Sequence record: OQ174501.1
Length of the DNA stretch: 64,000 nucleotides
DNA from: Escherichia phage REP2
Direction: 5' to 3' (one strand)
In this document: piece after piece, positions 1 through 64,000 of the stretch
How positions within the stretch are numbered: the first letter of the stretch is position 1
How the letters are laid out: each line of letters begins with the position of its first letter
Translations under genes and position numbers: made by a program
The notes under the pieces: generated by a model
The model's input: the letters and a program-made list of their open reading frames with translations, nothing else
What the model was told of the DNA's origin: nothing
The model's database searches: none

Positions 1-2
1 CT

Positions 3-155
3 AATATTGAAATCACTGGATACAACTGGTTCGGTTGCTCTGAAAATGATTTCCAACATACTGGATTTCGTGCTATTGGACCTACTGGGCAGAAAGTAGA
101 AGGAACCGTGTGTTCTGGTCTATTCTTCAAGGATTCGACTATCCGTTTTAAATAA
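3..155 (+). CDS. Hypothetical protein, C-terminal fragment (5' end outside window)
   Basis: Only frame open from the window edge to TAA at 153-155; sits immediately upstream of gene 39, where T4 has small 39.x ORFs. No start codon in window. Confidence 0.35.
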   Translation, partial: NIEITGYNWFGCSENDFQHTGFRAIGPTGQKVEGTVCSGLFFKDSTIRFK

Positions 156-180
156 AAGGCCTTCGGGCCTTTAGCTTTAT
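155..180 (+). terminator. Hairpin AAAGGCC-TTCG-GGCCTTT with weak T-rich tail
   Basis: Perfect 7-bp stem with TTCG loop directly after the upstream stop codon; tail TTAGCTTTAT is only moderately U-rich. Confidence 0.45.
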
Positions 181-224
181 GATTACCGGAGTATAATATT
201 CCCGAAACCAAACGAGGATAAGTG

Positions 225-2042
225 ATGATTAAGAATGAAATTAAAATTCTGAGCGATATTGAACATATCAAAAAGCGTAGCGGCATGTATATTGGCTCTT
301 CTGCTAATGAAATGCATGAGCGCTTTCTGTTTGGTAAATGGGAAAGTGTTCAGTATGTACCTGGTCTTGTTAAGCTTATTGATGAAATTATCGATAACTC
401 AGTAGATGAAGGTATTCGTACTAAGTTTAAATTCGCAAATAAAATTAATGTTACTATTAAAAACAATCAAGTAACAGTTGAAGATAACGGTCGCGGTATT
501 CCACAAGCGATGGTTAAAACACCTACCGGTGAAGAAATTCCTGGTCCTGTTGCTGCATGGACTATTCCAAAAGCAGGTGGTAACTTTGGTGATGATAAAG
601 AACGCGTCACTGGCGGTATGAATGGTGTTGGTTCTAGTTTGACAAACATTTTTTCTGTGATGTTTGTCGGTGAAACTGGTGATGGTCAAAATAATATTGT
701 AGTTCGTTGTTCAAATGGCATGGAAAATAAATCATGGGAAACTATTCCTGGAAAATGGAAAGGAACTCGTGTTACTTTCATTCCTGATTTTATGTCATTT
801 GAAACTAATGAGCTGTCCCAAGTTTATCTTGACATTACACTAGATCGTCTCCAGACACTTGCAGTAGTTTATCCTGATATTCAATTTACCTTTAATGGTA
901 AAAAGGTTCAGGGCAATTTTAAGAAATATGCACGCCAATATGATGAGCATGCTATTGTTCAAGAACAAGAAAATTGCTCTATTGCGGTTGGTCGTTCACC
1001 GGATGGTTTTCGTCAATTAACTTATGTGAATAACATTCACACTAAGAATGGTGGCCATCACATTGACTGTGTTATGGATGATATTTGTGAAGACCTTATT
1101 CCACAAATCAAACGTAAGTTCAAAATTGATGTGACTAAAGCACGCGTTAAAGAATGTTTGACTATCGTTATGTTTGTTCGTGATATGAAAAACATGCGAT
1201 TTGATTCTCAAACTAAAGAGCGTTTGACTTCTCCATTTGGTGAAATCCGTAGTCATATTCAGCTTGATGCTAAAAAGATTTCACGTGCTATTTTGAATAA
1301 TGAAGCAATTCTGATGCCAATTATTGAAGCTGCACTAGCTCGTAAATTGGCGGCGGAAAAGGCAGCAGAAACTAAAGCAGCTAAAAAGGCTTCTAAAGCT
1401 AAGGTTCATAAACATATTAAAGCGAATCTTTGTGGTAAAGATGCTGACACTACTCTTTTCTTGACTGAGGGTGATTCGGCTATCGGATATCTTATTGATG
1501 TTCGTGATAAAGAACTTCACGGTGGTTATCCATTGCGCGGTAAAGTTCTCAACAGTTGGGGTATGTCTTATGCAGATATGCTTAAAAACAAAGAACTATT
1601 TGATATTTGCGCAATCACTGGATTAGTTCTCGGTGAAAAAGCTGAAAACTTGAATTATCATAATATTGCTATTATGACTGATGCTGACCATGATGGTCTA
1701 GGAAGCATTTATCCTTCTCTGCTCGGATTTTTTAGTAATTGGCCAGAATTGTTTGAGCAAGGACGAATTCGCTTTGTCAAAACTCCTGTAATCATCGCTC
1801 AGGTCGGTAAAAAACAAGAATGGTTTTATACAGTCGCTGAATATGAGAGTGCCAAAGATGCTCTACCTAAACATAGCATCCGTTATATTAAAGGACTTGG
1901 CTCTTTGGAAAAATCTGAATATCGTGAGATGATTCAAAATCCAGTATATGATGTTGTTAAACTTCCTGAGAACTGGAAAGAGCTTTTTGAAATGCTCATG
2001 GGAGATAATGCTGACCTTCGTAAAGAATGGATGAGCCAGTAG
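225..2042 (+). CDS. 39: DNA topoisomerase II large subunit, fused gene 39/60 type (GyrB-like ATPase plus Toprim)
   Basis: Translation MIKNEIKILSDIEHIKKRSGMYIGS... matches T-even gp39 as recalled; 605 codons as a single ORF. ATG at 225 follows GAGGATAAG; the listed ORF start at 222 is a GTG. Confidence 0.9.
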   Translation: MIKNEIKILSDIEHIKKRSGMYIGSSANEMHERFLFGKWESVQYVPGLVKLIDEIIDNSVDEGIRTKFKFANKINVTIKNNQVTVEDNGRGIPQAMVKTPTGEEIPGPVAAWTIPKAGGNFGDDKERVTGGMNGVGSSLTNIFSVMFVGETGDGQNNIVVRCSNGMENKSWETIPGKWKGTRVTFIPDFMSFETNELSQVYLDITLDRLQTLAVVYPDIQFTFNGKKVQGNFKKYARQYDEHAIVQEQENCSIAVGRSPDGFRQLTYVNNIHTKNGGHHIDCVMDDICEDLIPQIKRKFKIDVTKARVKECLTIVMFVRDMKNMRFDSQTKERLTSPFGEIRSHIQLDAKKISRAILNNEAILMPIIEAALARKLAAEKAAETKAAKKASKAKVHKHIKANLCGKDADTTLFLTEGDSAIGYLIDVRDKELHGGYPLRGKVLNSWGMSYADMLKNKELFDICAITGLVLGEKAENLNYHNIAIMTDADHDGLGSIYPSLLGFFSNWPELFEQGRIRFVKTPVIIAQVGKKQEWFYTVAEYESAKDALPKHSIRYIKGLGSLEKSEYREMIQNPVYDVVKLPENWKELFEMLMGDNADLRKEWMSQ

Positions 2043-2071
2043 TTTACTTTACTACAAGGATGTGGTATAAT
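2042..2071 (+). promoter_or_regulatory. T4-type early promoter (GTTTAC -35, 18-nt spacer, TATAAT -10)
   Basis: GTTTAC at 2042-2047 and TGTGGTATAAT with TATAAT at 2066-2071; upstream of the rIIA.1-like ORF and rIIA. Confidence 0.55.
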
Positions 2072-2096
2072 TAATTGGGCAAATGAGGATATTGAA

Positions 2097-2300
2097 ATGA
2101 AATCATATAAAGTAAATTTAGAACTTTTTGATAAAGCAGTTCATCGAGAATATAGAATCATTCAACGCTTTTTCGATATGGGAGAAGCCGAAGAATTTAA
2201 AAACCGCTTTAAGGATATTAGAGATAAAATTCAATCCGACACTGCAACTAAAGATGAACTACTAGAAGTTGCTGAAGTTATTAAACGCAATATGAATTAA
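2097..2300 (+). CDS. Small hypothetical protein (rIIA.1 position)
   Basis: 67-codon ORF between gene 39 and rIIA with RBS GAGGA upstream. Confidence 0.5.
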
Positions 2301-2310
2301 TGAGGAAATT

Positions 2311-4488
2311 ATGATTATCACCACTGAAAAAGAAACAATTCTTGGCAATGGTTCTAAATCAAAAGCATTTAGCATCACAGCATCTCCTAAAGTATTTAAA
2401 ATTCTGTCATCTGATTTGTATACAAACAAGATTCGTGCAGTAGTCCGTGAATTAATTACTAATATGATTGATGCCCATGCACTTAATGGAAATCCTGAAA
2501 AATTTATCATACAAGTTCCAGGACGATTAGATCCGCGATTTGTTTGTCGAGATTTTGGTCCGGGTATGAGTGATTTTGATATTCAGGGTGATGATAATTC
2601 TCCTGGGTTATATAATTCATACTTCAGTTCATCTAAGGCTGAATCTAATGACTTTATTGGCGGGTTTGGTTTAGGTTCTAAATCTCCGTTTAGTTATACT
2701 GATACATTTAGTATTACTTCGTATCATAAAGGTGAAATTCGTGGTTATGTAGCTTACATGGATGGTGATGGTCCACAGATTAAACCTACATTCGTAAAAG
2801 AAATGGGTCCAGATGATAAAACTGGTATTGAAATCGTAGTTCCAGTTGAAGAAAAAGACTTTAGAAACTTTGCTTATGAAGTTTCTTATATCATGCGACC
2901 ATTCAAAGATTTGGCTATCATTAATGGTCTTGACCGCGAAATTGATTATTTTCCGGATTTTGATGACTATTACGGTGTAAATCCAGAAAGATACTGGCCT
3001 GATCGTGGTGGATTATATGCTATCTATGGCGGTATTGTTTATCCTATCGATGGTGTTATTAGAGACCGTAACTGGCTAAGCATTCGCAATGAAGTGAATT
3101 ACATTAAGTTTCCAATGGGTTCACTTGATATTGCTCCATCTCGCGAGGCTCTTTCACTGGATGATCGTACTCGTAAAAATATTATTGAACGAGTTAAAGA
3201 ACTCAGTGAGAAAGCATTTAATGAAGATGTAAAACGATTTAAAGAATCCACATCTCCCCGTCATACATATCGTGAATTGATGAAGATGGGGTATTCTGCT
3301 CGAGATTATATGATTAGTAATTCAGTCAAATTTACGACTAAAAATCTGTCATATAAGAAGATGCAAAGCATGTTTGAACCTGATAGTAAGTTATGCAATG
3401 CAGGAGTTGTGTATGAAGTAAATCTTGACCCTCGACTGAAGCGCATTAAGCAAAGTCATGAAACTTCAGCCGTTGCATCAAGTTATCGTCTGTTTGGTAT
3501 TAATGCAACAAAAATTAATATCGTTATTGATAATATTAAAAATCGTGTTAATATTGTCCGTGGATTAGCACATGCGTTAGATGATAGTGAATTTAATAAC
3601 ACTTTGAATATTCATCACAACGAACGCCTTCTGTTTATTAATCCAGAAGTAGAATCGCAGATTGATTTGCTTCCTGATATTATGGCGATGTTTGAAAGTG
3701 ATGAAGTTAACATTCATTATTTGTCAGAAATTGAAGCTTTAGTTAAAAGCTATATTCCAAAGGTAGTTAAAAGTAAAGCTCCTCGTCCTAAAGCTGCTAC
3801 AGCATTTAAGTTTGAAATTAAAGACGGGCGCTGGGAAAAAGAGGAATTATTTACGCTCACATCAGAAGCAGATGAAATTACTGGGTATGTAGCGTATATG
3901 CATCGTTCTGATATTTTCTCTATGGATGGTACTACATCTCTTTGTCATCCATCTATGAATATTTTGATTCGTATGGCTAATCTTATTGGCATTAATGAGT
4001 TTTATGTTATTCGTCCGCTTTTGCAGAAAAAGGTAAAAGAACTCGGTCAGTGCCAATGTATTTTTGAAACTCTGCGTGATTTATATGTAGATGCTTTTGA
4101 TGATGTAGATTATGATAAGTACGTAGGTTATTCAAGTTCAGCTCAACGATATATTGATAAAATTATCAAGTATCCTGAACTAGATTTTATGATGAAGTAC
4201 TTCAGTACAGATGAAGTTTCTGAAGAATATACACGACTCGCTAATATAGTTAGTTCATTGCGCGGTGTATATTTTAATGGTGGAAAAGATACCATCGGTC
4301 ATGACATCTGGACAGTAACTAATCTTTTTGATGTATTATCAAATAATGCTTCAAAAAACAGTGATAAAATGGTTGCTGAGTTTACCAAGAAATTCCGTAT
4401 TGTTTCCGACTTCATCGGATATCGCAACTCTTTAAGTGATGATGAAGTTTCTCAAATCGCTAAAACTATGAAGGCCCTTGCGGCCTAA
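2311..4488 (+). CDS. rIIA: rIIA protein (membrane-associated, GHKL-like ATPase fold)
   Basis: 725 codons, same length as T4 rIIA; N-terminal region has GHKL-like motifs ([10 protein letters not shown] ... DFGPGM ... GGFGLGSKS); position matches. Confidence 0.9.
4473..4485 (+). other. Intercistronic hairpin GGCC-CTTGC-GGCC at rIIA 3' end
   Basis: 4-bp GC stem overlapping the last rIIA codons, just upstream of the rIIB RBS. Confidence 0.3.
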
Positions 4489-4499
4489 TAAGGAAAATT

Positions 4500-5438
4500 A
4501 TGTACAATATTAAATGCCTGACCAAAAACGAACAAGCTGAAATTGTTAAGCTGTATTCAAGTGGTAATTACACCCAACAGGAATTGGCTGATTGGCAAGG
4601 TGTATCGGTTGACACAATCCGTCGTGTTTTGAAAAATGCTGAAGAAGCTAAACGCTCTAAAGTTACTATTAGCGGTGACATTACAGTTAAAGTTAATAGC
4701 GATGCAGTTATTGCTCCAGTTGCTAAATCTGACATTATTTGGAATGCATCTAAAAAATTCATTTCAATTACTGTTGACGGTGTAACTTATAACGCAACTC
4801 CTAATACTCATTCAAACTTCCAGGAAATTCTTAATCTGCTCGTAGCAGATAAGTTAGAAGAAGCGGCACAAAAAATTAATGTTCGTCGCGCTGTTGAAAA
4901 ATATATTTCCGGCGATGTTCGAATTGAAGGCGGAAGCTTGTTCTATCAAAATATCGAATTACGGTCTGGTTTAGTTGATCGTATTCTCGATTCGATGGAA
5001 AAAGGCGAAAACTTTGAATTTTATTTTCCATTCTTGGAAAATTTGTTGGAAAACCCAAGCCAAAAAGCGGTATCTCGACTCTTTGATTTCTTGGTAGCAA
5101 ATGATATTGAAATTACAGAAGATGGTTACTTCTATGCTTGGAAAGTAGTTCGCAGCAATTACTTTGACTGTCATTCAAATACTTTTGATAACAGTCCTGG
5201 TAAAGTAGTTAAAATGCCACGTACTCGTGTGAATGACGATGATACACAAACTTGTTCTCGTGGTCTGCATGTGTGTTCTAAATCTTATATTCGTCACTTT
5301 GGCAGTTCAACCAGCCGAGTTGTAAAAGTTAAAGTACATCCGCGTGATGTAGTATCAATTCCGATTGATTACAACGATGCTAAAATGCGTACCTGTCAAT
5401 ACGAAGTAGTTGAAGACGTTACTGAACAATTTAAATAA
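4500..5438 (+). CDS. rIIB: rIIB protein
   Basis: 312 codons, same length as T4 rIIB; immediately follows rIIA with RBS AAGGAAA. Confidence 0.9.
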   Translation: MYNIKCLTKNEQAEIVKLYSSGNYTQQELADWQGVSVDTIRRVLKNAEEAKRSKVTISGDITVKVNSDAVIAPVAKSDIIWNASKKFISITVDGVTYNATPNTHSNFQEILNLLVADKLEEAAQKINVRRAVEKYISGDVRIEGGSLFYQNIELRSGLVDRILDSMEKGENFEFYFPFLENLLENPSQKAVSRLFDFLVANDIEITEDGYFYAWKVVRSNYFDCHSNTFDNSPGKVVKMPRTRVNDDDTQTCSRGLHVCSKSYIRHFGSSTSRVVKVKVHPRDVVSIPIDYNDAKMRTCQYEVVEDVTEQFK

Positions 5439-5452
5439 GGGCTTCGGCCCTT
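5437..5452 (+). other. Stable UUCG-tetraloop hairpin (AAGGGC-TTCG-GCCCTT), no U-tract
   Basis: Perfect 6-bp stem with TTCG loop after the rIIB stop; followed by an RBS rather than a T-run. Confidence 0.5.
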
Positions 5453-5466
5453 AACTAAGGAAAATT

Positions 5467-5661
5467 ATGTTAGGTTATCAAGCACGAGTAAAAGAAGAAT
5501 ACGATCAATTAATGCTCAAAATTAATGCACTGAGCAAATTTTTAGAAAGCGCAAAGTTTCTAACAGTTAGTGCAGTTGAGCAAGAACTGTTACTTTCGCA
5601 GTTTATCTCAATGAAATCTTATGCTGACTGTTTAGAGAAAAGAATTGAACAATTCAAATAA
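5467..5661 (+). CDS. Hypothetical protein
   Basis: 64-codon ORF with RBS AAGGAAA; flanked by hairpins. Confidence 0.45.
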   Translation: MLGYQARVKEEYDQLMLKINALSKFLESAKFLTVSAVEQELLLSQFISMKSYADCLEKRIEQFK

Positions 5662-5671
5662 ATAAATAAAT

Positions 5672-5695
5672 AAGGGCTTCGGCCCTTTTGTTTTA
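5672..5695 (+). terminator. Rho-independent terminator (AAGGGC-TTCG-GCCCTT then TTTTGTTTT)
   Basis: Perfect stem with UUCG loop followed by a T-rich run. Confidence 0.7.
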
Positions 5696-5704
5696 AGGTA
5701 AATT

Positions 5705-6034
5705 ATGATTTATTGTATGAATATCGGTGACACCGACATAAAAGAAATTTCTCTACATGGTAATCATTACGCTAATATTGTGTACTGCAATAAATTCGAG
5801 TTTGGGCATGAAAAACTTGGAGTTCTTTACTGCAATGATGTTATAGTCATGGACAAAAAGAATCTCGATGAACTTGATCGTAATTCTTTAGATGAAAATG
5901 ATCGAATTTACTATGGTACTCTTAAAGTGTATAACGCTTATCTTAGTGGTAAAAAGGAAAGTTTAAATGCAGAAAACGAATCCGGGGTTACAGAGACTAT
6001 TTCAGATTCCGACATTTACCCTATCGAACAGTGA
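5705..6034 (+). CDS. Hypothetical protein
   Basis: 109-codon ORF; its 3' end overlaps the next ORF by 68 nt, so one of the two boundaries is uncertain. Confidence 0.4.
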   Translation: MIYCMNIGDTDIKEISLHGNHYANIVYCNKFEFGHEKLGVLYCNDVIVMDKKNLDELDRNSLDENDRIYYGTLKVYNAYLSGKKESLNAENESGVTETISDSDIYPIEQ

Positions 6035-6524
6035 CTTGACTAGTGAAATGAAGGTCAAAATTGCTGATACAGCAAGATACTCTTTAAAACAAAACCCGAA
6101 CCAGGATAAAGCAGAAGTTATTGAAAGATGTCGTATCGCGGTGTACGCAGAGTTTTTTGTAGCAGATTGGCTAAACGGGTATGTTAACAAAGGACAAGAG
6201 GATGTTAATGACCCGTATACATACGCATGGGATGTATTGGCGCATCCAAGATACTGCGGGCTTCGTGTAGAAGTTAAGACACATCAAACTGACTCGCGTT
6301 GGATTTCTGTAACAACAGGATGCAGCGGAGAGTATCCATACGGTTCTGGAATAAATCTAGGGCCCATTCTGAATCATCAGGTCGCTGACTGTATAATTAT
6401 ATTCAACACTAAAGAAATTCACCCAGGTGTCATCCAGTACACTCCGAAGTTCATCGGTGATAGAGAAGACCTTCGTAAGGTTGTAAGAAAAAGCAACTAC
6501 AACGGATGGTATCTTTCCATTTAA
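5967..6524 (+). CDS. denB: Putative endonuclease IV (DenB-like)
   Basis: 185 codons, the length I recall for T4 DenB; lies between rIIB and ndd as in T4. Identity rests on size and synteny only. Confidence 0.45.
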   Translation: MQKTNPGLQRLFQIPTFTLSNSDLTSEMKVKIADTARYSLKQNPNQDKAEVIERCRIAVYAEFFVADWLNGYVNKGQEDVNDPYTYAWDVLAHPRYCGLRVEVKTHQTDSRWISVTTGCSGEYPYGSGINLGPILNHQVADCIIIFNTKEIHPGVIQYTPKFIGDREDLRKVVRKSNYNGWYLSI

Positions 6525-6540
6525 AAATTTTCACAAAACG

Positions 6541-6570
6541 GTTTACATACCACAAGGACCGTGGTACTAT
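6541..6570 (+). promoter_or_regulatory. T4-type early promoter
   Basis: A-rich upstream, GTTTAC at 6541-6546, 18-nt spacer, TGgTACTAT at 6562-6570. Confidence 0.6.
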
Positions 6571-6604
6571 ACAACTATCAACTGATACGGATTTGGAGAG
6601 TAAA

Positions 6605-6868
6605 ATGAAATTTAAATTTTATTATGCTAAGCATAAAATAACTGATGAGTTTGTGTCAGTTGAATATTCTAGCGATGATGAAGGCATGATTTATACTCGC
6701 TTAGGATTATCGCATTGGGAGTCCGATCAGCCTTATTTTTCAACTCCTGAAGAAATTACACGCTTAGTTAATGGTCATATGAATGACCACTGGAATGTAA
6801 TTCTTTCAGATAGTCTTAAAGCGGCTATTAATAGTAATGAAATGAAAATCGCTGAGATTGAACTATGA
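6605..6868 (+). CDS. Hypothetical protein (87 aa)
   Basis: ATG at 6605 preceded by GGAGAG; the listed ORF start at 6506 lies inside the promoter and is rejected. Confidence 0.5.
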   Translation: MKFKFYYAKHKITDEFVSVEYSSDDEGMIYTRLGLSHWESDQPYFSTPEEITRLVNGHMNDHWNVILSDSLKAAINSNEMKIAEIEL

Positions 6869-6951
6869 GTTCACTATGGTGGTGTTTTGTTTGGTTAATT
6901 AGTATTCCAGTAATTTGTTTAACATTTACTTTTGTGATGAGGTTATTATGA
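6865..6951 (+). CDS. Tiny hydrophobic peptide (28 aa, MSSLWWCFVWLISIPVICLTFTFVMRLL)
   Basis: ATGA overlap with the upstream stop; a single predicted transmembrane helix; sits where T4 carries its ndd.x small ORFs. Confidence 0.3.
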   Translation: MSSLWWCFVWLISIPVICLTFTFVMRLL

Positions 6952-7046
6952 AAATTTTTAATTCTGTACTTATTGCTTGTGCGTGGTGGGTTGCACAAGT
7001 TTCGGCAGTAGTGATTGGTATTCACATTTATTACGAATATTTTTAA
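6948..7046 (+). CDS. Tiny hydrophobic peptide (32 aa, MKIFNSVLIACAWWVAQVSAVVIGIHIYYEYF)
   Basis: ATGA overlap with the previous peptide; hydrophobic core. Confidence 0.3.
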   Translation: MKIFNSVLIACAWWVAQVSAVVIGIHIYYEYF

Positions 7047-7053
7047 AAAAGTT

Positions 7054-7083
7054 GTTTACAAGACTGTTCTTCCGTGGTACTAT
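7054..7083 (+). promoter_or_regulatory. T4-type early promoter
   Basis: GTTTAC at 7054-7059, 18-nt spacer, TGgTACTAT with -10 at 7078-7083. Confidence 0.6.
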
Positions 7084-7111
7084 TACCCTATCAACTACGG
7101 AGGAACAGAAA

Positions 7112-7225
7112 ATGAAAAAGATTGTTAAAGCTATATGGAATGTAGTTATAATACTAATAGTTTTGAGTATATTCCCAATCGTTTTAATGATTGATGTATT
7201 AAACGCTTACTTTGGATTTATGTGA
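7112..7225 (+). CDS. Small membrane peptide (37 aa)
   Basis: ATG at 7112 preceded by GGAGG; translation MKKIVKAIWNVVIILIVLSIFPIVLMIDVLNAYFGFM. Confidence 0.4.
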   Translation: MKKIVKAIWNVVIILIVLSIFPIVLMIDVLNAYFGFM

Positions 7226-7232
7226 GGAAAAT

Positions 7233-7430
7233 ATGAAGCGTAAAAGCACTGCGTTTACATTTATTGAATGGTTTTTCGATAATATTTTTCCGGCTTTATT
7301 CATTTTCATGCTGATTTTTGCCTTAGGTTCAGTTGTAGTTGGAATCTATTTGATGGCGGTAGTTGGAATGGACATTCATCAAAATGGTTTAAAATCCGTG
7401 GTTGAAACAATTTGGAATGGTGTAAAATGA
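7233..7430 (+). CDS. Small membrane protein (65 aa)
   Basis: ATG at 7233 after GAGGAAA; two hydrophobic segments. Confidence 0.4.
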   Translation: MKRKSTAFTFIEWFFDNIFPALFIFMLIFALGSVVVGIYLMAVVGMDIHQNGLKSVVETIWNGVK

Positions 7431-7537
7431 TGAATTTGCTGAGCGGTTGGTTTTATATTCTTATGTTTTACATTGGCGCAAATTTCCCATATTGGATGGG
7501 ATGGTCAACAACTGCGTTTGGATTTTATACTCCTTGA
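7427..7537 (+). CDS. Tiny hydrophobic peptide (36 aa)
   Basis: ATGATG start overlapping the previous stop; translation MMNLLSGWFYILMFYIGANFPYWMGWSTTAFGFYTP. Confidence 0.3.
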   Translation: MMNLLSGWFYILMFYIGANFPYWMGWSTTAFGFYTP

Positions 7538-7545
7538 GGTGAATT

Positions 7546-7761
7546 ATGAAAATCTTTAAAGATGTAAAAGTTGGTGAAATTTTTTGTTTAGATAATGGTG
7601 ATCAGTTAATTCGTATTTCACCTCTTAAGAGCACTAGCGAGAAACCGACAGTTAATGCTACTTTAGCAAATAACAGTAATGAACGTTTCTGTATTGAAAA
7701 TGATACTGAAACTTATACTGTAGAAGAGTTTTGGGAATTGAGCGTCGACTGCGACGATTAA
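7546..7761 (+). CDS. Hypothetical protein (71 aa)
   Basis: ORF preceded by GAGGTGAA. Confidence 0.45.
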
Positions 7762-7767
7762 TTTAAT

Positions 7768-7787
7768 GGCCGCGTATTCATGCGGCC
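7768..7787 (+). other. Hairpin GGCCGC-GTATTCAT-GCGGCC upstream of ndd
   Basis: Perfect 6-bp GC stem with 8-nt loop; no U-tract; followed by the ndd RBS. Confidence 0.4.
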
Positions 7788-7819
7788 TTGGAGTAGAAAA
7801 TAATTTAGAGGAAATTAAT

Positions 7820-8278
7820 ATGAAATACATGACTGTTACTGATCTGAACAACGCAGGCGCTACTGTTATTGGTACAATCAAGGGTGGTGAGTGGTTTTTA
7901 GGAACTCCGCATAAAGATATTTTATCTAAACCTGGATTTTACTTTTTAGTAAGTAAATTAGATGGTCGTCCATTTAGTAATCCATGTGTGTCTGCACGAT
8001 TTTATGTAGGTAATCAGCGTTCTAAGCAAGGATTCAGTACAGTTCTAAGTCATATTCGTCAACGTCGGTCTCAGCTTGCACGTACTATTGCAAATAACAA
8101 TATGGTATACACAGTATTTTATCTGCCTGCTTCTAAGATGAAACCTCTGACGACAGGATTTGGTAAAGGTCAGTTAGCTTTGGCGTTTACCCGTAATCAT
8201 CATTCCGAGTATCAAACACTTGAAGAAATGAACCGTATGTTGGCTGATAACTTTAAATTCGTTTTGCAGGCATATTAA
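7820..8278 (+). CDS. ndd: Nucleoid disruption protein Ndd
   Basis: Translation [18 protein letters not shown]... matches T4 Ndd as recalled; about 152 codons; RBS GAGGAAA. Confidence 0.85.
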
Positions 8279-8358
8279 TGAGTAATTTCCACAACGAACA
8301 CGTGATGCAGTTCTATCGTAATAATCTTAAAACTAAAGGCGTCTTCGGACGCCAGTGA
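8278..8358 (+). CDS. stp: Stp peptide (26 aa, activator of the host anticodon nuclease)
   Basis: Not in the ORF track (too short). Translation [26 protein letters not shown] read from sequence; TAATG overlap with ndd; order ndd-stp-ac-52 as in T4. Confidence 0.75.
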
Positions 8359-8365
8359 GGAAAAT

Positions 8366-8524
8366 ATGAATATTGCAAAATTATTAGGAGTTATTTCATT
8401 TATTTGTTGGATAGTAGCATGTGTTTTAACTATCTGTATTGATGCCAGCAGTGTGTTTTCGCAAGCTTTAGCTCAGGGTATGTGTGCATATTTAACATTT
8501 GTGTTGTTATCTACTAATGATTAA
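8366..8524 (+). CDS. ac: Ac-like small membrane protein (acriflavine sensitivity)
   Basis: 52 codons, hydrophobic (MNIAKLLGVISFICWIVACVLTICIDASSVF...); RBS GAGGAAAA; position between stp and 52. Confidence 0.6.
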   Translation: MNIAKLLGVISFICWIVACVLTICIDASSVFSQALAQGMCAYLTFVLLSTND

Positions 8525-8657
8525 GAAAATCTTGGGCTATTCATTAGCCCTTGCTATTTTATTGATAGCATTATATTACGGAATAATGTTCGGATTAATT
8601 CAAGTCGTGCTTTTCATTTCTGATGTTATTATGGCACTACATTCACTAGTATGGTAA
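8517..8657 (+). CDS. Small membrane protein (46 aa)
   Basis: ORF overlapping the ac 3' end; hydrophobic (MIKKILGYSLALAILLIALYYGIMFGLIQVVLF...). Confidence 0.35.
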   Translation: MIKKILGYSLALAILLIALYYGIMFGLIQVVLFISDVIMALHSLVW

Positions 8658-8661
8658 ATTT

Positions 8662-9990
8662 ATGCAACTGAATAATCGTGATTTAAAAAGTATCATTGAT
8701 AATGAAGCATTGGCTTATGCTATGTACACGGTTGAAAATCGTGCTATCCCAAATATGATTGATGGATTTAAGCCAGTTCAACGATTTGTTATTGCTCGAG
8801 CTCTTGATTTGGCACGAGGAAATAAAGATAAGTTTCACAAACTCGCTTCTATTGCAGGTGGTGTAGCAGACCTTGGATATCATCATGGTGAAAACTCTGC
8901 ACAAGACGCAGGTGCTTTGATGGCTAATACTTGGAATAATAACTTTCCTCTGTTAGATGGTCAAGGAAACTTTGGTTCTCGTACCGTTCAAAAAGCAGCG
9001 GCAAGTCGTTATATTTTTGCTCGTGTAAGTAAAAATTTCTATAGCGTATATAAAGATACTGAATATGCTCCGGTACATCAAGATAAAGAACACATTCCGC
9101 CTGCTTTCTATTTGCCTATTATTCCTACTGTTCTTCTTAATGGTGTTTCCGGTATTGCAACTGGTTATGCAACTTATATTCTTCCTCATAGTGTTTCTTC
9201 TGTCAAGAAAGCTGTATTGCAAGCTCTTCAAGGAAAGAAAGTAACTAAACCGAAGGTAGAATTTCCAGAATTTCGCGGTGAAGTCGTTGAAATTGACGGT
9301 CAATATGAAATTCGTGGAACGTACAAGTTTACTTCACGAACTCAAATGCATATCACTGAGATTCCGTATAAGTATGATCGTGAAACTTACGTGAGCAAAA
9401 TTTTAGACCCGCTTGAAGATAAAGGCTTTATTACGTGGGATGATGCTTGCGGTGAGCATGGGTTTGGCTTTAAAGTTAAATTCCGTAAAGAATACTCTTT
9501 GAGCGATAACGAAGAAGAACGCCATGCAAAAATTATGAAAGACTTCGGGTTGATTGAGCGTCGTTCCCAGAATATTACCGTCATTAATGAGAAAGGAAAG
9601 CTGCAAGTTTACGATAATGTAGTTGATTTAATCAAAGACTTCGTTGAAGTTCGTAAAACTTATGTCCAAAAACGAATTGATAACAAAATCAAAGAAACTG
9701 AATCAGCATTTCGTTTAGCCTTTGCCAAGGCGCATTTCATTAAGAAAGTAATTTCAGGTGAAATTGTTGTGCAGGGTAAAACTCGCAAAGAACTGACCGA
9801 AGAACTTTCTAAAATTGATATGTATTCTTCTTATGTTGATAAACTAGTCGGAATGAATATTTTTCATATGACTTCCGACGAAGCAAAGAAACTTGCTGAA
9901 GAAGCTAAAGCTAAGAAAGAAGAAAACGAATATTGGAAAACTACTGATGTAGTTACCGAATACACTAAAGATTTAGAGGAAATCAAATGA
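8662..9990 (+). CDS. 52: DNA topoisomerase II medium subunit (GyrA-like)
   Basis: 442 codons, same as T4 gp52; N-terminal region resembles the GyrA breakage-reunion domain. Confidence 0.9.
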   Translation: MQLNNRDLKSIIDNEALAYAMYTVENRAIPNMIDGFKPVQRFVIARALDLARGNKDKFHKLASIAGGVADLGYHHGENSAQDAGALMANTWNNNFPLLDGQGNFGSRTVQKAAASRYIFARVSKNFYSVYKDTEYAPVHQDKEHIPPAFYLPIIPTVLLNGVSGIATGYATYILPHSVSSVKKAVLQALQGKKVTKPKVEFPEFRGEVVEIDGQYEIRGTYKFTSRTQMHITEIPYKYDRETYVSKILDPLEDKGFITWDDACGEHGFGFKVKFRKEYSLSDNEEERHAKIMKDFGLIERRSQNITVINEKGKLQVYDNVVDLIKDFVEVRKTYVQKRIDNKIKETESAFRLAFAKAHFIKKVISGEIVVQGKTRKELTEELSKIDMYSSYVDKLVGMNIFHMTSDEAKKLAEEAKAKKEENEYWKTTDVVTEYTKDLEEIK

Positions 9991-10136
9991 GTCCATTCAT
10001 AGGTATTACAAGCGCTGCATTAGTATCTGGTGGCATTTTACTGGCGGGTTTAGGTGTTGTTCCTGCCGTAGCAGGAGGTCTTCTTGCGTTCGGAATTCAA
10101 CGTGTTATCATGATAGTTATCACAGTCATGCAGTAA
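9987..10136 (+). CDS. Small membrane protein (49 aa)
   Basis: ATGA overlap with the gene 52 stop; Gly/Ala-rich hydrophobic peptide; terminator follows. Confidence 0.35.
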   Translation: MSPFIGITSAALVSGGILLAGLGVVPAVAGGLLAFGIQRVIMIVITVMQ

Positions 10137-10141
10137 TTTTA

Positions 10142-10171
10142 GGGAGAGCCTCGGCTCTCCCTTTTTTATTT
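10142..10171 (+). terminator. Rho-independent terminator (GGGAGAGCC...GGCTCTCCC then TTTTTTATTTT)
   Basis: 8-9 bp GC-rich stem followed by a strong T-run. Confidence 0.85.
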
Positions 10172-10191
10172 TAAAATTTTTTCACAAAACG

Positions 10192-10221
10192 GTTTACAAC
10201 CAAAGCATACTGTGGTACTAT
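10192..10221 (+). promoter_or_regulatory. T4-type early promoter
   Basis: A-rich upstream, GTTTAC at 10192-10197, 18-nt spacer, TGgTACTAT at 10212-10221. Confidence 0.6.
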
Positions 10222-10225
10222 ACAA

Positions 10226-10248
10226 CTATCAAATAAATGAACTGAAAC
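10226..10248 (+). repeat. 23-nt leader repeat CTATCAAATAAATGAACTGAAAC, copy 1
   Basis: Identical to 10571-10593; both copies start just downstream of an early-promoter -10. Confidence 0.7.
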
Positions 10249-10270
10249 AAACAACCCGGAGATACAAAAA

Positions 10271-10498
10271 ATGAAATTTAAAATCGAAAACGAAATCGTT
10301 AAAGCTAAAAATGCTCTGACTGCTAACAAACTGGTTGTAGATGGTATTGAATATGATATCTGTGGAGTTCGTGAAGAAAAACCTGGTGTTCTGACTTTCT
10401 TCACAATGATTTTTAAATTTAAAGGTGACACAGAATTCAAACAGTTTGATTTTGCCCATGAAGACGAAATCGAAGTTCGTAATCTGAACATTAAGTAA
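10271..10498 (+). CDS. Hypothetical protein (75 aa)
   Basis: ORF with RBS GGAGA upstream. Confidence 0.5.
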   Translation: MKFKIENEIVKAKNALTANKLVVDGIEYDICGVREEKPGVLTFFTMIFKFKGDTEFKQFDFAHEDEIEVRNLNIK

Positions 10499-10536
10499 GT
10501 ACTTTATTAGAGCTCTTGAAAAAGAGTGCAAAAAAG

Positions 10537-10566
10537 TGTTTACTTCTGCTTTAAACATGATACTAT
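10537..10566 (+). promoter_or_regulatory. T4-type early promoter (motA)
   Basis: GTTTAC at 10537-10542, 18-nt spacer, TGaTACTAT at 10558-10566. Confidence 0.6.
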
Positions 10567-10570
10567 AGAC

Positions 10571-10593
10571 CTATCAAATAAATGAACTGAAAC
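10571..10593 (+). repeat. 23-nt leader repeat CTATCAAATAAATGAACTGAAAC, copy 2
   Basis: Identical to 10226-10248. Confidence 0.7.
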
Positions 10594-10603
10594 GGAGATT
10601 AAA

Positions 10604-11239
10604 ATGTCTAAAGTAACTTACATCATCAAAGCTTCTAACGATGTTCTGAATGAAAAAACTGCTGCGATTTTAATTACCATTGCTAAGAAAGATTTCATTA
10701 CAGCCGCAGAAGTTCGTGAGGTGCATCCAGATTTAGGTAATGCAGTAGTTAATAGTAATATTGGGGTATTGATTAAAAAAGGCCTGGTGGAGAAATCTGG
10801 TGATGGATTAATCATTACTGGTGAAGCTCAGGATATTATTTCAAATGCAGCAACTTTATACGCACAGGAAAACGCTCCGGAACTGCTGAAAAAACGAGCA
10901 ACTCGTAAAGCTCGCGAAATTACTTCTGATATGGAAGAAGATAAAGACTTCATGTTAAAACTTTTAGATGAAAATGGATTTGTTCTTAAAAAGGTTGAAA
11001 CTTACCGCAGTAACTATCTCGCTATTTTAGAAAAACGCACTCACGGAATTCGTAATTTTGAAATTAACAACAATGGAAATATGCGAATTTTTGGATACAA
11101 AATGATGGAACATCATATTCAGAAATTTACTGATATCGGAATGTCATGTAAAATCGCTAAAAACGGTAATGTGTATCTTGACATTAAACGCTCGGTAGAA
11201 AACATTGAAGCTGTAATCACTGTAGCATCTGAACTGTGA
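10604..11239 (+). CDS. motA: Middle-transcription activator MotA
   Basis: 211 codons, same as T4 MotA; translation MSKVTYIIKASNDVLNEKTAAILITIAKKDF... matches as recalled. Confidence 0.9.
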   Translation: MSKVTYIIKASNDVLNEKTAAILITIAKKDFITAAEVREVHPDLGNAVVNSNIGVLIKKGLVEKSGDGLIITGEAQDIISNAATLYAQENAPELLKKRATRKAREITSDMEEDKDFMLKLLDENGFVLKKVETYRSNYLAILEKRTHGIRNFEINNNGNMRIFGYKMMEHHIQKFTDIGMSCKIAKNGNVYLDIKRSVENIEAVITVASEL

Positions 11240-11249
11240 GGAATAAATA

Positions 11250-11579
11250 ATGAACAAGTTAGAAATTGTCAATGAACTTCGTCGTTGTGCAGAACCCACT
11301 CAAGAGGGGTGGGACATCTGGTACCATGGAGCTTATCTTGGAACTATCGTAAAGATTAAGACTGGTAAATACATGATTATTCGTGAAAGTAAAGATGCTC
11401 CAGTAGGTATTCGCAATAATTTTATGGCAGCGATAAGTTCATTTACGGATGCAGCTTACGAAATTTACCTTGCTGATTATAAAGAATTCCAGGAATCTCA
11501 ACCAGTTATTCGTTCAATTGGTGTTAACAAAGCTCAACAGAAAACTTTGTGGCAGCGTATTAAAGGATGGTTTAAATGA
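11250..11579 (+). CDS. Hypothetical protein (109 aa)
   Basis: ORF with RBS GAGGAATAA. Confidence 0.5.
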
Positions 11580-12040
11580 AAACATTTGAAGAAAGACTTG
11601 AAATGCTAAACGTTGCATTATCTCGTGAGACTCCAGAGAGTTTAGCCGAAAAATTTAAATCAGCAGGTTATACTAATTATACGGAAGAAGATGTTCTGAA
11701 AGAAGTTCCTGAAATCTGTTGGCAGCCTGCATACTGGGATGAAAACCAAAAGTATCAACGACGAATTGTATGTGCTGCTAATCGGTTTAAATTAAAGGAT
11801 GGTGGAACTCTTGTTATTCCTGGTGCTCGTCATTATTCTAAAGATATGGCAGCAGTTTTAGATGTAGTTAAACCTCAATTAGTTACTCAACAAGTTTGTG
11901 ATGATGACCAAGGGTTTATTGACCAATATAGTAATTATTGGACACGTGAAGAAGCAATGATTATTGCAACTTACGCTGGACAAGTACGTATTGAACGTGG
12001 TGGTAGTGAAAAAGAACTTTACTCTGAGGACCTTTACTAA
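11576..12040 (+). CDS. Hypothetical protein (154 aa)
   Basis: ORF overlapping neighbours by 4 nt. Confidence 0.5.
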
Positions 12041-12336
12041 TGAATATTAAAAAGTTTCAAATTGATGGAATTATGAATCAAATCCAGGCGCTGGAATATG
12101 CCAATAAAATGATGTCAACTAATTGGGGAATTTATACCAATGAACCGGGATTTAAATTCTGTGATATGGAATTAACTAAAAAGCTCGTAGGAAAAGATTA
12201 TGTATGTCCATTTAGTTCTCCAGTAAATGGAATGTTAAAACCTGCTTTACGCGATCTTTATATTGCGATGAACGAAGAAATGATAAAAGAATTAAAACGT
12301 CAACTGAAGGTGATTCAATTTGGCCAGGGAAATTAA
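12040..12336 (+). CDS. Hypothetical protein (98 aa)
   Basis: ORF starting at an overlapping TAATG. Confidence 0.5.
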   Translation: MNIKKFQIDGIMNQIQALEYANKMMSTNWGIYTNEPGFKFCDMELTKKLVGKDYVCPFSSPVNGMLKPALRDLYIAMNEEMIKELKRQLKVIQFGQGN

Positions 12337-12538
12337 TTCAAAATCTGACTATTTTAATTCTCTCAATGATAAAGATAAAAATCTAATACGGCATTTTATT
12401 GTTGAGATGGGATATATTGATACACGTGATTTAAGAGAACATATATTTGAATGTGGTGTAGCTAAAAAGTTTTCATTCACATGCAAATGTTTGAGAGAGG
12501 TAATTCAGCACTATGAACAATTTAGTCGCAAAACATAA
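12320..12538 (+). CDS. Hypothetical protein (72 aa)
   Basis: ORF overlapping the previous one by 17 nt. Confidence 0.4.
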   Translation: MAREINSKSDYFNSLNDKDKNLIRHFIVEMGYIDTRDLREHIFECGVAKKFSFTCKCLREVIQHYEQFSRKT

Positions 12539-12621
12539 TTTTAATAAAGCTTCTGTTCATAAGGATAAGAAGAAAGCGTTTAAAGAATCTAATCGCAAAC
12601 AGAAACATAAGGGGAAGGTCT

Positions 12622-12900
12622 ATGATTATTGATTCTCAATCTGTGGTTCAATACACAATCAAAATTGATATTCTAGAAAAGCTATATAAGTTTCTACCAA
12701 ATTTATACCACTCAATTGTTAATGAATTAATTGAAGAACTACATCTTGAGAATAATGATTTCTTGATTGGAACTTATAAAGACCTCTCAAAAGCAGGATA
12801 TTTTTACGTAATTCCAGCTCCAGGAAAAAGTATTGATGATGTATTAAAAACTATAATGATTTATGTCCATGATTATGAAATTGAAGATTATTTCGAATGA
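12622..12900 (+). CDS. arn: Anti-restriction nuclease Arn (McrBC inhibitor)
   Basis: 92 codons; translation MIIDSQSVVQYTIKIDILEKLYKF... matches T4 Arn as recalled; position between motA and asiA. Confidence 0.8.
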   Translation: MIIDSQSVVQYTIKIDILEKLYKFLPNLYHSIVNELIEELHLENNDFLIGTYKDLSKAGYFYVIPAPGKSIDDVLKTIMIYVHDYEIEDYFE

Positions 12901-13049
12901 GTCATAATCTTGAAAAAGTAATCGAGCATAATGTAGCTCAGGAACGCGAGTCGTTCAAGGAATTCGTAGAAAAAATTTTTGAAGAAAATAACACAGACCA
13001 GTTTACAAATCAAGCGTCTGATGATATTATAATAAAGTCAACTAATTGA
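12897..13049 (+). CDS. Small acidic hypothetical protein (50 aa)
   Basis: ATGA overlap with the arn stop; not in the ORF track (under 60 aa). Confidence 0.3.
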   Translation: MSHNLEKVIEHNVAQERESFKEFVEKIFEENNTDQFTNQASDDIIIKSTN

Positions 13050-13061
13050 GTGGTATAGTTA

Positions 13062-13334
13062 ATGAATAAAAACATTGATACAGTTCGTGAAATTATTACT
13101 GTTGCGTCTATTTTGATTAAATTTTCCAGAGAAGATATTGTTGAAAATCGTGCTAATTTTATTGCATTTCTGAATGAGATTGGAGTAACGCATGAAGGTA
13201 GAAAGTTAAATCAGAATTCATTCCGTAAAATTGTTTCTGAATTAACCCAAGAAGATAAGAAAACCCTCATCGACGAATTCAACGAGGGTTTTGAGGGTGT
13301 ATATCGATATCTAGAGATGTATACAAACAAATAA
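13062..13334 (+). CDS. asiA: Anti-sigma-70 factor AsiA
   Basis: 90 codons; translation MNKNIDTVREIITVASILIKFSREDIVENRANFIAFLNEIGVTHEGRKLNQNSF... matches T4 AsiA as recalled. Confidence 0.9.
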   Translation: MNKNIDTVREIITVASILIKFSREDIVENRANFIAFLNEIGVTHEGRKLNQNSFRKIVSELTQEDKKTLIDEFNEGFEGVYRYLEMYTNK

Positions 13335-13991
13335 TTATTTAGCCCTTCCTAATATTCTGGCCGCCTGAGAACATATTGATTCAAGGCGGTCATTACTTAT
13401 ATGATCATTTCTATACCAGTACATGGTTATTGTTCCAGCATAGATATTATCCAAATTGAAATATGGACAACTGTACATGTAATTTATTTCGGGAGTAGGC
13501 TTTTTAGTTGGTAAAAAAGCAAATTTTGAGTCGGAATAATAATGACGTCCATTTAAATGAACTGCATATTCATCCATAGTTTTATCAACAGGATATCCTC
13601 CAAGTGATTTTTCGCTTATTGTTGAAGGTAATTTTCCTTCGTATGCTATAATATCAACAAAATAGTTTAAGTTTTTAGGGCGGAAAGAATATACCGCACT
13701 AAAGTCTGCCTCAGATGATATATGAACTATCTGGAGTTGTTCCAGGGCGACAGATTCAAAGCGTGCATTTCTTTCCTTTTCAATAATTTCGCTGTATGTT
13801 TCATACTTTGATTGCTTATAGTACTCAAAGAAACTATCTCCCCTATACCAAACAATCGCCATTATAAACAAAAGAATTACGACAGCTACCCGGGAAGCAA
13901 GAACTTTCCCGGTAGCATTATCTTTGAACAAGCGATCTAGAACACCAAATAGAATATCAGAGGGCGAAAATGATATTCTAGGTGCTGCCAT
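13335..13991 (-). CDS. t: Holin T
   Basis: 218 codons, same as T4 holin; N-terminal cytoplasmic segment, one transmembrane helix (VAVVILLFIMAIVWY), large periplasmic domain; RBS AGGAGGG. Confidence 0.85.
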   Translation of the reverse strand: MAAPRISFSPSDILFGVLDRLFKDNATGKVLASRVAVVILLFIMAIVWYRGDSFFEYYKQSKYETYSEIIEKERNARFESVALEQLQIVHISSEADFSAVYSFRPKNLNYFVDIIAYEGKLPSTISEKSLGGYPVDKTMDEYAVHLNGRHYYSDSKFAFLPTKKPTPEINYMYSCPYFNLDNIYAGTITMYWYRNDHISNDRLESICSQAARILGRAK

Positions 13992-14021
13992 AGACCCTCC
14001 TTTTAAGGGTATTTATTCACA

Positions 14022-14804
14022 TTATACTCTTGGACCATATATTGCTCCAACATTTTGCCATGTTGGAGCGGACCCTATGACAGCATAACCAGCAGCACCG
14101 CCATCATATTCAGATCCTTGACCGCGAATATTGCATCTACCTCCCGCGGAACCTACTTCACCACCGTTTCCGCCATTATAGATACCATTCACGGATCCTG
14201 AGCCAGGTGCAGAAATAGTACCACCAGTCGCGCCTGATTGCATATCAATAGATCCGCCTGGCGCACCAAAAGGACGACCGCCACCGCCGCCAAAGGTCAA
14301 TCTCATTTGTGAAAAAGGAGAATAATATCCGCCGCCACCGCCACCGCCGCCGCCTGCAATAGCTCCGCCATTATTAATTCTTAGTCTCCCACCAATATCG
14401 TTTTGAATACAATGACCCCCAGCTGAGCCAGGACTATTGCTACCACCATTACCTCCACGACCATACATCGTTACGCCATGTATATTTAACTGAACATATT
14501 CATTTGGTGTATCTCCGTACATGAAGAATAAAGGAACATCTTTAGAATATGATACTAAATCACCTGTAATATTAAACACTATAGGTGCACTACCGGCCTC
14601 AAAACATCTATCTCGGAACCATTGACCATTGAAGTTATGGTCTGCTCCAAGTGTATGAATAATTTCTCGTGAGCGACCTGCAAATTGACTCATCCAGCAA
14701 GGAACACCCAATCTTAATTGACCAGCCGCTTGACTCATCCATCGTTGCCCTGTTTCATTTGCGGCTGAACTTCCAATCCAACCAGGAACACCAACTACTG
14801 CCAT
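14022..14804 (-). CDS. 38: T2-type receptor-recognising adhesin gp38 with glycine-rich motifs
   Basis: 260 codons with poly-Gly runs ([24 protein letters not shown]) separating variable segments, as in T2/K3/Ox2-type gp38; immediately downstream of gene 37. Confidence 0.8.
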
Positions 14805-14816
14805 AATTTATCTCCA

Positions 14817-14835
14817 AAGGGGGCGTTGCCCCCTT
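14817..14835 (-). other. Intercistronic hairpin AAGGGGGC-GTT-GCCCCCTT between genes 37 and 38
   Basis: Perfect 8-bp palindrome with 3-nt loop, directly upstream of the gene 38 SD (GGAG) on the minus strand. Confidence 0.55.
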
Positions 14836-14839
14836 GTTG

Positions 14840-17785
14840 TTAGAATTTAAAATATTTACTAATTTTGCGAGCAATTTTAGTAAAGAAAGGAGTTTTCAAT
14901 TCTTTAATTTCTTCACTCATTTCCTGAATAGCCTTAATTAAAAGAGCATTCACAGCAGAGTTAGAAATTGTCAGAACATCAGATCCATCAACTTCAACTT
15001 TAGATACAGCTTCCGGTAATTCCTTTTCAAGGTCCTGAGCAATAATACCAACTTCACGTTTAATAACGCTACGGTCTTTAATAGACTTAACTTTATCGTA
15101 AATATAAACTTTCAGTCGGCATACTTTTTCGACTGCTCCATATTCTAATTCTTCTTTATTAATCTTGAGACGGGAGTCAGAACGAATATACACATCGCTA
15201 AAGCTACCATTTCCTGGTGTATAAAAGAATCCATCATGATGGAATTCAAACACAGCTTGTGGGTGTCCAGCATCAGGAGAAGCCTCCGTGGATCCGACAC
15301 GAATGATTGCTTGCCCCCACTGTGATGGAATACGACGCATACCAAAGTCAACAGCGGTGCTATATCCTTGATTGGTTATAACGCTTCTTGCTTTAAGAAT
15401 AGGATAATAACAATCCTGTGAAACATAACCATGATCAACGAATAATGGAGCTTCTACTCGCCATTGGTTGCCCCAATCACCCGGTTGTCTAGCAATCCAT
15501 CCAGAACCGTTAATGTGTACACGGTCGCGGTTAACGTTAACCATTGCGGTATTTTGCGGGTTTAACGCAATCTCACCATTGTTTGTGATATGTACTGCCG
15601 CCTGAGAAGCATAGCTATAAAATGCTAGCGAATTATCAGCACCACCCTTGCCAATATACCAGTTACCAGTCCCGTCTATGTCACCGCGAATATGCAAAGA
15701 ATTACTAGCAGTTGTTGATAATACAATAGAATCATTAGGTGCATTGATTGTTAACCGACCTGTCATCGTATCACCGCCTTTACCTACGCGAGTATTCAAG
15801 GCAGCATCTAAATTTGTCGCATTGTTATATTTCTTCCAGATTGAACCGGCAATATTACCATCTGTATTAAGGAACGCATCACCGACATATACACGTCCTG
15901 GAGATTTAAAATAACCTGACGGCATGAAAGTCCATTGTTTTAACCCATCTGCTGTTCCATTAGCGGATAAATCACCCTGAGCAATGATCTTATATTCGGA
16001 TGTACCTATAGCCATACCAGTGGCAAAGGTGATATTACTTACAGTATTTTTCTGTTTAACAATTGGCGCAAACTGGTTTTTATTTGAATCGTCAATAGCC
16101 TGATATAATGGCGCAATGGTAGTATTCTGATTTGCGTAAGTATTAGAACCAGAACCGCTAGCAGGGGCTTGAATATATGCTCCTGGAGCAAGTGAAATTT
16201 TCTGATTAGCACCAAGATTAACAGCAGCAGTGATATTCAGCAATCCCCTAAAGTTTTGTTGAGCAGTCCAAGTATGTGATCCGTCTTCAAGAACAACACG
16301 GCGACAAGTATTAGTCCTACTTCCTGGATTACCAGCGATACGAACAACGAAATAACGGTAGTTTGTCTGGGATACAGTACCGCGCCAAACCTGAACAGTA
16401 CGCCCTGTGCCAGTGTGTTCGCTAGGACCAACGGAAAACATAACCAAGTTTCCGTCAATCGTCCCCCAATCCATATTTGCTGGCATGTTCTTTATTTTGT
16501 TCAAAGGAACGCTAAACATACTACCAGGAACAAAATCAAAGGTTTGCCAATCTAACTCCGCTAATTGAGCTTTAATACCACCCATACCCAAAGTAATTGG
16601 CAGAGAGTAAGATGTATATACTTCGTTCCATGCACCCCACGCACCACCAGTATATGCACGCTCAAAAATACGTCCGCGAGTAGTTGCGCCTGTTCCGGCA
16701 GTAGTAAATTTTTGGAAAATAGCACCACCAGAAGCACGCTGTTTAACTTCCAGCAAACCAACAATAACAGGCGGCAAACCTTCACCTGTAGGGCAGTTAA
16801 TAACGGCATCGGTGCCTAAAATATTATATAACCCAGGAGTTTTAAAATCATTAAGGTCACCATCATAGAAAGTCGCTGGTGTGCCATGACCAACCTGCTT
16901 CCATTCCTCCCACTTAGGTGCACTAGCATCCCATGCAGCAGCGAGACAACGAGTATAAACCATACCCATGCGGGTAGTATAACGCTGAGTTCTCGTGTAT
17001 AAACCACCTTCAAATATTTCTAAAAATCCTTGTGCGGCTGATCCTTCTTCTGGATAATGGCGATCAAATGATGCGATTGCGCTTGAACTGTTTCGCCATA
17101 AGCCACAATGTTCTAATTCTCCCAAGCTATCAAGGTCAATCGTTTGTGAAAGTGGACGAGTTGACGCTTGAACATTACGCCACACACCCCATGGACCATC
17201 GACGCCATTCCATTTAGCAGATAAGGAACGAATATAGACGTTACCAGATCTTACAGTATAACGCTGAGTGCCAGCAAATTGGCCGGCCACAAACACTTCT
17301 AGTACACCTACGGCATTTTCTTCTGGGAATTTATTTGCTGGTTGCGCATTTGTTGAAGTAGATTTCGACCAAACACCAAGATATTCTTCAATGGGCCCAT
17401 ACGTATCTAAATTAGCATCAGTAGGTAATTCGCCATTATTTTTTATAAATGTTGTGCTATTGACATTTATGTCAGATGGAGTTAAGGTAATGTCTTTTGA
17501 CCCATCAAAAGATATACCATTAATTTTCCTAGGTGTTTGCAATTTAGTAGCTGTGCTAGAATTTCCAATTAAAGTTCCAGTTATATTTTCTGTAACCTCT
17601 AAAGACCCATTTATAGTTCCTCCATATTTTAAACCTAATTCTATAACACTACCTGAGTCATCTTTTGTGAAAATTGTTTTATCTTTTAAGTTTATAGCCA
17701 ATTCACCTTCGGCTAATACTGAAGCAGCAGGACGTTGACCTGCAGTTTTGCTTCTTTTAAATTGTATTTGTTTTAAAGTAGCCAT
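14840..17785 (-). CDS. 37: Long tail fibre distal subunit gp37 with C-terminal intramolecular-chaperone-like domain
   Basis: 981 codons between genes 36 and 38; C-terminal ~115 residues carry a ...[18 protein letters not shown]... motif resembling the autocleavage region of S74-type intramolecular chaperone domains. Confidence 0.85.
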
Positions 17786-17793
17786 AAGTCCTC

Positions 17794-18444
17794 TTAATAA
17801 TAGCCGAAATCTTGAACAGAATCCTTAATTACGATTTGGTCAAATCGTGGAACGTGTGAAGGTTGAGATGCAGGATTCTGTGAAAAAAGGTTTGGCGCAG
17901 TTAAATTTCCTGTCATAGTGTCTCCAGAGCGTAATACCCTAGAGTTTGCATTTGTTGTAACAGTATTTATTGCTCCATCAACATAATCTTTACGAGTAAC
18001 ATCAGATGCTGCGGAAGGAGTAGATGTAACAGTTACAGATGGAGCCGTTACAGCCCTGGTAAATGTTGTCAAACCTTCTGGTGTAATAGTAATTTGTCCA
18101 GTAGTGATTTCACTACCTGCAGGTCTAAAACTAATACCGCCGGAAGAGCCACCAACTACAAGAGTATTACCGGTACCGCCACCAGAACGAATTCGAATGG
18201 GGGTTTCATTATTACTTAATTGAAGATAACTATTTACCCCGTAATTAATAGTAATTGGACCGGTGTAAGTACCACCATTAGCTTTAGAAACGAAATCGTT
18301 ATCAGCTGCCTGCGGTTTATTATATTCTGAATATATTTTAAATGATTTGTAGAGTACATCGTCACCGGCTGAATTCAATGGAAAATTTCCTTGATGCCAA
18401 ATGACAGATCCACCTACAGTTGAACCTACTTTTAAATCAGCCAT
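17794..18444 (-). CDS. 36: Long tail fibre hinge protein gp36
   Basis: 216 codons (T4 gp36 about 221); position between 35 and 37. Confidence 0.85.
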
Positions 18445-18467
18445 TATATGCCCCTTTATTTTAATAT

Positions 18468-18475
18468 TATTTATA
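18468..18475 (-). promoter_or_regulatory. Late promoter TATAAATA (gene 36)
   Basis: Exact TATAAATA on the minus strand, about 24 nt upstream of the gene 36 start. Confidence 0.6.
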
Positions 18476-18482
18476 AAGAAAA

Positions 18483-18502
18483 AGGGAACCCGAAGGCTCC
18501 CT
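18483..18502 (-). other. UUCG-tetraloop hairpin between genes 35 and 36
   Basis: Minus-strand RNA AGGGAGCC-UUCG-GGUUCCCU forms an 8-bp stem with one G-U pair. Confidence 0.5.
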
Positions 18503-18506
18503 CAGT

Positions 18507-19622
18507 TTAAACTTCTCTAAATTCTTGCCCAAACACTTTGCCAGTTTTAGAAGAGGCTTGTGTAGGAAGTACCATTATATCTGGAGGTGAAGCCGATTCG
18601 CAGACATAATTAACGCGAATACCGTTGACGCCAAATTCGGCAGGTTTTGAAATGCCGCCATTTCTTGATACTTCAGAAAAGCTTAAATTTCTCATGCCGC
18701 CTTGACCTGCTTGGGCAGTTCTTTGTGCATATATCGTAAATCCTACTGCATTTTCAGGAACAACTACATAATCTTCTTTTAATTCCCAAGACCCAGCTTG
18801 CCCAGTAAACTCAGCTTGGGTCGAGGAAATATATCCATTTGATGCATCATAAAAACGAATAGATATATTTGTAGTTCCAAGATCAAGTAAATCAGCATCA
18901 GCATATAGTTGTGCTTTAAGATAAAGAACATCACCAGGAATTAAATTGTAGTCAGAAAGTTTACTTATAGCAGCTGAAGTTGGCAATCGCGCAATTTCAT
19001 TATTAGTTCCTCCAACCGCAGACATAAATTGCTCAACGCTTTCGTATGTTCTTTTAGGAAATCCTGTAGCTCCGACGTCTTCTAAACTATCAAATACAAC
19101 ATCTAAAATAGTTTGATAATCATCTGTGCTTTTTCTATTACTTAGTTTAACATGCTCTAATGCAATAGCTCTTTTAGAAGAAGTATAAAAAGCAGCATAT
19201 GACACGTCAAATCTTGACAATACTGAATCTGATGGAAAAACTGAAGTTCCTGCTCCCCTTAACCAAGATACCACTTCAGGAGGAAAATTAACCTTTCCGC
19301 TAGTTAATATAGCAACAAGTCTATTGTTTGACAAAGAATTCATGAAACTGACAAAAGCGGCAGATGTTGTATTGTTTGAAGCAGAAAAAGCATATGACTT
19401 GCTATCAACTAATGCTCCCGTAGAAGGGTCAAAAACTCTTAAATGAAGACCTGCACTAAATGTTTGATTTCCAACGGGATTATCCTGAAATTTAACATAT
19501 GGTCCCGCAGTAGAAAGCGGGCAAGAACCCGCTATGCTTATTTTATATCTTACTGAATTGCTTTCCGATAAAAATGGCGTTTGGACATATCCTTGTCCAA
19601 ACTCTGCCATAAATTTTTCCAT
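18507..19622 (-). CDS. 35: Long tail fibre hinge connector gp35
   Basis: 371 codons (T4 gp35 about 372); position between 34 and 36. Confidence 0.85.
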   Translation of the reverse strand: MEKFMAEFGQGYVQTPFLSESNSVRYKISIAGSCPLSTAGPYVKFQDNPVGNQTFSAGLHLRVFDPSTGALVDSKSYAFSASNNTTSAAFVSFMNSLSNNRLVAILTSGKVNFPPEVVSWLRGAGTSVFPSDSVLSRFDVSYAAFYTSSKRAIALEHVKLSNRKSTDDYQTILDVVFDSLEDVGATGFPKRTYESVEQFMSAVGGTNNEIARLPTSAAISKLSDYNLIPGDVLYLKAQLYADADLLDLGTTNISIRFYDASNGYISSTQAEFTGQAGSWELKEDYVVVPENAVGFTIYAQRTAQAGQGGMRNLSFSEVSRNGGISKPAEFGVNGIRVNYVCESASPPDIMVLPTQASSKTGKVFGQEFREV

Positions 19623-19630
19623 AATACCTC

Positions 19631-22600
19631 TTATTCAATCCACTCAAATTTAACAGTTTTATTCACTGGGTCAGGAATAATGCGAACATTACCAATTCGC
19701 AAGAAATCGCGAATAGTAAGATTACCTATTATTCCATTATCAGATGGGATCGCTCCTATATCTGAAGGTTGAGGAGGGTTACCTCCGTCAAATACCTGAA
19801 CAAAACTTGACCAAGAGTTTTTGGTTTTCTGCCATGTACGTGTCCAGCGAGTGGTACGTGCTTCTGGGGTCGTTGGATAAGTAATCCAATCTTGGTAAAG
19901 TGAATCAAGTGTGTTACCAAACTGAGTCAATGTACCAGGAGATTTAACTTCTTCACCACGTTCTAAGTATGGAAGTCCAGTCACTTCATTAGTTTTTTCA
20001 ACCATTTTAAAATAACCCGGGAACTGGTTATAAGTGGCTGAATCATTAATATCGATTGACCAGAATCCTACTGTATCAGATGTTGGCGCACGGGTATATA
20101 AATCAGAGGTTTTAGTACCCTGAGAACGAATTCTCGAGTTAACAGTCAAACCACCCGAACTTATAGTAGCACCTTTTGCAATGATTAAGCTTTCACCAAT
20201 CGTTACTTGGCCAGATGCATTATTAATAGCTAAAGGACGCAATCCATTAAATCCGCCAGTCTGATCACCCGATGCAGTAAGCATAAAATTCGTTACTGAC
20301 CCGTCATTGCGAACAATGAAACCATAATTTCCGCTAATAGCACGGAAAGCATTTGCGCTTCGAGAAATAATTTCACCAGTTGCAGTGACTGAATTACCAA
20401 ATGTTGCTACACCATTTGCATTCAATGTTCCTGAAGCATTAACATTTATCGGTGTTACTGTACCGTTGATATTAAATGTTATATTTCCAGCTTTATTACG
20501 CTGAGAATAAAAATGACTAGACGTTTCATCACTAACTTCAAATACGGTAGAACGTGTTGTGTCTGATTCCCCACTAAATTGATTTCCCCACACTCTGACT
20601 GTCATCGTTTGAGCTGGGTTTGTTCCAGTTTGAGGTCCTTTCTCAAAAATCAGACGAGTTGCCGTTCCAGTATTAGAAATAGTTAATGTACTATTTGCTG
20701 AAACTGATCCACCGAATGTAGCAGTACTAGATGATACAAGAGGGGCACTCAGATTCGTTTGTTGGGTTAAGGTTAGTGAACCATTAACTGTTTGTGCAAT
20801 ATCCCTACGAATGAACTGGAGCGAATCTAGACCATCTAATAAATTACTATCTACAGCTTTTGCTTTTAATGGCAAATAATTTGCTAATACGCGATTTAAT
20901 TCATATGGTGATACTGCATAACCATTTTTCTCATATGATTCTAATGGCTGTGTTGAACCTACCGTATCATTACCAACGAATGTAATTGAACCAGATGAAG
21001 TTTTAACAAAACCTCTTATCGCAGTAGTCGCTGCCCAAGTAGGTTCACTCTGCACAATCCATTTTAAATTTTTTGGAGATACAGCAGTATTTGCTGACGT
21101 TCCAGCTACAGTTTCAGACCGAGTTGCAACTTTAATAACGCCTTCCTGTGCTTCAGTAGATTTAGTACCTAAAAGCTTTTTAGGAGTTATTAGAACATTA
21201 TCTAATGTTCCTGCAGCAGCTTCAACTTGTGTAGCTACACGAAGTGTACCACGCTGTGTCTCATTTGCTTCAAGAATATTAAGGGTATAATGGTCCCAGA
21301 GAGTTCCTGATTCAACTAATCCAGATAGAGCAACAACAGAAGTACGATCAGTACTATTAAATCTGGTTTTAATTTTTAATGGTGTAGAGATACGAGTATC
21401 GTCGACGCCTGCGTCGAATTCAACCTGTGTAGCAATTTCAGCTATACCACTTAAACTTTCAGTTGCTCTACGGTCATTTAAAGTTTTAGGAGTGACTGCA
21501 CGAGTATAATCAGTTCCTGTATTAACTTCACTTTGTGTAGCAATTTCAATTAAACCAATTCTTGCATCAGTTGATGTCTTTTTATGTAACGTTTCTGGCG
21601 TTACAACCGCATTTGCCCATCCTTCTTGGCTTTGTCCAGCAATTACTTCACTTTCAACTGCTAAAATTACTGCGCCTTGTTGCGTTGGAGTAGCTTTATA
21701 CTGATCCAAAGCTTTAGGTGAAACAACTAAATTATTAGTGTTTTTATTATAAACATTCGTACCATTTAATTCACGACTAGAAGCTGGAGTAGCTCCTGCG
21801 GTAGATACAAAAGTTACAATACCAGATAATGATTCAGAACCTTGACGAGCTTGAAGCTTTTTAGGAGTGATGATTGTAGTATCATCAGTACCTGTATTAG
21901 TTTCCTGCTGCGTAGCAATTTCAGCGACACCTCTACGAGTTTCTGTAGCAGTTCTTTCATTCAGCTTTTTAGGAGTGATGATAAGGTCATCTGCAAAAGA
22001 GAATGTAGTGTTCTGATTTACTTGAGCAGTAGTTGCTATTCTTGCAATACCTCTGCGAGTTTCAGTAGCAGTACGATTAGCTAACGTTTCTGGAGTAATT
22101 GCCAATTCTTTTTGCGGAGAATTTTCTAAATCAGCATTTGCTTGAGCTTGTGTAGCTAAAGCAATTACGCCTAATCTTGCTCTAGTAGAATTATTTAAAG
22201 AATCGACTCTTTCAACTGTTGGAACGTTTTGCTGTACAACCCAGTATTTTCCATCAGAATCTTCTATATAAGCAAGTTGCAAAACTGGTACATAATTAGT
22301 TTCACCATTAAAAACTAATTCTTGAACTGTTACCCATTCAGCTTCAGGCGGATATTCTGAACGTTTTGGAAATTGCAGCAATTGAACTGAAGAAGCAATT
22401 TTATCTTCACCGGCAGCTTTGATTTTAACTGTTTGTCCTTTTCTCATATAATTCATGGAAATCTTAACAGTATCACCGATAGAAATATCAGTTGGAAGCT
22501 GAAGTTCAATCGTTTGAGTTGTTCCATTATTCGCGCCAAATACCATGACTTCTTCATTTGGACGAATATTAGAATTAGTCGTTATAATGCGTAAACGTGC

Positions 22601-23500
22601 TTTACTATCCCCGTCAAACAATCTCCACAATTTCTCATTATCATCAAACATCAAGAAACCATCAATAGATGTACGACCTTCAATGGAATGAGTTCCAACT
22701 TCTTGTACAGAAGTAGTTTCATCGTATGTAGTAACGATAGTATGATATAACGGATTTAATTTATCTAAATCAACGAAATTAATGATATCTCCATGATTGG
22801 CAAATCTTGGAAGTTTAACATTAATCGGTGCGGCAGAAGTAAATCTACGTACGATAAAATCATTAGATTGTGCTTGATATGCAGTCGATGGAGTAACAAT
22901 TGCAGCTTCTCTGCTATAATCAGCAATATACATTTGCCACAAACGGTTATTAAAAATGAATACCATCTGTGACTTTGGATGAGTCATTAAAACTGAACGT
23001 ACTTGTTCACCTCTAAAATTGACAATACTCTGATTTGAAGAATTTATTTTAACCTGATTTATGCCAGGTTTTCCACCGATATCTTGAATTATTACGGTTT
23101 CTCCATCAAGCGGAGAAGGTGGTAAAGTAAACTCAATGTCATTGCCAACTGATGTATCTACTGAAATTGCTTCTCCAGATTTTAATTGATATGGTCCAGA
23201 TGATACAGTTGTATATACAGCATCAGTACGTAATGCTTTCCAACGAATTCTATTAAAATTTCCAGCAGGTTTTGGAATATTATCCGTTGCTGCCCAAAAA
23301 CGATTATTATAAATGATTACAAAATCTTTTAAATATCCACGAGTTGGATCATATTGCTGAACTGTGTTTTCTTGAATTAAGTAATCAACGTTAACACCGT
23401 CAGTTCCTACGGTACGATCAGCTAAAGCTACGTTGATTATTTTATCGCCACCTGCGTCCAGACCATCTTCTGCTCTGAACTTTCTTTTAATCTCGGCCAT
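19631..23500 (-). CDS. 34: Long tail fibre proximal subunit gp34
   Basis: 1289 codons, same as T4 gp34; internal tandem ~38-aa fibre repeats (ETRRG-A-IAT...ITPKKL). Confidence 0.9.
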   Translation of the reverse strand: MAEIKRKFRAEDGLDAGGDKIINVALADRTVGTDGVNVDYLIQENTVQQYDPTRGYLKDFVIIYNNRFWAATDNIPKPAGNFNRIRWKALRTDAVYTTVSSGPYQLKSGEAISVDTSVGNDIEFTLPPSPLDGETVIIQDIGGKPGINQVKINSSNQSIVNFRGEQVRSVLMTHPKSQMVFIFNNRLWQMYIADYSREAAIVTPSTAYQAQSNDFIVRRFTSAAPINVKLPRFANHGDIINFVDLDKLNPLYHTIVTTYDETTSVQEVGTHSIEGRTSIDGFLMFDDNEKLWRLFDGDSKARLRIITTNSNIRPNEEVMVFGANNGTTQTIELQLPTDISIGDTVKISMNYMRKGQTVKIKAAGEDKIASSVQLLQFPKRSEYPPEAEWVTVQELVFNGETNYVPVLQLAYIEDSDGKYWVVQQNVPTVERVDSLNNSTRARLGVIALATQAQANADLENSPQKELAITPETLANRTATETRRGIARIATTAQVNQNTTFSFADDLIITPKKLNERTATETRRGVAEIATQQETNTGTDDTTIITPKKLQARQGSESLSGIVTFVSTAGATPASSRELNGTNVYNKNTNNLVVSPKALDQYKATPTQQGAVILAVESEVIAGQSQEGWANAVVTPETLHKKTSTDARIGLIEIATQSEVNTGTDYTRAVTPKTLNDRRATESLSGIAEIATQVEFDAGVDDTRISTPLKIKTRFNSTDRTSVVALSGLVESGTLWDHYTLNILEANETQRGTLRVATQVEAAAGTLDNVLITPKKLLGTKSTEAQEGVIKVATRSETVAGTSANTAVSPKNLKWIVQSEPTWAATTAIRGFVKTSSGSITFVGNDTVGSTQPLESYEKNGYAVSPYELNRVLANYLPLKAKAVDSNLLDGLDSLQFIRRDIAQTVNGSLTLTQQTNLSAPLVSSSTATFGGSVSANSTLTISNTGTATRLIFEKGPQTGTNPAQTMTVRVWGNQFSGESDTTRSTVFEVSDETSSHFYSQRNKAGNITFNINGTVTPINVNASGTLNANGVATFGNSVTATGEIISRSANAFRAISGNYGFIVRNDGSVTNFMLTASGDQTGGFNGLRPLAINNASGQVTIGESLIIAKGATISSGGLTVNSRIRSQGTKTSDLYTRAPTSDTVGFWSIDINDSATYNQFPGYFKMVEKTNEVTGLPYLERGEEVKSPGTLTQFGNTLDSLYQDWITYPTTPEARTTRWTRTWQKTKNSWSSFVQVFDGGNPPQPSDIGAIPSDNGIIGNLTIRDFLRIGNVRIIPDPVNKTVKFEWIE

Positions 23501-23534
23501 TCTCCCGGGCTCCTATTGTGTTTTCAATAATAAG

Positions 23535-23542
23535 TATTTATA
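23535..23542 (-). promoter_or_regulatory. Late promoter TATAAATA (gene 34)
   Basis: Exact TATAAATA on the minus strand, about 35 nt upstream of the gene 34 ATG. Confidence 0.7.
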
Positions 23543-23604
23543 CCTGTTTACTTTAAGATTTAGATAGTATATAATAGAAATCTCACTAATTGAACGAGGT
23601 TCAT

Positions 23605-24522
23605 ATGGATTTAGAAATGATGCTGGATGAAGATTACAAAGAAGGAATTTGCTTTATTGACTTTAGTCAAATTGCTCTTTCAACTGCTCTGGTAAACTTC
23701 CCAGATAAAGAAAAAATTAATTTATCGATGGTTCGTCATTTGATATTGAACTCAATTAAGTTTAATGTCAAAAAAGCAAAAACGCTTGGATACACTAAAA
23801 TTGTACTGTGTATTGATAACGCGAAATCTGGATATTGGCGTCGTGATTTCGCTTATTATTATAAGAAAAACCGTGGAAAAGCACGAGAAGAATCTACTTG
23901 GGACTGGGAAGGTTATTTTGAATCCAGTCATAAAGTTATAGATGAATTGAAAGCTTATATGCCATACATTGTTATGGATATTGATAAGTATGAAGCAGAT
24001 GACCACATTGCTGTTCTTGTTAAAAAGTTCTCTTTAGAAGGACACAAGATTTTAATCATTTCATCGGATGGTGACTTTACTCAACTTCACAAATATCCAA
24101 ATGTTAAGCAATGGTCACCGATGCACAAGAAATGGGTTAAAATTAAAAGCGGTTCTGCTGAAATTGACTGTATGACTAAAATCCTTAAGGGCGACAAAAA
24201 GGATAACGTTGCTTCGGTTAAAGTACGATCTGATTTTTGGTTTACCAGAGTTGAAGGTGAACGAACTCCTTCAATGAAAACTTCAATAGTTGAAGCTATT
24301 GCTAATGACCGTGAGCAAGCTAAGGTGCTTCTCTCAGAATCTGAGTATAATCGTTATAAAGAAAATTTAGTTCTAATTGATTTTGATTATATTCCTGATA
24401 ATATTGCTTCAAACATTGTGAATTACTATAATTCATATAAATTACCACCGCGTGGCAAAATTTATTCATATTTTGTAAAAGCGGGTCTTTCTAAATTAAC
24501 TAATAGCATTAATGAATTTTGA
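23605..24522 (+). CDS. rnh: RNase H (5'-3' exonuclease, FEN-like)
   Basis: ATG at 23605 (MDLEMMLDEDYKEGIC...) gives 305 codons as in T4 RNase H; the listed start at 23590 is a TTG and is rejected. Confidence 0.9.
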   Translation: MDLEMMLDEDYKEGICFIDFSQIALSTALVNFPDKEKINLSMVRHLILNSIKFNVKKAKTLGYTKIVLCIDNAKSGYWRRDFAYYYKKNRGKAREESTWDWEGYFESSHKVIDELKAYMPYIVMDIDKYEADDHIAVLVKKFSLEGHKILIISSDGDFTQLHKYPNVKQWSPMHKKWVKIKSGSAEIDCMTKILKGDKKDNVASVKVRSDFWFTRVEGERTPSMKTSIVEAIANDREQAKVLLSESEYNRYKENLVLIDFDYIPDNIASNIVNYYNSYKLPPRGKIYSYFVKAGLSKLTNSINEF

Positions 24523-24530
24523 GGTGAATA

Positions 24531-24800
24531 ATGGCTAAAAAAGAAATGGTTGAATTTGATGAAGCTATCCATGGCGAAGACTTGGCTAAATTTATTAAAG
24601 AAGCATCTGATCATAAACTGAAAATTTCCGGTTATAATGAACTGATTAAAGATATTCGAATTCGTGCCAAAGATGAACTTGGCGTTGATGGTAAGATGTT
24701 TAATCGTCTATTAGCTTTGTATCATAAAGATAACCGTGATGTGTTTGAAGCTGAAACTGAAGAGGTAGTTGAACTTTATGACACAGTTTTCTCTAAATGA
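24531..24800 (+). CDS. dsbA: Double-stranded DNA-binding protein DsbA
   Basis: 89 codons as in T4; position between rnh and 33. Confidence 0.8.
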   Translation: MAKKEMVEFDEAIHGEDLAKFIKEASDHKLKISGYNELIKDIRIRAKDELGVDGKMFNRLLALYHKDNRDVFEAETEEVVELYDTVFSK

Positions 24801-25116
24801 TATTCGTCCGGTCGATGAGACCGGTCTTTCAGAAAAAGAACTTTCAATTAAGAAAGAAAAGGATGAAATTGCAAAGCTTCTTGACCGTCAAGAAAACGGA
24901 TTTATTATTGAAAAAATGGTAGAAGAGTTTGGAATGAGTTATCTTGAAGCTACGACAGCATTCTTGGAAGAAAACTCTATTCCTGAAACTCAATTTGCTA
25001 AATTTATTCCTTCGGGGATAATTGAAAAAATCCAGTCAGAAGCTATTGACGAAAATCTTTTACGTCCTTCTGTTGTTCGTTGTGAAAAAACTAATACATT
25101 AGATTTTCTACTATGA
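24778..25116 (+). CDS. 33: Late transcription co-activator gp33
   Basis: Starting at MTQFSLNDIRPV... gives 112 codons as in T4 gp33; overlaps the dsbA 3' end. Confidence 0.8.
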   Translation: MTQFSLNDIRPVDETGLSEKELSIKKEKDEIAKLLDRQENGFIIEKMVEEFGMSYLEATTAFLEENSIPETQFAKFIPSGIIEKIQSEAIDENLLRPSVVRCEKTNTLDFLL

Positions 25117-25766
25117 TTAAACTCCGCATGCCTGCTGGTGGTGAAAGATATATTGATGGTAAATCAGTTTATAAATTATACTTAATGATAAAACAACATA
25201 TGAATGGAAAGTATGATGTAATTAAGTATAATTGGTGCATGCGGGTGTCTGATGCCGCTTATCAAAAGCGAAGGGATAAGTATTTTTTCCAGAAGTTATC
25301 AGAAAAATATAAATTAAAGGAACTTGCTTTAATCTTTATAAGCAATCTGGTTGCTAACCAAGATGCTTGGATTGGTGACATCTCTGACGCTGATGCACTT
25401 GTGTTTTATCGTGAATATATCGGACGCTTAAAGCAAATTAAATTTAAGTTTGAAGAAGATATTCGCAACATTTATTATTTTAGTAAAAAAGTTGAAGTTT
25501 CTGCTTTTAAAGAAATCTTTGAGTATAATCCAAAAGTTCAGTCGAGTTATATTTTTAAACTACTTCAATCGAATATAATTTCGTTTGAGACGTTTATCTT
25601 GCTTGATTCGTTTTTAAATATAATCGATAAACATGATGAACAGACTGATAATTTAGTTTGGAACAATTATTCTATAAAGTTAAAAGCTTATAGAAAAATT
25701 TTAAATATTGATTCACAGAAAGCTAAAAATGTTTTCATTGAAACTGTGAAATCTTGCAAGTATTAA
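25113..25766 (+). CDS. 59: Helicase loader gp59
   Basis: 217 codons as in T4 gp59; ATGA overlap with gene 33. Confidence 0.9.
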   Translation: MIKLRMPAGGERYIDGKSVYKLYLMIKQHMNGKYDVIKYNWCMRVSDAAYQKRRDKYFFQKLSEKYKLKELALIFISNLVANQDAWIGDISDADALVFYREYIGRLKQIKFKFEEDIRNIYYFSKKVEVSAFKEIFEYNPKVQSSYIFKLLQSNIISFETFILLDSFLNIIDKHDEQTDNLVWNNYSIKLKAYRKILNIDSQKAKNVFIETVKSCKY

Positions 25767-25774
25767 TTGCTTAT

Positions 25775-25782
25775 TATAAATA
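25775..25782 (+). promoter_or_regulatory. Late promoter TATAAATA upstream of gene 32, with possible overlapping MotA box
   Basis: Exact TATAAATA; TTGCTTAT at 25767-25774 and TATAAT at 25786-25791 could form a middle promoter. Confidence 0.45.
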
Positions 25783-25799
25783 GATTATAATTATCTCAC

Positions 25800-25865
25800 T
25801 GACCAGCTATGAGGTCATACATCGTCATAGCACCAACTGTTAATTAAATTAAAAAGGAAATAAAA
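25800..25865 (+). promoter_or_regulatory. Gene 32 translational operator (pseudoknot plus unstructured A/T-rich leader)
   Basis: TGACC...GGTCA and GCTATGA...TCATAGC interleaved (H-type pseudoknot, 25800-25831), followed by TTAATTAAATTAAAAAGGAAATAAAA up to the ATG. Confidence 0.7.
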
Positions 25866-26774
25866 ATGTTTAAACGTAAATCTACTGCTGAACTCGCTGC
25901 ACAAATGGCTAAACTGGCTGGAAATAAAGGTGGTTTTTCTTCTGAAGATAAAGGCGAGTGGAAACTGAAACTCGATAATGCGGGTAACGGTCAAGCAGTA
26001 ATTCGTTTTCTTCCGTCTAAAAATGATGAACAAGCACCATTCGCAATTCTTGTAAATCACGGTTTCAAGAAAAACGGTAAATGGTATATCGAAAATTGCT
26101 CATCTACCCACGGTGATTACGATTCTTGCCCAGTATGTCAGTACATCAGTAAAAATGATCTGTACAACACTGACAATAAAGAGTACAGTCTTGTTAAACG
26201 TAAAACTTCTTACTGGGCTAACATTCTTGTTGTAAAAGACCCAGCTGCTCCAGAAAACGAAGGTAAAGTATTTAAATATCGTTTCGGTAAGAAAATCTGG
26301 GATAAAATCAATGCAATGATTGCAGTTGATGTTGAAATGGGTGAAACTCCGGTTGATGTAACTTGCCCGTGGGAAGGTGCTAACTTTGTACTGAAAGTTA
26401 AACAAGTTTCTGGTTTTAGTAACTACGACGAATCTAAATTCCTGAATCAATCTGCGATTCCAAACATTGACGATGAATCTTTCCAGAAAGAACTGTTCGA
26501 ACAAATGGTTGACCTTTCTGAAATGACTTCTAAAGATAAATTCAAATCATTTGAAGAACTGAGCACTAAATTCAGTCAAGTTATGGGAACTGCTGCAATG
26601 GGTGGTGCCGCTGCAACTGCCGCTAAGAAAGCTGATAAAGTTGCTGATGATTTGGATGCATTCAATGTTGATGACTTCAATACAAAAACTGAAGATGATT
26701 TTATGAGCTCAAGCTCTGGCAGTTCATCTAGTGCTGATGACACAGACCTGGATGACCTTTTGAATGACCTTTAA
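25866..26774 (+). CDS. 32: Single-stranded DNA-binding protein gp32
   Basis: 302 codons; translation [23 protein letters not shown]... with zinc-binding Cys/His and acidic C-terminal tail, as in T4 gp32. Confidence 0.95.
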
Positions 26775-26796
26775 TAGATTATATTACTAATTAATT

Positions 26797-26825
26797 GGGG
26801 ACCCTAGAGGTCCCCTTTTTTATTT
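26797..26825 (+). terminator. Rho-independent terminator (GGGGACC-CTAGA-GGTCCCC then TTTTTTATTT)
   Basis: 7-bp GC stem followed by a T-run, directly after gene 32. Confidence 0.85.
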
Positions 26826-26845
26826 CAAAAATTTTTCATAAAACG

Positions 26846-26875
26846 GTTTACATCCTTGTCCTTCCATGGTACTAT
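26846..26875 (+). promoter_or_regulatory. T4-type early promoter
   Basis: GTTTAC at 26846-26851, 18-nt spacer, TGgTACTAT. Confidence 0.6.
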
Positions 26876-26918
26876 ACAACTATCAGCAATACTGCTGATA
26901 ATTAAAGAGGAAAATAAT

Positions 26919-27149
26919 ATGGCTAAAGTTGATATTGACATCGTTGATTTTGAATATATTGAAGAAATTATTCGTAATCGTTATCCTGAACTTAGTATCA
27001 CAAGTATTCACGATGATCCCAATTATTGCAATTTTTCTATTGTCATTGAAGGTCCTCTTGAAGACCTCACCCGCTTTATGGCTAATGAATATTGTGATGG
27101 TATGGATTCTGAAGACGCAGAATTTTACATGGGATTGATTGAACAATAA
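26919..27149 (+). CDS. Hypothetical acidic protein (76 aa)
   Basis: ATG at 26919 after AAAGAGGAAAA; the listed start at 26856 lies inside the promoter. Confidence 0.5.
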
Positions 27150-27156
27150 TTATCAA

Positions 27157-27175
27157 GGGGGCTATTACAAGCCCC
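27157..27175 (+). other. Hairpin GGGGGC-loop-GCCCC
   Basis: 5-6 bp GC stem with 8-nt loop after the previous stop; no clear U-tract. Confidence 0.3.
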
Positions 27176-27195
27176 GTTAAAATGAGGAAAACGTA

Positions 27196-27561
27196 ATGTA
27201 TATTGGCAAAAAGTATGAGCTTGTTCCAAGACTTATTGATACATTTATTAATTATCGCCCACGTTCTAATTCATCAATAGTTAAAATTATTCAAGAAAAT
27301 GGTGGATGGTTTGAAGTTAAAGAAGCTTTCTTTGTTGATGGATTTAGAGTAATAAAACACATTGAATGCGCAAATGGAAAGCATTTTTACTTTAACGTTT
27401 GTGAAGACGAATTTCATTGTTTCCGCGAATATAAAGAACCTACTTCTGAAGAGGATGAAGTTAAAGACAAGGTTTCTGGCGTAACAAAAATTCACTGCAT
27501 TGTTGACGAAAATAATGTAGATGAAATCATTGAACTTTTGCGAAAAACTTTCAAAAAGTAG
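27196..27561 (+). CDS. Hypothetical protein (121 aa)
   Basis: ORF with RBS GAGGAAAA. Confidence 0.5.
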   Translation: MYIGKKYELVPRLIDTFINYRPRSNSSIVKIIQENGGWFEVKEAFFVDGFRVIKHIECANGKHFYFNVCEDEFHCFREYKEPTSEEDEVKDKVSGVTKIHCIVDENNVDEIIELLRKTFKK

Positions 27562-27590
27562 TTTACAACAGGGTAGTAGTGTGATACTAT
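27561..27590 (+). promoter_or_regulatory. T4-type early promoter embedded in a 10-bp palindrome
   Basis: GTTTAC at 27561-27566, TGaTACTAT at 27582-27590; GGGTAGTAGT (27571-80) pairs with ACTATTACCC (27586-95). Confidence 0.55.
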
Positions 27591-27619
27591 TACCCTATCA
27601 AAACTAATGGAGAAAAGAA

Positions 27620-27688
27620 AATGTTCGCACCTTATATTATGGCAGCAGTTATGTTGGTCTGTTTATATCTTTTGATTAAAGCTTGCTA
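27620..27688 (+). CDS. Tiny hydrophobic peptide (22 aa, MFAPYIMAAVMLVCLYLLIKAC)
   Basis: ATG 7 nt after GGAGAAAAGAAA; not in the ORF track. Confidence 0.3.
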
Positions 27689-27699
27689 AGGAGAATAAA

Positions 27700-27942
27700 A
27701 TGAGATTACAACGCCAGAGCATCAAAGATTCGGAAGTTAGAGGTAAATGGTATTTTAATATCATCGGTAAAGATTCTGAACTCATTGAAAAAGCTGAACA
27801 TCTTTTACGTGATATGGGATGGGAAGATGAATGCGATGGATGTCCTCTTTATGAAGATGGAGAAAGCGCAGGATTCTGGATTTACCATTCTGATGTTGAT
27901 CAGTTTAAAGCTGATTGGAAAACTGTGAAAAAGTCTATTTGA
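27700..27942 (+). CDS. Hypothetical protein (80 aa)
   Basis: ORF with RBS AAGGAGAA. Confidence 0.5.
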   Translation: MRLQRQSIKDSEVRGKWYFNIIGKDSELIEKAEHLLRDMGWEDECDGCPLYEDGESAGFWIYHSDVDQFKADWKTVKKSI

Positions 27943-27952
27943 GGAAAATATT

Positions 27953-28296
27953 ATGTCTGACATTCATGTAACTGGAATTTCTCAAGTAAAAATTCGTTGC
28001 CAACTTAAAACCGCGCCTGGGACGGCTTTTATTAATTTATCACACGACATAGATTCCCGTGAAAGCCAGTTAATGGGTGTAATTACATTTTACGCTGGAT
28101 TTGGCGGAAACAAATTTACTGTAGGGGAAATTGTCGGCCGTAAATTAAAAGTTCAGAAGAACGTGTTAGAACTTTTTAATGATCTTTACGATGATAGTGA
28201 TGAAGTTTTTGATGAAATCGCACAAGCAGTTAACAGAGGAATGGTAACTTTAGTTAAAATGATTGACGCTAGCGGATATGCTCATGACTCTTTTCA

Positions 28297-28312
<16 letters not shown>
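27953..28312 (+). CDS. Hypothetical protein (119 aa)
   Basis: ORF with RBS GAGGAAAA. Confidence 0.5.
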
Positions 28313-29138
<826 letters not shown>

Positions 29139-29157
29139 AATAACACGTGGCGGAAAT

Positions 29158-29505
29158 ATGAATTTTAATTATTACCCTATTCTATTAGAAAAAGACGAGA
29201 AACAGCCAAAGTGGCAGGGTCCTCAGTTTATTAAAGGTGTCTATCAATTAGTAGTTCCTAAAGACAAGATTTATAGCAGTTGTTTCACTGAATCCGCTTG
29301 CAGTATTTTCGGTAATAGTTCTCCATATTGGAATTTTGACATAAAGCTGGATAGAAATATCGATATTTGGTTGAAAGCTATGGATATTGGTAATATCACG
29401 TTTGATGAGAATAATTATCATATTATTGGTCGCTTTTCCAAACGCGGTAAAGAATTATATTTCACGCCTGAAATTGAGAGAAAATTTGATGCTAAACCGT
29501 ATTGA
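29158..29505 (+). CDS. Hypothetical protein (115 aa) inserted between frd and td
   Basis: ORF with RBS GGCGGAAAT; in T4, as I recall, td follows frd directly. Confidence 0.45.
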   Translation: MNFNYYPILLEKDEKQPKWQGPQFIKGVYQLVVPKDKIYSSCFTESACSIFGNSSPYWNFDIKLDRNIDIWLKAMDIGNITFDENNYHIIGRFSKRGKELYFTPEIERKFDAKPY

Positions 29506-29550
29506 TTATTTAGCTTCATAAAATGTATTATAATTTATATAAGGTACTAA

Positions 29551-30411
29551 ATGAAACAATACCAAGATTTAATTAAAGACATTTTTGAAAATGGCTATGA
29601 AACCGATGACCGAACGGGCACAGGAACAATTGCTCTGTTCGGTACTAAATTGCGTTGGGATTTAACTAAAGGCTTTCCTGCAGTAACAACTAAAAAGCTC
29701 GCCTGGAATGCATGCATTGCTGAGCTAATATGGTTTTTATCAGGAAGCACAAATGTCAATGATTTACGATTAATTCAACATGATTCATTAATTCAAGGCA
29801 AAACAGTCTGGGATGAAAATTACGAAAATCAAGCAAAAGATTTAGGATACCATAGTGGTGAACTTGGTCCAATTTATGGAAAACAGTGGCGTGATTTTGG
29901 CGGTGTAGACCAAATTATAGAAGTTATTGATCGTATTAAAAAACTGCCAAATGATAGGCGTCAAATTGTTTCTGCATGGAATCCAGCTGAACTTAAATAT
30001 ATGGCATTACCGCCTTGTCATATGTTCTATCAGTTTAATGTGCGTAATGGCTATTTGGATTTGCAGTGGTATCAACGTTCGGTAGATGTTTTCCTCGGTC
30101 TTCCATTTAATATTGCATCATATGCTACGTTAGTTCATATTGTAGCTAAAATGTGTAATCTTATTCCTGGAGATTTGATATTTTCTGGTGGTAATACTCA
30201 TATCTATATGAATCACGTAGAACAATGTAAAGAAATTTTACGTCGTGAACCTATGGATTTATGCGAATTACAATTAAAATTTCCAGATGAATTTGATGAA
30301 TGGGACACAGAATCGCAGGTATTTTGGTTGAGTCAATTTGCAAAGCCTCATAATTTTGTTCTTAACAACTATGAATCACATCCTCCTATTAAAGGAAAGA
30401 TGGCGGTGTAA
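29551..30411 (+). CDS. td: Thymidylate synthase (uninterrupted, no intron)
   Basis: 286 codons as a single ORF, equal to the spliced T4 TS length; conserved TS motifs (RTGTGT, active-site PPCH). Confidence 0.9.
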
Positions 30412-30419
30412 TTTTATTA

Positions 30420-30695
30420 TTGCGAGGATATATGATTTTACGATTTAAAGATACTTCTGGTGTAGTTCTTTTTACACTTCCTAACCCAAGCGAGTTAGAA
30501 GTTCCAGGACCAAATCAGCCTATTATCATTTATGGCAAAAAATATTATACTCATAAAATGACCCGTGAGTATTTTGATAATAAAATTTCCACAGTTAAAA
30601 CTTCTTCTGACTGTTACTACGATATTACTGTTTTAACGGAAGAACAATATGAACACTTACAACCGCGCAGGCCGTATATGCCGAGTAGTGAATAA
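30420..30695 (+). CDS. Hypothetical protein (91 aa)
   Basis: ORF downstream of td. Confidence 0.45.
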
Positions 30696-30975
30696 ATACA
30701 AATCCGACTTTGATGTTAATATTCACCGCGGTACATTTTGGGGAAATTACGTCGGTAAAGATGCTGGCAGCCGAGAGGCTGCCATTGAATTATTCAAAAA
30801 AGATTTTATACGTCGAATTAAATCCGGAGAAATAACTAAAGCACATTTAGAGCCTTTACGTGGAATGAGGCTAGGATGCACATGTAAACCAAAGCCGTGT
30901 CATGGTGATATAATAGCTCATATAGTTAACCGATTGTTTAAAGACGATTTTCAAGTTGAGGACTTATGCAATTAA
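30649..30975 (+). CDS. DUF4326-like protein (108 aa)
   Basis: Motifs FWGNYVG...RE.A...F and [20 protein letters not shown] match the DUF4326 signature as I recall it; overlaps the previous ORF by 47 nt, so its start is uncertain. Confidence 0.4.
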
Positions 30976-32399
30976 TTAATGTTATCAAAAGTAGTGGTGT
31001 TTCTCAGAGCTTTGACCCGCAAAAAATTATTAAAGTTTTATCTTGGGCAGCTGAAGGAACATCTGTAGATCCTTATGAATTATATGAAAATATTAAATCA
31101 TATCTCCGTGATGGAATGACCACTGATGACATTCAGACTATTGTCATTAAGGCTGCTGCGAATTCTATTTCAGTTGAAGAGCCTGATTATCAATACGTAG
31201 CTGCACGCTGTTTAATGTTTGCTCTTCGTAAGCATGTTTACGGGCAATATGAACCACGTTCATTTATTGACCATATTTCTTACTGTGTAAATGAAGGTAA
31301 ATATGACCCCGAATTATTGTCAAAATATTCAGCAGAAGAAATTACATTTTTAGAATCAAAAATTAAGCACGAACGGGATATGGAATTTACTTATTCCGGG
31401 GCGATGCAATTAAAAGAAAAATATCTAGTTAAAGATAAAACCACTGGTCAAATTTATGAAACTCCACAGTTTGCATTTATGACTATTGGAATGGCATTGC
31501 ATCAAGATGAACCTGTTGATAGATTAAAACATGTTATTCGTTTTTATGAAGCAGTATCTACTCGACAGATTTCACTGCCAACTCCTATTATGGCTGGTTG
31601 CCGTACTCCGACTCGACAGTTCAGTTCATGCGTTGTTATTGAGGCAGGAGATTCATTGAAGTCTATCAATAAGGCTTCCGCTTCGATTGTTGAATATATC
31701 TCTAAACGCGCTGGAATTGGTATTAACGTTGGTATGATTCGTGCTGAAGGTTCTAAGATTGGCATGGGTGAAGTACGCCATACTGGTGTTATTCCTTTTT
31801 GGAAACATTTTCAGACTGCAGTTAAATCATGTTCACAGGGTGGAATTCGTGGCGGCGCTGCTACTGCTTATTATCCTATTTGGCATTTGGAAGTTGAAAA
31901 TCTTCTTGTTTTGAAAAATAACAAAGGCGTAGAAGAAAACCGCATTCGTCATATGGATTATGGTGTTCAACTGAATGATTTGATGATGGAACGTTTTGGA
32001 AAGAACGATTACATTACTTTGTTCAGTCCCCATGAAATGGGCGGAGAGCTTTATTATTCTTATTTTAAAGACCAAGACCGTTTCCGTGAATTGTATGAAG
32101 CCGCAGAAAAAGACCCTAATATTCGTAAAAAGCGTATTAAAGCTCGTGAACTATTTGAATTGCTCATGACTGAACGCTCAGGAACAGCAAGGATTTATGT
32201 ACAGTTCATTGATAATACGAATAACTATACTCCATTTATTCGTGAAAAGGCACCTATTCGTCAGAGTAACTTGTGCTGTGAAATTGCTATTCCAACAAAT
32301 GACGTGAATAGCCAACAAACCCGTTTAATCAAAATTAAGAAGTCGGATGTAGCTAAGTTTTATGAAGCTAATCCTGGCGGTATAATTCAAAGCAAATAA
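30966..32399 (+). CDS. nrdA: Ribonucleotide reductase alpha subunit, N-terminal piece (477 aa), truncated by insertion
   Basis: ATP-cone N-terminus and class I core up to the active-site segment SNLCCEIAIPTNDVN; then 29 unrelated codons and a stop. Confidence 0.85.
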   Translation: MQLINVIKSSGVSQSFDPQKIIKVLSWAAEGTSVDPYELYENIKSYLRDGMTTDDIQTIVIKAAANSISVEEPDYQYVAARCLMFALRKHVYGQYEPRSFIDHISYCVNEGKYDPELLSKYSAEEITFLESKIKHERDMEFTYSGAMQLKEKYLVKDKTTGQIYETPQFAFMTIGMALHQDEPVDRLKHVIRFYEAVSTRQISLPTPIMAGCRTPTRQFSSCVVIEAGDSLKSINKASASIVEYISKRAGIGINVGMIRAEGSKIGMGEVRHTGVIPFWKHFQTAVKSCSQGGIRGGAATAYYPIWHLEVENLLVLKNNKGVEENRIRHMDYGVQLNDLMMERFGKNDYITLFSPHEMGGELYYSYFKDQDRFRELYEAAEKDPNIRKKRIKARELFELLMTERSGTARIYVQFIDNTNNYTPFIREKAPIRQSNLCCEIAIPTNDVNSQQTRLIKIKKSDVAKFYEANPGGIIQSK

Positions 32400-33150
32400 A
32401 GTACACAGACCGTTAATAAATAATCCATAACAAGAGGAAAAGTTATGGATTATTCTAAAATTTACAATAACCTTATTTCTAAAGCTAAGAACAGAAAATT
32501 AGATTGCTATACCGAATCACACCATATTATACCTCTGTGTATTGGTGGTTCTGATACAAAGGAAAACCTGGTAGATTTGACACCCGAAGAGCATTACATA
32601 GCTCATCAATTATTAGTAAAGATATATCCAGATAATCATAAATTGGTATTTGCCGCTAATATGATGTGTGTTTATTCTGAAGATAATATTGAACGAAAGA
32701 ACACCAATAAACGCCATGGGTGGCTTAGAAGAAAATTGGCTATTTCTGTATCTGAAAATAATAAAGGCAAACCAGCTTGGAACAAAGGTATTCCGGTAAC
32801 TGACGAGCATAGAGAAAAACTTCAAACAACTTGGGTATTTACTTTCCCGGACGGTCATGAAGAAATCCATAAAGGCCTAAGAGAATTTTGCGAACTACAT
32901 TCACTCAATGCTTCGGCAATGTCGGCCGTATGCAAAGGCAAAAGGTCTCAACATAAAGGCTTTAAGTGTCGAAAGCTTGATAATATCTCTGAAAACGATA
33001 ATCAAGAATACGTCAGTAAACCTCATCCAAAGGGATTAAAACCCCATAACTTAATTGCTGTAAAAATAAACGGTATAGAATATCAATCAATACATCGAGC
33101 ATCTAAAGCTCTAGGAATATCTCGAAAAAAGGTAGAAGAATTAAATGAAT
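32310..33150 (+). mobile_element. Homing-endonuclease gene insertion splitting nrdA (about 0.84 kb)
   Basis: Segment between the last conserved NrdA codon (about 32309) and resumption of NrdA-like sequence (about 33151) carries only a free-standing HNH endonuclease ORF. Confidence 0.5.
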
Positions 33151-33155
33151 ATTGA
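32445..33155 (+). CDS. HNH homing endonuclease (Mob-like, HNH plus NUMOD/HTH modules)
   Basis: N-terminal HNH motif (ESHHIIPLCIGGSDTKENLVDLTPEEHYIAH), NUMOD3-like KPAWNKGIPVTDEHREKL, C-terminal HTH-like segment; own RBS AAGAGGAAAAG. Confidence 0.8.
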   Translation: MDYSKIYNNLISKAKNRKLDCYTESHHIIPLCIGGSDTKENLVDLTPEEHYIAHQLLVKIYPDNHKLVFAANMMCVYSEDNIERKNTNKRHGWLRRKLAISVSENNKGKPAWNKGIPVTDEHREKLQTTWVFTFPDGHEEIHKGLREFCELHSLNASAMSAVCKGKRSQHKGFKCRKLDNISENDNQEYVSKPHPKGLKPHNLIAVKINGIEYQSIHRASKALGISRKKVEELNEY

Positions 33156-34134
33156 TTATGAATTTGTAGATGAATTTTACGAAGATGATGAGTATACAAC
33201 AATACAAGTTATTGAAAACAAAGGTGAAGTGGGCCTCTGTACTCTCTCTGCATTCGTACTGGATAATTTTGACTGGCAAGACCAAGATAAAATTAATGAA
33301 TTGGCAGAAGTCCAGGTTCGTGCTCTTGATAATCTTTTGGATTACCAAGGATATCCAGTTCCTGAAGCAGAAAAAGCTAAAAAGCGTCGTAACCTCGGTG
33401 TAGGTGTTACTAACTATGCAGCTTGGTTGGCAAGTAACTTTGCTTCTTATGAAGATGCTAACGATTTAACACATGAACTATTTGAGAGATTACAGTATGG
33501 ACTCATTAAAGCATCCATTAAACTCGCCAAAGAAAAAGGACCTTGTGAATATTATTCAGACACTCGTTGGTCTCGAGGCGAATTACCTATCGACTGGTAC
33601 AATAAAAAGATTGACCAAATCGCAGCTCCAAAATACGTTTGTGACTGGTCGTCGCTGCGGGAAGACCTTAAGCTCTTTGGCATCCGTAATAGCACATTAT
33701 CAGCACTTATGCCATGTGAGTCATCTTCCCAAGTTTCTAACAGTACAAACGGTATCGAGCCTCCACGTGGACCAGTCTCTGTTAAAGAATCAAAAGAGGG
33801 CTCCTTTAATCAAGTCGTGCCCAATATTGAGCATAACATAGACCTTTATGATTATACATGGAAATTAGCTAAGAAAGGTAATAAACCTTATCTTACGCAG
33901 GTAGCTATTATGCTGAAATGGGTTTGTCAATCAGCTTCGGCGAATACATACTATGACCCCCAAATCTTCCCTAAAGGCAAGGTTCCAATGTCAATAATGA
34001 TTGATGACCTTTTGTATTTCTGGTATTTTGGCGGAAAAAATTTCTATTATCATAATACCCGTGACGGTTCTGGTACTGATGATTATGAAATAGAAACTCC
34101 AAAAGCTGAAGATTGTTCATCCTGTAAATTATGA
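33145..34134 (+). CDS. nrdA: Ribonucleotide reductase alpha subunit, C-terminal piece (329 aa)
   Basis: Begins MNIDYEFVDEF... and continues with GEVGLCTLSAF and the conserved C-terminal CxxC tail; ATG overlaps the endonuclease stop. Confidence 0.85.
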   Translation: MNIDYEFVDEFYEDDEYTTIQVIENKGEVGLCTLSAFVLDNFDWQDQDKINELAEVQVRALDNLLDYQGYPVPEAEKAKKRRNLGVGVTNYAAWLASNFASYEDANDLTHELFERLQYGLIKASIKLAKEKGPCEYYSDTRWSRGELPIDWYNKKIDQIAAPKYVCDWSSLREDLKLFGIRNSTLSALMPCESSSQVSNSTNGIEPPRGPVSVKESKEGSFNQVVPNIEHNIDLYDYTWKLAKKGNKPYLTQVAIMLKWVCQSASANTYYDPQIFPKGKVPMSIMIDDLLYFWYFGGKNFYYHNTRDGSGTDDYEIETPKAEDCSSCKL

Positions 34135-34185
34135 TATAATTTGACTCACGGACGAGTCACCAACTATTAACTAAGCGGAAAATTT

Positions 34186-35364
34186 ATGAGCACAGTTTTT
34201 AATACAAATCCAGTTGATGTTTTAAAAGAACCTATGTTTTTTGGTTCAGGTCTTGGTATTGCGCGTTATGATATTCAACGTCATAAAGTTTTTGAAGATT
34301 TAACCGAAAAGCAGTTGTCATTTTTCTGGCGTCCTGAAGAAGTAAACTTAATGATGGATGCTGCACAGTTTAATAAGCTTCCTCAATATCAGCAGAATAT
34401 TTTTACTAATAATCTGAAGTATCAATCACTTCTGGATAGCATTCAGGGTCGTGCACCGTCTGCTGTACTTATGTCGTTAATTTCAGACCCAAGTCTTGAT
34501 ACATGGGTTGCTACATGGACTTTTAGTGAAACTATTCACAGTCGTTCATACACTCATATTATGCGAAATCTTTATACTGATCCGTCAAAGGTATTTGATG
34601 AGATTGTATTAGATAAAGCTATCATGAAACGTGCTGAATCTATTGGTCGTTATTATGATGATGTTCTGGTTAAGACGCGCGAATGGGAAAATGCAAAAGA
34701 AATTTTTAAATGTTTTTCCGAAAATGAATATGATTTAGATGCATATTCAAATAGTCTTATGCATGTGGAAGAATGTAAATATGCATTGATGAAGTCGCTT
34801 TATCTCTGCCTTCATGTTATCAATGCCCTGGAAGCTATTCGTTTTTATGTATCCTTTGCATGTACTTTCAACTTCCATAAAAATATGGAAATCATGGAAG
34901 GTAATGCGAAGATTATGAAATTCATTGCTCGAGACGAACAACTCCACCTTAAAGGCACCCAGTATATTATTCGTCAGCTCCAACTTGGCACTGATGGTGA
35001 TGAATGGGTTAAAATTGCCAAAGAGTGTGAACAAGAAGCAGTTGATATTTTCATGGAAGTTAACCGCCAAGAAAAAGATTGGGCAGTTCATTTATTTAAA
35101 GATGGCGATGTTCCTGGATTAAATACAAATAGCATGTGGAGCTTTATTGATTACTTAACTGTGTCTCGTATGAAACAGTGTGGTCTTCCATGTCCAATTA
35201 CCGATGCTCCGGTTAAACATCCATATCCTTGGATTCGTGAATACCTTAATTCTGATAATGTTCAATCCGCGCCGCAAGAAGTAGAACTGTCATCTTATCT
35301 TGTTGCACAGATTGATAATGATGTTGATGATAAAGTTATGATGAGTTTTAAAAAATATTTTTAA
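34186..35364 (+). CDS. nrdB: Ribonucleotide reductase beta subunit (uninterrupted, no intron)
   Basis: 392 codons as a single ORF with ferritin-like R2 motifs; T4 NrdB about 388 aa after splicing. Confidence 0.9.
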   Translation: MSTVFNTNPVDVLKEPMFFGSGLGIARYDIQRHKVFEDLTEKQLSFFWRPEEVNLMMDAAQFNKLPQYQQNIFTNNLKYQSLLDSIQGRAPSAVLMSLISDPSLDTWVATWTFSETIHSRSYTHIMRNLYTDPSKVFDEIVLDKAIMKRAESIGRYYDDVLVKTREWENAKEIFKCFSENEYDLDAYSNSLMHVEECKYALMKSLYLCLHVINALEAIRFYVSFACTFNFHKNMEIMEGNAKIMKFIARDEQLHLKGTQYIIRQLQLGTDGDEWVKIAKECEQEAVDIFMEVNRQEKDWAVHLFKDGDVPGLNTNSMWSFIDYLTVSRMKQCGLPCPITDAPVKHPYPWIREYLNSDNVQSAPQEVELSSYLVAQIDNDVDDKVMMSFKKYF

Positions 35365-35368
35365 GGAG

Positions 35369-35384
35369 TGGGCCGCAAGGCCCA
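35369..35384 (+). other. Hairpin TGGGCC-GCAA-GGCCCA between the denA SD and start codon
   Basis: Perfect 6-bp stem with GCAA loop; GGAG at 35365-35368 lies 5' of it and the ATG at 35392 lies 3' of it. Confidence 0.55.
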
Positions 35385-35391
35385 TTTTATT

Positions 35392-36979
<1,588 letters not shown>

Positions 36980-36982
36980 GCT

Positions 36983-37012
36983 GTTTACAAGTCCCTCGTG
37001 TTGTGTTATAAT
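36983..37012 (+). promoter_or_regulatory. T4-type early promoter (alc), part of a duplicated promoter-leader module
   Basis: GTTTAC at 36983-36988, 18-nt spacer, TATAAT at 37007-37012; about 52 of 58 nt identical to 52823-52880. Confidence 0.6.
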
Positions 37013-37043
37013 AATCTTACTGACATAACATGAGGACTTTATA

Positions 37044-37547
37044 ATGGATTTGCAGCTTATTACTACTGAGATGGTCGTTGAAGCATACGGTGATACTACA
37101 GATGGGATTTCTGTATTCAAAGGAAATCGTCGAGTTGGATATATCACCGATCTTAAGAAAGATTTAGCTAAGCAAGTCAAGCGGAAAACTACCATTAAAG
37201 AATATCGAAATCGTCGTCTTGAGCAAGCCCGCGATATGCTTCCTGATGCGGTTGAAGAGATGAAAGTCTTTTTAGAAAATCAACTCGCTAAGTATGAGTG
37301 CGAAGTGTTCATTAATCAGACTCAGCCCAATGTTCATATCAATAGCTGTAAATGCTATATCATCGTTAATCCTTTGACTGGAAAGCATCGTCTTGGAATT
37401 AGTAATCCAAATCGTAGTGCATCGGATATGGCAGAAGATGTTGAGGCATGCTTTAAAATTTCTAAATCTCCGGCTGAACATCATATTTTAATTAACGGTC
37501 TTTCTCAAGACGATATTGTAGAGGTTATTAAAACTTTATGCATGTAA
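37044..37547 (+). CDS. alc: Alc (host transcription unfolding/termination on cytosine DNA)
   Basis: 167 codons as in T4 Alc; position after rnlA. Confidence 0.85.
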   Translation: MDLQLITTEMVVEAYGDTTDGISVFKGNRRVGYITDLKKDLAKQVKRKTTIKEYRNRRLEQARDMLPDAVEEMKVFLENQLAKYECEVFINQTQPNVHINSCKCYIIVNPLTGKHRLGISNPNRSASDMAEDVEACFKISKSPAEHHILINGLSQDDIVEVIKTLCM

Positions 37548-37891
37548 GTAATTTTACAGCTGGATTGCTATTACTTGTAATAGCATTTGGCGGAACATCT
37601 ATTATTTTAAAAAATAAGGTAGAAAGATTAGAAACATCAGTTACTGAAATTACAAAAACGGCCAATGAAAACGCCTTAGCATTAAATAATTTACGAATTC
37701 AGTATAATTATATTGATGCGATGAATAATAAAAATCGTGAGGCGATTGCTGCTATTGAGCGTGAAAATGAAAAACTGCGCAAAGACGCAAAGAAGGCGGA
37801 TGTGGTGGCTCGTAAGCCAGGATTGGTTGAAAAACAAATCAACAACTCCTTCAACAAGTTCGCAGAAGACATCCAGGACCTTTCTAAATGA
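37538..37891 (+). CDS. Hypothetical membrane-anchored coiled-coil protein (117 aa)
   Basis: N-terminal transmembrane segment (TAGLLLLVIAFGGTSIIL) followed by a charged helical region. Confidence 0.5.
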   Translation: MHVSNFTAGLLLLVIAFGGTSIILKNKVERLETSVTEITKTANENALALNNLRIQYNYIDAMNNKNREAIAAIERENEKLRKDAKKADVVARKPGLVEKQINNSFNKFAEDIQDLSK

Positions 37892-38187
37892 TTAAACTAT
37901 CAGCAGTAATATTATCTATTGGTCTTCTAGTTGGTTGTTCGACAAAGCCTCTAGAAGTAAAGAAAGAAACAGTTCATCCTAATTGGCCTGTACAAATAAA
38001 GTCATATGACGAAGCTAAACTATCTTGGCAAGTTAAAGTTATTGATGGTAAAGCTTGGGTCGGTATGCCATTTGAAGATTCTCAGGAATTTCGTATTTGG
38101 CTTAATGATGTAAAACGATATGTACACGACCAGAAAACTATGATATGTTATTATCGTCAAGAGTTAAAAGAGGATAAATGTAAATGA
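37888..38187 (+). CDS. Putative lipoprotein (99 aa)
   Basis: Signal peptide with lipobox (AVILSIGLLVGCST). Confidence 0.5.
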   Translation: MIKLSAVILSIGLLVGCSTKPLEVKKETVHPNWPVQIKSYDEAKLSWQVKVIDGKAWVGMPFEDSQEFRIWLNDVKRYVHDQKTMICYYRQELKEDKCK

Positions 38188-38410
38188 TTTCATGGCATCA
38201 ATTTGAACATCTCAAAGGATTGATTTATGAATCCGAGATGGCTGCAATGATTTATGGACGCCAGATTCAGCGATTAGAATCTTTACCTCCAACTAATGAT
38301 GTTTTATTAGCTCAATCACGTGCTAATCTTAAAAATGAATATCAAAATAAGTGGGGTAAAGCATCTAAAGACCTGCATGATTATATTCAATCATTAGTTG
38401 AGAAAAATAA

Positions 38411-38414
<4 letters not shown>
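38184..38414 (+). CDS. Hypothetical protein (76 aa)
   Basis: ORF with ATGA overlap to its neighbour. Confidence 0.45.
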
Positions 38415-39632
<1,218 letters not shown>

Positions 39633-39633
<1 letters not shown>

Positions 39634-39830
39634 TGGCTTGGCACCATGAAACTTGGGCTATTGTTATTGTAAATAGCGGTTTAGTTGGTACTAGTAATGG
39701 GCAATTTTGTGTATTTACTAGTGAAAATAGAGCATGGGAGGAATGCCTTAAATTAAGAGAAAAGAATCCTGATGTTGAACTAGTAGTAAAGAAAACTAAA
39801 CTGCCTTTACCATGGAAAACGTATGAATAA
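39633..39830 (+). CDS. Hypothetical protein (65 aa)
   Basis: ATG overlapping the pseT stop (TAATG); the listed upstream start is rejected. Confidence 0.4.
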
Positions 39831-40023
39831 CCTAGAAAAGATTTATCGTCTTTGTGATAAAATTGAAAAAGAAAAGAAATATCTATTTTGTCTATGGCCT
39901 ATTGTTGACGGAAGAGTAGGCCTAGATGTTCTTGATTATGAAACAGAAGACAAAGTAGATGGCGCAACTTTTGATAACGCTTTGGATGTTATTGATTGGC
40001 TTGAAGAAAATTATGTGAGGTAA
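39823..40023 (+). CDS. Hypothetical protein (66 aa)
   Basis: ORF overlapping its upstream neighbour by 8 nt. Confidence 0.4.
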   Translation: MNNLEKIYRLCDKIEKEKKYLFCLWPIVDGRVGLDVLDYETEDKVDGATFDNALDVIDWLEENYVR

Positions 40024-40025
40024 AT

Positions 40026-40301
40026 ATGTTTCCGACTTACTCTAAAATCGTAGAAGTAGTGTTTAGCCAAATTATCGCTAATAATATGTTTGAAAAACTT
40101 GATAACGCAGCTGAGCTTCGAATCCATGCTCAAGTGATTCATGTATTGAACACTTTGCTTCCAGACCAGGTGGATTCTGTTGCCATCACGTTGTATCCAG
40201 GTTCCGCGCATATCATTGTCGTATTCGGTCTTGATGCTGAGCTAGTCATCAAAGGCGATATTCGCTTTGAATCACAGACATCAGAATTCAAAGCAATTTA
40301 A
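40026..40301 (+). CDS. Hypothetical protein (91 aa)
   Basis: ORF with short RBS. Confidence 0.4.
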   Translation: MFPTYSKIVEVVFSQIIANNMFEKLDNAAELRIHAQVIHVLNTLLPDQVDSVAITLYPGSAHIIVVFGLDAELVIKGDIRFESQTSEFKAI

Positions 40302-40302
40302 A

Positions 40303-40332
40303 GTTTACTTTACGGTAGAGTTGTGATATTAT
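40303..40332 (+). promoter_or_regulatory. T4-type early promoter with palindrome flanking the -10
   Basis: GTTTAC at 40303-40308, TATTAT at 40327-40332; GGTAGAGTTGT and ATAGCTCTACC form an 11-bp inverted repeat. Confidence 0.55.
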
Positions 40333-40362
40333 AGCTCTACCAAAACAAACGAGGAAATTGAA

Positions 40363-40890
40363 ATGAGCGAATGGTTTGAAGAAGATAAGGTTTATCGCTT
40401 TAAAACTGGGTATAAAGATATTTTTAATGAAACTTGCGGGGCTAATAAACGAATTGCCCAGTTTATTGGGGAAAATTCATTTAAAGTAAAAATAGATCCT
40501 GCGAAAAATGTTATTAGCATTAAACGTGAAATTGATGATTGTTGGTATAAAGCTGTTGATGTAATGGGTGAATCCTATAAAGTTAGCCCGTTATTTTCAA
40601 TTGCTTATATGTTAGAATATTCTTTTTTCGAAGAAGTTCAAAAAGATGATTCTGTAAGTAAATTTGAAATTAAAACTGATAAAGAAATTAAGTGGAAAGT
40701 AGTAGGTATTACTGGTTGTATGTTCTATATCTATGCTCAAACTGATACGAAGGAAGAAGCTAAAAAGAAAGCTCTAGAATATCTTGAAGAGCATGAAGAA
40801 GGTCCGGTAATGATTACCCAAGATGCTGAATTAGTTTCTGTCAAATTAGTTAAAAATGTTGAAAGTAAGGAGCTAGGATCAACATGCTAA
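40363..40890 (+). CDS. Hypothetical protein (175 aa)
   Basis: ORF with RBS ACGAGGAAA. Confidence 0.5.
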   Translation: MSEWFEEDKVYRFKTGYKDIFNETCGANKRIAQFIGENSFKVKIDPAKNVISIKREIDDCWYKAVDVMGESYKVSPLFSIAYMLEYSFFEEVQKDDSVSKFEIKTDKEIKWKVVGITGCMFYIYAQTDTKEEAKKKALEYLEEHEEGPVMITQDAELVSVKLVKNVESKELGSTC

Positions 40891-41120
40891 GCGAAAAACC
40901 AATTACTGTTAAAGAATTCCAAGAAAAAGTTAAACTATTTGCTCAAGAATTGGTAAATAAGGTTTCTGAACGATTTCCTGAAACGTCGGTTCGTGTTATT
41001 ACCGAAACTCCTCGTTCGGTATTAGTAATTGTGAATCCAGGTGATGGTGACCAAATAACACATCTCAAATTGGATTTTGATGGATTAGTTGAAGCACAAA
41101 GGGTGTATGGCGTACTATGA
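40884..41120 (+). CDS. Hypothetical protein (78 aa)
   Basis: ORF overlapping its upstream neighbour by 7 nt. Confidence 0.45.
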   Translation: MLSEKPITVKEFQEKVKLFAQELVNKVSERFPETSVRVITETPRSVLVIVNPGDGDQITHLKLDFDGLVEAQRVYGVL

Positions 41121-41455
41121 TGAATTTAACTGATATAATTGATAATTGTCTTGAAAATGATACTGGCGATCATAGAGCGCTTGACTCTGAAACAGCAAAG
41201 TTCATTAGAATAACTTTAATGAATGATACTCTGGTGAATAGTATTCATCCTTCTGTGTATGATGCTATTATTGTGACGAAGTATCCGGTTGAGCTTCATA
41301 AAAAGATGGTTGGCGCAATTTTTATTGATAAGAAAAACCGCTTTAAAGATGGGCAGAATATAATTAGTTCTGTTATTAAAAGTATAACTAAACTTCGTCA
41401 CGAAATTTATCGTGTTGAAACTGCTAAATCTGCTTATCTGGTGATTATGAAATGA
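41117..41455 (+). CDS. Hypothetical protein (112 aa)
   Basis: ORF with ATGA overlap. Confidence 0.45.
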   Translation: MMNLTDIIDNCLENDTGDHRALDSETAKFIRITLMNDTLVNSIHPSVYDAIIVTKYPVELHKKMVGAIFIDKKNRFKDGQNIISSVIKSITKLRHEIYRVETAKSAYLVIMK

Positions 41456-42033
41456 AAGCGAGTACAGTACTTCAAATTGCATATTTAGTATCACAAGAAT
41501 CAAAATGTTGCTCCTGGAAAGTAGGAGCAGTAATTGAAAAGAATGGACGTATTATTTCTACTGGATATAATGGTTCACCTGCAGGTGGTGTGAACTGCTG
41601 TGATTATGCTGCTGAGCAAGGTTGGTTGCTGAATAAGCCTAAACATACTATCATTCAAGGTCATAAGCCTGAATGTGTATCGTTTGGTTCAACTGATCGT
41701 TTTGTATTGGCGAAAGAACATCGTAGCGCGCACTCTGAATGGTCGTCTAAAAATGAAATTCATGCTGAACTAAATGCGATTTTGTTTGCTGCACGAAACG
41801 GTTCTTCAATTGAAGGTGCTACTATGTATGTAACACTTTCTCCTTGCCCAGATTGTGCAAAAGCAATAGCTCAATCTGGAATTAAAAAGCTGGTTTATTG
41901 TGAAACATACGATAAAAATAAACCTGGCTGGGATGATATTCTGCGAAATGCAGGTATTGAAGTGTTTAATGTTCCTAAGAAAAACTTAAATAAGTTAAAC
42001 TGGGAAAATATCAACGAATTCTGTGGTGAATAA
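41452..42033 (+). CDS. cd: dCMP deaminase
   Basis: 193 codons as in T4 Cd; zinc-binding deaminase motifs (HAE...SPCPDCAKAI). Confidence 0.9.
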   Translation: MKASTVLQIAYLVSQESKCCSWKVGAVIEKNGRIISTGYNGSPAGGVNCCDYAAEQGWLLNKPKHTIIQGHKPECVSFGSTDRFVLAKEHRSAHSEWSSKNEIHAELNAILFAARNGSSIEGATMYVTLSPCPDCAKAIAQSGIKKLVYCETYDKNKPGWDDILRNAGIEVFNVPKKNLNKLNWENINEFCGE

Positions 42034-42269
42034 TGAAATTTCGTTTGGTACAGCTCACAGCAATTAGTTCTTATTCCAACGAGAACATTTCATTTGCTGT
42101 AGAGTATAAGAAGTATTTTTTCTCTAAATGGAAGCAGTATTATAAGTCAAACTGGGTTTGTATTGATAGACCACATAGTTGGAAATCTGATTTAGAAAAA
42201 TGCCAAAAATTACTTTCCACTCTTAAAGAACGTGGAACAACTCATATTAAAACTGTAATAGGTAAATAA
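42033..42269 (+). CDS. Hypothetical protein (78 aa)
   Basis: ORF with ATGA overlap to cd. Confidence 0.45.
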   Translation: MKFRLVQLTAISSYSNENISFAVEYKKYFFSKWKQYYKSNWVCIDRPHSWKSDLEKCQKLLSTLKERGTTHIKTVIGK

Positions 42270-42578
42270 ATGAAACTGACGACTGAACAAAAAGTAGCAA
42301 TTCGTGAAATTTTGAAAACTAAATTGTCCATGGGTGTTTCAAACGTAGTTTTTGAAAAATCTGATGGTACTATTCGTATTATGAAAGGTACTCGTGATGC
42401 AGACTTTATGCCAACCATGCAAACTGGTAAATTGACTGAATCTACTCGGAAAGAATCTACTGATATGATTCCGATATTTGATGTTGAACTTGGCGCATGG
42501 CGAGGTTTTTCTATTGACAAATTGATTTCTGTTAATGGTATGAAAGTTGAGCATTTGCTTCAATTTATTGGTAAATAA
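42270..42578 (+). CDS. Hypothetical protein (102 aa)
   Basis: ORF starting at an overlapping TAAATG. Confidence 0.45.
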   Translation: MKLTTEQKVAIREILKTKLSMGVSNVVFEKSDGTIRIMKGTRDADFMPTMQTGKLTESTRKESTDMIPIFDVELGAWRGFSIDKLISVNGMKVEHLLQFIGK

Positions 42579-42634
42579 ATGCTTTAAGAATTATTTGTTA
42601 TTATTAATTCATCTGTTAACAAAAAGGAAAAACG

Positions 42635-42970
42635 ATGTCTGAAGTACAACAGCTACCAATTCGTGCTGTCGGTGAATATGTTATTTTAGTTTCTGAACCT
42701 GCACAGGCTGGTGATGAAGAAGTTACAGAATCAGGACTTATTATCGGTAAACGTGTTCAAGGTGAAGTTCCTGAACTGTGTGTAGTTCACTCTGTTGGTC
42801 CTGATGTTCCTGAAGGTTTCTGCGAAGTCGGTGATTTGACTTCTCTTCCAGTTGGTCAAATTCGAAATGTTCCGCATCCTTTTGTAGCTCTGGGTCTTAA
42901 GCAGCCAAAAGAAATTAAACAAAAATTCGTTACTTGTCACTATAAAGCTATTCCATGTCTTTATAAGTGA
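42635..42970 (+). CDS. 31: Co-chaperonin gp31 (GroES-like)
   Basis: 111 codons as in T4 gp31; translation [30 protein letters not shown]... matches as recalled. Confidence 0.9.
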
Positions 42971-42978
42971 TATAAATA
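42971..42978 (+). promoter_or_regulatory. Late promoter TATAAATA upstream of rIII
   Basis: Exact TATAAATA immediately after the gene 31 stop, about 140 nt upstream of rIII. Confidence 0.45.
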
Positions 42979-43117
42979 ATAATATGAATTGGGTGTCGGA
43001 ATAATAAGTTAACCGAACAATTCTATGTGGTAGTCTACAACTGAGAGATCTGTCGAAAGAAGATGAAATTCAGAAGAACGTGACTACCGAGTTTTAATCT
43101 CTAACGAGAATTTTTAA

Positions 43118-43366
43118 ATGATTAAACAATTACAACACGCTCTTGAACTGCAACGAAACGCATGGAATAATGGTCACGAAAACTATGGCGCATCTATTGA
43201 TGTTGAAGCCGAAGCTCTTGAAATCCTGCGTTATTTCAAACATCTAAATCCTGCTCAAACTGCATTAGCTGCTGAGCTTCAGGAAAAAGATGAACTTAAG
43301 TATGCTAAGCCTCTGGCTTCTGCTGCACGAAAAGCAGTTCGTCACTTTGTGGTAACATTGAAGTAA
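43118..43366 (+). CDS. rIII: rIII lysis-inhibition accessory protein
   Basis: 82 codons as in T4 RIII; position after gene 31. Confidence 0.8.
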   Translation: MIKQLQHALELQRNAWNNGHENYGASIDVEAEALEILRYFKHLNPAQTALAAELQEKDELKYAKPLASAARKAVRHFVVTLK

Positions 43367-43612
43367 TTTATTGGAGATTCACTGCCTTAGTGTGAGCTAA
43401 AATCGAGGAGCCATCGAACTGTCTGATTAATGATTTGCGAATCATTATAGTTTTAAGACCCCGGCAGTTTTATGGTGTACCTCTTGAATGTGAATGATGA
43501 CGGGTTTATGGTTATCCTGGTCGTTAAATACCCAAAAAACCTATGTTCCCCTTGAGGGCTTGCGCAGGCAATGCCAATAAGTCCTGCATTTTCATTTAAA
43601 AGAGAATTTATA

Positions 43613-43789
43613 ATGGCAAAACAAGCTAAAGCAAAGAAAGCAGTTGAAAAGAAAGTTGGTGATTCTAAACGCGCTGGCTACAAGCGTGGGTCGAACTCTC
43701 GTATCAATCAAACTGTTGAGAAGATCATGCGCCGAGCACGTGCGGTTCTTCGAGATGATGCTTCTCGTTTTGGTAAGCAGAAAGCATAA
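43613..43789 (+). CDS. Small highly basic protein (58 aa from MAKQAKAKKAVEKKVG...)
   Basis: Lys/Arg-rich ORF; start chosen at the internal ATG of the listed 43571 ORF; strong terminator follows. Start uncertain. Confidence 0.4.
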   Translation: MAKQAKAKKAVEKKVGDSKRAGYKRGSNSRINQTVEKIMRRARAVLRDDASRFGKQKA

Positions 43790-43794
43790 GTTGA

Positions 43795-43823
43795 GGACTC
43801 CTTCGGGAGTCCTTTTTTATTTT
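43795..43823 (+). terminator. Rho-independent terminator (GGACTCC-TTCG-GGAGTCC then TTTTTTATTTT)
   Basis: Perfect 7-bp stem with UUCG loop followed by a T-run. Confidence 0.85.
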
Positions 43824-43842
43824 CCAAAGACTGCATAAAGTT

Positions 43843-43872
43843 GTTTACAGTATGGTTCCTTTGTGATAGTAT
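43843..43872 (+). promoter_or_regulatory. T4-type early promoter
   Basis: GTTTAC at 43843-43848, 18-nt spacer, TGaTAGTAT. Confidence 0.55.
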
Positions 43873-43899
43873 TATCTTACACAAACAAAGGAGAATAAA

Positions 43900-44232
43900 A
43901 TGAAAACGATTAATCTGAACGCTGCAGTTAAAACTAAATGCTTCAATGGTAAATATGATGAAACTATGTGGTTCTTAATGGCAGTTGAAGGTGATATTAT
44001 TGAAGTAGAAACAACAGAAGGTATGGGAACAGATTTCACCTTTACAATTCAAGTTCATAATTTCTTTACTGGTTGGATTTATGAATTGAATACAGTAATC
44101 GTTGGAAAAATTGAACAAAATGAATTAGGTGAATGGTATTATGTTACAGCTCGCCAACGTGCCGAACGCTTAATTGAGAAGATGAAAAAAGTTGGTAAAC
44201 TTGATATGCAGCATTGGAAAGTAGTAAAATAA
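43900..44232 (+). CDS. Hypothetical protein (110 aa)
   Basis: ORF with RBS AAGGAGAA. Confidence 0.5.
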   Translation: MKTINLNAAVKTKCFNGKYDETMWFLMAVEGDIIEVETTEGMGTDFTFTIQVHNFFTGWIYELNTVIVGKIEQNELGEWYYVTARQRAERLIEKMKKVGKLDMQHWKVVK

Positions 44233-44234
44233 TT

Positions 44235-44263
44235 GTTTACTTTGGTACAGGATATGATATTAT
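44235..44263 (+). promoter_or_regulatory. T4-type early promoter with palindrome GGTACAGG/CCTGTACC flanking the -10
   Basis: GTTTAC at 44235-44240, TATTAT at 44258-44263; 8-bp inverted repeat at 44244-44251 and 44267-44274. Confidence 0.5.
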
Positions 44264-44287
44264 ATACCTGTACCGCAATTAAACATC

Positions 44288-44665
44288 TTGGAGAATAAAA
44301 TGAACTACATCAACTTTGAACGTAAATATGTTTCTAATGGTATTGCAGGTTCTATTGATACTATTTGCCTTTGGAAACATCAAAATGGATCAGTATGCGA
44401 AATTGAACAGTATATGACTCCTAACTACGTTTATATGCGATTTGAAAACGGTATCACGGTTTCAATCACAATGGAAGGTTCCAACTTCAAAATCGCTCTG
44501 GATGATGATTTTCGTCAACGCGATTTAGGGACCCATCCTTGCTGGAATGGCGCTAATCGTAAGCTTCTGGTTAAAACTTGGATTCGTCATATTTTGAGTA
44601 ACAGAGCTAAACCTGAGCATCTTGAAGCAATCTTTGATGTAGTTCTTAACGAATTTGATATTTAA
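44288..44665 (+). CDS. Hypothetical protein (125 aa)
   Basis: ORF with RBS GGAGAA. Confidence 0.5.
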   Translation: MENKMNYINFERKYVSNGIAGSIDTICLWKHQNGSVCEIEQYMTPNYVYMRFENGITVSITMEGSNFKIALDDDFRQRDLGTHPCWNGANRKLLVKTWIRHILSNRAKPEHLEAIFDVVLNEFDI

Positions 44666-44674
44666 AATAAAACA

Positions 44675-44688
44675 GGGGCTTCGGCCCC
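44675..44688 (+). other. UUCG-tetraloop hairpin GGGGC-TTCG-GCCCC
   Basis: Perfect 5-bp GC stem between adjacent ORFs; no U-tract. Confidence 0.45.
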
Positions 44689-44705
44689 TTACTGAGGAAA
44701 ATACT

Positions 44706-44993
44706 ATGTTTATGACTACTTATTTTGATACCCGCAAAAATTTCTGTGAAGTTGTTTTCTCTAAGGCGCCTAAAGACCTTCCTGCTCATTTGCAACCTAC
44801 CAGTGAATCGATTAAAAATTATGTTGATGTGGTTTGTCCTTTAGAGTTTCGCACTGTAAATGGGCGTGATACTTTGTCTATCATTAAACTTAATGGCGAA
44901 ATTGACATTGATCCCTCAATTGCGCGTGAAATTAATATTTCTGATATTGGCGGCGGTAATGTTAAATCACATGGGTTTCAGATGAGGTTCTAA
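44706..44993 (+). CDS. Hypothetical protein (95 aa)
   Basis: ATG at 44706 after GAGGAAAA; the listed start at 44655 is a TTG spanning the hairpin. Confidence 0.45.
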   Translation: MFMTTYFDTRKNFCEVVFSKAPKDLPAHLQPTSESIKNYVDVVCPLEFRTVNGRDTLSIIKLNGEIDIDPSIAREINISDIGGGNVKSHGFQMRF

Positions 44994-45190
44994 TGAAATT
45001 CTTTTTAGGTCAAACCGTTGAATTAAAGGGAGTTGGTATACCTGGATTAATTTCTAAGGTTTTACCCGCATTTAAATTGGGAGATGTTCAAGTAAAAGAG
45101 GCTTATATTGTTTCTTGGGTAGATGGAAATGAAGACCTTCATATGGGCGATGAATTATCTCCTATCTATGGATTAAAGGAATTAATATGA
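44993..45190 (+). CDS. Hypothetical protein (65 aa)
   Basis: ORF with ATGA-type overlap. Confidence 0.4.
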   Translation: MKFFLGQTVELKGVGIPGLISKVLPAFKLGDVQVKEAYIVSWVDGNEDLHMGDELSPIYGLKELI

Positions 45191-45393
45191 ATATAATTAA
45201 TAAGATTTTTGGAATTCAGTACATTAAGGTCACATATAAAGTAACAGATAAAAATCCGTATACTGATGAACACGAAGAACCACAAGTTGAGTCTATTATA
45301 TTAGAAAAGGACCCTAACTGGCCAGTTGAATTTCGTCTTCCTTGCTATGGTCATTGGGCTGATGTTGAAATTATAAGCATTGAAAATGTCTGA
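45187..45393 (+). CDS. Hypothetical protein (68 aa)
   Basis: ORF with ATGA overlap. Confidence 0.4.
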   Translation: MNIINKIFGIQYIKVTYKVTDKNPYTDEHEEPQVESIILEKDPNWPVEFRLPCYGHWADVEIISIENV

Positions 45394-45844
45394 GTTAGAG
45401 ATTAGAAGTAATTTTAGATGGCCATCATGTGCATTAAGTAATTTCGCTCAATGGCCTTTCGTTATGGATGGTATTCAATTTGGAGGTCTCGAAGGATTCC
45501 TCCAAGGATGCAAGGTGAAAAATGTTGAACAACAACGTCGTATATTTGGGTTATCTGGGCTTGCCGCCCAACAAGCTGGAAGGTCTTATGCTAGAGCTCA
45601 GGACCGTGGGACCCTCTTCTGGCTTGGAGTTCCGTTTTCAAGATACTCCCCGGCGTGGAAAGAATTATACACAAATGCATATTTTGAAGCAGCGATCCAA
45701 AACAAGGGCTTTCGTGATGCATTACAAGCCTCGAAAGGAAAAGTTTTGAAGCACAGCATGGCTAGTGGTCTAACAAAAGATGATACAATACTAACCGAAG
45801 CTGAATTTATTAATGTGTTAAACCTATTAAGAGATTCTCTATGA
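45380..45844 (+). CDS. NADAR/YbiA-family protein (predicted ADP-ribose-processing hydrolase)
   Basis: N-terminal F-x-LSNF...F..DG..F...E signature and overall size match the NADAR (DUF1768) family as I recall it. Confidence 0.55.
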   Translation: MKMSELEIRSNFRWPSCALSNFAQWPFVMDGIQFGGLEGFLQGCKVKNVEQQRRIFGLSGLAAQQAGRSYARAQDRGTLFWLGVPFSRYSPAWKELYTNAYFEAAIQNKGFRDALQASKGKVLKHSMASGLTKDDTILTEAEFINVLNLLRDSL

Positions 45845-46704
45845 AGCCTACTATTTTAACTGATATTGATGGAGTATGTTTAAGCTGGCAATCAGGTCTT
45901 CCTTATTTTGCCCAGAAATATAATCTTCCGTTAGAACATATTTTAAAAATGATCCAGGATGAGAAATTTATTTCTCCTGGTAAACTATTTAATTGCGATG
46001 AAGAACTTGGCGTTAAGCTAATTGAAAAATACAATCGTTCGGATTTTATTCGATACTTGTCTCCATATAAAGATGCCCTGTGTGTAATTAACAAATTAAA
46101 AGAAGATTATAATTTTGTAGCTGTTACAGCATTGGGTGATTCTATTGACGCTCTGTTGAATCGTCAATTTAATTTGAATGCTCTTTTTCCTGGTGCCTTC
46201 TCAGAAGTAATGATGTGTGGTCATGATTCTTCAAAAGAAGAGTTGTTCAAAAAGGCAAAAGAGAAATATAACGTAATTTGTTATATTGACGATCTCGCTC
46301 ACCACTGCGACCACGCGAGTGAAATATTAAATGTTCCGGTTTATTGGATGGCTCGAGGAGAGCGTGACAATATTCCAAAAACTGCTCAGCGAGTTTATAC
46401 ATGGAATGATATAGAAAATAAGCTTTTTTCACCGAAGGAAAATAAAGAAAGTTTTGATAGTGAAAAAGCTATAAAAGATGTAATTGAGAAGATGGTTAAA
46501 AACGATTCTTTTCGTTGGAACACTACCTGGAGAACTCCTGGATTTAATCCGTATAATCCATATTATACACATCCATATAATCCATATTATACACACCCGT
46601 ATCATATGAATCCATTCCATACGTGGAGTTATACTAAGCCTGGTGATGCAGGGTATTTTAATAGATTTACTAGTGGTGATAATATTTTCCAAGGAGCATT
46701 CTAA
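45841..46704 (+). CDS. HAD-superfamily hydrolase-like protein with Pro/Tyr-rich repeat tail
   Basis: Motif I DIDGV at the N-terminus and a D-D pair (YIDDLAHH) typical of HAD phosphatases/nucleotidases; ATGA overlap with the NADAR gene; C-terminal NPYNPYYTHPY repeats. Confidence 0.5.
   Translation: MKPTILTDIDGVCLSWQSGLPYFAQKYNLPLEHILKMIQDEKFISPGKLFNCDEELGVKLIEKYNRSDFIRYLSPYKDALCVINKLKEDYNFVAVTALGDSIDALLNRQFNLNALFPGAFSEVMMCGHDSSKEELFKKAKEKYNVICYIDDLAHHCDHASEILNVPVYWMARGERDNIPKTAQRVYTWNDIENKLFSPKENKESFDSEKAIKDVIEKMVKNDSFRWNTTWRTPGFNPYNPYYTHPYNPYYTHPYHMNPFHTWSYTKPGDAGYFNRFTSGDNIFQGAF
46553..46600 (+). repeat. Tandem 24-nt direct repeat (2 units) inside the HAD-like gene
   Basis: ATAATCCATATTATACACATCCAT (46553-46576) repeated as ATAATCCATATTATACACACCCGT (46577-46600); encodes the duplicated NPYYTHPY. 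Confidence 0.6.
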
Positions 46705-46973
46705 TGTTTGTCGTTCACACTATTTATGAAAATGAAGGTAATACTACACGTGATTACGGTCACGTAAATCAATTTTTTAGATGCAATCCAGAATTCCGAG
46801 CTCAAAAAGACGAACGAATTTTTAAAAAATGTGTAGAGCAAGGTTTCATTTATATCAAGCACTGGATGCAAGGAAATAAAGTTAGAACTACATATCATAA
46901 GTCTTTACCTGAGCTTAATGATGAATTGATTTATAATAGAGCTGTAAACCAAACCTTGAAGGATGAGCAATGA
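46704..46973 (+). CDS. Hypothetical protein (89 aa)
   Basis: ORF with overlapping start; immediately upstream of the ligase. Confidence 0.45.
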   Translation: MFVVHTIYENEGNTTRDYGHVNQFFRCNPEFRAQKDERIFKKCVEQGFIYIKHWMQGNKVRTTYHKSLPELNDELIYNRAVNQTLKDEQ

Positions 46974-48430
46974 TTCTTAAAATTCTGAATGAAATAGCAT
47001 CTATTGGATCAACTAAGCAGAAGCAAGCAATTCTTGAAAAGAATAAAGATAATGAATTGCTTAAACGGGTATATCGTCTGACTTATTCTCGTGGGTTACA
47101 GTATTATATCAAGAAATGGCCTAAACCTGGTATTGCTACCCAGAGTTTTGGAATGCTGACTATTACCGATATGCTTGACTTCATTGAATTCACGTTAGCT
47201 ACTCGGAAATTGACCGGAAATGCTGCAATTGAGGAATTGACTGGATATATCACCGATGGTAAAAAGGATGATGTTGAAGTTTTGCGTCGAGTGATGATGC
47301 GAGACCTTGAATGCGGTGCTTCAGTATCTATTGCAAACAAAGTTTGGCCAGGTTTAATTCCTGAACAACCTCAAATGCTGGCAAGTTCTTATGATGAAAA
47401 AGGCATTAATAAGAATATCAAATTTCCAGCCTTTGCCCAGTTAAAAGCTGATGGAGCTCGGTGTTTTGCTGAAGTCCGAGGTGATGAATTAGATGATGTT
47501 CGTCTTTTATCACGAGCTGGTAATGAATATCTAGGATTAGATCTTCTTAAGGAAGAGTTAATCAAAATGACCGCTGAAGCCCGCCAGATTCATCCAGAAG
47601 GCGTGTTAATTGATGGCGAATTGGTATATCATGAGCAAGTTGAAAAAGAGCCAGAAGGTCTAGATTTTCTTTTTGATGCTCCTGAAATCAGTAAAGCTAA
47701 AGAGTTTGCCGAAGTAGCTGAATCTCGTACTGCATCTAATGGCATCGCCAATAAATCTTTAAAGGGAACCATTTCTGAAAAAGAAGCTCAATGCATGAAG
47801 TTTCAGGTCTGGGATTATGTCCCGTTGGTAGAAATATACGGTCTTCCTGCATTTCGTTTGAAATATGATGTACGTTTTTCTAAACTAGAACAAATGACAT
47901 CAGGTTATGATAAAGTAATTTTAATTGAAAACCAGGTAGTAAATAACCTAGATGAAGCTAAGGTAATTTATAAAAAGTATATTGATCAAGGTCTTGAAGG
48001 TATTATTCTCAAAAATACCGATGGATTATGGGAAAATGCTCGTTCAAAAAATCTTTATAAATTTAAAGAAGTAATTGATGTTGATTTAAAAATTGTAGGA
48101 ATTTATCCTCACCGTAAAGACCCTACTAAAGCAGGTGGTTTCATTCTTGAATCAGAGTGTGGAAAAATTAAAGTAAATGCTGGTTCAGGCTTAAAAGATA
48201 AAGCCGGTATAAAATCGCATGAACTTGATCGTACTCGCATTATGGAAAACCAAAATTATTATATTGGAAAAATTCTAGAGTGCGAATGCAACGGCTGGGT
48301 AAAATTAGATGGACGTACTGATTACGTTAAGCTATTTCTTCCAATTGCAATTCGTTTACGTGAAGATAAAACTAAAGCTAATACGTTCGAAGATGTATTT
48401 GGCGATTTTCATGAGGTAACTGGTTTATGA
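46970..48430 (+). CDS. 30: ATP-dependent DNA ligase
   Basis: 486 codons; translation MILKILNEIASIGSTKQKQAILEKNKDNELLKRVYRLTYSRGLQYYIKKWPKPG... matches T4 DNA ligase as recalled, including the KADG adenylation motif. Confidence 0.95.
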   Translation: MILKILNEIASIGSTKQKQAILEKNKDNELLKRVYRLTYSRGLQYYIKKWPKPGIATQSFGMLTITDMLDFIEFTLATRKLTGNAAIEELTGYITDGKKDDVEVLRRVMMRDLECGASVSIANKVWPGLIPEQPQMLASSYDEKGINKNIKFPAFAQLKADGARCFAEVRGDELDDVRLLSRAGNEYLGLDLLKEELIKMTAEARQIHPEGVLIDGELVYHEQVEKEPEGLDFLFDAPEISKAKEFAEVAESRTASNGIANKSLKGTISEKEAQCMKFQVWDYVPLVEIYGLPAFRLKYDVRFSKLEQMTSGYDKVILIENQVVNNLDEAKVIYKKYIDQGLEGIILKNTDGLWENARSKNLYKFKEVIDVDLKIVGIYPHRKDPTKAGGFILESECGKIKVNAGSGLKDKAGIKSHELDRTRIMENQNYYIGKILECECNGWVKLDGRTDYVKLFLPIAIRLREDKTKANTFEDVFGDFHEVTGL

Positions 48431-48612
48431 AAGCTTACTTAGAAACAATTGTCGTGGCTCAAAAAGAAGGTGGAGATGTTTCCACTGCGGTATCGCAGGT
48501 TATTCTTGAATTCCCAGATAAACTAGCATATGATGAATTCACGGAAAGATTTGATCCATATGAAAAAGGTCCAAAGTTTGAAGTATATCGTACTCTTTTA
48601 GCTCTCTATTAA
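48427..48612 (+). CDS. Hypothetical protein (61 aa)
   Basis: ORF with ATGA overlap to the ligase; terminator follows. Confidence 0.45.
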   Translation: MKAYLETIVVAQKEGGDVSTAVSQVILEFPDKLAYDEFTERFDPYEKGPKFEVYRTLLALY

Positions 48613-48614
48613 TT

Positions 48615-48640
48615 AAAGGCCTTCGGGCCTTTAATTTTAT
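48615..48640 (+). terminator. Terminator-like hairpin AAAGGCC-TTCG-GGCCTTT plus AATTTTAT
   Basis: Perfect 7-bp stem with UUCG loop and a short T-rich tail. Confidence 0.6.
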
Positions 48641-48645
48641 AAATA
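48638..48645 (+). promoter_or_regulatory. Late promoter TATAAATA (alt)
   Basis: Exact TATAAATA about 24 nt upstream of the alt ATG. Confidence 0.65.
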
Positions 48646-48668
48646 GAATAAACACTAGAGAGGATAAC

Positions 48669-50762
48669 ATGGAACTTATTACAGAATTATTTGACGAAGA
48701 TACTACTCTTCCGATTACAAACTTAAATCCAAAGAAGAAAATACCACAAATTTTTTCAGTTCATGTTGATGATGCAATTGAACAACCAGGCTTTCGTTTA
48801 TGTACCTATACATCTGGAGGTGATACTAATCGTGATTTAAAGATGGGCGATAAAATGATGCACATTGTTCCTTTTACATTAACTGCTAAAGGTTCAATTG
48901 CTAAATTAAAAGGTCTTGGTCCAAGCCCGATTAATTATATCAATTCAGTTTTTACTGTTGCAATGCAAACAATGCGTCAATATAAAATTGATGCCTGTAT
49001 GCTTCGTATTCTTAAGTCTAAAACCGCCGGTCAAGCTCGACAAATTCAACTTATTGCTGATAGACTCATCCGCAGTCGTTCAGGTGGCAGATACGTCCTT
49101 CTTAAGGAACTCTGGGATTACGATAAAAAGTATGCATATATTCTTATACATCGTAAAAATGTATCACTAGAAGACATTCCAGGAGTTCCAGAAATTAGCA
49201 CCGAGCTTTTTACTAAAGTTGAATCGAAGGTCGGTGATGTTTATATCAATAAAGATACTGGAGCTCAAGTAACCAAAAATGAGGCAATTGCTGCATCTAT
49301 TGCACAAGAAAATGATAAACGTTCTGACCAAGCCGTAATCGTTAAAGTTAAAATTTCCCGTAGAGCAATTGCACAAAGTCAGTCATTGGAATCTTCTAGA
49401 TTTGAAAGTGAATTATTCCAGAAGTATGAATCTACAGCAGCTAATTTTAATAAACCAGCTACTGCACCTTTAATTCCCGAAGCAGAAGAAATGAAAATTG
49501 GAATTAATTCATTAGCTTCTAAAACAAAGGCAGCAAAAATTATTGCTGAAGGAACGGCAGATGAACTTCACTATGATTATAAATTCTTTCCAATGAGTCA
49601 AGTCGGTGAAGTTTCAGAAAAAATTAAAGAAGTAATTTTTAATGCAATTAAAAATGAACCAACTACTTCAATAAAATGTTTAGAGAAATACGCAGCAGCT
49701 GTAAATCAATTCTTTGAAGATTATAAAGATAAATGGCTTGCTAATCATAATAAAAATCGTAAAGGACAACCAGATGAAGTCTGGGAAGAAATAACTAAAA
49801 ATTCCTGGAACGCAGCAAAAACTAAATTCCTCAAACGAATGATTTACAGTTTTTCTGGAATTGGTGCTGGTCCAATGATTGATATTACTATTGCCCGCGA
49901 TGGTTCTAAATATACTCCATCACAAAAGCGTGGCATTAGAGAATATTGCGGTTCAGGATATACTGACATCAATAATCTTCTTTTAGGTCGTTACAATCCA
50001 GAACGATACGATGTAATGAGTGAAAAAGAAATTGAATCTGCTATAAATAACTTAGATTCAGCTTTTGAAAATGGTGACCGTATACCAGAAGGCATTACAG
50101 TTTATCGTGCTCAAAGTATGACTGCTCCTATATATGAAGCGTTAGTTAAAAATAAAGTGTTCTACTTCAGAAATTTTGTATCTACTTCTTTAACTCCTAT
50201 CATTTTTGGACGTTTTGGAATCACACATGCTGGTATTGGTCTTTTAGAACCAGAAGCTCGTAACGAATTAACAGTTGATAAAAATGAAGAAGGAATAACT
50301 ATTAATCCAAACGAAATAAGAGCGTATAAAGAAAATCCTGAATATGTTAAAGTTCAAATAGGATGGGCAATTGATGGAGCTCATAAAGTTAATGTTGTAT
50401 ATCCAGGAAGTCTCGGAATAGCAACAGAAGCTGAAGTTATTCTACCACGCGGATTGATGGTCAAGGTTAATAAAATAACTGATGCTTCTAATAATGACGG
50501 AACAACATCTAATAATACAAAACTCATTCAAGCTGAAGTTATGACCACGGAAGAGCTCACCGAATCGGTAATCTATGATGGAGACCATTTAATGGAAACT
50601 GGTGAATTGGTTGCAATGACAGGTGATATTGAAATAGAAGACAGAGTTGACTTTGCATCATTTGTTTCATCAAATATTAAACAGAAAGTAGAATCATCTC
50701 TTGGAATTATTGCGTCTTGCATAGATATTACAAACATGCCTTACAAGTTCGTTCAAGGATAA
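48669..50762 (+). CDS. alt: Alt-type ADP-ribosyltransferase (head-packaged, injected)
   Basis: 697 codons; N-terminus MELITELFDEDTTLPITNLNPKKKIPQIFSVHVDD... matches T4 Alt as recalled; R-S-E type motifs (VYRAQ, FVSTSL, EAEVILPRG). Confidence 0.85.
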   Translation: MELITELFDEDTTLPITNLNPKKKIPQIFSVHVDDAIEQPGFRLCTYTSGGDTNRDLKMGDKMMHIVPFTLTAKGSIAKLKGLGPSPINYINSVFTVAMQTMRQYKIDACMLRILKSKTAGQARQIQLIADRLIRSRSGGRYVLLKELWDYDKKYAYILIHRKNVSLEDIPGVPEISTELFTKVESKVGDVYINKDTGAQVTKNEAIAASIAQENDKRSDQAVIVKVKISRRAIAQSQSLESSRFESELFQKYESTAANFNKPATAPLIPEAEEMKIGINSLASKTKAAKIIAEGTADELHYDYKFFPMSQVGEVSEKIKEVIFNAIKNEPTTSIKCLEKYAAAVNQFFEDYKDKWLANHNKNRKGQPDEVWEEITKNSWNAAKTKFLKRMIYSFSGIGAGPMIDITIARDGSKYTPSQKRGIREYCGSGYTDINNLLLGRYNPERYDVMSEKEIESAINNLDSAFENGDRIPEGITVYRAQSMTAPIYEALVKNKVFYFRNFVSTSLTPIIFGRFGITHAGIGLLEPEARNELTVDKNEEGITINPNEIRAYKENPEYVKVQIGWAIDGAHKVNVVYPGSLGIATEAEVILPRGLMVKVNKITDASNNDGTTSNNTKLIQAEVMTTEELTESVIYDGDHLMETGELVAMTGDIEIEDRVDFASFVSSNIKQKVESSLGIIASCIDITNMPYKFVQG

Positions 50763-50765
50763 ATC

Positions 50766-52823
50766 ATGGAACTTATTACAGAATTATTTGACGGCGCCGA
50801 AGCGCCGGTTGTTAACTTAAATCCTAAGCATAAAATACCTCAAATTTTTGCTATTCAAGCCGGTGAAGAAAGCGTTCTTCCTGGATTTCGATTTTGTACA
50901 TACACCTCTGGCGGTGATACGAATAAAAACGTTAAGCCAGGCGACAAAATGATGCATATCGTAATGATAGGTGTTAATGAGAAACTATCATTAGTTAAGC
51001 TTAAAAACTTGGGTGGAAATCCAATTGGCGTCATTAATGCTGTTTTTGATACTGCTCTTCAAACAATGAAGCAGTATAAAATTGATGCATGCCTATTCCG
51101 CGTACTAAAAAGTAAAACAAATGGCGCAGCTCGTCAAATGCAAGTTATTGCTGACCGTTTAGTACGTACTAAAGGAGCAGGTCGATATGTTCTTTTAAAG
51201 GAAATCTGGGATTATGATAAAAAGTACGCATATATTATGGTTTACCGTAAAAATGCCAATTTAGAAGACATTCCAGGTGTACCTCCTATTTCAACCGAGT
51301 TATTCACAAAAGTTGAATCAAAGGTTGGTGATGTTTATGTAGACGTTAAAACAGGTAATGCTGTTCCTAAAGCTGTTGCTGTTGCTGCTTCTATTGCTTT
51401 AGAAAATGATAAGCGCACGGATCAAGCTGTTATTCAGAAAACTAAAATTAGTCGTCGATTAGCAGCACAAGCTCAATATTCTACTGTTGATGCTTCACTT
51501 CAGGGTGATAGCTTCGCTGCTAAGAAATATCAAGAGTTTGAATCTAAAGTTCCGGTATATAAAGCAGAAGGACCAATGAACTCTGGCGTTATTCAGATTG
51601 GTTCAAACTTTAGCAAAGGAGCTATCGGTGGTATGAGAAGTGCTTCTCGTTTTAAATCTAGTGATTATGAACTCGAAAGCTTCCGAAATCATATTGCATT
51701 GGCTCATGCACGTTTACGTGATCCATCTATCAAGTTACAGAGCGATATAACATATCAAGGTTCTCAAGAATATTTAAAGAATAAAGAATTCTTTGATTAT
51801 AAAACTGATAAAATTTTAAGCGATCTTGCTGATATTAATATTTCTAATAGCTTTGATGTTATTAAGAAAATTATCAATGATTTAGTTAAAGGTTCTAAAG
51901 CTACACCAGATGAAAAGACAGCTATTATTCAATTTGTAATGAATGGAATTTATAAATTAATTGATGAATCTACTGCTCAGGCATATGAATATGCAAGCAC
52001 TGAAGTAACTCCAAAAGGATTAACTCAGGCTGAATCTGATGTAATTGAAGATTATTGCGCAGATTCATATGTTGAAATGAACTCGTTCCTTCTAGGTAAA
52101 CCTGATTCTACACGTGAAGAATATATGGAACGTGCTATTAAGCACATTGAGACGTTGGATTCTGCATTTGCTAAAGGTTCAGTTCTTCCTCCGGGAACTA
52201 CACTTTACCGTGGCCAAGAAGTTACTTTTAAAACTTTACGTCATAATATAGAAAATAAAATGTTCTATTTCAAGAACTTTGTATCTACTTCACTCAAGCC
52301 AAATATCTTCGGTGAATATGGTAAAAATTATATGGCTTTAGATGACGCTGGAACAGTATTTTCTGGTGAAGGAGAAGGTTCAGTTGATGCTGAAGATTTA
52401 ATGCATATGGGTAGTCATTCTACATATGCGAATGAAGACGCTGAAACTAATGTAGGTATGGTAATTAAAGGAGCTGAACGAGTTAAAGTTATCGTTCCAG
52501 GTCATTTATCAGGATTTCCATCCGAAGCTGAAGTTATTTTGCCGCGTGGAATTTTACTGAAGATTAATAAAGTAAGTACGTACATGATGAAAGAAACCGC
52601 TTATAATAAGTATCTAATTGAAGGCACGATTGTTCCTCCTTCTGAACAATTAGAGGAATCGGTATATGATGGTGACCATTTGATGGAAACCGGAGAAGTT
52701 CGTCCAATGGCTGGATTTAATCAATTCCTTGTAGAAGAATCAAAAGAAGAGGAAAGCGAAGTTTCTCAAATCTTAGCTTCTTTGGTTAACATCAACGGAA
52801 TGTCTAAAAAGTTCAAAATGTAG
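50766..52823 (+). CDS. Second Alt-like ADP-ribosyltransferase paralogue (685 aa)
   Basis: Same N-terminus (MELITELFD...NLNPK.KIPQIF) and same catalytic motifs (LYRGQ, FVSTSL, EAEVILPRG) as alt, with a divergent middle region; starts 4 nt after the alt stop. Confidence 0.8.
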   Translation: MELITELFDGAEAPVVNLNPKHKIPQIFAIQAGEESVLPGFRFCTYTSGGDTNKNVKPGDKMMHIVMIGVNEKLSLVKLKNLGGNPIGVINAVFDTALQTMKQYKIDACLFRVLKSKTNGAARQMQVIADRLVRTKGAGRYVLLKEIWDYDKKYAYIMVYRKNANLEDIPGVPPISTELFTKVESKVGDVYVDVKTGNAVPKAVAVAASIALENDKRTDQAVIQKTKISRRLAAQAQYSTVDASLQGDSFAAKKYQEFESKVPVYKAEGPMNSGVIQIGSNFSKGAIGGMRSASRFKSSDYELESFRNHIALAHARLRDPSIKLQSDITYQGSQEYLKNKEFFDYKTDKILSDLADINISNSFDVIKKIINDLVKGSKATPDEKTAIIQFVMNGIYKLIDESTAQAYEYASTEVTPKGLTQAESDVIEDYCADSYVEMNSFLLGKPDSTREEYMERAIKHIETLDSAFAKGSVLPPGTTLYRGQEVTFKTLRHNIENKMFYFKNFVSTSLKPNIFGEYGKNYMALDDAGTVFSGEGEGSVDAEDLMHMGSHSTYANEDAETNVGMVIKGAERVKVIVPGHLSGFPSEAEVILPRGILLKINKVSTYMMKETAYNKYLIEGTIVPPSEQLEESVYDGDHLMETGEVRPMAGFNQFLVEESKEEESEVSQILASLVNINGMSKKFKM

Positions 52824-52852
52824 TTTACAAGTCCCTCGTGTTGTGTTATAGT
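52823..52852 (+). promoter_or_regulatory. T4-type early promoter, second copy of the alc promoter-leader module
   Basis: GTTTAC at 52823-52828, 18-nt spacer, TATAGT at 52847-52852; near-identical to 36983-37040. Confidence 0.55.
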
Positions 52853-52883
52853 AGTTTTACTGACATAACATGAGGAACACAAA

Positions 52884-53174
52884 ATGAAATCTTCTTTGCG
52901 CTTTTTAGGTCAAGAACTCGTCGTTGAGGGCGTTATTCCCGCTGATAACGCTTTCAATGAAGCAGTTTATGATGAATTTATTAAAATTTTCGGAACCGAT
53001 AAAAAGTTTGGAATTTTTCCTTCTGAAAATTTTTCAAAGCCAGAACAGACTGAAAGTATTTTCCAAGGTGTAGTAACAGGTAAATTTGAGTCAGAAGCTC
53101 CGGTAAAAATTGAGGTTTATATTGAAGAAACCTCTGTTGCTTCAGTTGCTGCTTTTATTTCATTCCGTAAATAA
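52884..53174 (+). CDS. Hypothetical protein (96 aa)
   Basis: ORF with RBS GAGGAA; followed by a bidirectional terminator. Confidence 0.5.
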   Translation: MKSSLRFLGQELVVEGVIPADNAFNEAVYDEFIKIFGTDKKFGIFPSENFSKPEQTESIFQGVVTGKFESEAPVKIEVYIEETSVASVAAFISFRK

Positions 53175-53180
53175 AAATAT

Positions 53181-53198
53181 GGGGACCTTTCGGTCCCC
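53181..53198. terminator. Bidirectional terminator hairpin GGGGACC-TTTC-GGTCCCC between convergent genes
   Basis: Perfect 7-bp stem between the plus-strand ORF ending at 53174 and minus-strand gene 54 ending at 53203; A/T-rich on both sides. Confidence 0.6.
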
Positions 53199-53202
53199 AT
53201 TG

Positions 53203-54168
53203 TTATATTGCTCCTAATATTTTACTTTGCGAATTGACAATTCCTGTCATAGTATTAATATTTGAAATGCTTCCTGCAGTTCCCCCTAATCTACTAAGTC
53301 GTGAAAGCGAATTAGATAGTCCAGTAACACCTCCACTATTTCCGAGAACGCTTTGAATACCATTTATAGTAGCAGATTCAAGCCATTCAAGGGCAGCTTG
53401 TCTATCAACTGCTCCAGCCTGCATCACTCTATACGCAAAAGTAACGTCAAATGTAGTTATTTGGTTATCTCCATCATATGATAACTCAGGAGCGCTCACT
53501 GATATTGGAATGCATCCAGTGAACATCACCGCAGTATGAGGTAATCCATTGCGAGAATGAAGATTAACCTGAATATCTGCCTCGACATCTTGCGGCAAAG
53601 CACGCAATCCAGTTACTGGGTCTTGAACAGCGTTAACCCAGTCTTGCATTGCACGATAGTTACAAGCTTCTGAATCCATTCTGAATGAAATAACCAAAGG
53701 GTCTAATTCTCTTCCAGTTATACGAATATTAGGAGAATTATAGTTCCAGTCAGTTTCATAGGATAATCTATTCTCTGGCATTTTTACAGAATATATCATC
53801 AATCCAGATGAGTTATATGCCATGTTAAAGAAGTCAATTAAATATGTACCAACTGTAAATGAGCCTAATAAACTCTGAACAGTACGCTGACTCATAGCGC
53901 CAATAAGATATTTACTGACTCCCGATTTTCTTATTAGTTTTTGTGTGCCAGCGGTAATTAGCGTGGTAATTCCCTGATTAATATCACCTTGAGTTAATCC
54001 CAACCAATCTGAATTTAGACCCAAGTTATTATAAGCAAAGTTACTAATTGAGCTTATTAACGATGAGCTTTTAGTTGATGGAGTTGTAGCAAAAACACAG
54101 CTGAACATATTATTACGTTGGAAGTCTGCGTTTATTGCTTGATTATTAAATTCCTCTAAAGAATACAT
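53203..54168 (-). CDS. 54: Baseplate tail-tube initiator gp54
   Basis: 321 codons (T4 gp54 about 320); order 51-27-28-29-48-54. Confidence 0.85.
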   Translation of the reverse strand: MYSLEEFNNQAINADFQRNNMFSCVFATTPSTKSSSLISSISNFAYNNLGLNSDWLGLTQGDINQGITTLITAGTQKLIRKSGVSKYLIGAMSQRTVQSLLGSFTVGTYLIDFFNMAYNSSGLMIYSVKMPENRLSYETDWNYNSPNIRITGRELDPLVISFRMDSEACNYRAMQDWVNAVQDPVTGLRALPQDVEADIQVNLHSRNGLPHTAVMFTGCIPISVSAPELSYDGDNQITTFDVTFAYRVMQAGAVDRQAALEWLESATINGIQSVLGNSGGVTGLSNSLSRLSRLGGTAGSISNINTMTGIVNSQSKILGAI

Positions 54169-55262
54169 TAGAAAGTCCCCGTATATAAAGAAGCACGGTT
54201 TAACGTAATAATCTCTCTCATAGTAATCTCGAGTGTAAAAGAACTTGGAAGGTTAGGAGCAATAGCTAATCCATTAAAGTTACCATTTGGTGTTTTATCA
54301 AATCTAATACTCTGTATTTGGCATGGACCGAATACTTCAGTCTTTCCATCAAATTTAGAAGTTGCACCAAAGTTTTTCACCATCCAAATTGTCGGGTTTG
54401 AAACTACAAGAACGTTCGTTAAACTCGATGTCATTTTTTCAAATAACGTCTTGTTTTTAATCGCGTCTTCTGGCGTTAATGGTTCAATAAATGTAGAACG
54501 ATACCACTCATCTAAATATCCTTTTATTTCAGCAGCATATTGAGATTTACCAGTTTCACCGTAAGAAAAATAGTTAAAATACTGATAGATATTAATAATA
54601 GCCATTAAATCTTCTGTTGAGCGCGGAGTTAAATCCCAAGTGAACACTTTAGTTCTATTTTCAGCACCGCCGTACATGCTTCTGGCTGTTGTATAGATCT
54701 GTTCATTATTATCAGCCATTATACCTTGTGTTATACTTTCCAACGCTCCAAATACTGCGGTTGAAGCCATATTGCTTAGAACACCAGTAGCAGTACCTCC
54801 GCCTTTTGTAATAAGACTATCTTGAACATCATTAAATCTATGTGATGACGTATCGACGTCAGATTTAGATCTAGGTAAAAGAATATTTGCAACAGGAACT
54901 TTACTTATTGTTCCTGAATTATTATCTGATATTAGTCCATTTGATAGTTTTGATACTGTATTACTGATAGTGTTTCTGGCTGTACGTAAAATACTCGAAG
55001 ATGAAGAAGAGTAGTTAGATCTCATCGTTCTAAGACTTCCAGAATCCCTAGATGACATATTGTATGCAGTAAATAATAATCCATTCTTATATAGATCTGT
55101 TACCTGGAAGTCCCCTGTAGTGTCATTACCACTAGCACGCCCAGTTGGAAACTGGGCTGTGTATGTTTTAGTTCCTACTTCTGATTTAGTACTCTGTCCG
55201 GCTGAAATTGTTTCACCGGACTTTTTAATTAAATCAGCAGTTATTTCTTTAACAATTGCCAT
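54168..55262 (-). CDS. 48: Baseplate tail-tube cap protein gp48
   Basis: 364 codons as in T4 gp48. Confidence 0.85.
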   Translation of the reverse strand: MAIVKEITADLIKKSGETISAGQSTKSEVGTKTYTAQFPTGRASGNDTTGDFQVTDLYKNGLLFTAYNMSSRDSGSLRTMRSNYSSSSSSILRTARNTISNTVSKLSNGLISDNNSGTISKVPVANILLPRSKSDVDTSSHRFNDVQDSLITKGGGTATGVLSNMASTAVFGALESITQGIMADNNEQIYTTARSMYGGAENRTKVFTWDLTPRSTEDLMAIINIYQYFNYFSYGETGKSQYAAEIKGYLDEWYRSTFIEPLTPEDAIKNKTLFEKMTSSLTNVLVVSNPTIWMVKNFGATSKFDGKTEVFGPCQIQSIRFDKTPNGNFNGLAIAPNLPSSFTLEITMREIITLNRASLYTGTF

Positions 55263-55270
55263 ATTATTCC

Positions 55271-57043
55271 TTAATTAACTCCCGTCGCACCAAATACACC
55301 AGGAGCAGTTGTGCTTGTGACAGGTGTCATATTATGAACGACAGTATTTTTCTTAATAACATTATTAGTATTATTGATTGAAGGAGATGCTTGTTGAACA
55401 GGAGCTTGTTGTGCTTTGTTCTTTTCAATCACCTGGACCTGTTTTGCCTCTGGTGATTTAGCAGAAGTTTCAGGTTTTGCTTCAGGTTGATTTTTCTTGA
55501 GCTCTTGATAAGTGGCATCAATTTTAGCAAATCTAGAAGCAAGTTCTTTTTTAACTGCTGGTGAATTATTTAAATCCGGATCATTCATTCGTTTTTTAAG
55601 GTCTTCATGAGCAGCTTCAATTGATTTAACTGTCGAGTCTTTGCTCATATCAGCTGAATCAGCGTATTTTTCAAAACGAATCATCGCAGCACGAGCTTCA
55701 TTAGCTTTCATTAAAGCATTTTTTCTTTCTTCCGGTGAAAGTTGTTTTAATTTTTCTTCTTCTGCTGCACGTTCTTCGTCAGTAGTCAATGCTTCTTTAT
55801 TATCTACACCACGAATCCAGTTAGATGCACGAGTTTTCCAGTTCGCAATTTTGTCTAATCCTTTTGCTATTGGGCCAAGATCATCATTCATTCGTTTATC
55901 TTGATAATTTGCTACTTTTTCTTGGTCTTCTTTATTAAGAGATGCTCCAGTAGAATTTTGGAAATTTTCTAATGCTCTTCCTTCTACTTCATCAGCAGTA
56001 TCCTTCATGCCAGGAATGACTCGAAGAATTGCTGCAGATAATTTAGCCATACCTAATTGAATAAGCTCTCCTAAATTATAAAGAACACTTCCAAGCCCTT
56101 CAACAATAGCTACTGTCAATCCGCCCCAATCTCCAGCTTCCCAAAGTTGTTTAATTTTATCAATAGAATCAAAGATGCTCTGTAATAAAGGACCCCATGT
56201 TCCGGTTTCGCTAGAGAATTTAGTAAAATCAGTGCTAAATAAATCCCAGGCTTTTGAAAATTTATCTGACCAGTATTTAAAATGAACCATCAGCAGGTCT
56301 ATTCCAATAACAACAGCCATTATCAATGCAACCATTTTAGCAGCTTCAATAGCAGCACTGACGGTATACTTAAATAGCATGCTAGATATTTTATCAGTAA
56401 TTGAAATAGATTTCTTAAATCCGAAATCAACTGTCTTTGTTAATTTATCTAAAGCTTGAGATAATTTTAAGTTAAATGCGTCTCTTTTTTGCTTCTCTTC
56501 TGGAGACTCTTGTTTTGGTTCAATTGGCTGAGGAGTAGGGAAAAAATCAGCATCAGGATCATTATTAACTGCTTCAGGAGCCGGTAATAAAGGACCCACA
56601 GATTCAGCTGTATCATCCTCGACGACTTTAACAGGAATAGCATTTTCGACTACTGCTAAACTCGTTCCAGTTTGCTGAATTCCAGCTGTCTGAATTTTTT
56701 GTTCCAGTAAACTTGTTAATTTATCTAATTTGCTTCCGAGCGATTCACCGATTTCTTTATTAATATTGTTTCCAATTTCAACAGTTTCAGCAATTAACTC
56801 AGAACCGGCAGTAGTATCACTTACTGCGCTTTCAACGTTATCAATTGCTCCAACTATTTCATTTGATTTTTCTTCAACAGTCTGAGCTATTAATTCAGAA
56901 GCAGCTTGAGCATCATCTAATTTTGTAGAAATGTCATTAAGACCAGATAAAGTATTAGAAGCGGATTTAGCCGCGTCCTGTGTTGGTTTATTATCTGAAA
57001 TAACTTTTCTACGCATCGTTTGCATTTCTTGTGGCTTTTTCAT
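55271..57043 (-). CDS. 29: Baseplate hub / tail-length determining protein gp29
   Basis: 590 codons as in T4 gp29. Confidence 0.85.
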   Translation of the reverse strand: MKKPQEMQTMRRKVISDNKPTQDAAKSASNTLSGLNDISTKLDDAQAASELIAQTVEEKSNEIVGAIDNVESAVSDTTAGSELIAETVEIGNNINKEIGESLGSKLDKLTSLLEQKIQTAGIQQTGTSLAVVENAIPVKVVEDDTAESVGPLLPAPEAVNNDPDADFFPTPQPIEPKQESPEEKQKRDAFNLKLSQALDKLTKTVDFGFKKSISITDKISSMLFKYTVSAAIEAAKMVALIMAVVIGIDLLMVHFKYWSDKFSKAWDLFSTDFTKFSSETGTWGPLLQSIFDSIDKIKQLWEAGDWGGLTVAIVEGLGSVLYNLGELIQLGMAKLSAAILRVIPGMKDTADEVEGRALENFQNSTGASLNKEDQEKVANYQDKRMNDDLGPIAKGLDKIANWKTRASNWIRGVDNKEALTTDEERAAEEEKLKQLSPEERKNALMKANEARAAMIRFEKYADSADMSKDSTVKSIEAAHEDLKKRMNDPDLNNSPAVKKELASRFAKIDATYQELKKNQPEAKPETSAKSPEAKQVQVIEKNKAQQAPVQQASPSINNTNNVIKKNTVVHNMTPVTSTTAPGVFGATGVN

Positions 57044-57573
57044 TCAAATAATCCAATAATATTGCCAATTCCGGTTATTGGACCATTAGGGCCAGGAATT
57101 GCTAAAGTTGTAGAAATATCATTTGCCCATTTTAAAACAAATGCTGGCATCTCAAGAAAATTAATTTCTTTAACTTCATCATTGACCTTAAGCAAGCATT
57201 TGGATAACATATCGCTTACAGTTAAAAATTGTTCAAATTTTCCAGGAGGTCTAAAATAAAATGTATTTCCTTGGTATTGAAATTCCAATCTTTGACATAC
57301 ATAAACGTCATTAATATCATAAGTATAACCATCTATTTCTTTACGAGATTTAATCTTTCCATTAAATTCTAGCAAATGAATAGAAACGAAATCAACTTCT
57401 GCCGGTGATAAATTTGGACAAATAGAATCAATAAGAAGCTTTAAATTTTCATCAGGACCTTTAACATCTTTTAAAATGTTATAATGTTTAAGACCCATCT
57501 TAGGAATAGAAACTTCTTTATTACTTATCGGAAGAACTACTTTCTTCAGTGGTAGTATCAGTTTTAAATTCAT
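57040..57573 (-). CDS. 28: Baseplate hub distal subunit gp28
   Basis: Starting at the internal Met ([11 protein letters not shown]...) gives 177 codons as in T4 gp28; overlaps the gene 27 3' end. Confidence 0.75.
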
Positions 57574-58693
57574 TTTTAACCTTAACTGGGTCGATTGTTT
57601 CCAGTTTCGTTGCATTAGTGAACATATATAGATGAGTTACTGAATTATTATTGGATAATTCATGGATAACTTCATCAACGTAAAATTCTGTTTTAAATTG
57701 GTTTTTACTATCATTAAAAATAATTTTAACGCCAGGAGTCAAGTTAAAATTACCGACAGTAGAACATTTAGCATAGCCATCGTATTGTGCCATAGTTTGA
57801 AGACGAATAGCTTCTTCATAGCCATTCCTATAAGTCATTTCAGAATAAGCACCTGACCTTGACACTACAATAGAGTTTTCGCCCTTTCCTGTAGTAATCA
57901 TTGGCAATGAAGAATCTAAAAATGAATGAGCATAGATAGTAGCATTTTTCATTGGGTCGCGTTTATGAGGATTCGATTTAGTCAACCAAACGAAATCATA
58001 TGCTAATGGATATTTTAATTCTTGGATGAATTGACCTATTAAAGATGGCTCACCGACAATCATTGGATACGGTTCTTGATTTATCATCATATCATAGTCC
58101 ATCATGTTAACTCCCATGATGTCTTGCCATACAAATACAAATTTGTCACTTCCTACAGCTAGAGCAACTTCTCTGACATACGACAAATAGTTTTCAAATG
58201 TGCTAGTCCATGGAATATCAGGAACATAAGCATTTATAGCATTTATTGCTGGAGTTAATAACGTGCGATCCTGATAAATGACACCAAGCATTTCCTTTAT
58301 AGATTCGCCTGCATCAGAGAAAAACGGTCTGCCAAATTTAAGATTTTCTATAGAATGAATAGTTCCCAATTCAATAGCAATGATGTTATCACCCTTTGAA
58401 TCTACCGATACGGAAAAGTGCTTACATCCATAAATTCGTGTTTTAACATTATTAATATCGTTTGCATTAGCTACAGAAATCTGAATTATTTCATTTCCAT
58501 CCATTTTTGTATGGATATTTTTAGAATCATAAAACTGCAGCATTCCTTCATTTCGACCATAAAGAGAATCCCGCATAGTTAATGTGGTAATAGTAGCAGC
58601 TAATTCAACAAATCTATTATTACTCCAAGCGTCATAACTCTCAAATAATTTAACGCTGAGATTTGGATATCCGGGGCGTTGCAACATACTCAT
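57521..58693 (-). CDS. 27: Baseplate hub subunit gp27
   Basis: 390 codons (T4 gp27 about 391). Confidence 0.85.
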
Positions 58694-59442
58694 TGTTGTT
58701 TATCCTTCTCAATCAGTTTTAATACGAATCCGCGCTCAGCAGGAATCATTTTCATTATTGAATTTAAGCTATAATTACTTTTTACAAGTGTGTGATTAAT
58801 TTGATAAAAAGTAAATATCTCATCTGGATTAACTAATAGCTTAAACACATCTACTATATCAGTGTATTTTTTTACATACTTATTACAACACGACATATGC
58901 AGTGTTAAATTAATAGGATTCATTGCATCGAGAATTTTTTCTAATGTTTCTATCTCGATGGCATCAACAAGTTCTATTTGACTCGATTCGCTAATTTCCT
59001 TCCAATCATACCACATTTCATCTACTTGAACGGAATGAATATTTTCAGTAATCATCTTTGCTTTATTTTCATAAAACTCAGAAGGAAACTTTAATTTAAT
59101 TTTAACATTAGCTACATCAAAAACAGGTTCCTTTAATTCTTTTTGATATATTTCAAATGGAACTGTCTTTTCTTTTTTGCATTTTGGACATACAAATGTG
59201 ACCGGTACTTTAGTTTTACCTATTGACCCTACAAATACCTGCAAAAATATAAATGGTTGCCAAGTCTTCGGATAGTCTCCAAAATAATCGGCAATTAAAT
59301 CAGCAATTATTTCTTTTTGTTCTTGTGGTGACCGATGTTCTATATCGTTTCGAACTAACAAAAAATCTCGATAATCTTCTACCGTAAATGGTTTAAAACG
59401 ATGAACACCATCTGGTAATTTACAACGAATAATGTTTGCCAT
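58690..59442 (-). CDS. 51: Baseplate hub assembly catalyst gp51
   Basis: 250 codons (T4 gp51 about 249); first gene of the minus-strand hub operon. Confidence 0.8.
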
Positions 59443-59459
59443 AGATGCTCCTTTTATTC

Positions 59460-59467
59460 TATTTATA
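59460..59467 (-). promoter_or_regulatory. Late promoter TATAAATA (gene 51 hub operon)
   Basis: Exact TATAAATA on the minus strand about 18 nt upstream of the gene 51 start. Confidence 0.65.
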
Positions 59468-59471
59468 AATA
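59464..59471 (+). promoter_or_regulatory. Late promoter TATAAATA (gene 26), overlapping the divergent gene 51 promoter
   Basis: Exact TATAAATA on the plus strand about 22 nt upstream of the gene 26 ATG; the two late promoters share the palindrome TATTTATAAATA. Confidence 0.65.
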
Positions 59472-59492
59472 TGATAAATAAAGGAGCTAAAT

Positions 59493-60119
59493 ATGTATGA
59501 ATACAAATTTGATGTGAGAGTTGGTTCTAAAATAATCAACTGTCGCGCATTTACTCTTAAAGAATATCTAGAACTTATTACTGCTAAAAAGAACGGTTCA
59601 GTAGAAGAGATCGTTAAAAAGCTAATTAAAGACTGTACAAATGCAAAAGATTTAAACCGTCAAGAATCAGAATTATTGCTGATTCATTTATGGGCGCATT
59701 CTCTTGGAGAAGTTAATCACGAAAACTCCTGGAAGTGCACCTGTGGAACTGAAATACCAACCCATATAAATCTATTACATACACAAATAGATGCACCAGA
59801 AGACCTCTGGTATACACTGGGTGACATTAAAATTAAGTTCCATTACCCTAAAATTTTTGATGATAAAAACATAGCCAACATGATAGTATCATGTATAGAA
59901 ACGATTCATGCTAACGGTGAAAGCATTCCAATTGAAGACTTAAATGAAAAAGAGTTGGAAGATTTATATTCTATCATCACAGAGTCAGATATTGTAGCTA
60001 TAAAAGATATGCTTTTAAAGCCTACTGTTTATTTGGCTGTTCCAATTAAGTGTCCAGAGTGTGGAAAAACTCACGCTCATGTAATAAGAGGACTCAAAGA
60101 ATTCTTTGAGCTATTGTAA
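59493..60119 (+). CDS. 26: Baseplate hub subunit gp26
   Basis: 208 codons as in T4 gp26. Confidence 0.8.
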
Positions 60120-60517
60120 TGGCAAATATTAATAAGCTTTATTCTGACATTGACCCAGAAATGAAAATGGATTGGGACAAAGATGTTTCAAGATCTCTTG
60201 GATTAAGGTCAATTAAAAATAGCCTTTTAGGAATTATTACAACCAGGAAAGGGTCAAGGCCATTTGACCCAGAATTTGGATGTGATTTATCTGATCAGCT
60301 TTTTGAGAATATGACTCCTCTTACTGCTGATACTGTTGAGCGTAACATTGAAAGCGCAGTAAGAAACTACGAGCCACGTATTGATAAATTAGCAGTTAAT
60401 GTAATACCGGTTTATGATGATTATACTCTGATAGTAGAAATACGCTTTTCAGTCATCGATAACCCTGATGATATTGAGCAGATAAAACTACAACTAGCTT
60501 CCAGTAACAGAGTATAA
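60119..60517 (+). CDS. 25: Baseplate wedge subunit gp25
   Basis: 132 codons as in T4 gp25; overlapping start with gene 26 stop. Confidence 0.85.
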   Translation: MANINKLYSDIDPEMKMDWDKDVSRSLGLRSIKNSLLGIITTRKGSRPFDPEFGCDLSDQLFENMTPLTADTVERNIESAVRNYEPRIDKLAVNVIPVYDDYTLIVEIRFSVIDNPDDIEQIKLQLASSNRV

Positions 60518-60543
60518 TGCTTCACGTATAAACGTGGTATAAT
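60518..60543 (+). promoter_or_regulatory. Middle promoter (MotA box TGCTTCA plus TATAAT) for uvsY
   Basis: TGCTTCA at 60518-60524, 13-nt gap, TATAAT at 60538-60543; no GTTTAC -35. Confidence 0.6.
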
Positions 60544-60583
60544 GAATCTAAGTCCATCCAATAACAATTGAATAGAGAACAAT

Positions 60584-60997
60584 ATGAAATTAGAAGATCT
60601 TCAAGAAGAATTGAAGAAAGATGTGTTTATAGATTCGACTAAATTACAGTATGAAGCAGCTAATAATGTGATGTTATATAGTAAATGGCTCAATAAGCAT
60701 TCAAGTATTAAAAAGGAAATGCTTAGAATTGATGCACAGAAAAAAGTTGCTCTTAAAGCTAAATTAGACTACTACTCGGGACGAGGAGATGGTGATGAAT
60801 TTAGTATGGACCGTTATGAGAAATCAGAAATGAAGACAGTTCTATCAGCTGATAAGGATGTTTTAAAAGTTGATACTTCATTACAATATTGGGGAATTTT
60901 ATTGGATTTCTGTAGCGGAGCTCTTGATGCTATTAAATCACGCGGATTTGCTATTAAGCATATTCAAGACATGCGAGCATTTGAGGCTGGAAAATAA
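60584..60997 (+). CDS. uvsY: Recombination mediator UvsY
   Basis: 137 codons as in T4 UvsY. Confidence 0.85.
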   Translation: MKLEDLQEELKKDVFIDSTKLQYEAANNVMLYSKWLNKHSSIKKEMLRIDAQKKVALKAKLDYYSGRGDGDEFSMDRYEKSEMKTVLSADKDVLKVDTSLQYWGILLDFCSGALDAIKSRGFAIKHIQDMRAFEAGK

Positions 60998-61221
60998 TGA
61001 AATATAGCATTGATGATGCTTTTAATTATGAAGAAGAATTCGAAACGGAAATTCAATTCTTAATGAAAAAGTATAATCTCAAGCGTCAGGATATTCGTAT
61101 CCTGGCCGACCACCCATGCGGTGAAGATGTACTTTATGTTAAAGGAAAATTTGCTGGATATCTTGATGAATATTTTTATTCCAAAGATATGGGCATTGAT
61201 ATGCATATGAGAGTTATATAA
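60997..61221 (+). CDS. Hypothetical protein (74 aa)
   Basis: ORF with ATGA overlap to uvsY. Confidence 0.5.
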   Translation: MKYSIDDAFNYEEEFETEIQFLMKKYNLKRQDIRILADHPCGEDVLYVKGKFAGYLDEYFYSKDMGIDMHMRVI

Positions 61222-61224
61222 ATA
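61217..61224 (+). promoter_or_regulatory. Late promoter TATAAATA
   Basis: Exact TATAAATA about 26 nt upstream of the next small ORF. Confidence 0.5.
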
Positions 61225-61249
61225 GATATATAATTTAGAGGAGACAATC

Positions 61250-61417
61250 ATGTCAGATAAGATTTGTGTTGTCTGTAAAACTCCAATCGATTCTGCATTG
61301 GTTGTTGAAACAGACAAAGGTCCTGTACATCCTGGGCCTTGCTATAATTACATTAAAGAACTACCAGTTTCAGAAAGTTCGGAAGAACAATTAAATGAAA
61401 CACAACTTTTGCTATAG
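61250..61417 (+). CDS. Hypothetical small protein (55 aa)
   Basis: ATG after GGAGACAATC; not in the ORF track; translation MSDKICVVCKTPIDSALVVETDKGPVHPGPCYNY... Confidence 0.4.
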   Translation: MSDKICVVCKTPIDSALVVETDKGPVHPGPCYNYIKELPVSESSEEQLNETQLLL

Positions 61418-61440
61418 TGTGACCTTTAGTCTATAGTTTT

Positions 61441-61474
61441 GGCCCTTCCTTTTTGGTTGGGCCTTTTTTAATTT
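61441..61474 (+). terminator. Terminator-like hairpin GGCCC...GGGCC followed by TTTTTTAATTT
   Basis: 5-bp GC stem with a long loop and a strong T-run, between convergent ORFs. Confidence 0.45.
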
Positions 61475-61715
61475 AAAAGCTTTCTTCTACTTCATCGTCT
61501 GAATCTTCTAATTCAGCTCTTTTTCCTGCCAAAGCATCTCTCACAGAGATGTCATCAGTATCTTTTAATTCAGTTTCTTTAACTCTTTTCTTATAATAAG
61601 CTTCAAGTTCTTCTAAACCTTCTAATGTTTGACAAGAGGCAATTTTACCCATAAATTCATCAATAGAAGCTTCATAAAGAAATTGTTTAAATTCTAGTAA
61701 CATCTTTTTCTCCAA
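61473..61715 (-). CDS. UvsW.1-like small protein (80 aa)
   Basis: Small acidic ORF immediately downstream of uvsW on the same strand. Confidence 0.6.
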   Translation of the reverse strand: MEKKMLLEFKQFLYEASIDEFMGKIASCQTLEGLEELEAYYKKRVKETELKDTDDISVRDALAGKRAELEDSDDEVEESF

Positions 61716-61724
61716 AGGGCCGAA

Positions 61725-61740
61725 GCCCTTATAAATTAAC
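61725..61740 (-). other. UUCG-tetraloop hairpin AAGGGC-UUCG-GCCCUU at the uvsW / uvsW.1 junction
   Basis: Perfect 6-bp stem on the minus-strand transcript, overlapping the uvsW stop codon. Confidence 0.5.
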
Positions 61741-63240
61741 TGTTTTCATTACGTAATTAAATTTTTCATCTGCGTAGCGCTGAATACGATCAATGCCGTG
61801 TTTTAAAAGATAGTTCAAATGAACGTATTTCTTTTTCGTATTAGCAGATTTTGGCTTGACGCCTGCGTCATCTATAAGATCCCAGACTGTTGCAATTGTT
61901 TTAGAACCATGTTTACGTAATACGCGACCTATTGTTTGCAATACAATAATTTTAGATTTAACACCGTGTGCTAAAACAACGTGATGCAGATTTTTAACTG
62001 AAATACCAGTAGAAAATACACCATAACTAGCTACTATAATTATTCCTTTACCGTTTTCAGCTAAGGTTTTCATTATATTGCGGGTTTCGGTATCAACTTC
62101 CCCTGATACGTAATAAACTTTATCGTATTCATTTTTAATTAAATCGAAAATAGCTTTACCATGCGATACATGTTTAAACATGACAAAAGCGTTTTCATCT
62201 TTTTGTGCAAGCTTAATAGCTAATTTAGCGATCCATTTATTTCTTTTACTGAGCCCAGTAATAATTTTTATTTCTTCTTGGTAATTTTTTCCCTTTAATT
62301 TAGTAGTGAACTCATCGGGATAGCGAAGAAAAATGCTATTAATTTTTAACTCAGTTACTTGTCCATCTTCCATTAATTTAGAGGTCGTTACTGGCTTAAA
62401 TATTTCACCAAACATTCCAACATACTGCATGATATTGGCTTTGCCATCGCGCAATGAACCAGACAAACCAAATTTAAACATGCAGTTATTTAAACCTGAT
62501 ATTATAGATGAAATACTTTTTCCTGTAGCAAGATGACATTCATCATTCATCATCATTCCAAACTGTGAGAACCATTCTTTTGGTTGTTTTACTACAGTTT
62601 GCCATGTACCAACAACGACTGGTGCATCATTTTTATATTTATCATCTTTTGATGCTCCACCGCCGATTTTCTTTATCATTGCATGACTGAATAAACGATA
62701 GTCAACAAAGTCATCAGCCATCTGAGTTGTCAGAGCAGTTGTTGGAACAATAATAAGAATTTTGCCTTCATAATTTTCCAAATAATATCGAGCAAGCAAA
62801 GCTTGAATTAAAGATTTACCTGCGGATGTTGGAAGATTAAGAATTCTACGACGATTAACTAATCCTTCGAACACTGCATCTTTTTGATACCAATGCGGTT
62901 CAATTCTTTTATTTCCTGAATAGATTTCTAATTTAGAAAGCCATTCATCAAAATCTTTTCTTGATAATTCTTCTTTTTCGTTAATCTGTGGGTCAATCCA
63001 GGCTTTATAGCCAAAGTTATCGCAGAACTTTTTAATTTGCCCGACTAAACCGAATGGAAGAAGGCGATTATAATCTAAAAGACGAATTCGTCCATCCCAG
63101 TGGCCATATTTGTACTTCGGATTAAAACGATACCCATCAGCTTCAAAGCTAAAGAAATCACGGAGTTCATGAAATGTACTTTCTTCGCAATCAATTCTCA
63201 CGTGACTAAAATCATAAAAATGTACTTTAATGTCAGTCAT
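61729..63240 (-). CDS. uvsW: UvsW RNA-DNA / DNA helicase (SF2)
   Basis: 503 codons; translation MTDIKVHFYDFSHVRIDCEESTF... with Walker A (TSAGKS) and DEAH-like (NDECH) motifs, matching T4 UvsW. Confidence 0.9.
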   Translation of the reverse strand: MTDIKVHFYDFSHVRIDCEESTFHELRDFFSFEADGYRFNPKYKYGHWDGRIRLLDYNRLLPFGLVGQIKKFCDNFGYKAWIDPQINEKEELSRKDFDEWLSKLEIYSGNKRIEPHWYQKDAVFEGLVNRRRILNLPTSAGKSLIQALLARYYLENYEGKILIIVPTTALTTQMADDFVDYRLFSHAMIKKIGGGASKDDKYKNDAPVVVGTWQTVVKQPKEWFSQFGMMMNDECHLATGKSISSIISGLNNCMFKFGLSGSLRDGKANIMQYVGMFGEIFKPVTTSKLMEDGQVTELKINSIFLRYPDEFTTKLKGKNYQEEIKIITGLSKRNKWIAKLAIKLAQKDENAFVMFKHVSHGKAIFDLIKNEYDKVYYVSGEVDTETRNIMKTLAENGKGIIIVASYGVFSTGISVKNLHHVVLAHGVKSKIIVLQTIGRVLRKHGSKTIATVWDLIDDAGVKPKSANTKKKYVHLNYLLKHGIDRIQRYADEKFNYVMKTVNL

Positions 63241-63269
63241 GTCTAAATACCATGTAATAAATATATCTA

Positions 63270-63277
63270 TATTTATA
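63270..63277 (-). promoter_or_regulatory. Late promoter TATAAATA (uvsW)
   Basis: Exact TATAAATA on the minus strand about 30 nt upstream of the uvsW start. Confidence 0.55.
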
Positions 63278-63290
63278 CTGAGGAAATATT

Positions 63291-63971
63291 ATGATAGATA
63301 AAGATTATATTGCAGAGCTGAAGGCTCTTGATGATAATAAAGAAGCTAAAGCTAAATTAGCTGAATATGCTGAACAGTTTGGTATAAAGGTCAAAAAGAA
63401 TAAATCTTTTGATAATATCGTTAATGATATTGAAGAAGCTCTCCAGAAGCTCGCTAGTGAACCTATGCCAGAGACTGATGGGTTATCTATTAAAGACTTA
63501 ATTGATGCTGCTGATGCCACAGACGGATTAAAATATGACGATGAAGAAGTCAATCCAGAGGCAGCACTTCTGATTGATTCTCCGGTTAAATCTGACATTA
63601 AAATTGAAGTAGTAGAAACGGATAAAATTCCTGAAAATACCACTGTTTTAATTGAAGATACTCCTTTTGTTGAAGAAAAATTCGAACAGGCTGTAGCTGA
63701 GATTATTGAATCTGAAAAGCCGTCTGTATTTACTCTTCCGGAAAACTTTAGTCCGAATCTTCAGCTGATTGGAAAAAATCCAGGATTCTGCACTGTTCCT
63801 TGGTGGATTTATCAATGGATTGCTGAAACCCCAGATTGGAAATCTCACCCAACTAGTTTTGAACATGCGTCGGCACACCAAACTTTATTTAGCTTAATTT
63901 ACTACATTAATCGTGACGGATCAGTTCTAATTCGTGAAACACGTAATTCTTCTTTCGTAACATTAAAATAA
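63291..63971 (+). CDS. inh: Inh-like protein (prohead protease inhibitor)
   Basis: 226 codons; lies between uvsW and hoc, where T4 carries inh. Identity rests on size and synteny. Confidence 0.55.
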   Translation: MIDKDYIAELKALDDNKEAKAKLAEYAEQFGIKVKKNKSFDNIVNDIEEALQKLASEPMPETDGLSIKDLIDAADATDGLKYDDEEVNPEAALLIDSPVKSDIKIEVVETDKIPENTTVLIEDTPFVEEKFEQAVAEIIESEKPSVFTLPENFSPNLQLIGKNPGFCTVPWWIYQWIAETPDWKSHPTSFEHASAHQTLFSLIYYINRDGSVLIRETRNSSFVTLK

Positions 63972-63980
63972 GGATAACTT

Positions 63981-64000
63981 ATGGCTTTTACAGTTGATAT
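63981..64000 (+). CDS. hoc: Hoc (outer capsid protein), first codons only
   Basis: ATG at 63981 followed by GCTTTTACAGTTGATAT (MAFTVDI), resembling the T4 Hoc N-terminus MTFTVDI; truncated by the window end. Confidence 0.4.

Follow-up and report, generated by a model that had tools for sequence, protein, structure and literature searches.

Gene 39 is a single ORF followed by rIIA.1 and rIIA

Positions 225-2042 of the window, i.e. of the whole 64,000-nt stretch of phage DNA that was analyzed, form a single ORF on the plus strand, with 605 sense codons running from an ATG at 225 to a TAG at 2040-2042. It is the first of the three consecutive genes at this locus, which, together with the gene for the partner subunit and two short sequence elements, are listed below.

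214-218, + strand: Shine-Dalgarno-like GAGGA read from the sequence, 6 nt upstream of ATG 225 (putative function)
225-2042, + strand: gene 39, unsplit T2/T6 type, encoding the topoisomerase II large subunit, 605 aa (ORF, REP3 CDS, Pfam, PHROG 543, PDB 8ylu_C)
2043-2071, + strand: promoter-like site TTTACT-17-TATAAT with TG, 10/12 matches, between gene 39 and rIIA.1 (consensus match only)
2097-2300, + strand: rIIA.1, 67 aa (Pfam T4_RIIA1, E 1.4e-33; collinear with T4 rIIA.1)
2311-4488, + strand: rIIA, 725 aa (REP3 annotation; collinear with T4 rIIA, ∼97-98%)
8662-9990, + strand: gene 52, encoding the GyrA-like partner subunit of the two-subunit topoisomerase II, 442 aa (440 of 442 residues identical to T4 gp52)

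The automatic ORF listing opens gene 39 at GTG 222. We prefer ATG 225 as the real start because the N terminus shared by the T4 and T2 proteins (MIKNEIKIL) is reproduced and GAGGA lies 6 nt upstream. Escherichia phage REP3 (OQ174502.1), a Tequatrovirus from river water in the USA according to its record, is 100% identical to the window over the first 6 kb, and its record contains a "DNA topoisomerase II large subunit" CDS with exactly the coordinates of the window ORF. The ORF reading and this CDS agree with the first-pass annotation, made from the letters alone, that one 605-codon ORF runs here without interruption. At the base composition of the window (35.6% GC, stop-codon probability 0.073), the probability of 605 consecutive sense codons arising by chance is ∼1e-20. 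The same annotation had placed an rIIA.1-like ORF and then rIIA directly downstream, and this is the order found, with a gap of 54 nt between gene 39 and rIIA.1.

A promoter/terminator consensus scan of window positions 1-2400 returned 6 sites, against 9.1 expected from shuffled sequence, and only the 10-of-12 promoter-like site at 2043-2071 is noteworthy among them. In the same scan, a GC-rich UUCG hairpin upstream of gene 39 (∼156-171) gave no terminator call.

Both TOPRIM acidic motifs lie on one polypeptide

Pfam scores the gene 39 product above its curated cut-offs for HATPase_c (E 1.9e-9), the GHKL ATPase domain, and for DNA_gyraseB (E 1.5e-13), the transducer or second GyrB domain; TOPRIM_C spans residues 519-604. 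Two matches cover the protein from end to end. PHROG 543 spans residues 1-605 (E 1.6e-295), and PDB 8ylu_C aligns 1-605 to 1-605 with a score of 1388 bits; 8ylu and related cryo-EM entries correspond to T6 gp39, as identified from PMC11461880. The two acidic motifs of the TOPRIM domain could be located individually.

1464-1481, + strand: TOPRIM acidic motif TEGDSA, aa 414-419 (on gp39 in T4)
1680-1697, + strand: TOPRIM DxDxD motif DADHDG, aa 486-491 (on gp60 in T4)

In the window both motifs are thus carried by one polypeptide. In T4, TEGDSA is on gp39 and DADHDG is on gp60, and the metal-binding site is therefore divided between two chains; a preprint on MobA likewise describes a key metal-binding site as being split by MobA (bioRxiv 10.1101/2022.08.31.505936).

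T2 and T6 have a topoisomerase built of two subunits, which for T6 has been established both structurally and enzymatically: gp39 together with gp52 carries out ATP-dependent DNA relaxation (PMC11461880). By extension, the 605-residue chain described here, with its GHKL ATPase, transducer, and complete TOPRIM, would pair with gp52 to give a two-subunit type IIA topoisomerase. Judging from the T6 work and from 99.7% identity to T2 gp39, the REP3 enzyme is probably active and probably has the same two-subunit stoichiometry.

The T4 cassette and bypass are absent from gene 39

The T4 reference locus that we used for comparison comprises rIIA, rIIA.1, 60 with its annotated 50-nt bypass, 60.1, mobA, and 39. 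The window protein matches the two T4 products without gaps: its residues 1-473 are 98.3% identical to residues 1-473 of gp39, and its residues 472-605, within the C-terminal 160 residues that the first-pass annotation had proposed to align with gp60, are 95.5% identical to gp60 27-160. In the nucleotide alignment, window 1-1642 pairs with T4 5552-3911 and window 1707-4499 with T4 2793-1. The shared coding sequence is thus 95-98% identical at the protein level and the flanks are collinear (39.1-like upstream; rIIA.1 and rIIA downstream), whereas what lies between the two aligned blocks differs in size and content.

1643-1706, + strand: 64-nt "parental" segment, facing 1,117 nt in T4 (collinearity); contains the MobA nick/homing site according to published T2 work
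1695-1700, + strand: Gly491 GGT and Leu492 CTA, contiguous codons, corresponding to T4 gene 60 codons 46/47, the site of the T4 50-nt gap

The 1,117 nt of T4 hold a 43-aa gp39 tail, mobA/60.1, a gp60 head of ∼26-28 aa, a recoded homR, and the 50-nt gap, and the window is without all of these. The 111 codons that come next after the 64-nt segment are 99.4% identical to T4. In the alignment, the last 43 residues of T4 gp39 and residues 1-26 of gp60 have no counterpart in the gene 39 protein, and tblastn found no match to gp60.1 or to the 43-aa gp39 tail anywhere in the 64-kb window. Neither an HNH endonuclease gene (mobA) nor a pseudogene was found between the topoisomerase halves, where there are only 64 nt. 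The sole tblastn match to MobA fragments in the window is an HNH motif shared with an endonuclease encoded within nrdA, described below.

The bypass elements are missing as well. In T4, the 50-nt gap comes with a GGA take-off codon, a UAG, a hairpin, and a GGA landing codon, an arrangement that is absent from the window gene. The codons around the take-off position are GAT GGT CTA GGA AGC (D-G-L-G-S) in the window, with GGT directly followed by CTA, and in T4 they are GAT GGA, then the 50-nt gap, then TTA GGT TCT. GGATAG, a UAG after Gly491, the hairpin, and 12-mers of the T4 gap were all sought in window gene 39, and none was found. The claim that this locus has neither the gene 60 bypass nor mobA is therefore borne out: 64 nt stand where T4 has 1,117 nt, with no component of the cassette among them.

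The unsplit gene is the majority form

To place this arrangement among relatives, we used the INPHARED phage collection as census, with window 1400-1950 as the junction query. The contiguous, i.e. fused, junction is present in 454 records. T2 is among them, as is RB14, whose gene is annotated "60plus39". The T4 cassette is found in 41-43 records, and T4 isolates or partial T4 entries make up about a third of these. Fused gene 39 is thus the majority state, in roughly 90% of sequenced relatives.

Gene 39 is almost certainly a T2/T6-type allele that never received MobA

T2 gene 39 (AP018813) is likewise 1,818 nt long and encodes 605 aa, 603 of which are identical in the window protein. The only substitutions are F70L and T173D; nucleotide divergence is ∼3.5% and is concentrated mid-gene. 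The 64-nt segment at 1643-1706 agrees with T2 at every position (100%), and its identity to the homR carried by the T4 insert is only 62%. According to the preprint, a 64-nt region of the "parental" Topo2L is deleted on MobA insertion, the homR of the insert is recoded, and T2 is nicked by MobA within the 64-nt segment (bioRxiv 10.1101/2022.08.31.505936). The recoded homR, which is 67-81% identical to the parental sequence, is not present in the window, where the segment is of the T2 parental type.

Identity to T2 extends beyond this segment, over a tract of 296 nt (window 1632-1927) that encloses it. Special conservation of the MobA site was considered and rejected, the identity of the 64 nt being merely part of this longer tract, which therefore reflects mosaic relatedness to T2 and not a site-specific constraint.

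These observations lead us to conclude, with near certainty, that window 225-2042 is an uninterrupted gene 39 allele of the T2/T6 type that never received the MobA cassette. Indeed, because the 64 nt are those of T2 and there is no take-off site, gap, or tail remnant, the gene is best read as a naive parental allele, not as the product of re-fusion or of an artefact. Each of these two alternatives would account for a single ORF in a different way.

In a secondary re-fusion ("hit and run"), the MobA cassette would once have split the gene and later been excised. Such a history has been put forward to explain one clade of Aeromonas phages (bioRxiv 10.1101/2022.08.31.505936), and homing elements are often gained and lost among Tequatroviruses. 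The re-fused Topo2L of these phages (clade 7 of the preprint) is, as in the window, a single ORF without endonuclease or bypass. However, it has an insertion encoding tail-/head-like sequence at the MobA site, and the window has none. More generally, reported re-fused genes keep in-frame sequence derived from the tail and head, whereas the window protein is exactly 605 aa, aligns without gaps to its T2 and T6 counterparts, and contains nothing that matches the gp39 tail or residues 1-26 of gp60. A 64-nt segment wholly of the T2 parental type, at 62% identity to the insert-borne homR, also speaks against re-fusion, which we consider highly improbable. Even less credit is due to an artefact or cryptic recoding, in which a collapsed insert, a polished frameshift, or a hidden bypass or frameshift signal would only make the gene look intact. 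No supporting evidence for it was found in gene 39. An open run of 605 codons with a chance probability of ∼1e-20, end-to-end collinearity with the independently sequenced T2 gene (two aa differences) and with the T6 protein, whose structure is solved, and the same contiguous junction in 454 independent records argue against an assembly or sequencing error, and gene 39 contains no GGATAG, in-frame stop, or T4-gap 12-mer that could point to recoding. With no remnant, gap sequence, or take-off site in evidence, hit-and-run re-fusion and cryptic bypass were both rejected.

Loss of the cassette by recombination with a naive phage would leave the same present-day allele as never having had the element, the two histories being formally indistinguishable.

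A naive T2/T6-type allele, our preferred reading, has a corollary for homing. Since the sequence reported to be nicked by MobA in T2 is kept base for base in the window, the phage is predicted to be susceptible to MobA and would become a recipient of the cassette when co-infecting with a MobA-positive phage.

As to which form is older, the T4 gene was split by insertion of mobA (PMC2988022; bioRxiv 10.1101/2022.08.31.505936). Bacterial ParE and GyrB and the N-terminal halves of the eukaryotic enzymes (human TOP2A/B) share Pfam domains and domain order with the gene 39 product and align with it in a single stretch over the T4 split point. They are distant sequence relatives, longer than the phage protein, which has gp52 as its partner. 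Their continuous alignment supports the unsplit form as the ancestral one. The presumption that the locus shows the ancestral arrangement is thus supported by the T2 parental 64 nt, by these alignments, and by the literature on the insertion.

Other selfish elements in the window differ from those of T4

We used a collinearity map of the window against T4 to find segments present in T4 only. They are given below as the length in T4 and the length of the facing segment in the window.

mobA cassette: T4 1,117 nt; window 64 nt
segG: T4 626 nt; window 38 nt
td intron region: T4 1,023 nt; window 6 nt
mobE plus nrdB.1: T4 700 nt; window 55 nt
nrdB intron region: T4 747 nt; window 161 nt
segE: T4 638 nt; window 22 nt

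In agreement with this map, td is a single ORF of 286 aa, in which residues 1-183 and 184-286 flank the position of the 1,017-nt intron of T4, and nrdB is a single ORF of 392 aa, likewise flanking the position of the ∼598-nt T4 intron. The arithmetic of the map and the intact ORFs together confirm that td and nrdB have no intron. A group I intron scan with Rfam at gathering thresholds gave 0 hits in the window, but it also gave 0 hits in a T4 td-nrdB control with two known introns and so does not bear on these calls. No homologs of SegD, SegE, SegG, I-TevI, or I-TevIII were found in the window by tblastn. mobE is missing from its T4 site in the window, and segE and segG are the seg genes missing inside it. 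The first-pass annotation had also listed segD as missing. This is true of the parent genome, in which the gap between genes 23 and 24 is 83 nt and segD is absent. It is not, however, something that can be read from the window, since the T4 locus of segD (between genes 23 and 24, T4 106.5-107.2 kb) is outside it, position 64000 corresponding to T4 111,298, inside hoc. The map upholds the broader statement that the complement of selfish elements differs from that of T4.

The frequency of each element was determined in the same phage collection, counting records with at least 80% query coverage.

td intron: 197 records
nrdB intron: 118 records
segD: 53 records
mobA cassette: 41 records
nrdA-internal endonuclease: 34 records (of 509 related)
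reference T4 mobE ORF: 21 records; 140 match in part

This survey, which the first-pass annotation had suggested for mobA, mobE, segD, and the introns, reveals a patchwork. At these frequencies, a complement of selfish elements unlike that of T4 is the rule. Titles in the reference list of PMC2988022 indicate that reports of T-even phages differing in their introns go back to 1987.

nrdA is split by an HNH endonuclease

The first-pass annotation had stated that nrdA, for its part, has gained an element. This proved correct, the element being an HNH endonuclease gene within a 924-nt insert.

30966-32399: nrdA N piece, 477 aa (T4 NrdA residues 1-454)
32314-33237: 924-nt insert in nrdA
32445-33155: HNH endonuclease ORF inside nrdA, 236 aa (PHROG 655 homing endonuclease, E 2.8e-60)
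33145-34134: nrdA C piece, 329 aa (T4 NrdA residues 452-754)

The endonuclease is 46% identical to T4 MobE, over the N-terminal half, and its ORF overlaps the downstream nrdA piece. The split partitions the active-site cysteines: Cys222 and Cys438 fall to the N piece, Cys457 to the C piece. Each piece has a charged tail: that of the N piece, at its C terminus, is 23 aa long and basic (pI 9.7), and that of the C piece, at its N terminus, is 26 aa long and acidic (pI 4.1). The insert is 100% identical in phage HY01, which also carries MobA.

An nrdA "in pieces", split by mobE, is known from phage Aeh1, with the same partition of cysteines, basic C-terminal and acidic N-terminal tails, and an ORF overlap (PMC3045599). 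Aeh1 is an Aeromonas phage whereas the window belongs to a Tequatrovirus, and the likeness of the tails is one of charge. A pI of 3.8 is given for the NrdA-b tail of Aeh1 (PMC3045599). Reassembly of split NrdA into an active reductase has been shown for Aeh1 only (PMC3045599). One could speculate that the MobE-like element within nrdA transposed there independently from its usual site between nrdA and nrdB and that the tails are convergent, a scenario that we regard as rather doubtful. If it were true, genes split by homing endonucleases would have in charged tails a general and recurrent means of rescue; cases of charged-tail rescue are mentioned, only as unpublished, in the preprint (bioRxiv 10.1101/2022.08.31.505936).

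The same genome is thus naive at the topoisomerase locus and yet has an nrdA split in the manner of Aeh1.

Comparison with known systems

The unsplit gene 39 is a correct observation of an already known form, which is the majority and ancestral one, and the split-and-bypass arrangement of T4 is the derived exception. Indeed, for T2 and T6 an unsplit gene 39 is textbook knowledge that goes back decades. Being a naive allele of the T2 type, gene 39 itself leaves no room for a novel reading. The importance of the finding as a discovery is therefore little. The distribution of homing endonucleases and introns among T-even phages, well documented as a patchwork, gains one more data point from it, and it has two practical uses of modest value. 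For annotators, it means that gene 60, mobA, and the bypass are not to be expected in most T4-like genomes. For experimenters, REP3 could provide a natural MobA-naive recipient, with a homing site identical in sequence to that of T2, for use in homing crosses.

Both loci have their counterparts in described phages. An nrdA interrupted by a MobE-like HNH endonuclease gene, as in Aeh1, has already been described. At the topoisomerase locus, the gene order 39 - rIIA.1 - rIIA and the partner protein gp52 are common to T2/T6 and the window.

Homing-endonuclease sites left empty relative to T4

None of segE, segG or mobE (with nrdB.1) is present at the corresponding T4 loci in the window, where only short intergenic stretches separate the flanking genes:

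63232-63253, segE site, 22 nt left between flanking genes
25765-25802, segG site, 38 nt left between flanking genes
34131-34185, mobE/nrdB.1 site, 55 nt left between flanking genes

These three absences were not listed in the first-pass annotation. In T4, segD lies between genes 23 and 24, a locus that falls beyond the window. In the record of the identical parent genome, REP3, the two genes are separated by an 83-nt gap (20458-20540), indicating that segD is absent from the parent genome.

Uneven divergence around the empty intron sites of td and nrdB

Both td and nrdB have empty intron sites, across which divergence from T4 is strongly uneven:

29551-30411, td, intron site empty
34186-35364, nrdB, intron site empty

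Protein identity to T4 is 98.9% for the part of td corresponding to exon 1 and 74% for that corresponding to exon 2, and the respective values for nrdB are 85% and 98.8%. Such unevenness has the appearance of a mosaic or of co-conversion tracts flanking the homing sites. An Rfam scan at the gathering threshold misses the ORF-containing group I introns of td and nrdB in T4 itself (L004 33500-41500, the td-nrdB region), and a negative Rfam result is therefore no basis for calling T-even genes intron-less.

Gene 39 and the mobA cassette

Within the unsplit gene 39, a 296-nt tract (1632-1927) is identical to T2 and the rest of the gene is 96.5% identical, with differences concentrated at gene nt 600-1440. 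Such clustering suggests a recombination mosaic. The mobA cassette is 1,117 nt long in reference T4 (L001, the T4 reference locus, 2794-3910) vs 1,106 nt in T4T, RB55, RB59 and other T4 records. The 11-nt excess is consistent with a mobA pseudogene (60.1 plus a mobA fragment) restricted to the reference T4 strain.

Other segments differing from T4

Several further segments differ from T4, as follows (the Alt-like and helicase genes are as annotated in REP3):

48669-52823, - strand, two tandem full-length Alt-like ADP-ribosyltransferase genes
61729-63240 and 61473-61703, - strand, pair of CDSs labelled "DNA helicase", uvsW locus
5705-6034, 27953-28554, 29158-29505, 38411-38731 and 40363-40890, + strand, small ORFs in T4-absent segments

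Whereas T4 carries alt and the short remnants alt.-1 and alt.-2, the window has two full-length Alt-like genes, and ∼1.7 kb at this locus (51114-52803) is without a T4 counterpart. At the uvsW locus, the T4 RefSeq record contains a single 1,764-nt gene, with a note on sequence discrepancies, whereas two adjacent CDSs are annotated in REP3 (61473-63240). Around genes 37 and 38 in the distal tail-fibre region, ∼3.6 kb (14017-17630) gave no megablast match to T4, consistent with an adhesin type different from that of T4. Every one of the small ORFs matches a PHROG family of unknown function, and none contains a homing-endonuclease domain.

A split nrdA resembling that of Aeh1

The nrdA gene (30966-34134, + strand) is in two pieces, interrupted by a MobE-like HNH homing endonuclease:

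30966-32399, + strand, nrdA N-terminal piece (ORF)
32445-33155, + strand, MobE-like HNH endonuclease inside nrdA (ORF)
33145-34134, + strand, nrdA C-terminal piece (ORF)

The endonuclease ORF overlaps the downstream nrdA piece by 11 nt. Active-site cysteines are partitioned between the two pieces, which bear a basic tail of 23 aa (N-terminal piece) and an acidic tail of 26 aa (C-terminal piece). Of 509 related phage records, 34 contain the insert; the copy in HY01, a phage that also carries MobA, is 100% identical. In layout, the split resembles the "genes-in-pieces" nrdA of phage Aeh1.

Follow-up and report, generated by a model that had tools for sequence, protein, structure and literature searches.

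In the 64,000-nt stretch of Escherichia phage REP2 (OQ174501.1) analysed here, which we call the window, the interval between denB and ndd carries a block of very small genes. The original prediction had listed five consecutive same-strand ORFs of 28, 32, 37, 65 and 36 codons at 6865-7537, and five ORFs of exactly these sizes were found on the + strand. With their promoters and neighbours they are arranged as follows.

6541-6570, + strand: T4-type early promoter (GTTTAC-N14-TGGTACTAT), upstream of orf87, ndd.6 and ndd.5 and outside 6865-7537
6605-6868, + strand: orf87, soluble acidic 87-aa protein, phrog_2390, upstream of ndd.6
6865-6951, + strand: ndd.6 orthologue, 28 aa, ATG start
6948-7046, + strand: ndd.5 orthologue, 32 aa
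7054-7083, + strand: T4-type early promoter in a 65-nt spacer, ahead of ndd.4, the 65-aa gene, ndd.2 and ndd.1
7112-7225, + strand: ndd.4 orthologue, 37 aa
7233-7430, + strand: 65-aa gene, corresponding to T4 ndd.3 plus ndd.2a
7427-7537, + strand: ndd.2 orthologue, 36 aa, or 35 aa if started at the ATG at 7430
7546-7761, + strand: ndd.1 orthologue, soluble acidic 71-aa protein, phrog_2183, given for context only
7820-8278: ndd, following ndd.1, which closes the small-gene block

The genes are tightly packed. The run has its T4 counterpart at T4 coordinates 166325-166996. The orf87 stop overlaps the ndd.6 start (ATGA), further ATGA stop/start overlaps occur at 6948-6951 (ndd.6/ndd.5) and 7427-7430 (65-aa gene/ndd.2), ndd.4 and the 65-aa gene are 7 nt apart, and the only real spacer in the run is the promoter-bearing 65 nt at 7047-7111. 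A 1.5-kb query spanning the run (6400-7900) was 100% identical to Escherichia phage REP3, a Tequatrovirus, and showed 94-99% identity in ~490 Tequatrovirus genomes. The gene order denB, ndd.6, ndd.5, promoter, ndd.4, 65-aa gene, ndd.2, ndd.1, ndd is common to T4 and 17 other Tequatrovirus loci, and all five peptides match PHROG profiles over their whole length (E = 1.6e-17 to 1.8e-29), namely 8851 (ndd.6), 5011 (ndd.5), 3098 (ndd.4), 2401 (65-aa gene) and 4135 (ndd.2). Judged by sequence and position, the five ORFs are the orthologues of T4 ndd.6, ndd.5, ndd.4, ndd.3/2a and ndd.2. The proposed correspondence to the ndd.x small ORFs is thus exact, gene by gene, in both position and order. The observation of five tiny ORFs was correct but already known, as the genes are annotated in the T4 reference record, and their presence in a close relative of T4 is expected; the T4 equivalents have long been annotated and never characterised, just as had been said of the peptides here.

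The likeness to T4 extends from order, strand and position between denB and ndd to 94-100% protein identity, the same PHROG families (the CRISPRi-ART supplement assigns T4 ndd.2 to 4135, ndd.2a to 2401 and ndd.4 to 3098) and the same arrangement of early promoters. The two loci differ in that the 87-codon orf87 lies between denB and ndd.6 here, whereas T4 retains only about its last 10 codons. Homologues of orf87 precede ndd.6 in the Dhakavirus phages JS10, where the two genes overlap by ATGA, and QL01, where they do not, and another is present in the divergent contig L020; the gene content at the locus differs between Tequatrovirus, Dhakavirus and this contig.

Several lines of evidence bear on whether the ORFs are real. 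Same-strand ATG ORFs of at least 28 codons occupy 89% of the 673 nt, a coverage matched in 1 of 2000 dinucleotide-preserving shuffles; at least five such ORFs occurred in 1% of the shuffles. Canonical ribosome-binding sites precede four of the five genes. An IMG/VR scan gave 5 loci, and the genome comparison was therefore built on GenBank phage records. Pooled over 16 genomes, the five genes have 46 synonymous and 29 nonsynonymous alleles, where neutrality would give a synonymous fraction of 0.20 (P=9e-15, dN/dS ~0.16), and the other two forward frames gave dN/dS values of 0.74 and 1.76, neither significant. Taken singly, ndd.5, the 65-aa gene and ndd.2 show a significant synonymous excess and ndd.6 a marginal one; in ndd.4, the 3 variable sites within the genus leave no power, and the cross-genus values are pN 0.21-0.24 and pS 0.67-0.90. 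For four of the five genes, protein homologues were found in other T4-like lineages, at a distance at which silent sites are saturated. In contig L020, whose gp52 is 66% identical, Ndd.4 is 65%, the 65-aa protein 58% and Ndd.2 45% identical, with pN of 0.21-0.37 and pS of 0.74-0.90 for the three. Purifying selection of this kind implies that the ORFs are protein-coding, and from the substitution pattern we take all five to be genuine, selectively conserved genes and not chance ORFs.

Direct detection has been less telling. Time-resolved shotgun proteomics of T4 missed all five proteins (protein class column NA). For four of them this is uninformative because, as read from their sequences, tryptic digestion would yield from each only a single, very hydrophobic piece of 26-36 residues; the 65-aa protein was undetected even though it has a reasonable tryptic peptide (SVVETIWNGVK). 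A literature search for T4 ribosome profiling returned no such study among the matches listed. In the CRISPRi-ART screen of T4, in which RNAs are knocked down with dCas13d, all ndd.x genes were scored 'Not Fit', that is, without fitness effect in the laboratory host. Nevertheless, the real-gene status indicated by selection within the genus, and by cross-genus conservation for four of the five, justifies experiments despite the silent proteomics and knock-down screens.

The five genes differ in how much can be said of each. The weakest coding case is ndd.6 (phrog_8851, E=1.6e-17), which encodes the hydrophobic segment MSSLWWCFVWLISIPVICLTFTFVMRLL and carries no annotation in the REP3 GenBank record; its alleles are 4 synonymous and 3 nonsynonymous at 7 variable sites, and its +1 frame scores equally well. 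A homologue at the same position in Dhakavirus JS10 is 46% identical (dN/dS 0.5) and retains the start, the length and the motif WC..W...IPVIC..F. In the case of ndd.5 (phrog_5011, E=9e-26), a GAGG ribosome-binding site lies 6 nt upstream and 9 synonymous alleles stand against 4 nonsynonymous ones (P=2e-4), all 4 conservative; comparison with L020 and the Dhakavirus locus gave no homologue outside Tequatrovirus. The ndd.2 gene (phrog_4135, E=1.7e-24; 10 synonymous and 12 nonsynonymous alleles, P=5e-3) has its first ATG changed to ATA in about half of 15 related genomes, where only the ATG at 7430 is kept. Its product aligns with the L020 homologue at z=9, and in phage EC121 the gene carries a 2-nt insertion.

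The most constrained products, which also have clear conserved motifs, are Ndd.4 and the 65-aa protein. Ndd.4 (phrog_3098, E=4e-21) is preceded by a GGAGG ribosome-binding site and has a Lys-rich N-terminus, one transmembrane segment and the motif KAIWN...SIFPIV..ID. In 312 of 494 phage records the gene is at least 99% identical at the nucleotide level, and the protein is 58-65% identical in JS10 and L020 (pS 0.67-0.90), a cross-genus conservation equal to that of the topoisomerase subunit gp52. An RNA element behind the nucleotide conservation was considered and rejected: there was no Rfam match, the ndd.4 5' leader is unstructured, and synonymous sites are saturated between genera. Given that saturation, the within-genus uniformity seems to reflect a recent common ancestor or gene conversion of the cassette. 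The Pfam family PF26889 (Phage_T4_Y16N) is annotated on database proteins 92-98% identical to Ndd.4 and on the L020 homologue; the 37-aa Ndd.4 had no match in our local Pfam copy, whose PF26889 content is uncertain.

The 65-aa protein (phrog_2401; 23 synonymous and 7 nonsynonymous alleles, P=8e-11) belongs to Pfam DUF7248 (PF23906; 69 bits against a gathering threshold of 27 bits, E=3.4e-19, residues 13-63), as do all eight of its database homologues. A single-frame tblastn match covers at least 80% of its length in 496 of 499 records; in T2 the gene is interrupted by a stop codon, and in-frame fusion and deletion variants exist. Its layout comprises a KRK N-terminus, an amphipathic helix (6-17), a Pro kink, a transmembrane helix and the conserved C-terminal tail NGLKSVVETIWNGVK, and AlphaFold2 (pLDDT 80.7) places helices at 6-17 and 19-64 around the proline kink. 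Its conserved motifs, FIEWFFDNIFP and NGLKSVxETxWNG.K, lie on both predicted sides of the membrane. Wide homology searches gave 6-7 clusters for Ndd.4 (six in a set of 1.84 billion representative proteins) and 8 for the 65-aa protein. These are close relatives only, and context outside the T4-like phages therefore gives no functional hint.

Comparison with T4 also exposed errors in its reference annotation. In the reference record one G is lacking at codon 2/3, which breaks the 65-codon gene into 'ndd.3' and 'ndd.2a'. Strain 147 and clone 7t1, two T4 strains that were sequenced again, have the gene intact, and the base is missing only in the reference record. On these alignments, 'ndd.3' is a frameshift artefact and 'ndd.2a' represents the last 40 residues of the 65-residue product. 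Similarly, T4 Ndd.4 is annotated five codons longer; the ATG used there is ACG in 14 of 15 other genomes and adjoins the Shine-Dalgarno site, and its start has probably been placed five codons too early. Such errors have spread into derived screens and databases: ndd.3 stands in the omics and CRISPRi-ART tables as a separate gene, a PHROG singleton with no UniProt entry, and the name 'ndd.2a' had no main-text occurrence in a literature search. The annotation needs correcting.

One or two transmembrane helices had been predicted for each peptide. With Kyte-Doolittle averaging (19-residue window, threshold 1.6), one segment exceeds the threshold in each of four products (2.18-3.06; Ndd.6 2.33, Ndd.5 2.18, Ndd.4 3.06, and the 65-aa protein); none fits two helices, and Ndd.2, with a maximum of 1.17, falls below. 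Ndd.2 is aromatic-rich, has no charged residue and is probably interfacial. Hydrophobicity has to be read with caution in a T-rich genome, as this cutoff is also exceeded by 15-23% of all short ATG ORFs in the window. Among the + strand ATG ORFs of 25-80 aa throughout the window, a hydrophobic segment goes together with a Shine-Dalgarno site in only five, and all of these are between 6.9 and 10.1 kb. The basic N-terminal residues of Ndd.4 (K2, K3, K6) and of the 65-aa protein (K2, R3, K4) suggest, by the positive-inside rule, that both N-termini are cytoplasmic, and conservation is found in the flanks of the transmembrane segment, the core of which diverges. A membrane location had already been predicted for ndd.x products from hydrophobicity by Miller et al. 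(2003), as quoted in a citing paper. The labels 'outer membrane protein' (ndd.5, ndd.6) and 'periplasmic protein' (65-aa gene) in GenBank and PHROG records are unsupported localisation predictions, and a lipoprotein reading of Ndd.5, which has an L-I-A-C motif at residues 8-11, was set aside, the preceding signal region being only 10 residues long.

Two early promoters had been described as embedded in the run. Only one canonical promoter (7054-7083) lies there; the other (6541-6570) is ~295 nt upstream of the run, before the 87-codon gene, and matches the extended pattern GTTTAC-N14-TGGTAYWAT exactly, with 0 matches expected in shuffles. Sites homologous to both are annotated as early promoters in phage SA21RB. 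T4 RNA-seq classes ndd.2-ndd.6 all as early transcripts, and the ndd.1 protein was detected as early in T4 proteomics; the view of the run as small hydrophobic ORFs downstream of early promoters is upheld by the canonical promoters and by this transcript class. Both promoters lie in members of a 62-nt repeat family (6520-6581, 7033-7094 and 10171-10232), and indels and allele swaps adjoin these cassettes. They resemble the promoter-early stem-loop (PeSL), a repeated recombination element of T4-type phages (Arbiol et al. 2010; Comeau et al. 2014, PMC4122927), in that a repeated early promoter with a Shine-Dalgarno site stands beside variable ORFs; the second of these papers illustrates PeSL-mediated exchange with the ndd.4/.5 segment (Fig. 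6A). The two cassettes serving this run differ in having no significant upstream stem-loop (z -1.0 for 6480-6545 and -0.2 for 6995-7058), whereas the copy at 10141-10221 has a strong one (z -4.1 for 10125-10195). A terminator scan found no terminators at the two run promoters.

As for function, Pfam, PHROGs and NCBIfam searches returned only 'unknown function' families, with no match to Imm/Sp, holin/antiholin (T, RI, RIII) or toxin families. At E<=1, Rfam gave a single chance-level match in the region (13 bits against a gathering score of 88). A published toxicity screen and an anti-defence screen preprint hold no data on these genes. The original prediction stands, then, in its T4 ndd.x identity and in the hydrophobic, early character of the genes; the three roles that it offered (host takeover, superinfection exclusion and the lysis clock) found no sequence support in Pfam, PHROGs or NCBIfam. 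Within the deletable 52-rIIB region containing these genes, a single phenotype has been mapped: loss of the phage-induced stimulation of phospholipid (phosphatidylglycerol) synthesis. T4 sa-delta-9, a 3.4-kb 52-rIIB deletion lacking 52.1 through denB, is viable with 50% of the wild-type phage yield and no longer stimulates phospholipid synthesis after infection, and the partly overlapping deletion rII-delta-DD2 has lost the phosphatidylglycerol stimulation. The authors of the lipid work noted that several genes of the interval encode predicted membrane proteins. The phenotype comes from multiply mutant strains and maps to ~12 genes, including ndd, denB, ac and 52.1.

Considering these findings together, we think it fairly probable that the run is a block of five genuine early accessory genes encoding inner-membrane microproteins that act on host envelope proteins. 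In such a scheme, host sigma-70 RNA polymerase would transcribe the run in the first minutes of infection from the two T4-type early promoters (ahead of orf87-ndd.6-ndd.5 and of ndd.4-65aa-ndd.2-ndd.1), giving polycistronic mRNAs that would be translated from strong Shine-Dalgarno sites or through ATGA stop/start coupling. The products, of 28-65 residues, would insert into the host inner membrane as a single helix. The genes would be accessory and dispensable in laboratory hosts, and gene content in the region appears to vary between lineages by recombination at the repeated early-promoter cassettes. Small regulators of larger inner-membrane proteins are well known in bacteria, such as AcrZ-AcrB, MgtS-MgtA, MgrB-PhoQ, SgrT-PtsG and PmrR-LpxT. 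The phage peptides share with them a length of 28-65 residues, a single transmembrane helix, an N-terminus that is basic and cytoplasmic, and conservation focused on short motifs beside the membrane; they differ in being phage-encoded, made only during infection and unrelated in sequence, and the parallel is one of functional analogy and not of membership. By this analogy, each peptide might use its transmembrane helix and juxtamembrane motifs to bind a larger protein of the host inner membrane, and the binding might tune envelope physiology early in infection.

Of the processes that could be affected, phage-encoded stimulation of phospholipid and phosphatidylglycerol synthesis would be the best-grounded candidate. 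A more specific proposal, that one microprotein is an early T4 factor reprogramming host phospholipid synthesis by transmembrane-helix binding of an inner-membrane lipid-synthesis enzyme, is speculative and on balance quite unlikely; the lipid phenotype spans ~12 genes, and the prior for any one of the five is therefore low. The prime candidates would be Ndd.4, nearly invariant in ~490 Tequatroviruses, and the 65-aa DUF7248 protein. If true, the proposal would supply a phage counterpart of small-peptide regulators such as PmrR-LpxT, and the T4-induced phosphatidylglycerol stimulation is now testable, as small clean deletions could assign the phenotype within the ~12 genes.

Among other explanations, the one that survives best, itself unlikely, is counter-defence: the peptides would neutralise, or be sensed by, membrane-associated abortive-infection systems of the host or of prophages, and would be of value only on natural hosts. 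The run shares an early accessory block with rIIA/rIIB and stp; in T4, rII is directed against the membrane-acting RexAB system, and the target of Stp is the EcoprrI/PrrC system. Lineage-variable gene content is typical of arms-race genes, and purifying selection in nature combined with no fitness effect in a defence-poor laboratory strain would fit as well. On the other hand, none of the products resembles a known anti-defence family in Pfam, PHROGs or NCBIfam, the conservative substitutions and low dN/dS contrast with the diversifying pattern often seen in arms-race proteins, and the near-invariance of Ndd.4 holds across phages from many different hosts.

We give little credence to the view that some of the five, chiefly ndd.6 and possibly ndd.5 or ndd.2, are non-functional ORFs kept for translational coupling or mRNA stability, or present by chance in T-rich sequence. 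The silent T4 proteomics, the omission of ndd.6 by the REP3 annotators and the frequency of equally hydrophobic random short ORFs would agree with it, as would the few informative sites and equally constrained +1 frame of ndd.6, the restriction of ndd.5 to Tequatrovirus and the EC121 insertion in ndd.2. Each of the three genes has its answer, however, in the features of ndd.6 kept in Dhakavirus at 46% identity, in the synonymous excess and strong ribosome-binding site of ndd.5, and in the L020 homologue of ndd.2.

Superinfection exclusion or blocking of injection, in the manner of T4 Imm and Sp, whereby the inner membrane or periplasm would be altered against later phage DNA, is more doubtful still. 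Early expression and a predicted membrane location fit, and a periplasmic position is predicted for the conserved tail of the 65-aa protein. T4 exclusion is, however, genetically accounted for by imm and sp, which are located elsewhere (sp at T4 19.7 kb). The five products have no sequence match to the Imm or Sp families, and the viable 52-rIIB deletions are not described as exclusion-defective in the cited deletion papers.

A role in lysis timing, as antiholin-like or holin-interacting peptides adjusting the lysis clock or lysis inhibition, is very improbable: small single-pass membrane proteins are typical of holin/antiholin systems and rIIA/rIIB are neighbours, but the transcripts have been assigned to the early class alone and lysis belongs to the late phase, no holin, RI or RIII family was matched, and the cited deletion papers report no rapid-lysis phenotype, sa-delta-9 being viable at half yield. 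Least probable of all are type I toxin-like peptides that would aid host shut-off by depolarising the membrane in the manner of Hok, TisB or Ibs, since T4 needs an energised membrane during early infection and five different depolarisers in a row would be redundant. Their size and hydrophobicity do resemble type I toxins, and many small early T4 genes are lethal when cloned, as noted in the review of Kutter and colleagues; no toxin family was matched in Pfam or NCBIfam, and Rfam yielded no RNA family for the region, hence no known antitoxin RNA.

Similar peptides had been pointed out at 8366, 8517, 9987 and 27620. These exist, the last at 27621, and the resemblance is in composition only. Three of them lie close to the run.

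8366-8524, + strand: Ac, small hydrophobic
8517-8657, + strand: gp52.1, small hydrophobic
9987-10136, + strand: MotA.1, small hydrophobic

Like the five, these three are small, hydrophobic and on the same strand, all within 3.3 kb; each has a PHROG family of its own of uncharacterised function and has no homologue among the five. That the small peptides are paralogues was rejected, no pair reaching a local-alignment z >3 against shuffles, and the likeness of KAIWNVV in Ndd.4 to ETIWNGV in the 65-aa protein covers too few residues to carry weight. The T4 ac transcript belongs to the early class, and Ac alone among the three has a genetic phenotype, sensitivity or resistance to acridine dyes.

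Comparison with the REP3 and T4 records gave the order on the + strand as rIIA, rIIB, two small ORFs, denB, an 87-codon gene (orf87) and then ndd.6, ndd.5, ndd.4, a 65-codon gene, ndd.2, ndd.1, ndd, stp, ac, 52.1, gene 52 and motA.1. With a 1.5-kb query (window 6400-7900), the region was 100% identical, in reverse-complement orientation, to the Tequatrovirus Escherichia phage REP3 (OQ174502) and 90-99% identical to ~490 other T4-like genomes. The run at 6865-7537 is the known T4 ndd.2-ndd.6 block (T4 166325-166996), long annotated in the T4 reference and labelled as predicted membrane proteins. The original prediction had matched it to the T4 ndd.x small ORFs, which the REP3 and T4 records bear out as ndd.6 to ndd.2, and the five ORF sizes it gave were exact. 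As this is the correct recognition of known, uncharacterised genes, the finding itself is already known; beyond that, the analysis supplies proof of coding from evolution, corrections to the T4 annotation and a link to an unassigned lipid phenotype, and Ndd.4 and the 65-aa DUF7248 protein are ranked as the most constrained candidates.

Genes and early promoters of the run and its upstream flank
6541-6570, + strand, early promoter between denB and orf87, ~295 nt upstream of the run
6865-6951, + strand, ndd.6, 28 aa
6948-7046, + strand, ndd.5, 32 aa
7054-7083, + strand, early promoter within the run, in the ndd.5/ndd.4 spacer
7112-7225, + strand, ndd.4, 37 aa
7233-7430, + strand, 65-codon gene (ndd.3 + ndd.2a of T4), 65 aa
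7427-7537, + strand, ndd.2, 36 aa

The genes are tightly packed, with two ATGA stop/start overlaps, one 7-nt gap and a single real spacer of 65 nt, which holds the promoter. Of the 673 nt, 89% falls within same-strand ATG ORFs of 28 codons or more, a coverage attained by 1 of 2000 dinucleotide-preserving shuffles. Four genes carry canonical, properly spaced Shine-Dalgarno sequences (GAGG before both ndd.5 and the 65-codon gene, GGAGG before ndd.4 and, weaker, GGTG before ndd.2), and the start of ndd.6 depends on its overlap with the orf87 stop codon. About half of the genomes have ATA in place of the first ndd.2 ATG (7427), which makes 7430 the conserved start.

The five ORFs are conserved, selected and early-transcribed genes. 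When variant alleles were counted in an alignment of the run from 16 Tequatrovirus genomes, the synonymous/nonsynonymous counts were 4/3 for ndd.6 (P 0.03), 9/4 for ndd.5 (P 2e-4), 23/7 for the 65-codon gene (P 8e-11) and 10/12 for ndd.2 (P 5e-3), with ndd.4 (0/3) having no power at three variable sites. Pooled, the counts were 46/29, where neutrality would give a synonymous fraction of 0.20 (P=9e-15, dN/dS ~0.16), and the remaining two forward frames over the same stretches gave 0.74 and 1.76 in these genomes, neither significant. Beyond the genus, a T4-like metagenomic contig (L020), in which gp52 is just 66% identical and silent sites are saturated, encodes homologues of Ndd.4 (65% identity; pN 0.21, pS 0.90), of the 65-aa protein (58%; pN 0.24, pS 0.74) and of Ndd.2 (45%, alignment z=9). 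The conservation of Ndd.4 and the 65-aa protein is therefore roughly that of an essential topoisomerase subunit. Ndd.4 is also present in the Dhakaviruses JS10 and QL01 (58% identity), where a 29-aa Ndd.6 homologue (46% identity, motif WC..W...IPVIC..F) follows the orf87 homologue; its start lies within an ATGA overlap in JS10, as in REP3, and that ATG is TTG in QL01. Among the five, ndd.6 has the thinnest evidence, and ndd.5 is the one gene for which no relative was found beyond Tequatrovirus. The families are small, with eight clusters in 5.8 billion proteins for the 65-aa protein and six in 1.84 billion representatives for Ndd.4, and in both the conserved residues lie on either side of the transmembrane core (KAIWN and SIFPIV..ID in Ndd.4; FIEWFFDNIFP and NGLKSVxETxWNG.K in the 65-aa protein).

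The ndd.4 DNA (7112-7225) is much more uniform than that of the adjacent genes: 312 of 494 records match it at 99% identity or more, as against 31 of 493 for ndd.2, and none of its three variable sites in the 16 genomes is synonymous, while synonymous sites are saturated between genera. Taken together, uniformity within the genus and saturation between genera suggest a recent sweep or gene conversion of a promoter-linked cassette rather than constraint at the RNA level.

The alignments also bear on the T4 reference. One G is missing from NC_000866 (~166622-166628) at codon 2/3 of the 65-codon gene (window 7233-7240; ATGAACGT vs ATGAAGCGT). NC_000866 has ATGAACGTAAACGC where T4 strain 147 and clone 7t1 have ATGAAGCGTAAACGC, and REP3 and the 13 other aligned genomes likewise have a base at that site. 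It follows that 'ndd.3' is an out-of-frame reading of the first 26 codons, a frameshift artefact, and that 'ndd.2a' represents the C-terminal 40 residues of a single 65-residue DUF7248 protein; in keeping with this, ndd.3 stands as a singleton in PHROGs and lacks a UniProt entry. Similarly, the start ATG of the 42-codon Ndd.4 annotated in T4 is ACG in 14 of the 15 other genomes, REP3 included, and directly adjoins the GGAGG Shine-Dalgarno site (window 7097-7114); it is the 37-codon form that is conserved.

Four of the five genes encode peptides with a single hydrophobic segment, the Kyte-Doolittle maxima in a 19-residue window being 2.33 for ndd.6, 2.18 for ndd.5, 3.06 for ndd.4 and 2.71 for the 65-aa protein. 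Ndd.2 reaches just 1.17; 12 of its 36 residues are aromatic and none is charged. Thus, of the one or two transmembrane helices predicted originally for each peptide, the single segment holds for four and the second does not, the peptides being too short. The 40-residue passing window of the 65-aa protein is modelled by AlphaFold2 (pLDDT 80.7) as a 12-residue amphipathic helix, a proline and a single long helix. Hydrophobicity by itself is weak evidence, since that threshold lets through 15-23% of the short ATG ORFs of the window. Requiring a Shine-Dalgarno sequence as well leaves only five + strand ORFs in the 64 kb (ATG start, 25-80 aa), all within 6.9-10.1 kb and three of them inside the run. 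The peptides probably insert into the inner membrane, and the basic N-termini of Ndd.4 and the 65-aa protein would place these two in an N-in topology.

Five matches to the extended T4 early-promoter pattern GTTTAC-N(11-15)-TGGTAYWAT lie in the window, and shuffles gave none. Two promoters had been described as embedded in the run; one is (7054-7083), and the other (6541-6570) lies upstream. Both lie in copies of a 62-nt repeat, the third of which is at 10171-10232, and the record of phage SA21RB labels the homologous sites as T4 early promoters. The upstream hairpin is strong at the third copy only (z -4.1, as against -1.0 and -0.2 at the two run-associated copies), and at 10141-10221 a strong terminator hairpin with an early promoter directly after it forms a complete promoter-early stem-loop (PeSL) cassette. 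The ndd.4/.5 segment has been presented as an example of PeSL-mediated exchange in T4-type phages (Comeau et al., PMC4122927). A 16-nt ribosome-binding site and start, GTGAGGAAAATATGAA, is identical before the 65-codon gene (7222-7237) and ac (8355-8370), and could allow deletion through recombination at this short homology.

Gene content around these promoters varies, and the run belongs to an accessory region prone to recombination. In REP3 and most relatives orf87 precedes ndd.6, in some together with a 68-codon gene; T4 has neither, and about the last ten orf87 codons remain there (L017/L018, ~277-305), indicating that T4 lost orf87 by deletion. In HY03 and F1 the orf87 allele (L012, L016 1246-1509) is only 53-56% identical within a context of 92-100% identity. 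The orf87-ndd.6 pair is kept as far as Dhakavirus, where ndd.5, the 65-aa gene and ndd.2 are absent, and the order in L020 is ndd.4, orf87, ndd.2, 65-aa gene. Deletions within the run account for two in-frame fusions, one in Shigella phage Sf25 (P0007; the first 30 residues of Ndd.4 followed by the C-terminal 31 of the 65-aa protein) and one in a 151.8-kb T4 record (P0008; the first 21 residues of Ndd.5 followed by the last 22 of the 65-aa protein). The 65-codon gene has a stop at codon 33 in T2 (L019 901-1098) and a 1-nt homopolymer insertion in ESh36 (L013, an UNVERIFIED record; near window 7390), and ndd.2 has a 2-nt insertion in EC121 (L014, near window 7482); these apparent inactivations may be real losses or sequencing errors.

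In T4 dual RNA-seq/proteomics, ndd.2, ndd.2a, ndd.3, ndd.4, ndd.5 and ndd.6 were early transcripts with undetected proteins, and Ndd and Ndd.1 were early in both RNA and protein (PMC9697503 Table S2). On sequence inspection, non-detection carries little weight for four of the five, because trypsin would release from each only a single, very hydrophobic fragment of 26-36 residues; a usable tryptic peptide, SVVETIWNGVK, does come from the 65-aa protein. The five genes are dispensable in the laboratory. All ndd.x genes were 'Not Fit', i.e. without fitness effect, in knock-down with RNA-targeting dCas13d (CRISPRi-ART; PMC11879866), and T4 sa-delta-9, a ~3.4-kb deletion of 52.1, ac, stp, ndd, ndd.1-ndd.6 and denB, still gave 50% of the wild-type phage yield (Kutter and colleagues, PMC6071114). 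The same deletion abolished the stimulation of phospholipid synthesis after infection (PMC6071114), the partly overlapping rII-delta-DD2 lost stimulation of phosphatidylglycerol, and the authors noted that several genes of the interval are predicted membrane proteins. Given this region-level phenotype, modulation of phospholipid synthesis is the most concrete testable role for the peptides, albeit an unlikely one, since about a dozen genes share the deletion interval. The peptides may bind larger host membrane proteins, in analogy to the small membrane regulators of bacteria. Counter-defence, exclusion, lysis-timing or toxin-like roles, for which Pfam, PHROGs, NCBIfam and Rfam searches gave no sequence support, are unlikely alternatives.

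At 27561-27590 a canonical early promoter is followed by a GGAG ribosome-binding site and a 22-codon hydrophobic ORF (27621-27689; MFAPYIMAAVMLVCLYLLIKAC), which is without annotation in the REP3 record and matched no PHROG family; the stretch 27561-27689 is 95-100% identical in 196 phage records. The 64-codon ORF at 5467-5661 looks like a terminator-bounded cassette, being flanked by identical 21-nt copies with a GC-rich hairpin (5432-5452 and 5667-5687; TAAATAAGGGCTTCGGCCCTT). Further on, a 109-codon ORF of REP3 (5705-6034) runs into the long, 185-aa denB reading (5967-6524), overlapping its first 27 codons. In the REP3 record denB starts at 6048 and has 158 aa; the T4 and HY03 records give 185 aa and annotate no 109-codon ORF. 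The region upstream of denB appears to come in two alternative arrangements.

Follow-up and report, generated by a model that had tools for sequence, protein, structure and literature searches.

The C-terminus of gp37, the distal subunit of the long tail fibre, is confirmed as an intramolecular chaperone domain of the S74 family in the DNA analysed here, a single window of 64,000 nucleotides from Escherichia phage REP2 (sequence record OQ174501.1), and the adjoining gene encodes a glycine-rich adhesin, gp38. We regard it as highly probable that this gp37 is a precursor, that its S74 domain removes itself, and that gp38 docks on the fibre and is presented to the receptor. A self-cleaving gp37 domain with a gp38 tip is already known: it dates back to the 1980s in T2, has been understood at the structural level in S16 since 2018 and was reported in 2021 for near-identical Yersinia phages. 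The features on which the analysis is based are as follows:

14840..17785, minus strand: gene 37, long tail fibre distal subunit precursor (ORF, 981 aa plus stop).
15182..17785, minus strand: predicted mature gp37, aa 1-868, ending ...GSFSDVYIR (placed by the cleavage position in the homologues T5 pb1 and S16).
14843..15181, minus strand: C-terminal intramolecular chaperone domain, aa 869-981 (S869-F981), 113 aa, ~12.9 kDa (Pfam, profile matches and fold).
15179..15181, minus strand: codon of Ser869, the predicted nucleophile, with which the released domain is predicted to begin (aligned with position 1 of the Pfam S74 model; invariant in 17 homologues).
15164..15166, minus strand: codon of Lys874, predicted general base of a Ser/Lys dyad (Ser + 5; invariant in 17 homologues).
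14818..14834, minus strand: G+C-rich hairpin AGGGGGC-AAC-GCCCCCU, located after the stop codon of gene 37 and before the ribosome-binding site of gene 38 (read from the sequence and folded).
14022..14804, minus strand: gene 38, predicted tail fibre tip adhesin (ORF, 260 aa plus stop; adjoins gene 37).
14679..14804, minus strand: gp38 N-terminal attachment domain, aa 1-42, with Trp9, Trp22 and Trp37 (PF21721).
14025..14666, minus strand: gp38 specificity domain (beta-helix and polyglycine), aa 47-260, containing variable loops besides glycine-rich motifs (PF05268 and alignment with S16, T2 and Bas35).
13335-13991, minus strand: holin t, the next gene after gp38 (ORF list).

The gp37 sequence matched PHROG 1699 ("long tail fiber protein distal subunit") with an E value of 4e-203 and was 100% identical to CDS WCA46021.1 of Escherichia phage REP3, to which the whole region was also 100% identical. 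In the REP3 record, gene 37 is labelled "long tail fiber protein distal subunit" and gene 38 "tail fiber protein" only. The genes are arranged in the order 36-37-38-t on the minus strand, and the same order is found in T2, T6, S16, PST, Bas35 and fPS-65. The hairpin between genes 37 and 38 was considered as a terminator or translational element, but a consensus scan for terminators called none at this hairpin, and its stability in a 71-nt context did not exceed that of shuffled sequences (z -1.07).

The first-pass annotation had pointed to an S74-like C-terminus from the peptide [21 protein letters not shown], which is indeed found at aa 862-882 of gp37 (window positions 15140-15202, minus strand); the interval assigned to it, 14840-15200, covers aa 862-981 and the stop codon, although the peptide extends two bases beyond 15200. 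The assignment to the S74 family was borne out by a Pfam profile, by a profile search of solved structures and by fold comparison. PF13884 (Peptidase_S74), which corresponds to MEROPS S74, matched aa 869-927 over model positions 1-57 of 58 with 39.7 bits (E 6.2e-10), above its curated gathering cut-off of 22 bits. The domain occupies the extreme C-terminus, aa 869-981 of the 981 residues of gp37; upstream of it are PHROG matches to long-tail-fibre families and a Pfam match to PF20744 (gp37_trimer) at aa 692-742, which precedes the predicted cut. The motif S869-D870-S871-R872-L873-K874 fits the pattern S-D-x-R-x-K, and in an alignment of 17 homologues, including those of T2 and S16, S869, D870, R872 and K874 were invariant. 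The spacing between Ser869 and Lys874 equals that between Ser1264 and Lys1269 of T5 pb1 (PMC4690869). Of the two Ser-Asp pairs in this peptide, S863-D864 does not mark the cut, which likely lies before S869. Just upstream, the D864-V-Y-I-R868 block and G852 were at least 90% conserved in the homologue alignments. The short SDxRxK motif alone is not significant, as it occurred twice in the six frames of the window against about one occurrence expected by chance, and its count was therefore dropped as a significance test; the Pfam profile match is significant.

Searching solved structures with the single sequence of whole gp37 returned 6F45_A alone, and only weakly (E 0.007). With a homologue profile, the search matched S16 gp37 (6F45_A) at an E value of 7e-42 and also reached the tail fibre 8JOV, the ICA domain of the eukaryotic MyRF (7DC3) and the chaperone of the neck appendage of GA-1 (3GUD). 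The 3GUD chain starts with SDERHK, the residues with which the gp37 motif aligns. The homologues of aa 840-981 comprised only 22 proteins, mostly partial, so that the alignment was shallow, and the upstream part of the AlphaFold2 model of the same segment folded poorly: the 29 residues before the cleavage site had pLDDT values of 42-48, compared with 86-92 over aa 880-959 and a mean of 75. The elements of this model (aa 840-981), which is a monomer although the domain works as a trimer, were H45-51, E54-60, E68-75, H77-83, E88-93, E96-101 and H103-139, that is, a body of mixed alpha/beta structure with beta-hairpins and, after it, a long coiled-coil helix at the C-terminus. When the model was compared with the PDB by Foldseek, the best 11 matches were all intramolecular chaperone structures, led by 7DC3 (TM 0.65, E 1.4e-5) and followed by 3GUD, 3GW6 and 4UW8; K1F 3GW6 and T5 4UW8 surfaced by fold comparison only, and the sequence identity in these structural alignments of the chaperone domain was 9-22%. 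The K1F endosialidase, T5 pb1, GA-1 and MyRF ICA chaperones share with gp37 the S-D-x-R-x-K motif, the Ser/Lys dyad and the fold, and they likewise follow trimeric beta-structure at the C-terminus, while their client domains differ.

The homologues T5 pb1 and S16 gp37 place the likely scissile bond of this gp37 at Arg868-Ser869, in which case the piece removed would be 113 residues long. T5 pb1 is cut at Thr1263-Ser1264, where Lys1269 activates the serine and the substitution S1264A blocks cleavage (PMC4690869). An upstream Arg/Asp "folding sensor" has been described for T5 and K1F (Arg1250 and Asp1239 in T5), in which the Arg comes from an adjacent subunit and, with its acidic partner, senses that the trimer has folded correctly. 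The intramolecular chaperone of S16 gp37 is autocleaved at DLNVS^SDRRIKK, by which the gp38 docking surface is exposed, and a 2021 paper on the fPS phages, fPS-65 included, predicted a cut at DVYIR^SD together with gp38 docking (PMC7917993). By the same homology, gp37 of the phage analysed here, identical to that of REP3, would also cleave itself. The exact bond is not beyond doubt across the family, and cleavage one residue later, between Ser869 and Asp870, would leave a mature gp37 that ends ...DVYIRS and a released piece of 112 aa. We find such a cut improbable, given that the serine departs with the chaperone in T5 pb1 and K1F (PMC4690869), that S16 gp37 is reported to be cut before the SD serine (PMC7917993) and that the crystallised GA-1 chaperone chain 3GUD begins with SDERHK.

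Another alternative is that the S74-like domain is an uncleaved or inactive relic that is retained on the fibre, with gp38 confined to a role in assembly, like the gp38 of T4. Against this stand the invariance of the Ser/Asp/Arg/Lys motif and the 88-99% conservation of the domain among phages of the T6, PST and fPS-65 type. The uncleaved T5 chaperone masks the binding tip (PMC4690869), and an uncleaved domain in this gp37 would likewise occupy the gp38 docking site. Moreover, gp38 belongs to the adhesin family, carries three docking tryptophans and lacks similarity to T4 gp38, so that a retained relic is almost certainly not the right description of a domain that we predict to be self-removing.

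The adjoining gp38 had been described from sequence as a 260-aa glycine-rich adhesin rather than a T4-type chaperone, and Pfam, BLASTP and PDB matches agreed with that description. It matched PF05268 (GP38) over the full model at aa 47-260 (241.3 bits), PF21721 (Gp38_N) at aa 1-42 (71.4 bits) and PHROG 2056 ("tail fiber protein; host specificity"), and in the PDB it matched 6F45_D (E 1.2e-49) and 9V85_A, the gp38 of PP01 (E 7.8e-79). Glycine accounts for 24% of the residues in gp38 as a whole and for 34% of those in aa 115-260, where there is a run of nine G at aa 151-159 and a further one at G172-G176; most columns that are invariant in the alignment are Gly, and they alternate with stretches that differ between T2, S16 and this gp38. 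The tryptophans W9, W22 and W37 were invariant in an alignment with fPS-65, Bas35, T2 and S16. In S16, three conserved Trp of gp38 insert into pockets on the base of gp37, and a single gp38, the most distal component of the fibre, sits on the gp37 trimer (PMC6851490), which agrees with the content of PDB 6F45 (three gp37 chains and one gp38 chain). A 3:1 docking is predicted here by homology with that structure, and homology with Bas35, T6/PST and S16 also suggests that this adhesin-type gp38 is present in the virion and binds the receptor. BLASTP of gp38 against T4 gp38 (183 aa) gave no match at E <= 1e-3; a T4-type assembly chaperone was ruled out on this lack of similarity and on a T4 gp37 that has no S74 domain.

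T4 has the same locus, with gene order 34-35-36-37-38-t, and the first 64 aa of its gp37 are 75% identical to those of the gp37 analysed here. T4 gp37, however, consists of Collar and Phage_fiber domains without S74 and binds the receptor itself, and T4 gp38 is not a part of the virion (PMC6851490, PMC9608196). The T4 record itself states that the "gp38" of the T2 subfamily is unrelated. By Pfam, the S74 domain is found at the same relative position in gp37 of T2, T6 and S16 and is absent from that of T4.

The T2 gp37 (1341 aa) has the Pfam S74 match at its C-terminus (aa 1243-1300, 56.5 bits), the same type of junction (NVYIR|SDIRLK) and a GP38-family adhesin encoded downstream, but it is only 41.6% identical to this gp37 over the last ~125 aa, and the BLASTP identity of the two gp38 proteins, 52%, extends over the first ~145 aa only, the specificity domains being different. 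T2 gp37 has been reported to undergo proteolytic processing (Drexler et al. 1986, cited in PMC3157838). The loss of roughly 120 C-terminal residues that the first-pass annotation gave for it is an approximate figure, as the T2 piece defined by the motif is 99 aa long; for the figure of ~120 residues, the openly available text provided only a statement that T2/T6 gp37 is cleaved and that 1986 reference. Salmonella phage S16, which belongs to a different genus (Gelderlandvirus), also has an S74 chaperone at the C-terminus of gp37 (Pfam, aa 638-698), and its monomeric gp38, with the three docking Trp and a polyglycine sandwich, caps the gp37 trimer (PDB 6F45). The chaperone domain is ~29% and gp38 45-50% identical between S16 and the phage here, and S16 gp37 differs just upstream of the cut, save for the last few residues.

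The closest relatives are of the T6/PST type. The gp37 proteins of PST and Bas35 are 96.7-96.8% identical to this gp37 over the full length, the chaperone domain is also 113 aa long in T6, PST and Bas35, and the identity of gp38 is 97.7% with Bas35, 96.5% with PST and 93.9% with T6. The label "T2-type" thus stands in the broad sense of T2/T6-like as opposed to T4-like, but by gp38 identity the precise subtype is T6/PST. The substitutions between PST gp38 and this gp38 include positions 165-167 and 207, in the region where PMC3157838 places the PST-specific HVS2/HVS3 changes Q167R, M168I and G208I (numbering of Trojet et al.). In fPS-65, gp38 (Gp247) is 99.2% identical, with 2 substitutions, and the last 306 aa of gp37 (Gp246) are 97% identical; this stretch includes the junction [30 protein letters not shown]|SDSRLK, which is identical, and a chaperone domain of 113 aa. 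fPS-65 has no counterpart to the central gp37 shaft found here (aa ~527-675), and its isolation host was Yersinia, as opposed to E. coli for REP3.

The primary receptor on E. coli K-12 is likely Tsx, the one used by WilhelmHis (Bas35), with whose gp38 this gp38 shares 97.7% identity. The tsx dependence of Bas35 was complemented genetically, the phage requires waaC besides tsx, and the receptor of T2 is FadL (PMC8594841); on E. coli, Tsx is also recognised by phages whose adhesins are T6-like (PMC3157838). For fPS-65 in Yersinia, the reported receptor is no protein but the heptose region in the inner core of LPS (PMC7917993), and since its gp38 differs by two residues, the assignment of Tsx may hold only on E. 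coli.

The location of host range in gp38, as claimed from the sequence, is supported insofar as gp38 is the primary receptor determinant, but it is one host-range factor among others, as close relatives need the inner core of LPS as well (PMC8594841, PMC7917993). Alternatively, gp38 could matter less for host range than LPS core recognition, host defence systems, the short tail fibres or the mosaic shaft of gp37. The LPS receptor of fPS-65 despite its nearly identical gp38 (PMC7917993), the joint need of Bas35 for waaC and tsx (PMC8594841) and the mosaicism of the gp37 shaft between close relatives all favour this alternative, as does the statement, in a figure legend of PMC12032242, that infection patterns may differ with identical Gp38. 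That source also reports that Gp38 similarity predicts the receptor across Straboviridae, and the distal position of gp38 in the S16 fibre (PMC6851490) also argues against it. We therefore think it rather unlikely that these other factors outweigh gp38.

Taken as a sequence of events, gp37 would be synthesised as a precursor of 981 aa, and its segment Ser869-Phe981, as a trimer, would nucleate and register the folding of the distal gp37 beta-structure. Once the trimer had folded correctly, Ser869, activated by Lys874, would attack the Arg868-Ser869 bond in each chain, and the chaperone trimer would drop off. Its release would bare a blunt hydrophobic fibre end (...DVYIR868), on which one gp38 would dock through its N-terminal three-helix domain (Trp9, Trp22 and Trp37). 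In T5, cleavage unmasks a receptor-binding site, whereas here it is predicted to unmask a docking site for a second protein. The polyglycine sandwich of gp38 would then show its variable loops to the host, and these loops may bind the primary receptor in the outer membrane, on E. coli K-12 most likely Tsx, along with a dependence on the LPS inner core. The chaperone of the T6/PST subtype also has a C-terminal tail, [17 protein letters not shown], which is 15-17 residues long, basic and amphipathic (net charge +5, hydrophobic moment 0.73) and is absent from T2 gp37 and most homologues. There is a very slim chance that, through this tail, the precursor or the chaperone trimer after its release does more than fold the fibre and remove itself, for example by associating with membranes or by timing the assembly of the fibre.

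The value of these results is in annotation and phage engineering rather than in discovery. Once the record names the S74 domain, the predicted R868|S869 site and an adhesin of T6/PST type, the receptor (probably Tsx) would be predictable from sequence. For a change of host range, the unit to swap would be gene 38, either by itself or with the final gp37 residues and the chaperone domain added.

The distal tail fibre block of the window is of standard T-even type and lies on the minus strand, where the ORF list gave the following genes:

17794-18444, minus strand, gene 36
14840-17785, minus strand, gene 37 (981 aa)
14022-14804, minus strand, gene 38 (260 aa)
13335-13991, minus strand, holin gene t

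Nucleotides 14000-17800 matched 633 phage records, with 100% identity to Escherichia phage REP3 (OQ174502, genus Tequatrovirus) and 99.4-95.7% identity to many T-even phages of E. coli, Shigella and Yersinia. The neighbours annotated in REP3 are the usual set (rIIA/B, topoisomerase, motA, asiA, t, 38, 37, 36, 35, 34 and rnh), and genes 37 and 38 are named only generically there. A perfect, G+C-rich hairpin (AGGGGGC-AAC-GCCCCCU, 14818-14834, minus-strand sense) separates the stop codon of gene 37 (14840-14842) from the gene 38 ribosome-binding site (GGAG) and start codon (ATG). At its place, the record of Yersinia phage fPS-65 has a terminator annotated on the opposite strand. A consensus scan called no terminator at the hairpin, and on folding its 71-nt context did not exceed shuffled sequences in stability (z -1.07).

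The first-pass annotation had proposed that gp37 ends in an S74-like intramolecular chaperone domain. The peptide that it quoted corresponds to gp37 aa 862-882 (15140-15202), and its interval of 14840-15200 to aa 862-981 together with the stop codon. gp37 has a single S-D-x-R-x-K motif (aa 869-874), which is not significant by itself, because chance alone would yield about one in the window when all six reading frames are counted. A second match, SDSRMK (48139-48156, minus strand) inside a 48-codon open frame, is consistent with this expectation and bears no sign of a real S74 site. The Pfam profile search bore the proposal out: PF13884 (Peptidase_S74) covered aa 869-927 (model positions 1-57 of 58) with a significant score of 39.7 bits (E 6.2e-10; curated cut-off 22). 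When 17 homologues, T2 and S16 gp37 among them, were aligned, the invariant residues included S869, D870, R872 and K874.

The profile of this alignment, searched against solved structures, found S16 gp37 (6F45_A, E 7e-42), tail fibre 8JOV, the eukaryotic MyRF ICA domain 7DC3 and the GA-1 neck appendage chaperone 3GUD, the starting SDERHK of the 3GUD chain being aligned to SDSRLK of gp37. An AlphaFold2 model of gp37 aa 840-981 (mean pLDDT 75; 86-92 over aa 880-959) consisted of a small alpha/beta body, which contains two beta-hairpins, and after it a long C-terminal helix. Its 11 best Foldseek matches in the PDB were all intramolecular chaperone structures, namely 7DC3 (TM 0.65, E 1.4e-5), 3GUD, 3GW6 (K1F endosialidase) and 4UW8 (T5 pb1), and no significant PDB match fell outside this class. 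The S74 module is very common among phages. It closes several PHROG tail fibre families as well as PblB and hyaluronidase families, and tblastn with the gp37 domain matched 1537 phage records spanning T-even relatives, T5-like L-shaped fibres, Stx phages and streptococcal PblB proteins.

By Pfam, S74 domains also end gp37 of T2 (aa 1243-1300), T6 (aa 882-940) and S16 (aa 638-698), whereas T4 gp37 has Collar and Phage_fiber domains in its place. In T2 gp37 (AP018813, 10028-14053), the removable piece defined by the motif runs from S1243 to the end and is 99 aa long, compared to 113 aa in the window. About 120 C-terminal residues are reportedly removed from T2 gp37, more than these 99 aa. In the T6/PST subtype, to which the window gp37 belongs, the chaperone domain ends in a basic amphipathic tail (aa 965-981, 14843-14893; [17 protein letters not shown]; net charge +5, hydrophobic moment 0.73), which T2 gp37 and most of the 17 homologues lack.

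In T5 pb1, the Thr1263-Ser1264 bond is cut, S1264A stops cleavage, and the serine, activated by Lys1269, stays on the released chaperone, as it does in K1F (PMC4690869); the reported cut in S16 gp37 is DLNVS^SDRRIKK (PMC7917993). By alignment, the window gp37 would be cut between Arg868 and Ser869, the latter acting as nucleophile and Lys874 as base. The mature gp37 would then have 868 aa and end in DVYIR, and the piece set free would have 113 aa; the masses calculated from sequence are ~93.9 and ~12.9 kDa, respectively. In the S16 tip structure 6F45, three gp37 chains are combined with one chain of gp38; the base of gp37 offers three equivalent pockets, and each of the three N-terminal helices of the single gp38 places a conserved tryptophan in one of them (PMC6851490). 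The corresponding W9, W22 and W37 of gp38 were invariant in an alignment with fPS-65, Bas35 (phage WilhelmHis), T2 and S16. We infer that gp37 cleavage and gp38 docking also take place in the window phage. Proteolytic processing of gp37 is on record for T2 and T6 (Drexler et al., 1986, cited in PMC3157838). For the fPS phages, it was predicted previously that gp37 is cut at DVYIR^SD, that the chaperone is released and that gp38 docks (Salem et al., 2021; PMC7917993), with the docking explained by the S16 structure (PMC6851490), and the junction of fPS-65, one of these phages, is identical to that of the window gp37. The whole arrangement has been published before, and the phage sequence is already in GenBank.

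That gp38 is a glycine-rich adhesin and not of T4 type was likewise confirmed: it matched the whole PF05268 (GP38) model with 241 bits and PF21721 (Gp38_N) with 71 bits, aa 115-260 were 34% glycine with one run of nine, and BLASTP found no similarity to T4 gp38. Window gp37 was 96.7-96.8% identical to those of PST and Bas35 over the full length, including the shaft. It was 93 and 89% identical to T6, and 96 and 97% to fPS-65, over the N-terminal 524 (T6) or 526 (fPS-65) aa and the C-terminal 306 aa, respectively. Between these flanks (88-97% identity to fPS-65/T6), shaft aa ~527-675 (~15760-16207) were unrelated in T6 and fPS-65, a mosaic that looks like recombination inside the fibre shaft. 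Window gp38 was 99.2, 97.7, 96.5 and 93.9% identical to those of fPS-65, Bas35, PST and T6, respectively, while T2 gp38 aligned over the first ~145 aa only (52%). The tip therefore belongs to the T6/PST subtype, and its earlier description as T2-type holds only for the broad T2-like class.

Complementation confirmed the dependence of Bas35 on both tsx and waaC (PMC8594841), Tsx is the target on E. coli of phages with T6-like adhesins (PMC3157838), receptors are predictable from Gp38 similarity across Straboviridae (PMC12032242), and in Yersinia, fPS-65 is reported to use the heptose region of the LPS inner core as its receptor. Together, these reports suggest with moderate confidence that the window phage would depend on Tsx and the LPS core on E. 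coli K-12. The predictability of receptors from Gp38 agrees with the placing of host range in gp38, but gp38 is not its sole factor. The first-pass interpretation is thus supported with small refinements, which concern the exact bond, the subtype (T6/PST), the receptor (probably Tsx) and the existence of host-range factors besides gp38.

Follow-up and report, generated by a model that had tools for sequence, protein, structure and literature searches.

Phage REP2, a Tequatrovirus, carries nrdA as two open reading frames with a 236-aa HNH gene between them, an arrangement that raises the question of how an interrupted gene of this kind is read: whether the insert is removed from the RNA or from the protein, whether it has simply destroyed the gene, or whether two separate polypeptides do the work of one. 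A similar order of genes (nrdA-a / mobE / nrdA-b) was reportedly described for Aeromonas phage Aeh1 by Friedrich et al. (PNAS, 2007). Here, the locus is examined in the window, i.e. the whole 64,000-nucleotide stretch of REP2 DNA that was analysed (record OQ174501.1), and compared with intact and split nrdA genes of other phages.

Results

Organisation of the split nrdA locus

The locus comprises three reading frames:

30966-32399, plus strand: nrdA-a, 477 aa, 54.5 kDa, ending in a TAA stop; ATP-cone, all-alpha domain and first half of the RNR barrel, then a 28-aa basic tail
32445-33155, plus strand: free-standing HNH gene of the MobE-split type, 236 aa
33145-34134, plus strand: nrdA-b, 329 aa, 37.7 kDa; 26-aa acidic tail, then the second half of the barrel (C32, Y269, Y270 and the C-terminal C324 and C327)

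The first-pass annotation had described nrdA as split into two ORFs by a free-standing HNH gene with its own ribosome-binding site, with NrdA-like sequence resuming at an ATG that overlaps the HNH stop, and this description holds: all three ORFs are present, a Shine-Dalgarno GAGG precedes the HNH ORF at 32434-32437, and the nrdA-b ATG at 33145 lies within the end of the HNH ORF, giving an overlap of 11 nt. In the Pfam matches, nrdA-a takes up the ATP-cone and the all-alpha domain together with positions 1-221 of the barrel, and nrdA-b covers positions 219-523; the native residues retained in nrdA-a are 1-449, among them C222, N435, C437 and E439. The gene sits in the canonical td-nrdA-nrdB-denA block, and the 51-nt spacer from nrdA-b to nrdB (34135-34185) contains no ORF and hence no intergenic mobE. 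Since the same arrangement recurs in 34 GenBank/RefSeq records, corresponding to 27 distinct phages, a sequencing artefact can be dismissed as the cause of the split.

Boundaries of the insert

The junctions were defined by alignment to the intact nrdA allele of phage G157lw, the flanks of which are 98.7% identical to those of REP2. The net insertion is 904 nt and the foreign sequence amounts to approximately 910-924 nt, from 32313 to about 33236, so that the earlier estimate of ~0.84 kb is to be raised to ~0.91 kb; only 45 nt of the insert are non-coding. The non-NrdA tail of NrdA-a, previously counted as 29 unrelated codons, is 28 codons long because the Ser of DVNS is shared with the intact gene. 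The insertion point falls between the N435/C437/E439 motif and Cys32 of NrdA-b, in agreement with the suggestion that the break adjoins the active-site cysteine region. The following parts of the cassette were delimited:

32313-32396, plus strand: tail of NrdA-a (a-tail, CTE), QQTRLIKIKKSDVAKFYEANPGGIIQSK, the left end of the cassette, with its junction taken from the alignment
33145-33222, plus strand: N-terminal extension of NrdA-b (b-tail, NTE), MNIDYEFVDEFYEDDEYTTIQVIENK
33223-33237, plus strand: right end of the cassette, made up of recoded nrdA codons, from the alignment with the intact allele

The recoded stretch reads GGT GAA GTG GGC CTC as against GCT GAA ATT GGA TTG in the intact allele (6/15 nt differ), and its first 14 nt are also carried by the cassette copy found in a Mosigvirus. 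This junction is a candidate for target-site self-immunity; as T4 MobE cleaves at a distance from its own gene, such a role is only a guess.

The HNH endonuclease

The product of the inserted gene matches PHROG 655, ‘homing endonuclease’ (E 3e-60). Its putative HNH motif occupies residues 21-54, and the motif SHHIIPLCIGGSDTKENLVDLTPEEHYIAH aligns to the HNH domain of McrA (6ghc, E 0.0035), while the Pfam HNH score of 17.9 bits lies under the cut-off of 21.4. A DNA-binding module of the NUMOD type is recognised by PF22083 at 32.2 bits (cut-off 27), with an I-HmuI NUMOD-like domain at residues 135-173 and a weak NUMOD1/I-TevI-type DNA-binding match at residues 196-230. BLASTP comparison with MobE of Aeh1 returned 48% identity over 229 aa (full length, E 3e-61), and in the phage collection Aeh1 provided the sole full-length match outside the coliphages. 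Intergenic-type MobE homologues match the N-terminal ~100-130 residues only, at ~43-50% identity. Canonical T4 MobE has the HNH family and the RNR operon in common with the REP2 protein (PMC2790892, PMC2988022), but its gene is intergenic between nrdA and nrdB and splits no gene, and the C-terminal DNA-binding half is not shared.

The charged tails of the two NrdA halves

The two tails are of opposite charge, the CTE having a net charge of +4 (pI 10.0) and the NTE one of -8 (pI 4.1), and across 10/10 cassettes the net charge ranges from +4 to +7 for the CTE and from -7 to -13 for the NTE. The CTE is homologous to that of Aeh1 and of eight metagenomic cassettes, with L, K, K and F invariant; it contains L-IKIKKSDVAKF in REP2 and LFKVKKSEVDKF in Aeh1, while the corresponding stretches of the NTE are YEDDEYTTIQV and YEDEEYTTVEI. 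Spacing is likewise equal in the two phages (nine residues from PT to the LxK motif and 11 from EYTT to LCTL). The authors of the Aeh1 work had obtained nothing from database searches with its tails.

The invariant tail residues are encoded by 2-6 synonymous codons. The pN/pS of the tails (0.43-0.48) equals that of neighbouring native NrdA segments (0.46), these values being only rough because synonymous sites are saturated among the diverged cassettes (pS ~0.75). Most likely, the two oppositely charged tails let the NrdA halves reassemble.

Spacer, hairpin and promoters

Between the two upstream ORFs, the following elements were identified:

32400-32444, plus strand: spacer of 45 nt between the nrdA-a stop and the HNH start
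32400-32408, plus strand: conserved motif AGTACACAG, in the spacer
32415-32422, plus strand: late-promoter-like box AATAAATA, in the spacer
32419-32454, plus strand: predicted RNA hairpin with a perfect 13-bp stem, AAUAAUCCAUAAC / GUUAUGGAUUAUU

In this hairpin, the 3' arm contains the HNH AUG and the loop the Shine-Dalgarno sequence. The 101-nt fold of 32370-32470, which includes a second small stem, has a predicted energy of -19.2 kcal/mol (z = -3.8), and the hairpin-only fold of 32380-32475 one of -13.8 kcal/mol. A predicted hairpin covers the HNH AUG or ribosome-binding site in all ten cassettes (10/10), and the six cassettes with a stem of the REP2 type display three compensatory pairs, with 96% of cells paired. 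On read-through transcripts, the hairpin is predicted to hold down translation of the HNH gene.

An exact search for TATAAATA at the HNH gene of REP2 found no perfect late promoter; the late-promoter box is perfect in three cassettes and has one mismatch in REP2. Scanning for sigma-70 promoters and terminators yielded sites no more numerous than in shuffled sequence. A design of promoter plus hairpin is known for Aeh1 mobE and for I-TevI (PMC2988022).

Distribution and horizontal spread

The first-pass annotation had known of no such split in coliphage T-evens; on the contrary, ~4% of T4-like records with an nrdA match, representing ~27 distinct phages, carry the split gene, GenBank records already annotate the cassette, and that of phage e11/2 names the HNH ORF MobE. 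No report on the split coliphage nrdA came up in a literature search; a 2022 preprint refers to ‘Aeh1 and several others’ as such cases (bioRxiv 10.1101/2022.08.31.505936).

Close relatives of REP2 have an intact nrdA. The cassette is 99.9% identical between REP2 and a Mosigvirus whereas the nrdA flanks there are only 77-79% identical, which indicates, from sequence comparison, that it homed recently between the genera Tequatrovirus and Mosigvirus. All eight metagenomic orthologues (8/8; HNH identity 51-67%), two of which end at a contig edge, share the nrdA site, the layout, the tail motifs and the charge pattern. Tails, hairpin and endonuclease travel together as one conserved unit, which occurs in at least five lineages of T4-like phages.

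Discussion

Relationship to the split nrdA of Aeh1

Judged by its sequence, the split nrdA of REP2 is a coliphage relative of that of Aeh1 and not a new kind of thing. The Aeromonas case mentioned in the first-pass annotation proved to be a true homologue, with the same insertion codon, a MobE orthologue at 48% identity and homologous tails, basic in the CTE and acidic in the NTE. The dimensions are closely alike (Aeh1: 473/237/323 aa, spacer 46 nt, overlap 14 nt; REP2: 477/236/329 aa, spacer 45 nt, overlap 11 nt), and in both phages the insertion lies between the C439/E441 and C462 equivalents, after the N437/C439/E441 strand (E. coli numbering), the nrdA-b start codon lies within the 3' end of the HNH ORF, and a short spacer holds a hairpin blocking HNH translation, which in REP2 is a prediction. 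The hairpins differ in that the GC-rich one of Aeh1 hides the Shine-Dalgarno sequence whereas the AT-rich stem of REP2 hides the AUG. Aeh1 moreover belongs to another host lineage and has its nrdAB operon at 40-45 kb, away from the td block, its td being followed by nrdA.1 and denA with no nrdA beside it. The Aeh1 split was read as a one-off transposition, in contrast to the coliphage copies, which point to a recurrent homing element crossing genera. The split enzyme of Aeh1 is fully active, both tails are essential for its RNR activity, and its mature proteins yield peptides from both tails (Crona et al. 2010 NAR, PMC3045599).

We estimate a probability of roughly 0.85 that the REP2 insert is a site-specific homing cassette of the MobE-split type within nrdA, and that the two halves assemble non-covalently with the help of tails which are needed for this.

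Alternative explanations

The insertion could instead have inactivated nrdA, leaving a decaying pseudogene while the phage uses the host NrdAB or its own anaerobic NrdDG. T4 nrdA is regarded as dispensable in laboratory hosts and, if so, intact ORFs alone are no proof of an active split enzyme; the insertion also separates the active-site cysteines onto two polypeptides. We nevertheless regard decay as improbable, as both halves are intact with all catalytic residues in 6/6 aligned coliphage copies, in Aeh1 and in the eight metagenomic cassettes (two of them truncated by a contig end), the tail amino acids are conserved despite synonymous codon variation, and the homologous enzyme of Aeh1 is active (PMC3045599).

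It is also very improbable that the tails represent a (perhaps degenerate) split intein, one half on each NrdA piece, through which the two pieces would be joined by protein trans-splicing. Fractured genes that combine split inteins with a free-standing HNH gene are known (Dassa et al. 2009, PMC2677866). Yersinia phage TG1 is an example: its nrdA has the order N-half, stop, HNH, C-half and is broken near the active site, only 12 codons upstream of the present break, by a true split intein, and the HNH gene is again free-standing. A degenerate-intein origin was proposed as a possibility for the Aeh1 tails by Crona et al. (PMC3045599). However, TG1 has recognisable N- and C-intein halves in which Cys+1 is the catalytic cysteine, and its NrdA halves are presumably ligated covalently, whereas REP2 has short charged tails devoid of splicing motifs. 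Together these total 54 aa, far below a HINT domain, and a Cys/Ser/Thr nucleophile is absent, Gln opening the CTE and Gly standing after the NTE (+1). An intein origin of the tails is not supported by the profile searches, as they give no intein Pfam match even at E = 10 and the probability was 0.2% when the NTE profile was compared with the TG1 C-intein by hhalign; in Aeh1, the tails stay in the mature proteins (PMC3045599).

Least credible of all is a group I intron with a homing endonuclease gene, removed from the RNA so that a single NrdA is made: T-even genes of nucleotide metabolism often hold such introns, e.g. T4 td, nrdB and nrdD (PMC2988022), but Rfam at E <= 1 detected neither a group I nor a group II intron in 30000-36000, the 45 non-coding nucleotides are all that the insert offers, the sequences flanking the HNH gene are conserved as protein and not as RNA structure, and both tail peptides are present in the mature Aeh1 proteins (PMC3045599). 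The sole Rfam hit was discarded as a chance match: it concerned an L20 leader (35273-35399; E 0.076) and scored 25.8 bits, where the gathering score is 58.7. The absence of an Rfam intron, the 45 nt of non-coding sequence and tails without an intein signature bear out the earlier preference for genes in pieces over splicing.

A model for the cassette

The homing cassette would form one unit, running from the CTE codons and their stop through a regulatory spacer of 45 nt and the HNH gene to the NTE codons and ~15 recoded nrdA bases, and would interrupt the RNR barrel between the N435/C437/E439 strand and the partner-cysteine strand (Cys32 of NrdA-b). NrdA-a and NrdA-b would be translated separately and would bind each other without a covalent link; both tails, the basic CTE as well as the acidic NTE, are probably needed for an active (NrdA-a/NrdA-b)2-NrdB2 enzyme, as was shown for Aeh1 (PMC3045599). 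Insertion may then cost the phage little because the tails allow an active enzyme to be built. Read-through transcripts of the early and middle periods would have the HNH start codon locked in the 13-bp hairpin, whereas late transcripts that begin within the 5' arm, at the TATAAATA-like box, would be unable to form it, so that the HNH gene would be translated. In a mixed infection, the nuclease may cleave a cassette-free nrdA and repair may copy the whole cassette, tails included, while the recoded right junction may shield the carrier.

A parallel is offered by MobA in T4 gene 39/60, where a CTE and an NTE lie on either side of an HNH gene and out of frame with it, tails are added to both halves of an essential topoisomerase, a short recoded target copy lies on the NTE side and occurrence among related phages is sporadic (bioRxiv 10.1101/2022.08.31.505936). 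The target gene differs, and MobA elements also have a 50-nt translational bypass; no sequence similarity was found between the MobA-type tails and those of the nrdA cassette.

Significance

The REP2 cassette reveals no new mechanism. The split RNR of Aeh1 has figured as an isolated curiosity. The copies in coliphages and metagenomes alter this picture, supporting the idea that a homing element may bring its own repair for the gene broken by its insertion. With the system now known in E. coli phages, homing crosses, tail swaps and RNR assays can readily be carried out. Whether the CTE/NTE pair is a transferable non-covalent protein-complementation module, borne by one HNH homing gene family, stands in our judgement at about even odds. 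If it is, the nrdA coding sequence would be the natural home of the element and Aeh1 no accidental transposition, MobA in gp39/gp60 would be a second instance, and the coliphage copies would provide the first genetically tractable system for testing the module. Charged-tail cassettes would then represent a third class of near-silent invaders of essential coding sequence, beside introns and inteins.

Organisation of the split nrdA gene

The region 30966-34134, which matches Escherichia phage REP3 (Tequatrovirus, OQ174502.1) at 100% identity, carries nrdA as two ORFs, nrdA-a and nrdA-b; the layout proposed in the first-pass annotation, in which an HNH ORF with its own ribosome-binding site lies between them and is overlapped by nrdA-b, agrees with both the ORF list and raw sequence.

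Features of the split nrdA region (ORFs from ORF list and raw sequence; nrdA-a/HNH spacer from raw sequence)
30966-32399, nrdA-a, 477 aa
45 nt directly 3' of nrdA-a, spacer between nrdA-a and the HNH ORF
32445-33155, HNH ORF, 236 aa, with a GAGG Shine-Dalgarno sequence upstream
33145-34134, nrdA-b, 329 aa, its ATG 11 nt within the 3' end of the HNH ORF
34135-34185, spacer between nrdA-b and nrdB, 51 nt

Pfam analysis revealed that the RNR domains are cleanly divided, nrdA-a encoding the ATP-cone, the all-alpha domain and barrel positions 1-221, and nrdA-b barrel positions 219-523. The full set of catalytic residues is kept across both halves (C222, N435, C437 and E439 in NrdA-a; C32, Y269/Y270 and the C-terminal C324/C327 in NrdA-b).

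As suggested in the first pass, REP3 was aligned to an intact allele, namely the unbroken 754-codon nrdA of phage G157lw (flanks 98.7% identical to those of REP3), which placed the split after the Ser449 codon (...PTNDVNS) and the rejoining at ...GLCTLSAF, with a net insertion of 904 nt. Recoding affects 15 nt of nrdA at the right-hand boundary (GGT GAA GTG GGC CTC in REP3, GCT GAA ATT GGA TTG in the intact gene), amounting to six differences where the adjoining flanks are ~99% identical. The foreign segment therefore extends from 32313 to ~33236, adding 28 codons to NrdA-a and 26 to NrdA-b. Consequently, the foreign end of NrdA-a described initially was upheld but numbers 28 rather than 29 codons, while the insert, correctly described as containing little non-coding sequence, exceeds the 0.84 kb first estimated. 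Both the role of the recoded junction and the cleavage site of the HNH protein may be guessed at by analogy with MobA, the HNH gene product of the cassette splitting T4 topoisomerase gene 39/60.

An intein is highly improbable, as no Pfam intein family matched nrdA-a, nrdA-b or their tails searched in isolation, even with the cut-off relaxed to E = 10. An intron is likewise made very unlikely by a permissive Rfam scan of 30000-36000, whose sole match was a chance L20-leader, and by the insert having only 45 nt of non-coding sequence, in keeping with the original preference for genes in pieces over splicing.

Relationship to the Aeh1 cassette

Sequence comparison identifies the REP3 insert as a homologue of the cassette in Aeromonas phage Aeh1, consistent with the comparable split in an Aeromonas T4-like phage mentioned at the outset. 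Along its entire length, the HNH protein shares 48% identity with Aeh1 MobE (E 3e-61), and the insert-derived tails can be aligned: the C-terminal extension of NrdA-a (CTE) reads L-IKIKKSDVAKF in REP3 and LFKVKKSEVDKF in Aeh1, the N-terminal extension of NrdA-b (NTE) YEDDEYTTIQV and YEDEEYTTVEI, respectively, with equal spacing to the flanking native motifs. In Aeh1 the two NrdA polypeptides are synthesised separately and bear a basic a-tail and an acidic b-tail, neither of which gave matches in the authors' database searches; tail removal lowers RNR activity about 2000-fold, apparently by blocking dimerisation of the a/b heterodimer (Crona et al., PMC3045599).

The arrangement is already annotated in GenBank records, that of e11/2 naming the ORF MobE, and the coliphage split is therefore of a known kind, REP3 being a further case, although a literature search found no paper formally describing it. 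The initial impression that such a split is unfamiliar in coliphage T-evens was thus not borne out, the cassette being present in 34 of 837 nrdA-matching records, representing 27 distinct phages (Escherichia, Shigella, Yersinia and Salmonella).

Mobility of the cassette

REP3 was aligned with five other carriers and identity was measured segment by segment. Relative to the Mosigvirus AV111, nrdA-a shows 76.8% identity and nrdA-b 78.6%, whereas identity rises to 99.9% over the 910-nt insert, with abrupt changes near 32300 (left) and 33237 (right). Conversely, e11/2 and FL33 have flanks 96-98% identical to those of REP3, yet carry a second HNH allele (89% amino-acid identity, divergent block 32800-33000), and phage F2 is a recombinant of both alleles. 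The flanks of one metagenomic carrier share 99.3% identity with a Klebsiella phage whose nrdA is annotated as single and full-length, and another carrier is closest to Erwinia T4-like phages. This identity pattern and distribution read as the signature of a homing element rather than of a single ancestral accident.

The two coliphage HNH alleles are nearly identical at their ends and 68-72% identical in 32800-33000 (residues ~119-185, covering the NUMOD-like DNA-binding region); exchange with another mob gene by recombination, or altered DNA-binding specificity, may account for this.

Conservation of the tails

A search of about 5.8 billion proteins returned full-length orthologues of the HNH protein (51-67% identity), and all eight that were looked up sit between nrdA-a and nrdA-b ORFs. 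Across ten cassettes (REP3, Aeh1 and eight metagenomic copies, L013-L020) the CTE keeps the motif L-x-K-(I/V)-(K/R)-K-x-(D/E)-(V/I)-x-x-F and the NTE Y-E-x-V-x-x-x-Y-E-D-(D/E)-E-Y-T-T, with net charges of +4 to +7 and -7 to -13, respectively, in every case. Invariant tail residues use several synonymous codons each (six for the invariant Leu), and pooled pN/pS is 0.43-0.48 for the tails against 0.46 for adjacent native NrdA segments, ratios that are rough because synonymous sites are saturated. Together, these features indicate that the tails are translated and under protein-level constraint.

A motif close to GTGTACA(C/T)A(G/A) lies immediately 3' of the nrdA-a stop codon in nine of the ten cassettes, with a weaker version in Aeh1, and could serve in RNA processing or protein binding.

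Stop-adjacent motif
32400-32408, AGTACACAG, with counterparts at the equivalent position in L013-L020

Predicted control of HNH expression

In REP3, 32419-32454 is predicted to form a perfect 13-bp hairpin whose 3' arm contains the HNH AUG and whose loop holds the Shine-Dalgarno sequence, and a predicted hairpin covers the AUG or ribosome-binding site in all ten cassettes. Among the six with a REP3-type stem, three base pairs are changed on both sides with pairing kept, none is changed on one side alone, and pairing holds in 96% of cells. A T4 late-promoter box overlaps the 5' arm; three cassettes have the perfect TATAAATA, and REP3 has AATAAATA. This layout is the design of I-TevI and Aeh1 mobE, where translation is silenced on read-through transcripts and late transcription begins within the hairpin (PMC2988022). 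By analogy, we infer that the REP3 HNH gene would be silent on read-through transcripts and translated from late transcripts starting within the hairpin.

Other elements in and around the operon

In REP3, td (29551-30411) and nrdB (34186-35364) are continuous and thus lack the T4-type introns of these genes, and the 51-nt nrdA-b/nrdB spacer shows that the canonical intergenic mobE is missing too. The sole mobile element of the td/nrdA/nrdB operon is the split-type cassette. A 108-aa ORF (30649-30975) overlaps the nrdA start by 10 nt; its G157lw equivalent is annotated as similar to the T4 12.4-kDa protein of the nrdA-td intergenic region, and the gene at this position matches Pfam DUF4326 in four related loci (L013, L015, L019 and L020).

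In Yersinia phage TG1, a genuine split intein with a free-standing HNH gene of 316 aa interrupts nrdA at the catalytic Cys, 12 codons upstream of where REP3 is split; the N-half ends CLSGESVVEIK...TPDH... and the C-half starts ...VYDITVEDTHCFFADDILVHN/CAEIAIPT. TG1 and REP3 thus represent two distinct ways to cope with HNH insertion in the same active-site loop.

Features of the TG1 locus (L021, KP202158.1 137300-141600; locus coordinates, minus strand)
2282-3880, nrdA-a
1284-2234, HNH gene
233-1297, nrdA-b

In L017 (metagenome ERZ14207129), nrdA-a (607-2451) reaches 614 aa owing to a complete intein (Pfam PT-HINT / Intein_splicing) lodged at the catalytic Cys, and the MobE-split cassette follows 12 codons downstream in the same gene, placing two mobile elements in one loop. 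Two metagenomic carriers have an extra ORF between nrdA-b and nrdB: that of L016 (2219-2995, 258 aa) had no Pfam match, while that of L013 (4169-4810, 213 aa) has a faint NUMOD3 match and may therefore be an endonuclease. Should the L013 ORF prove to be a mob gene of the intergenic type, split-type and intergenic-type elements can coexist in one operon.
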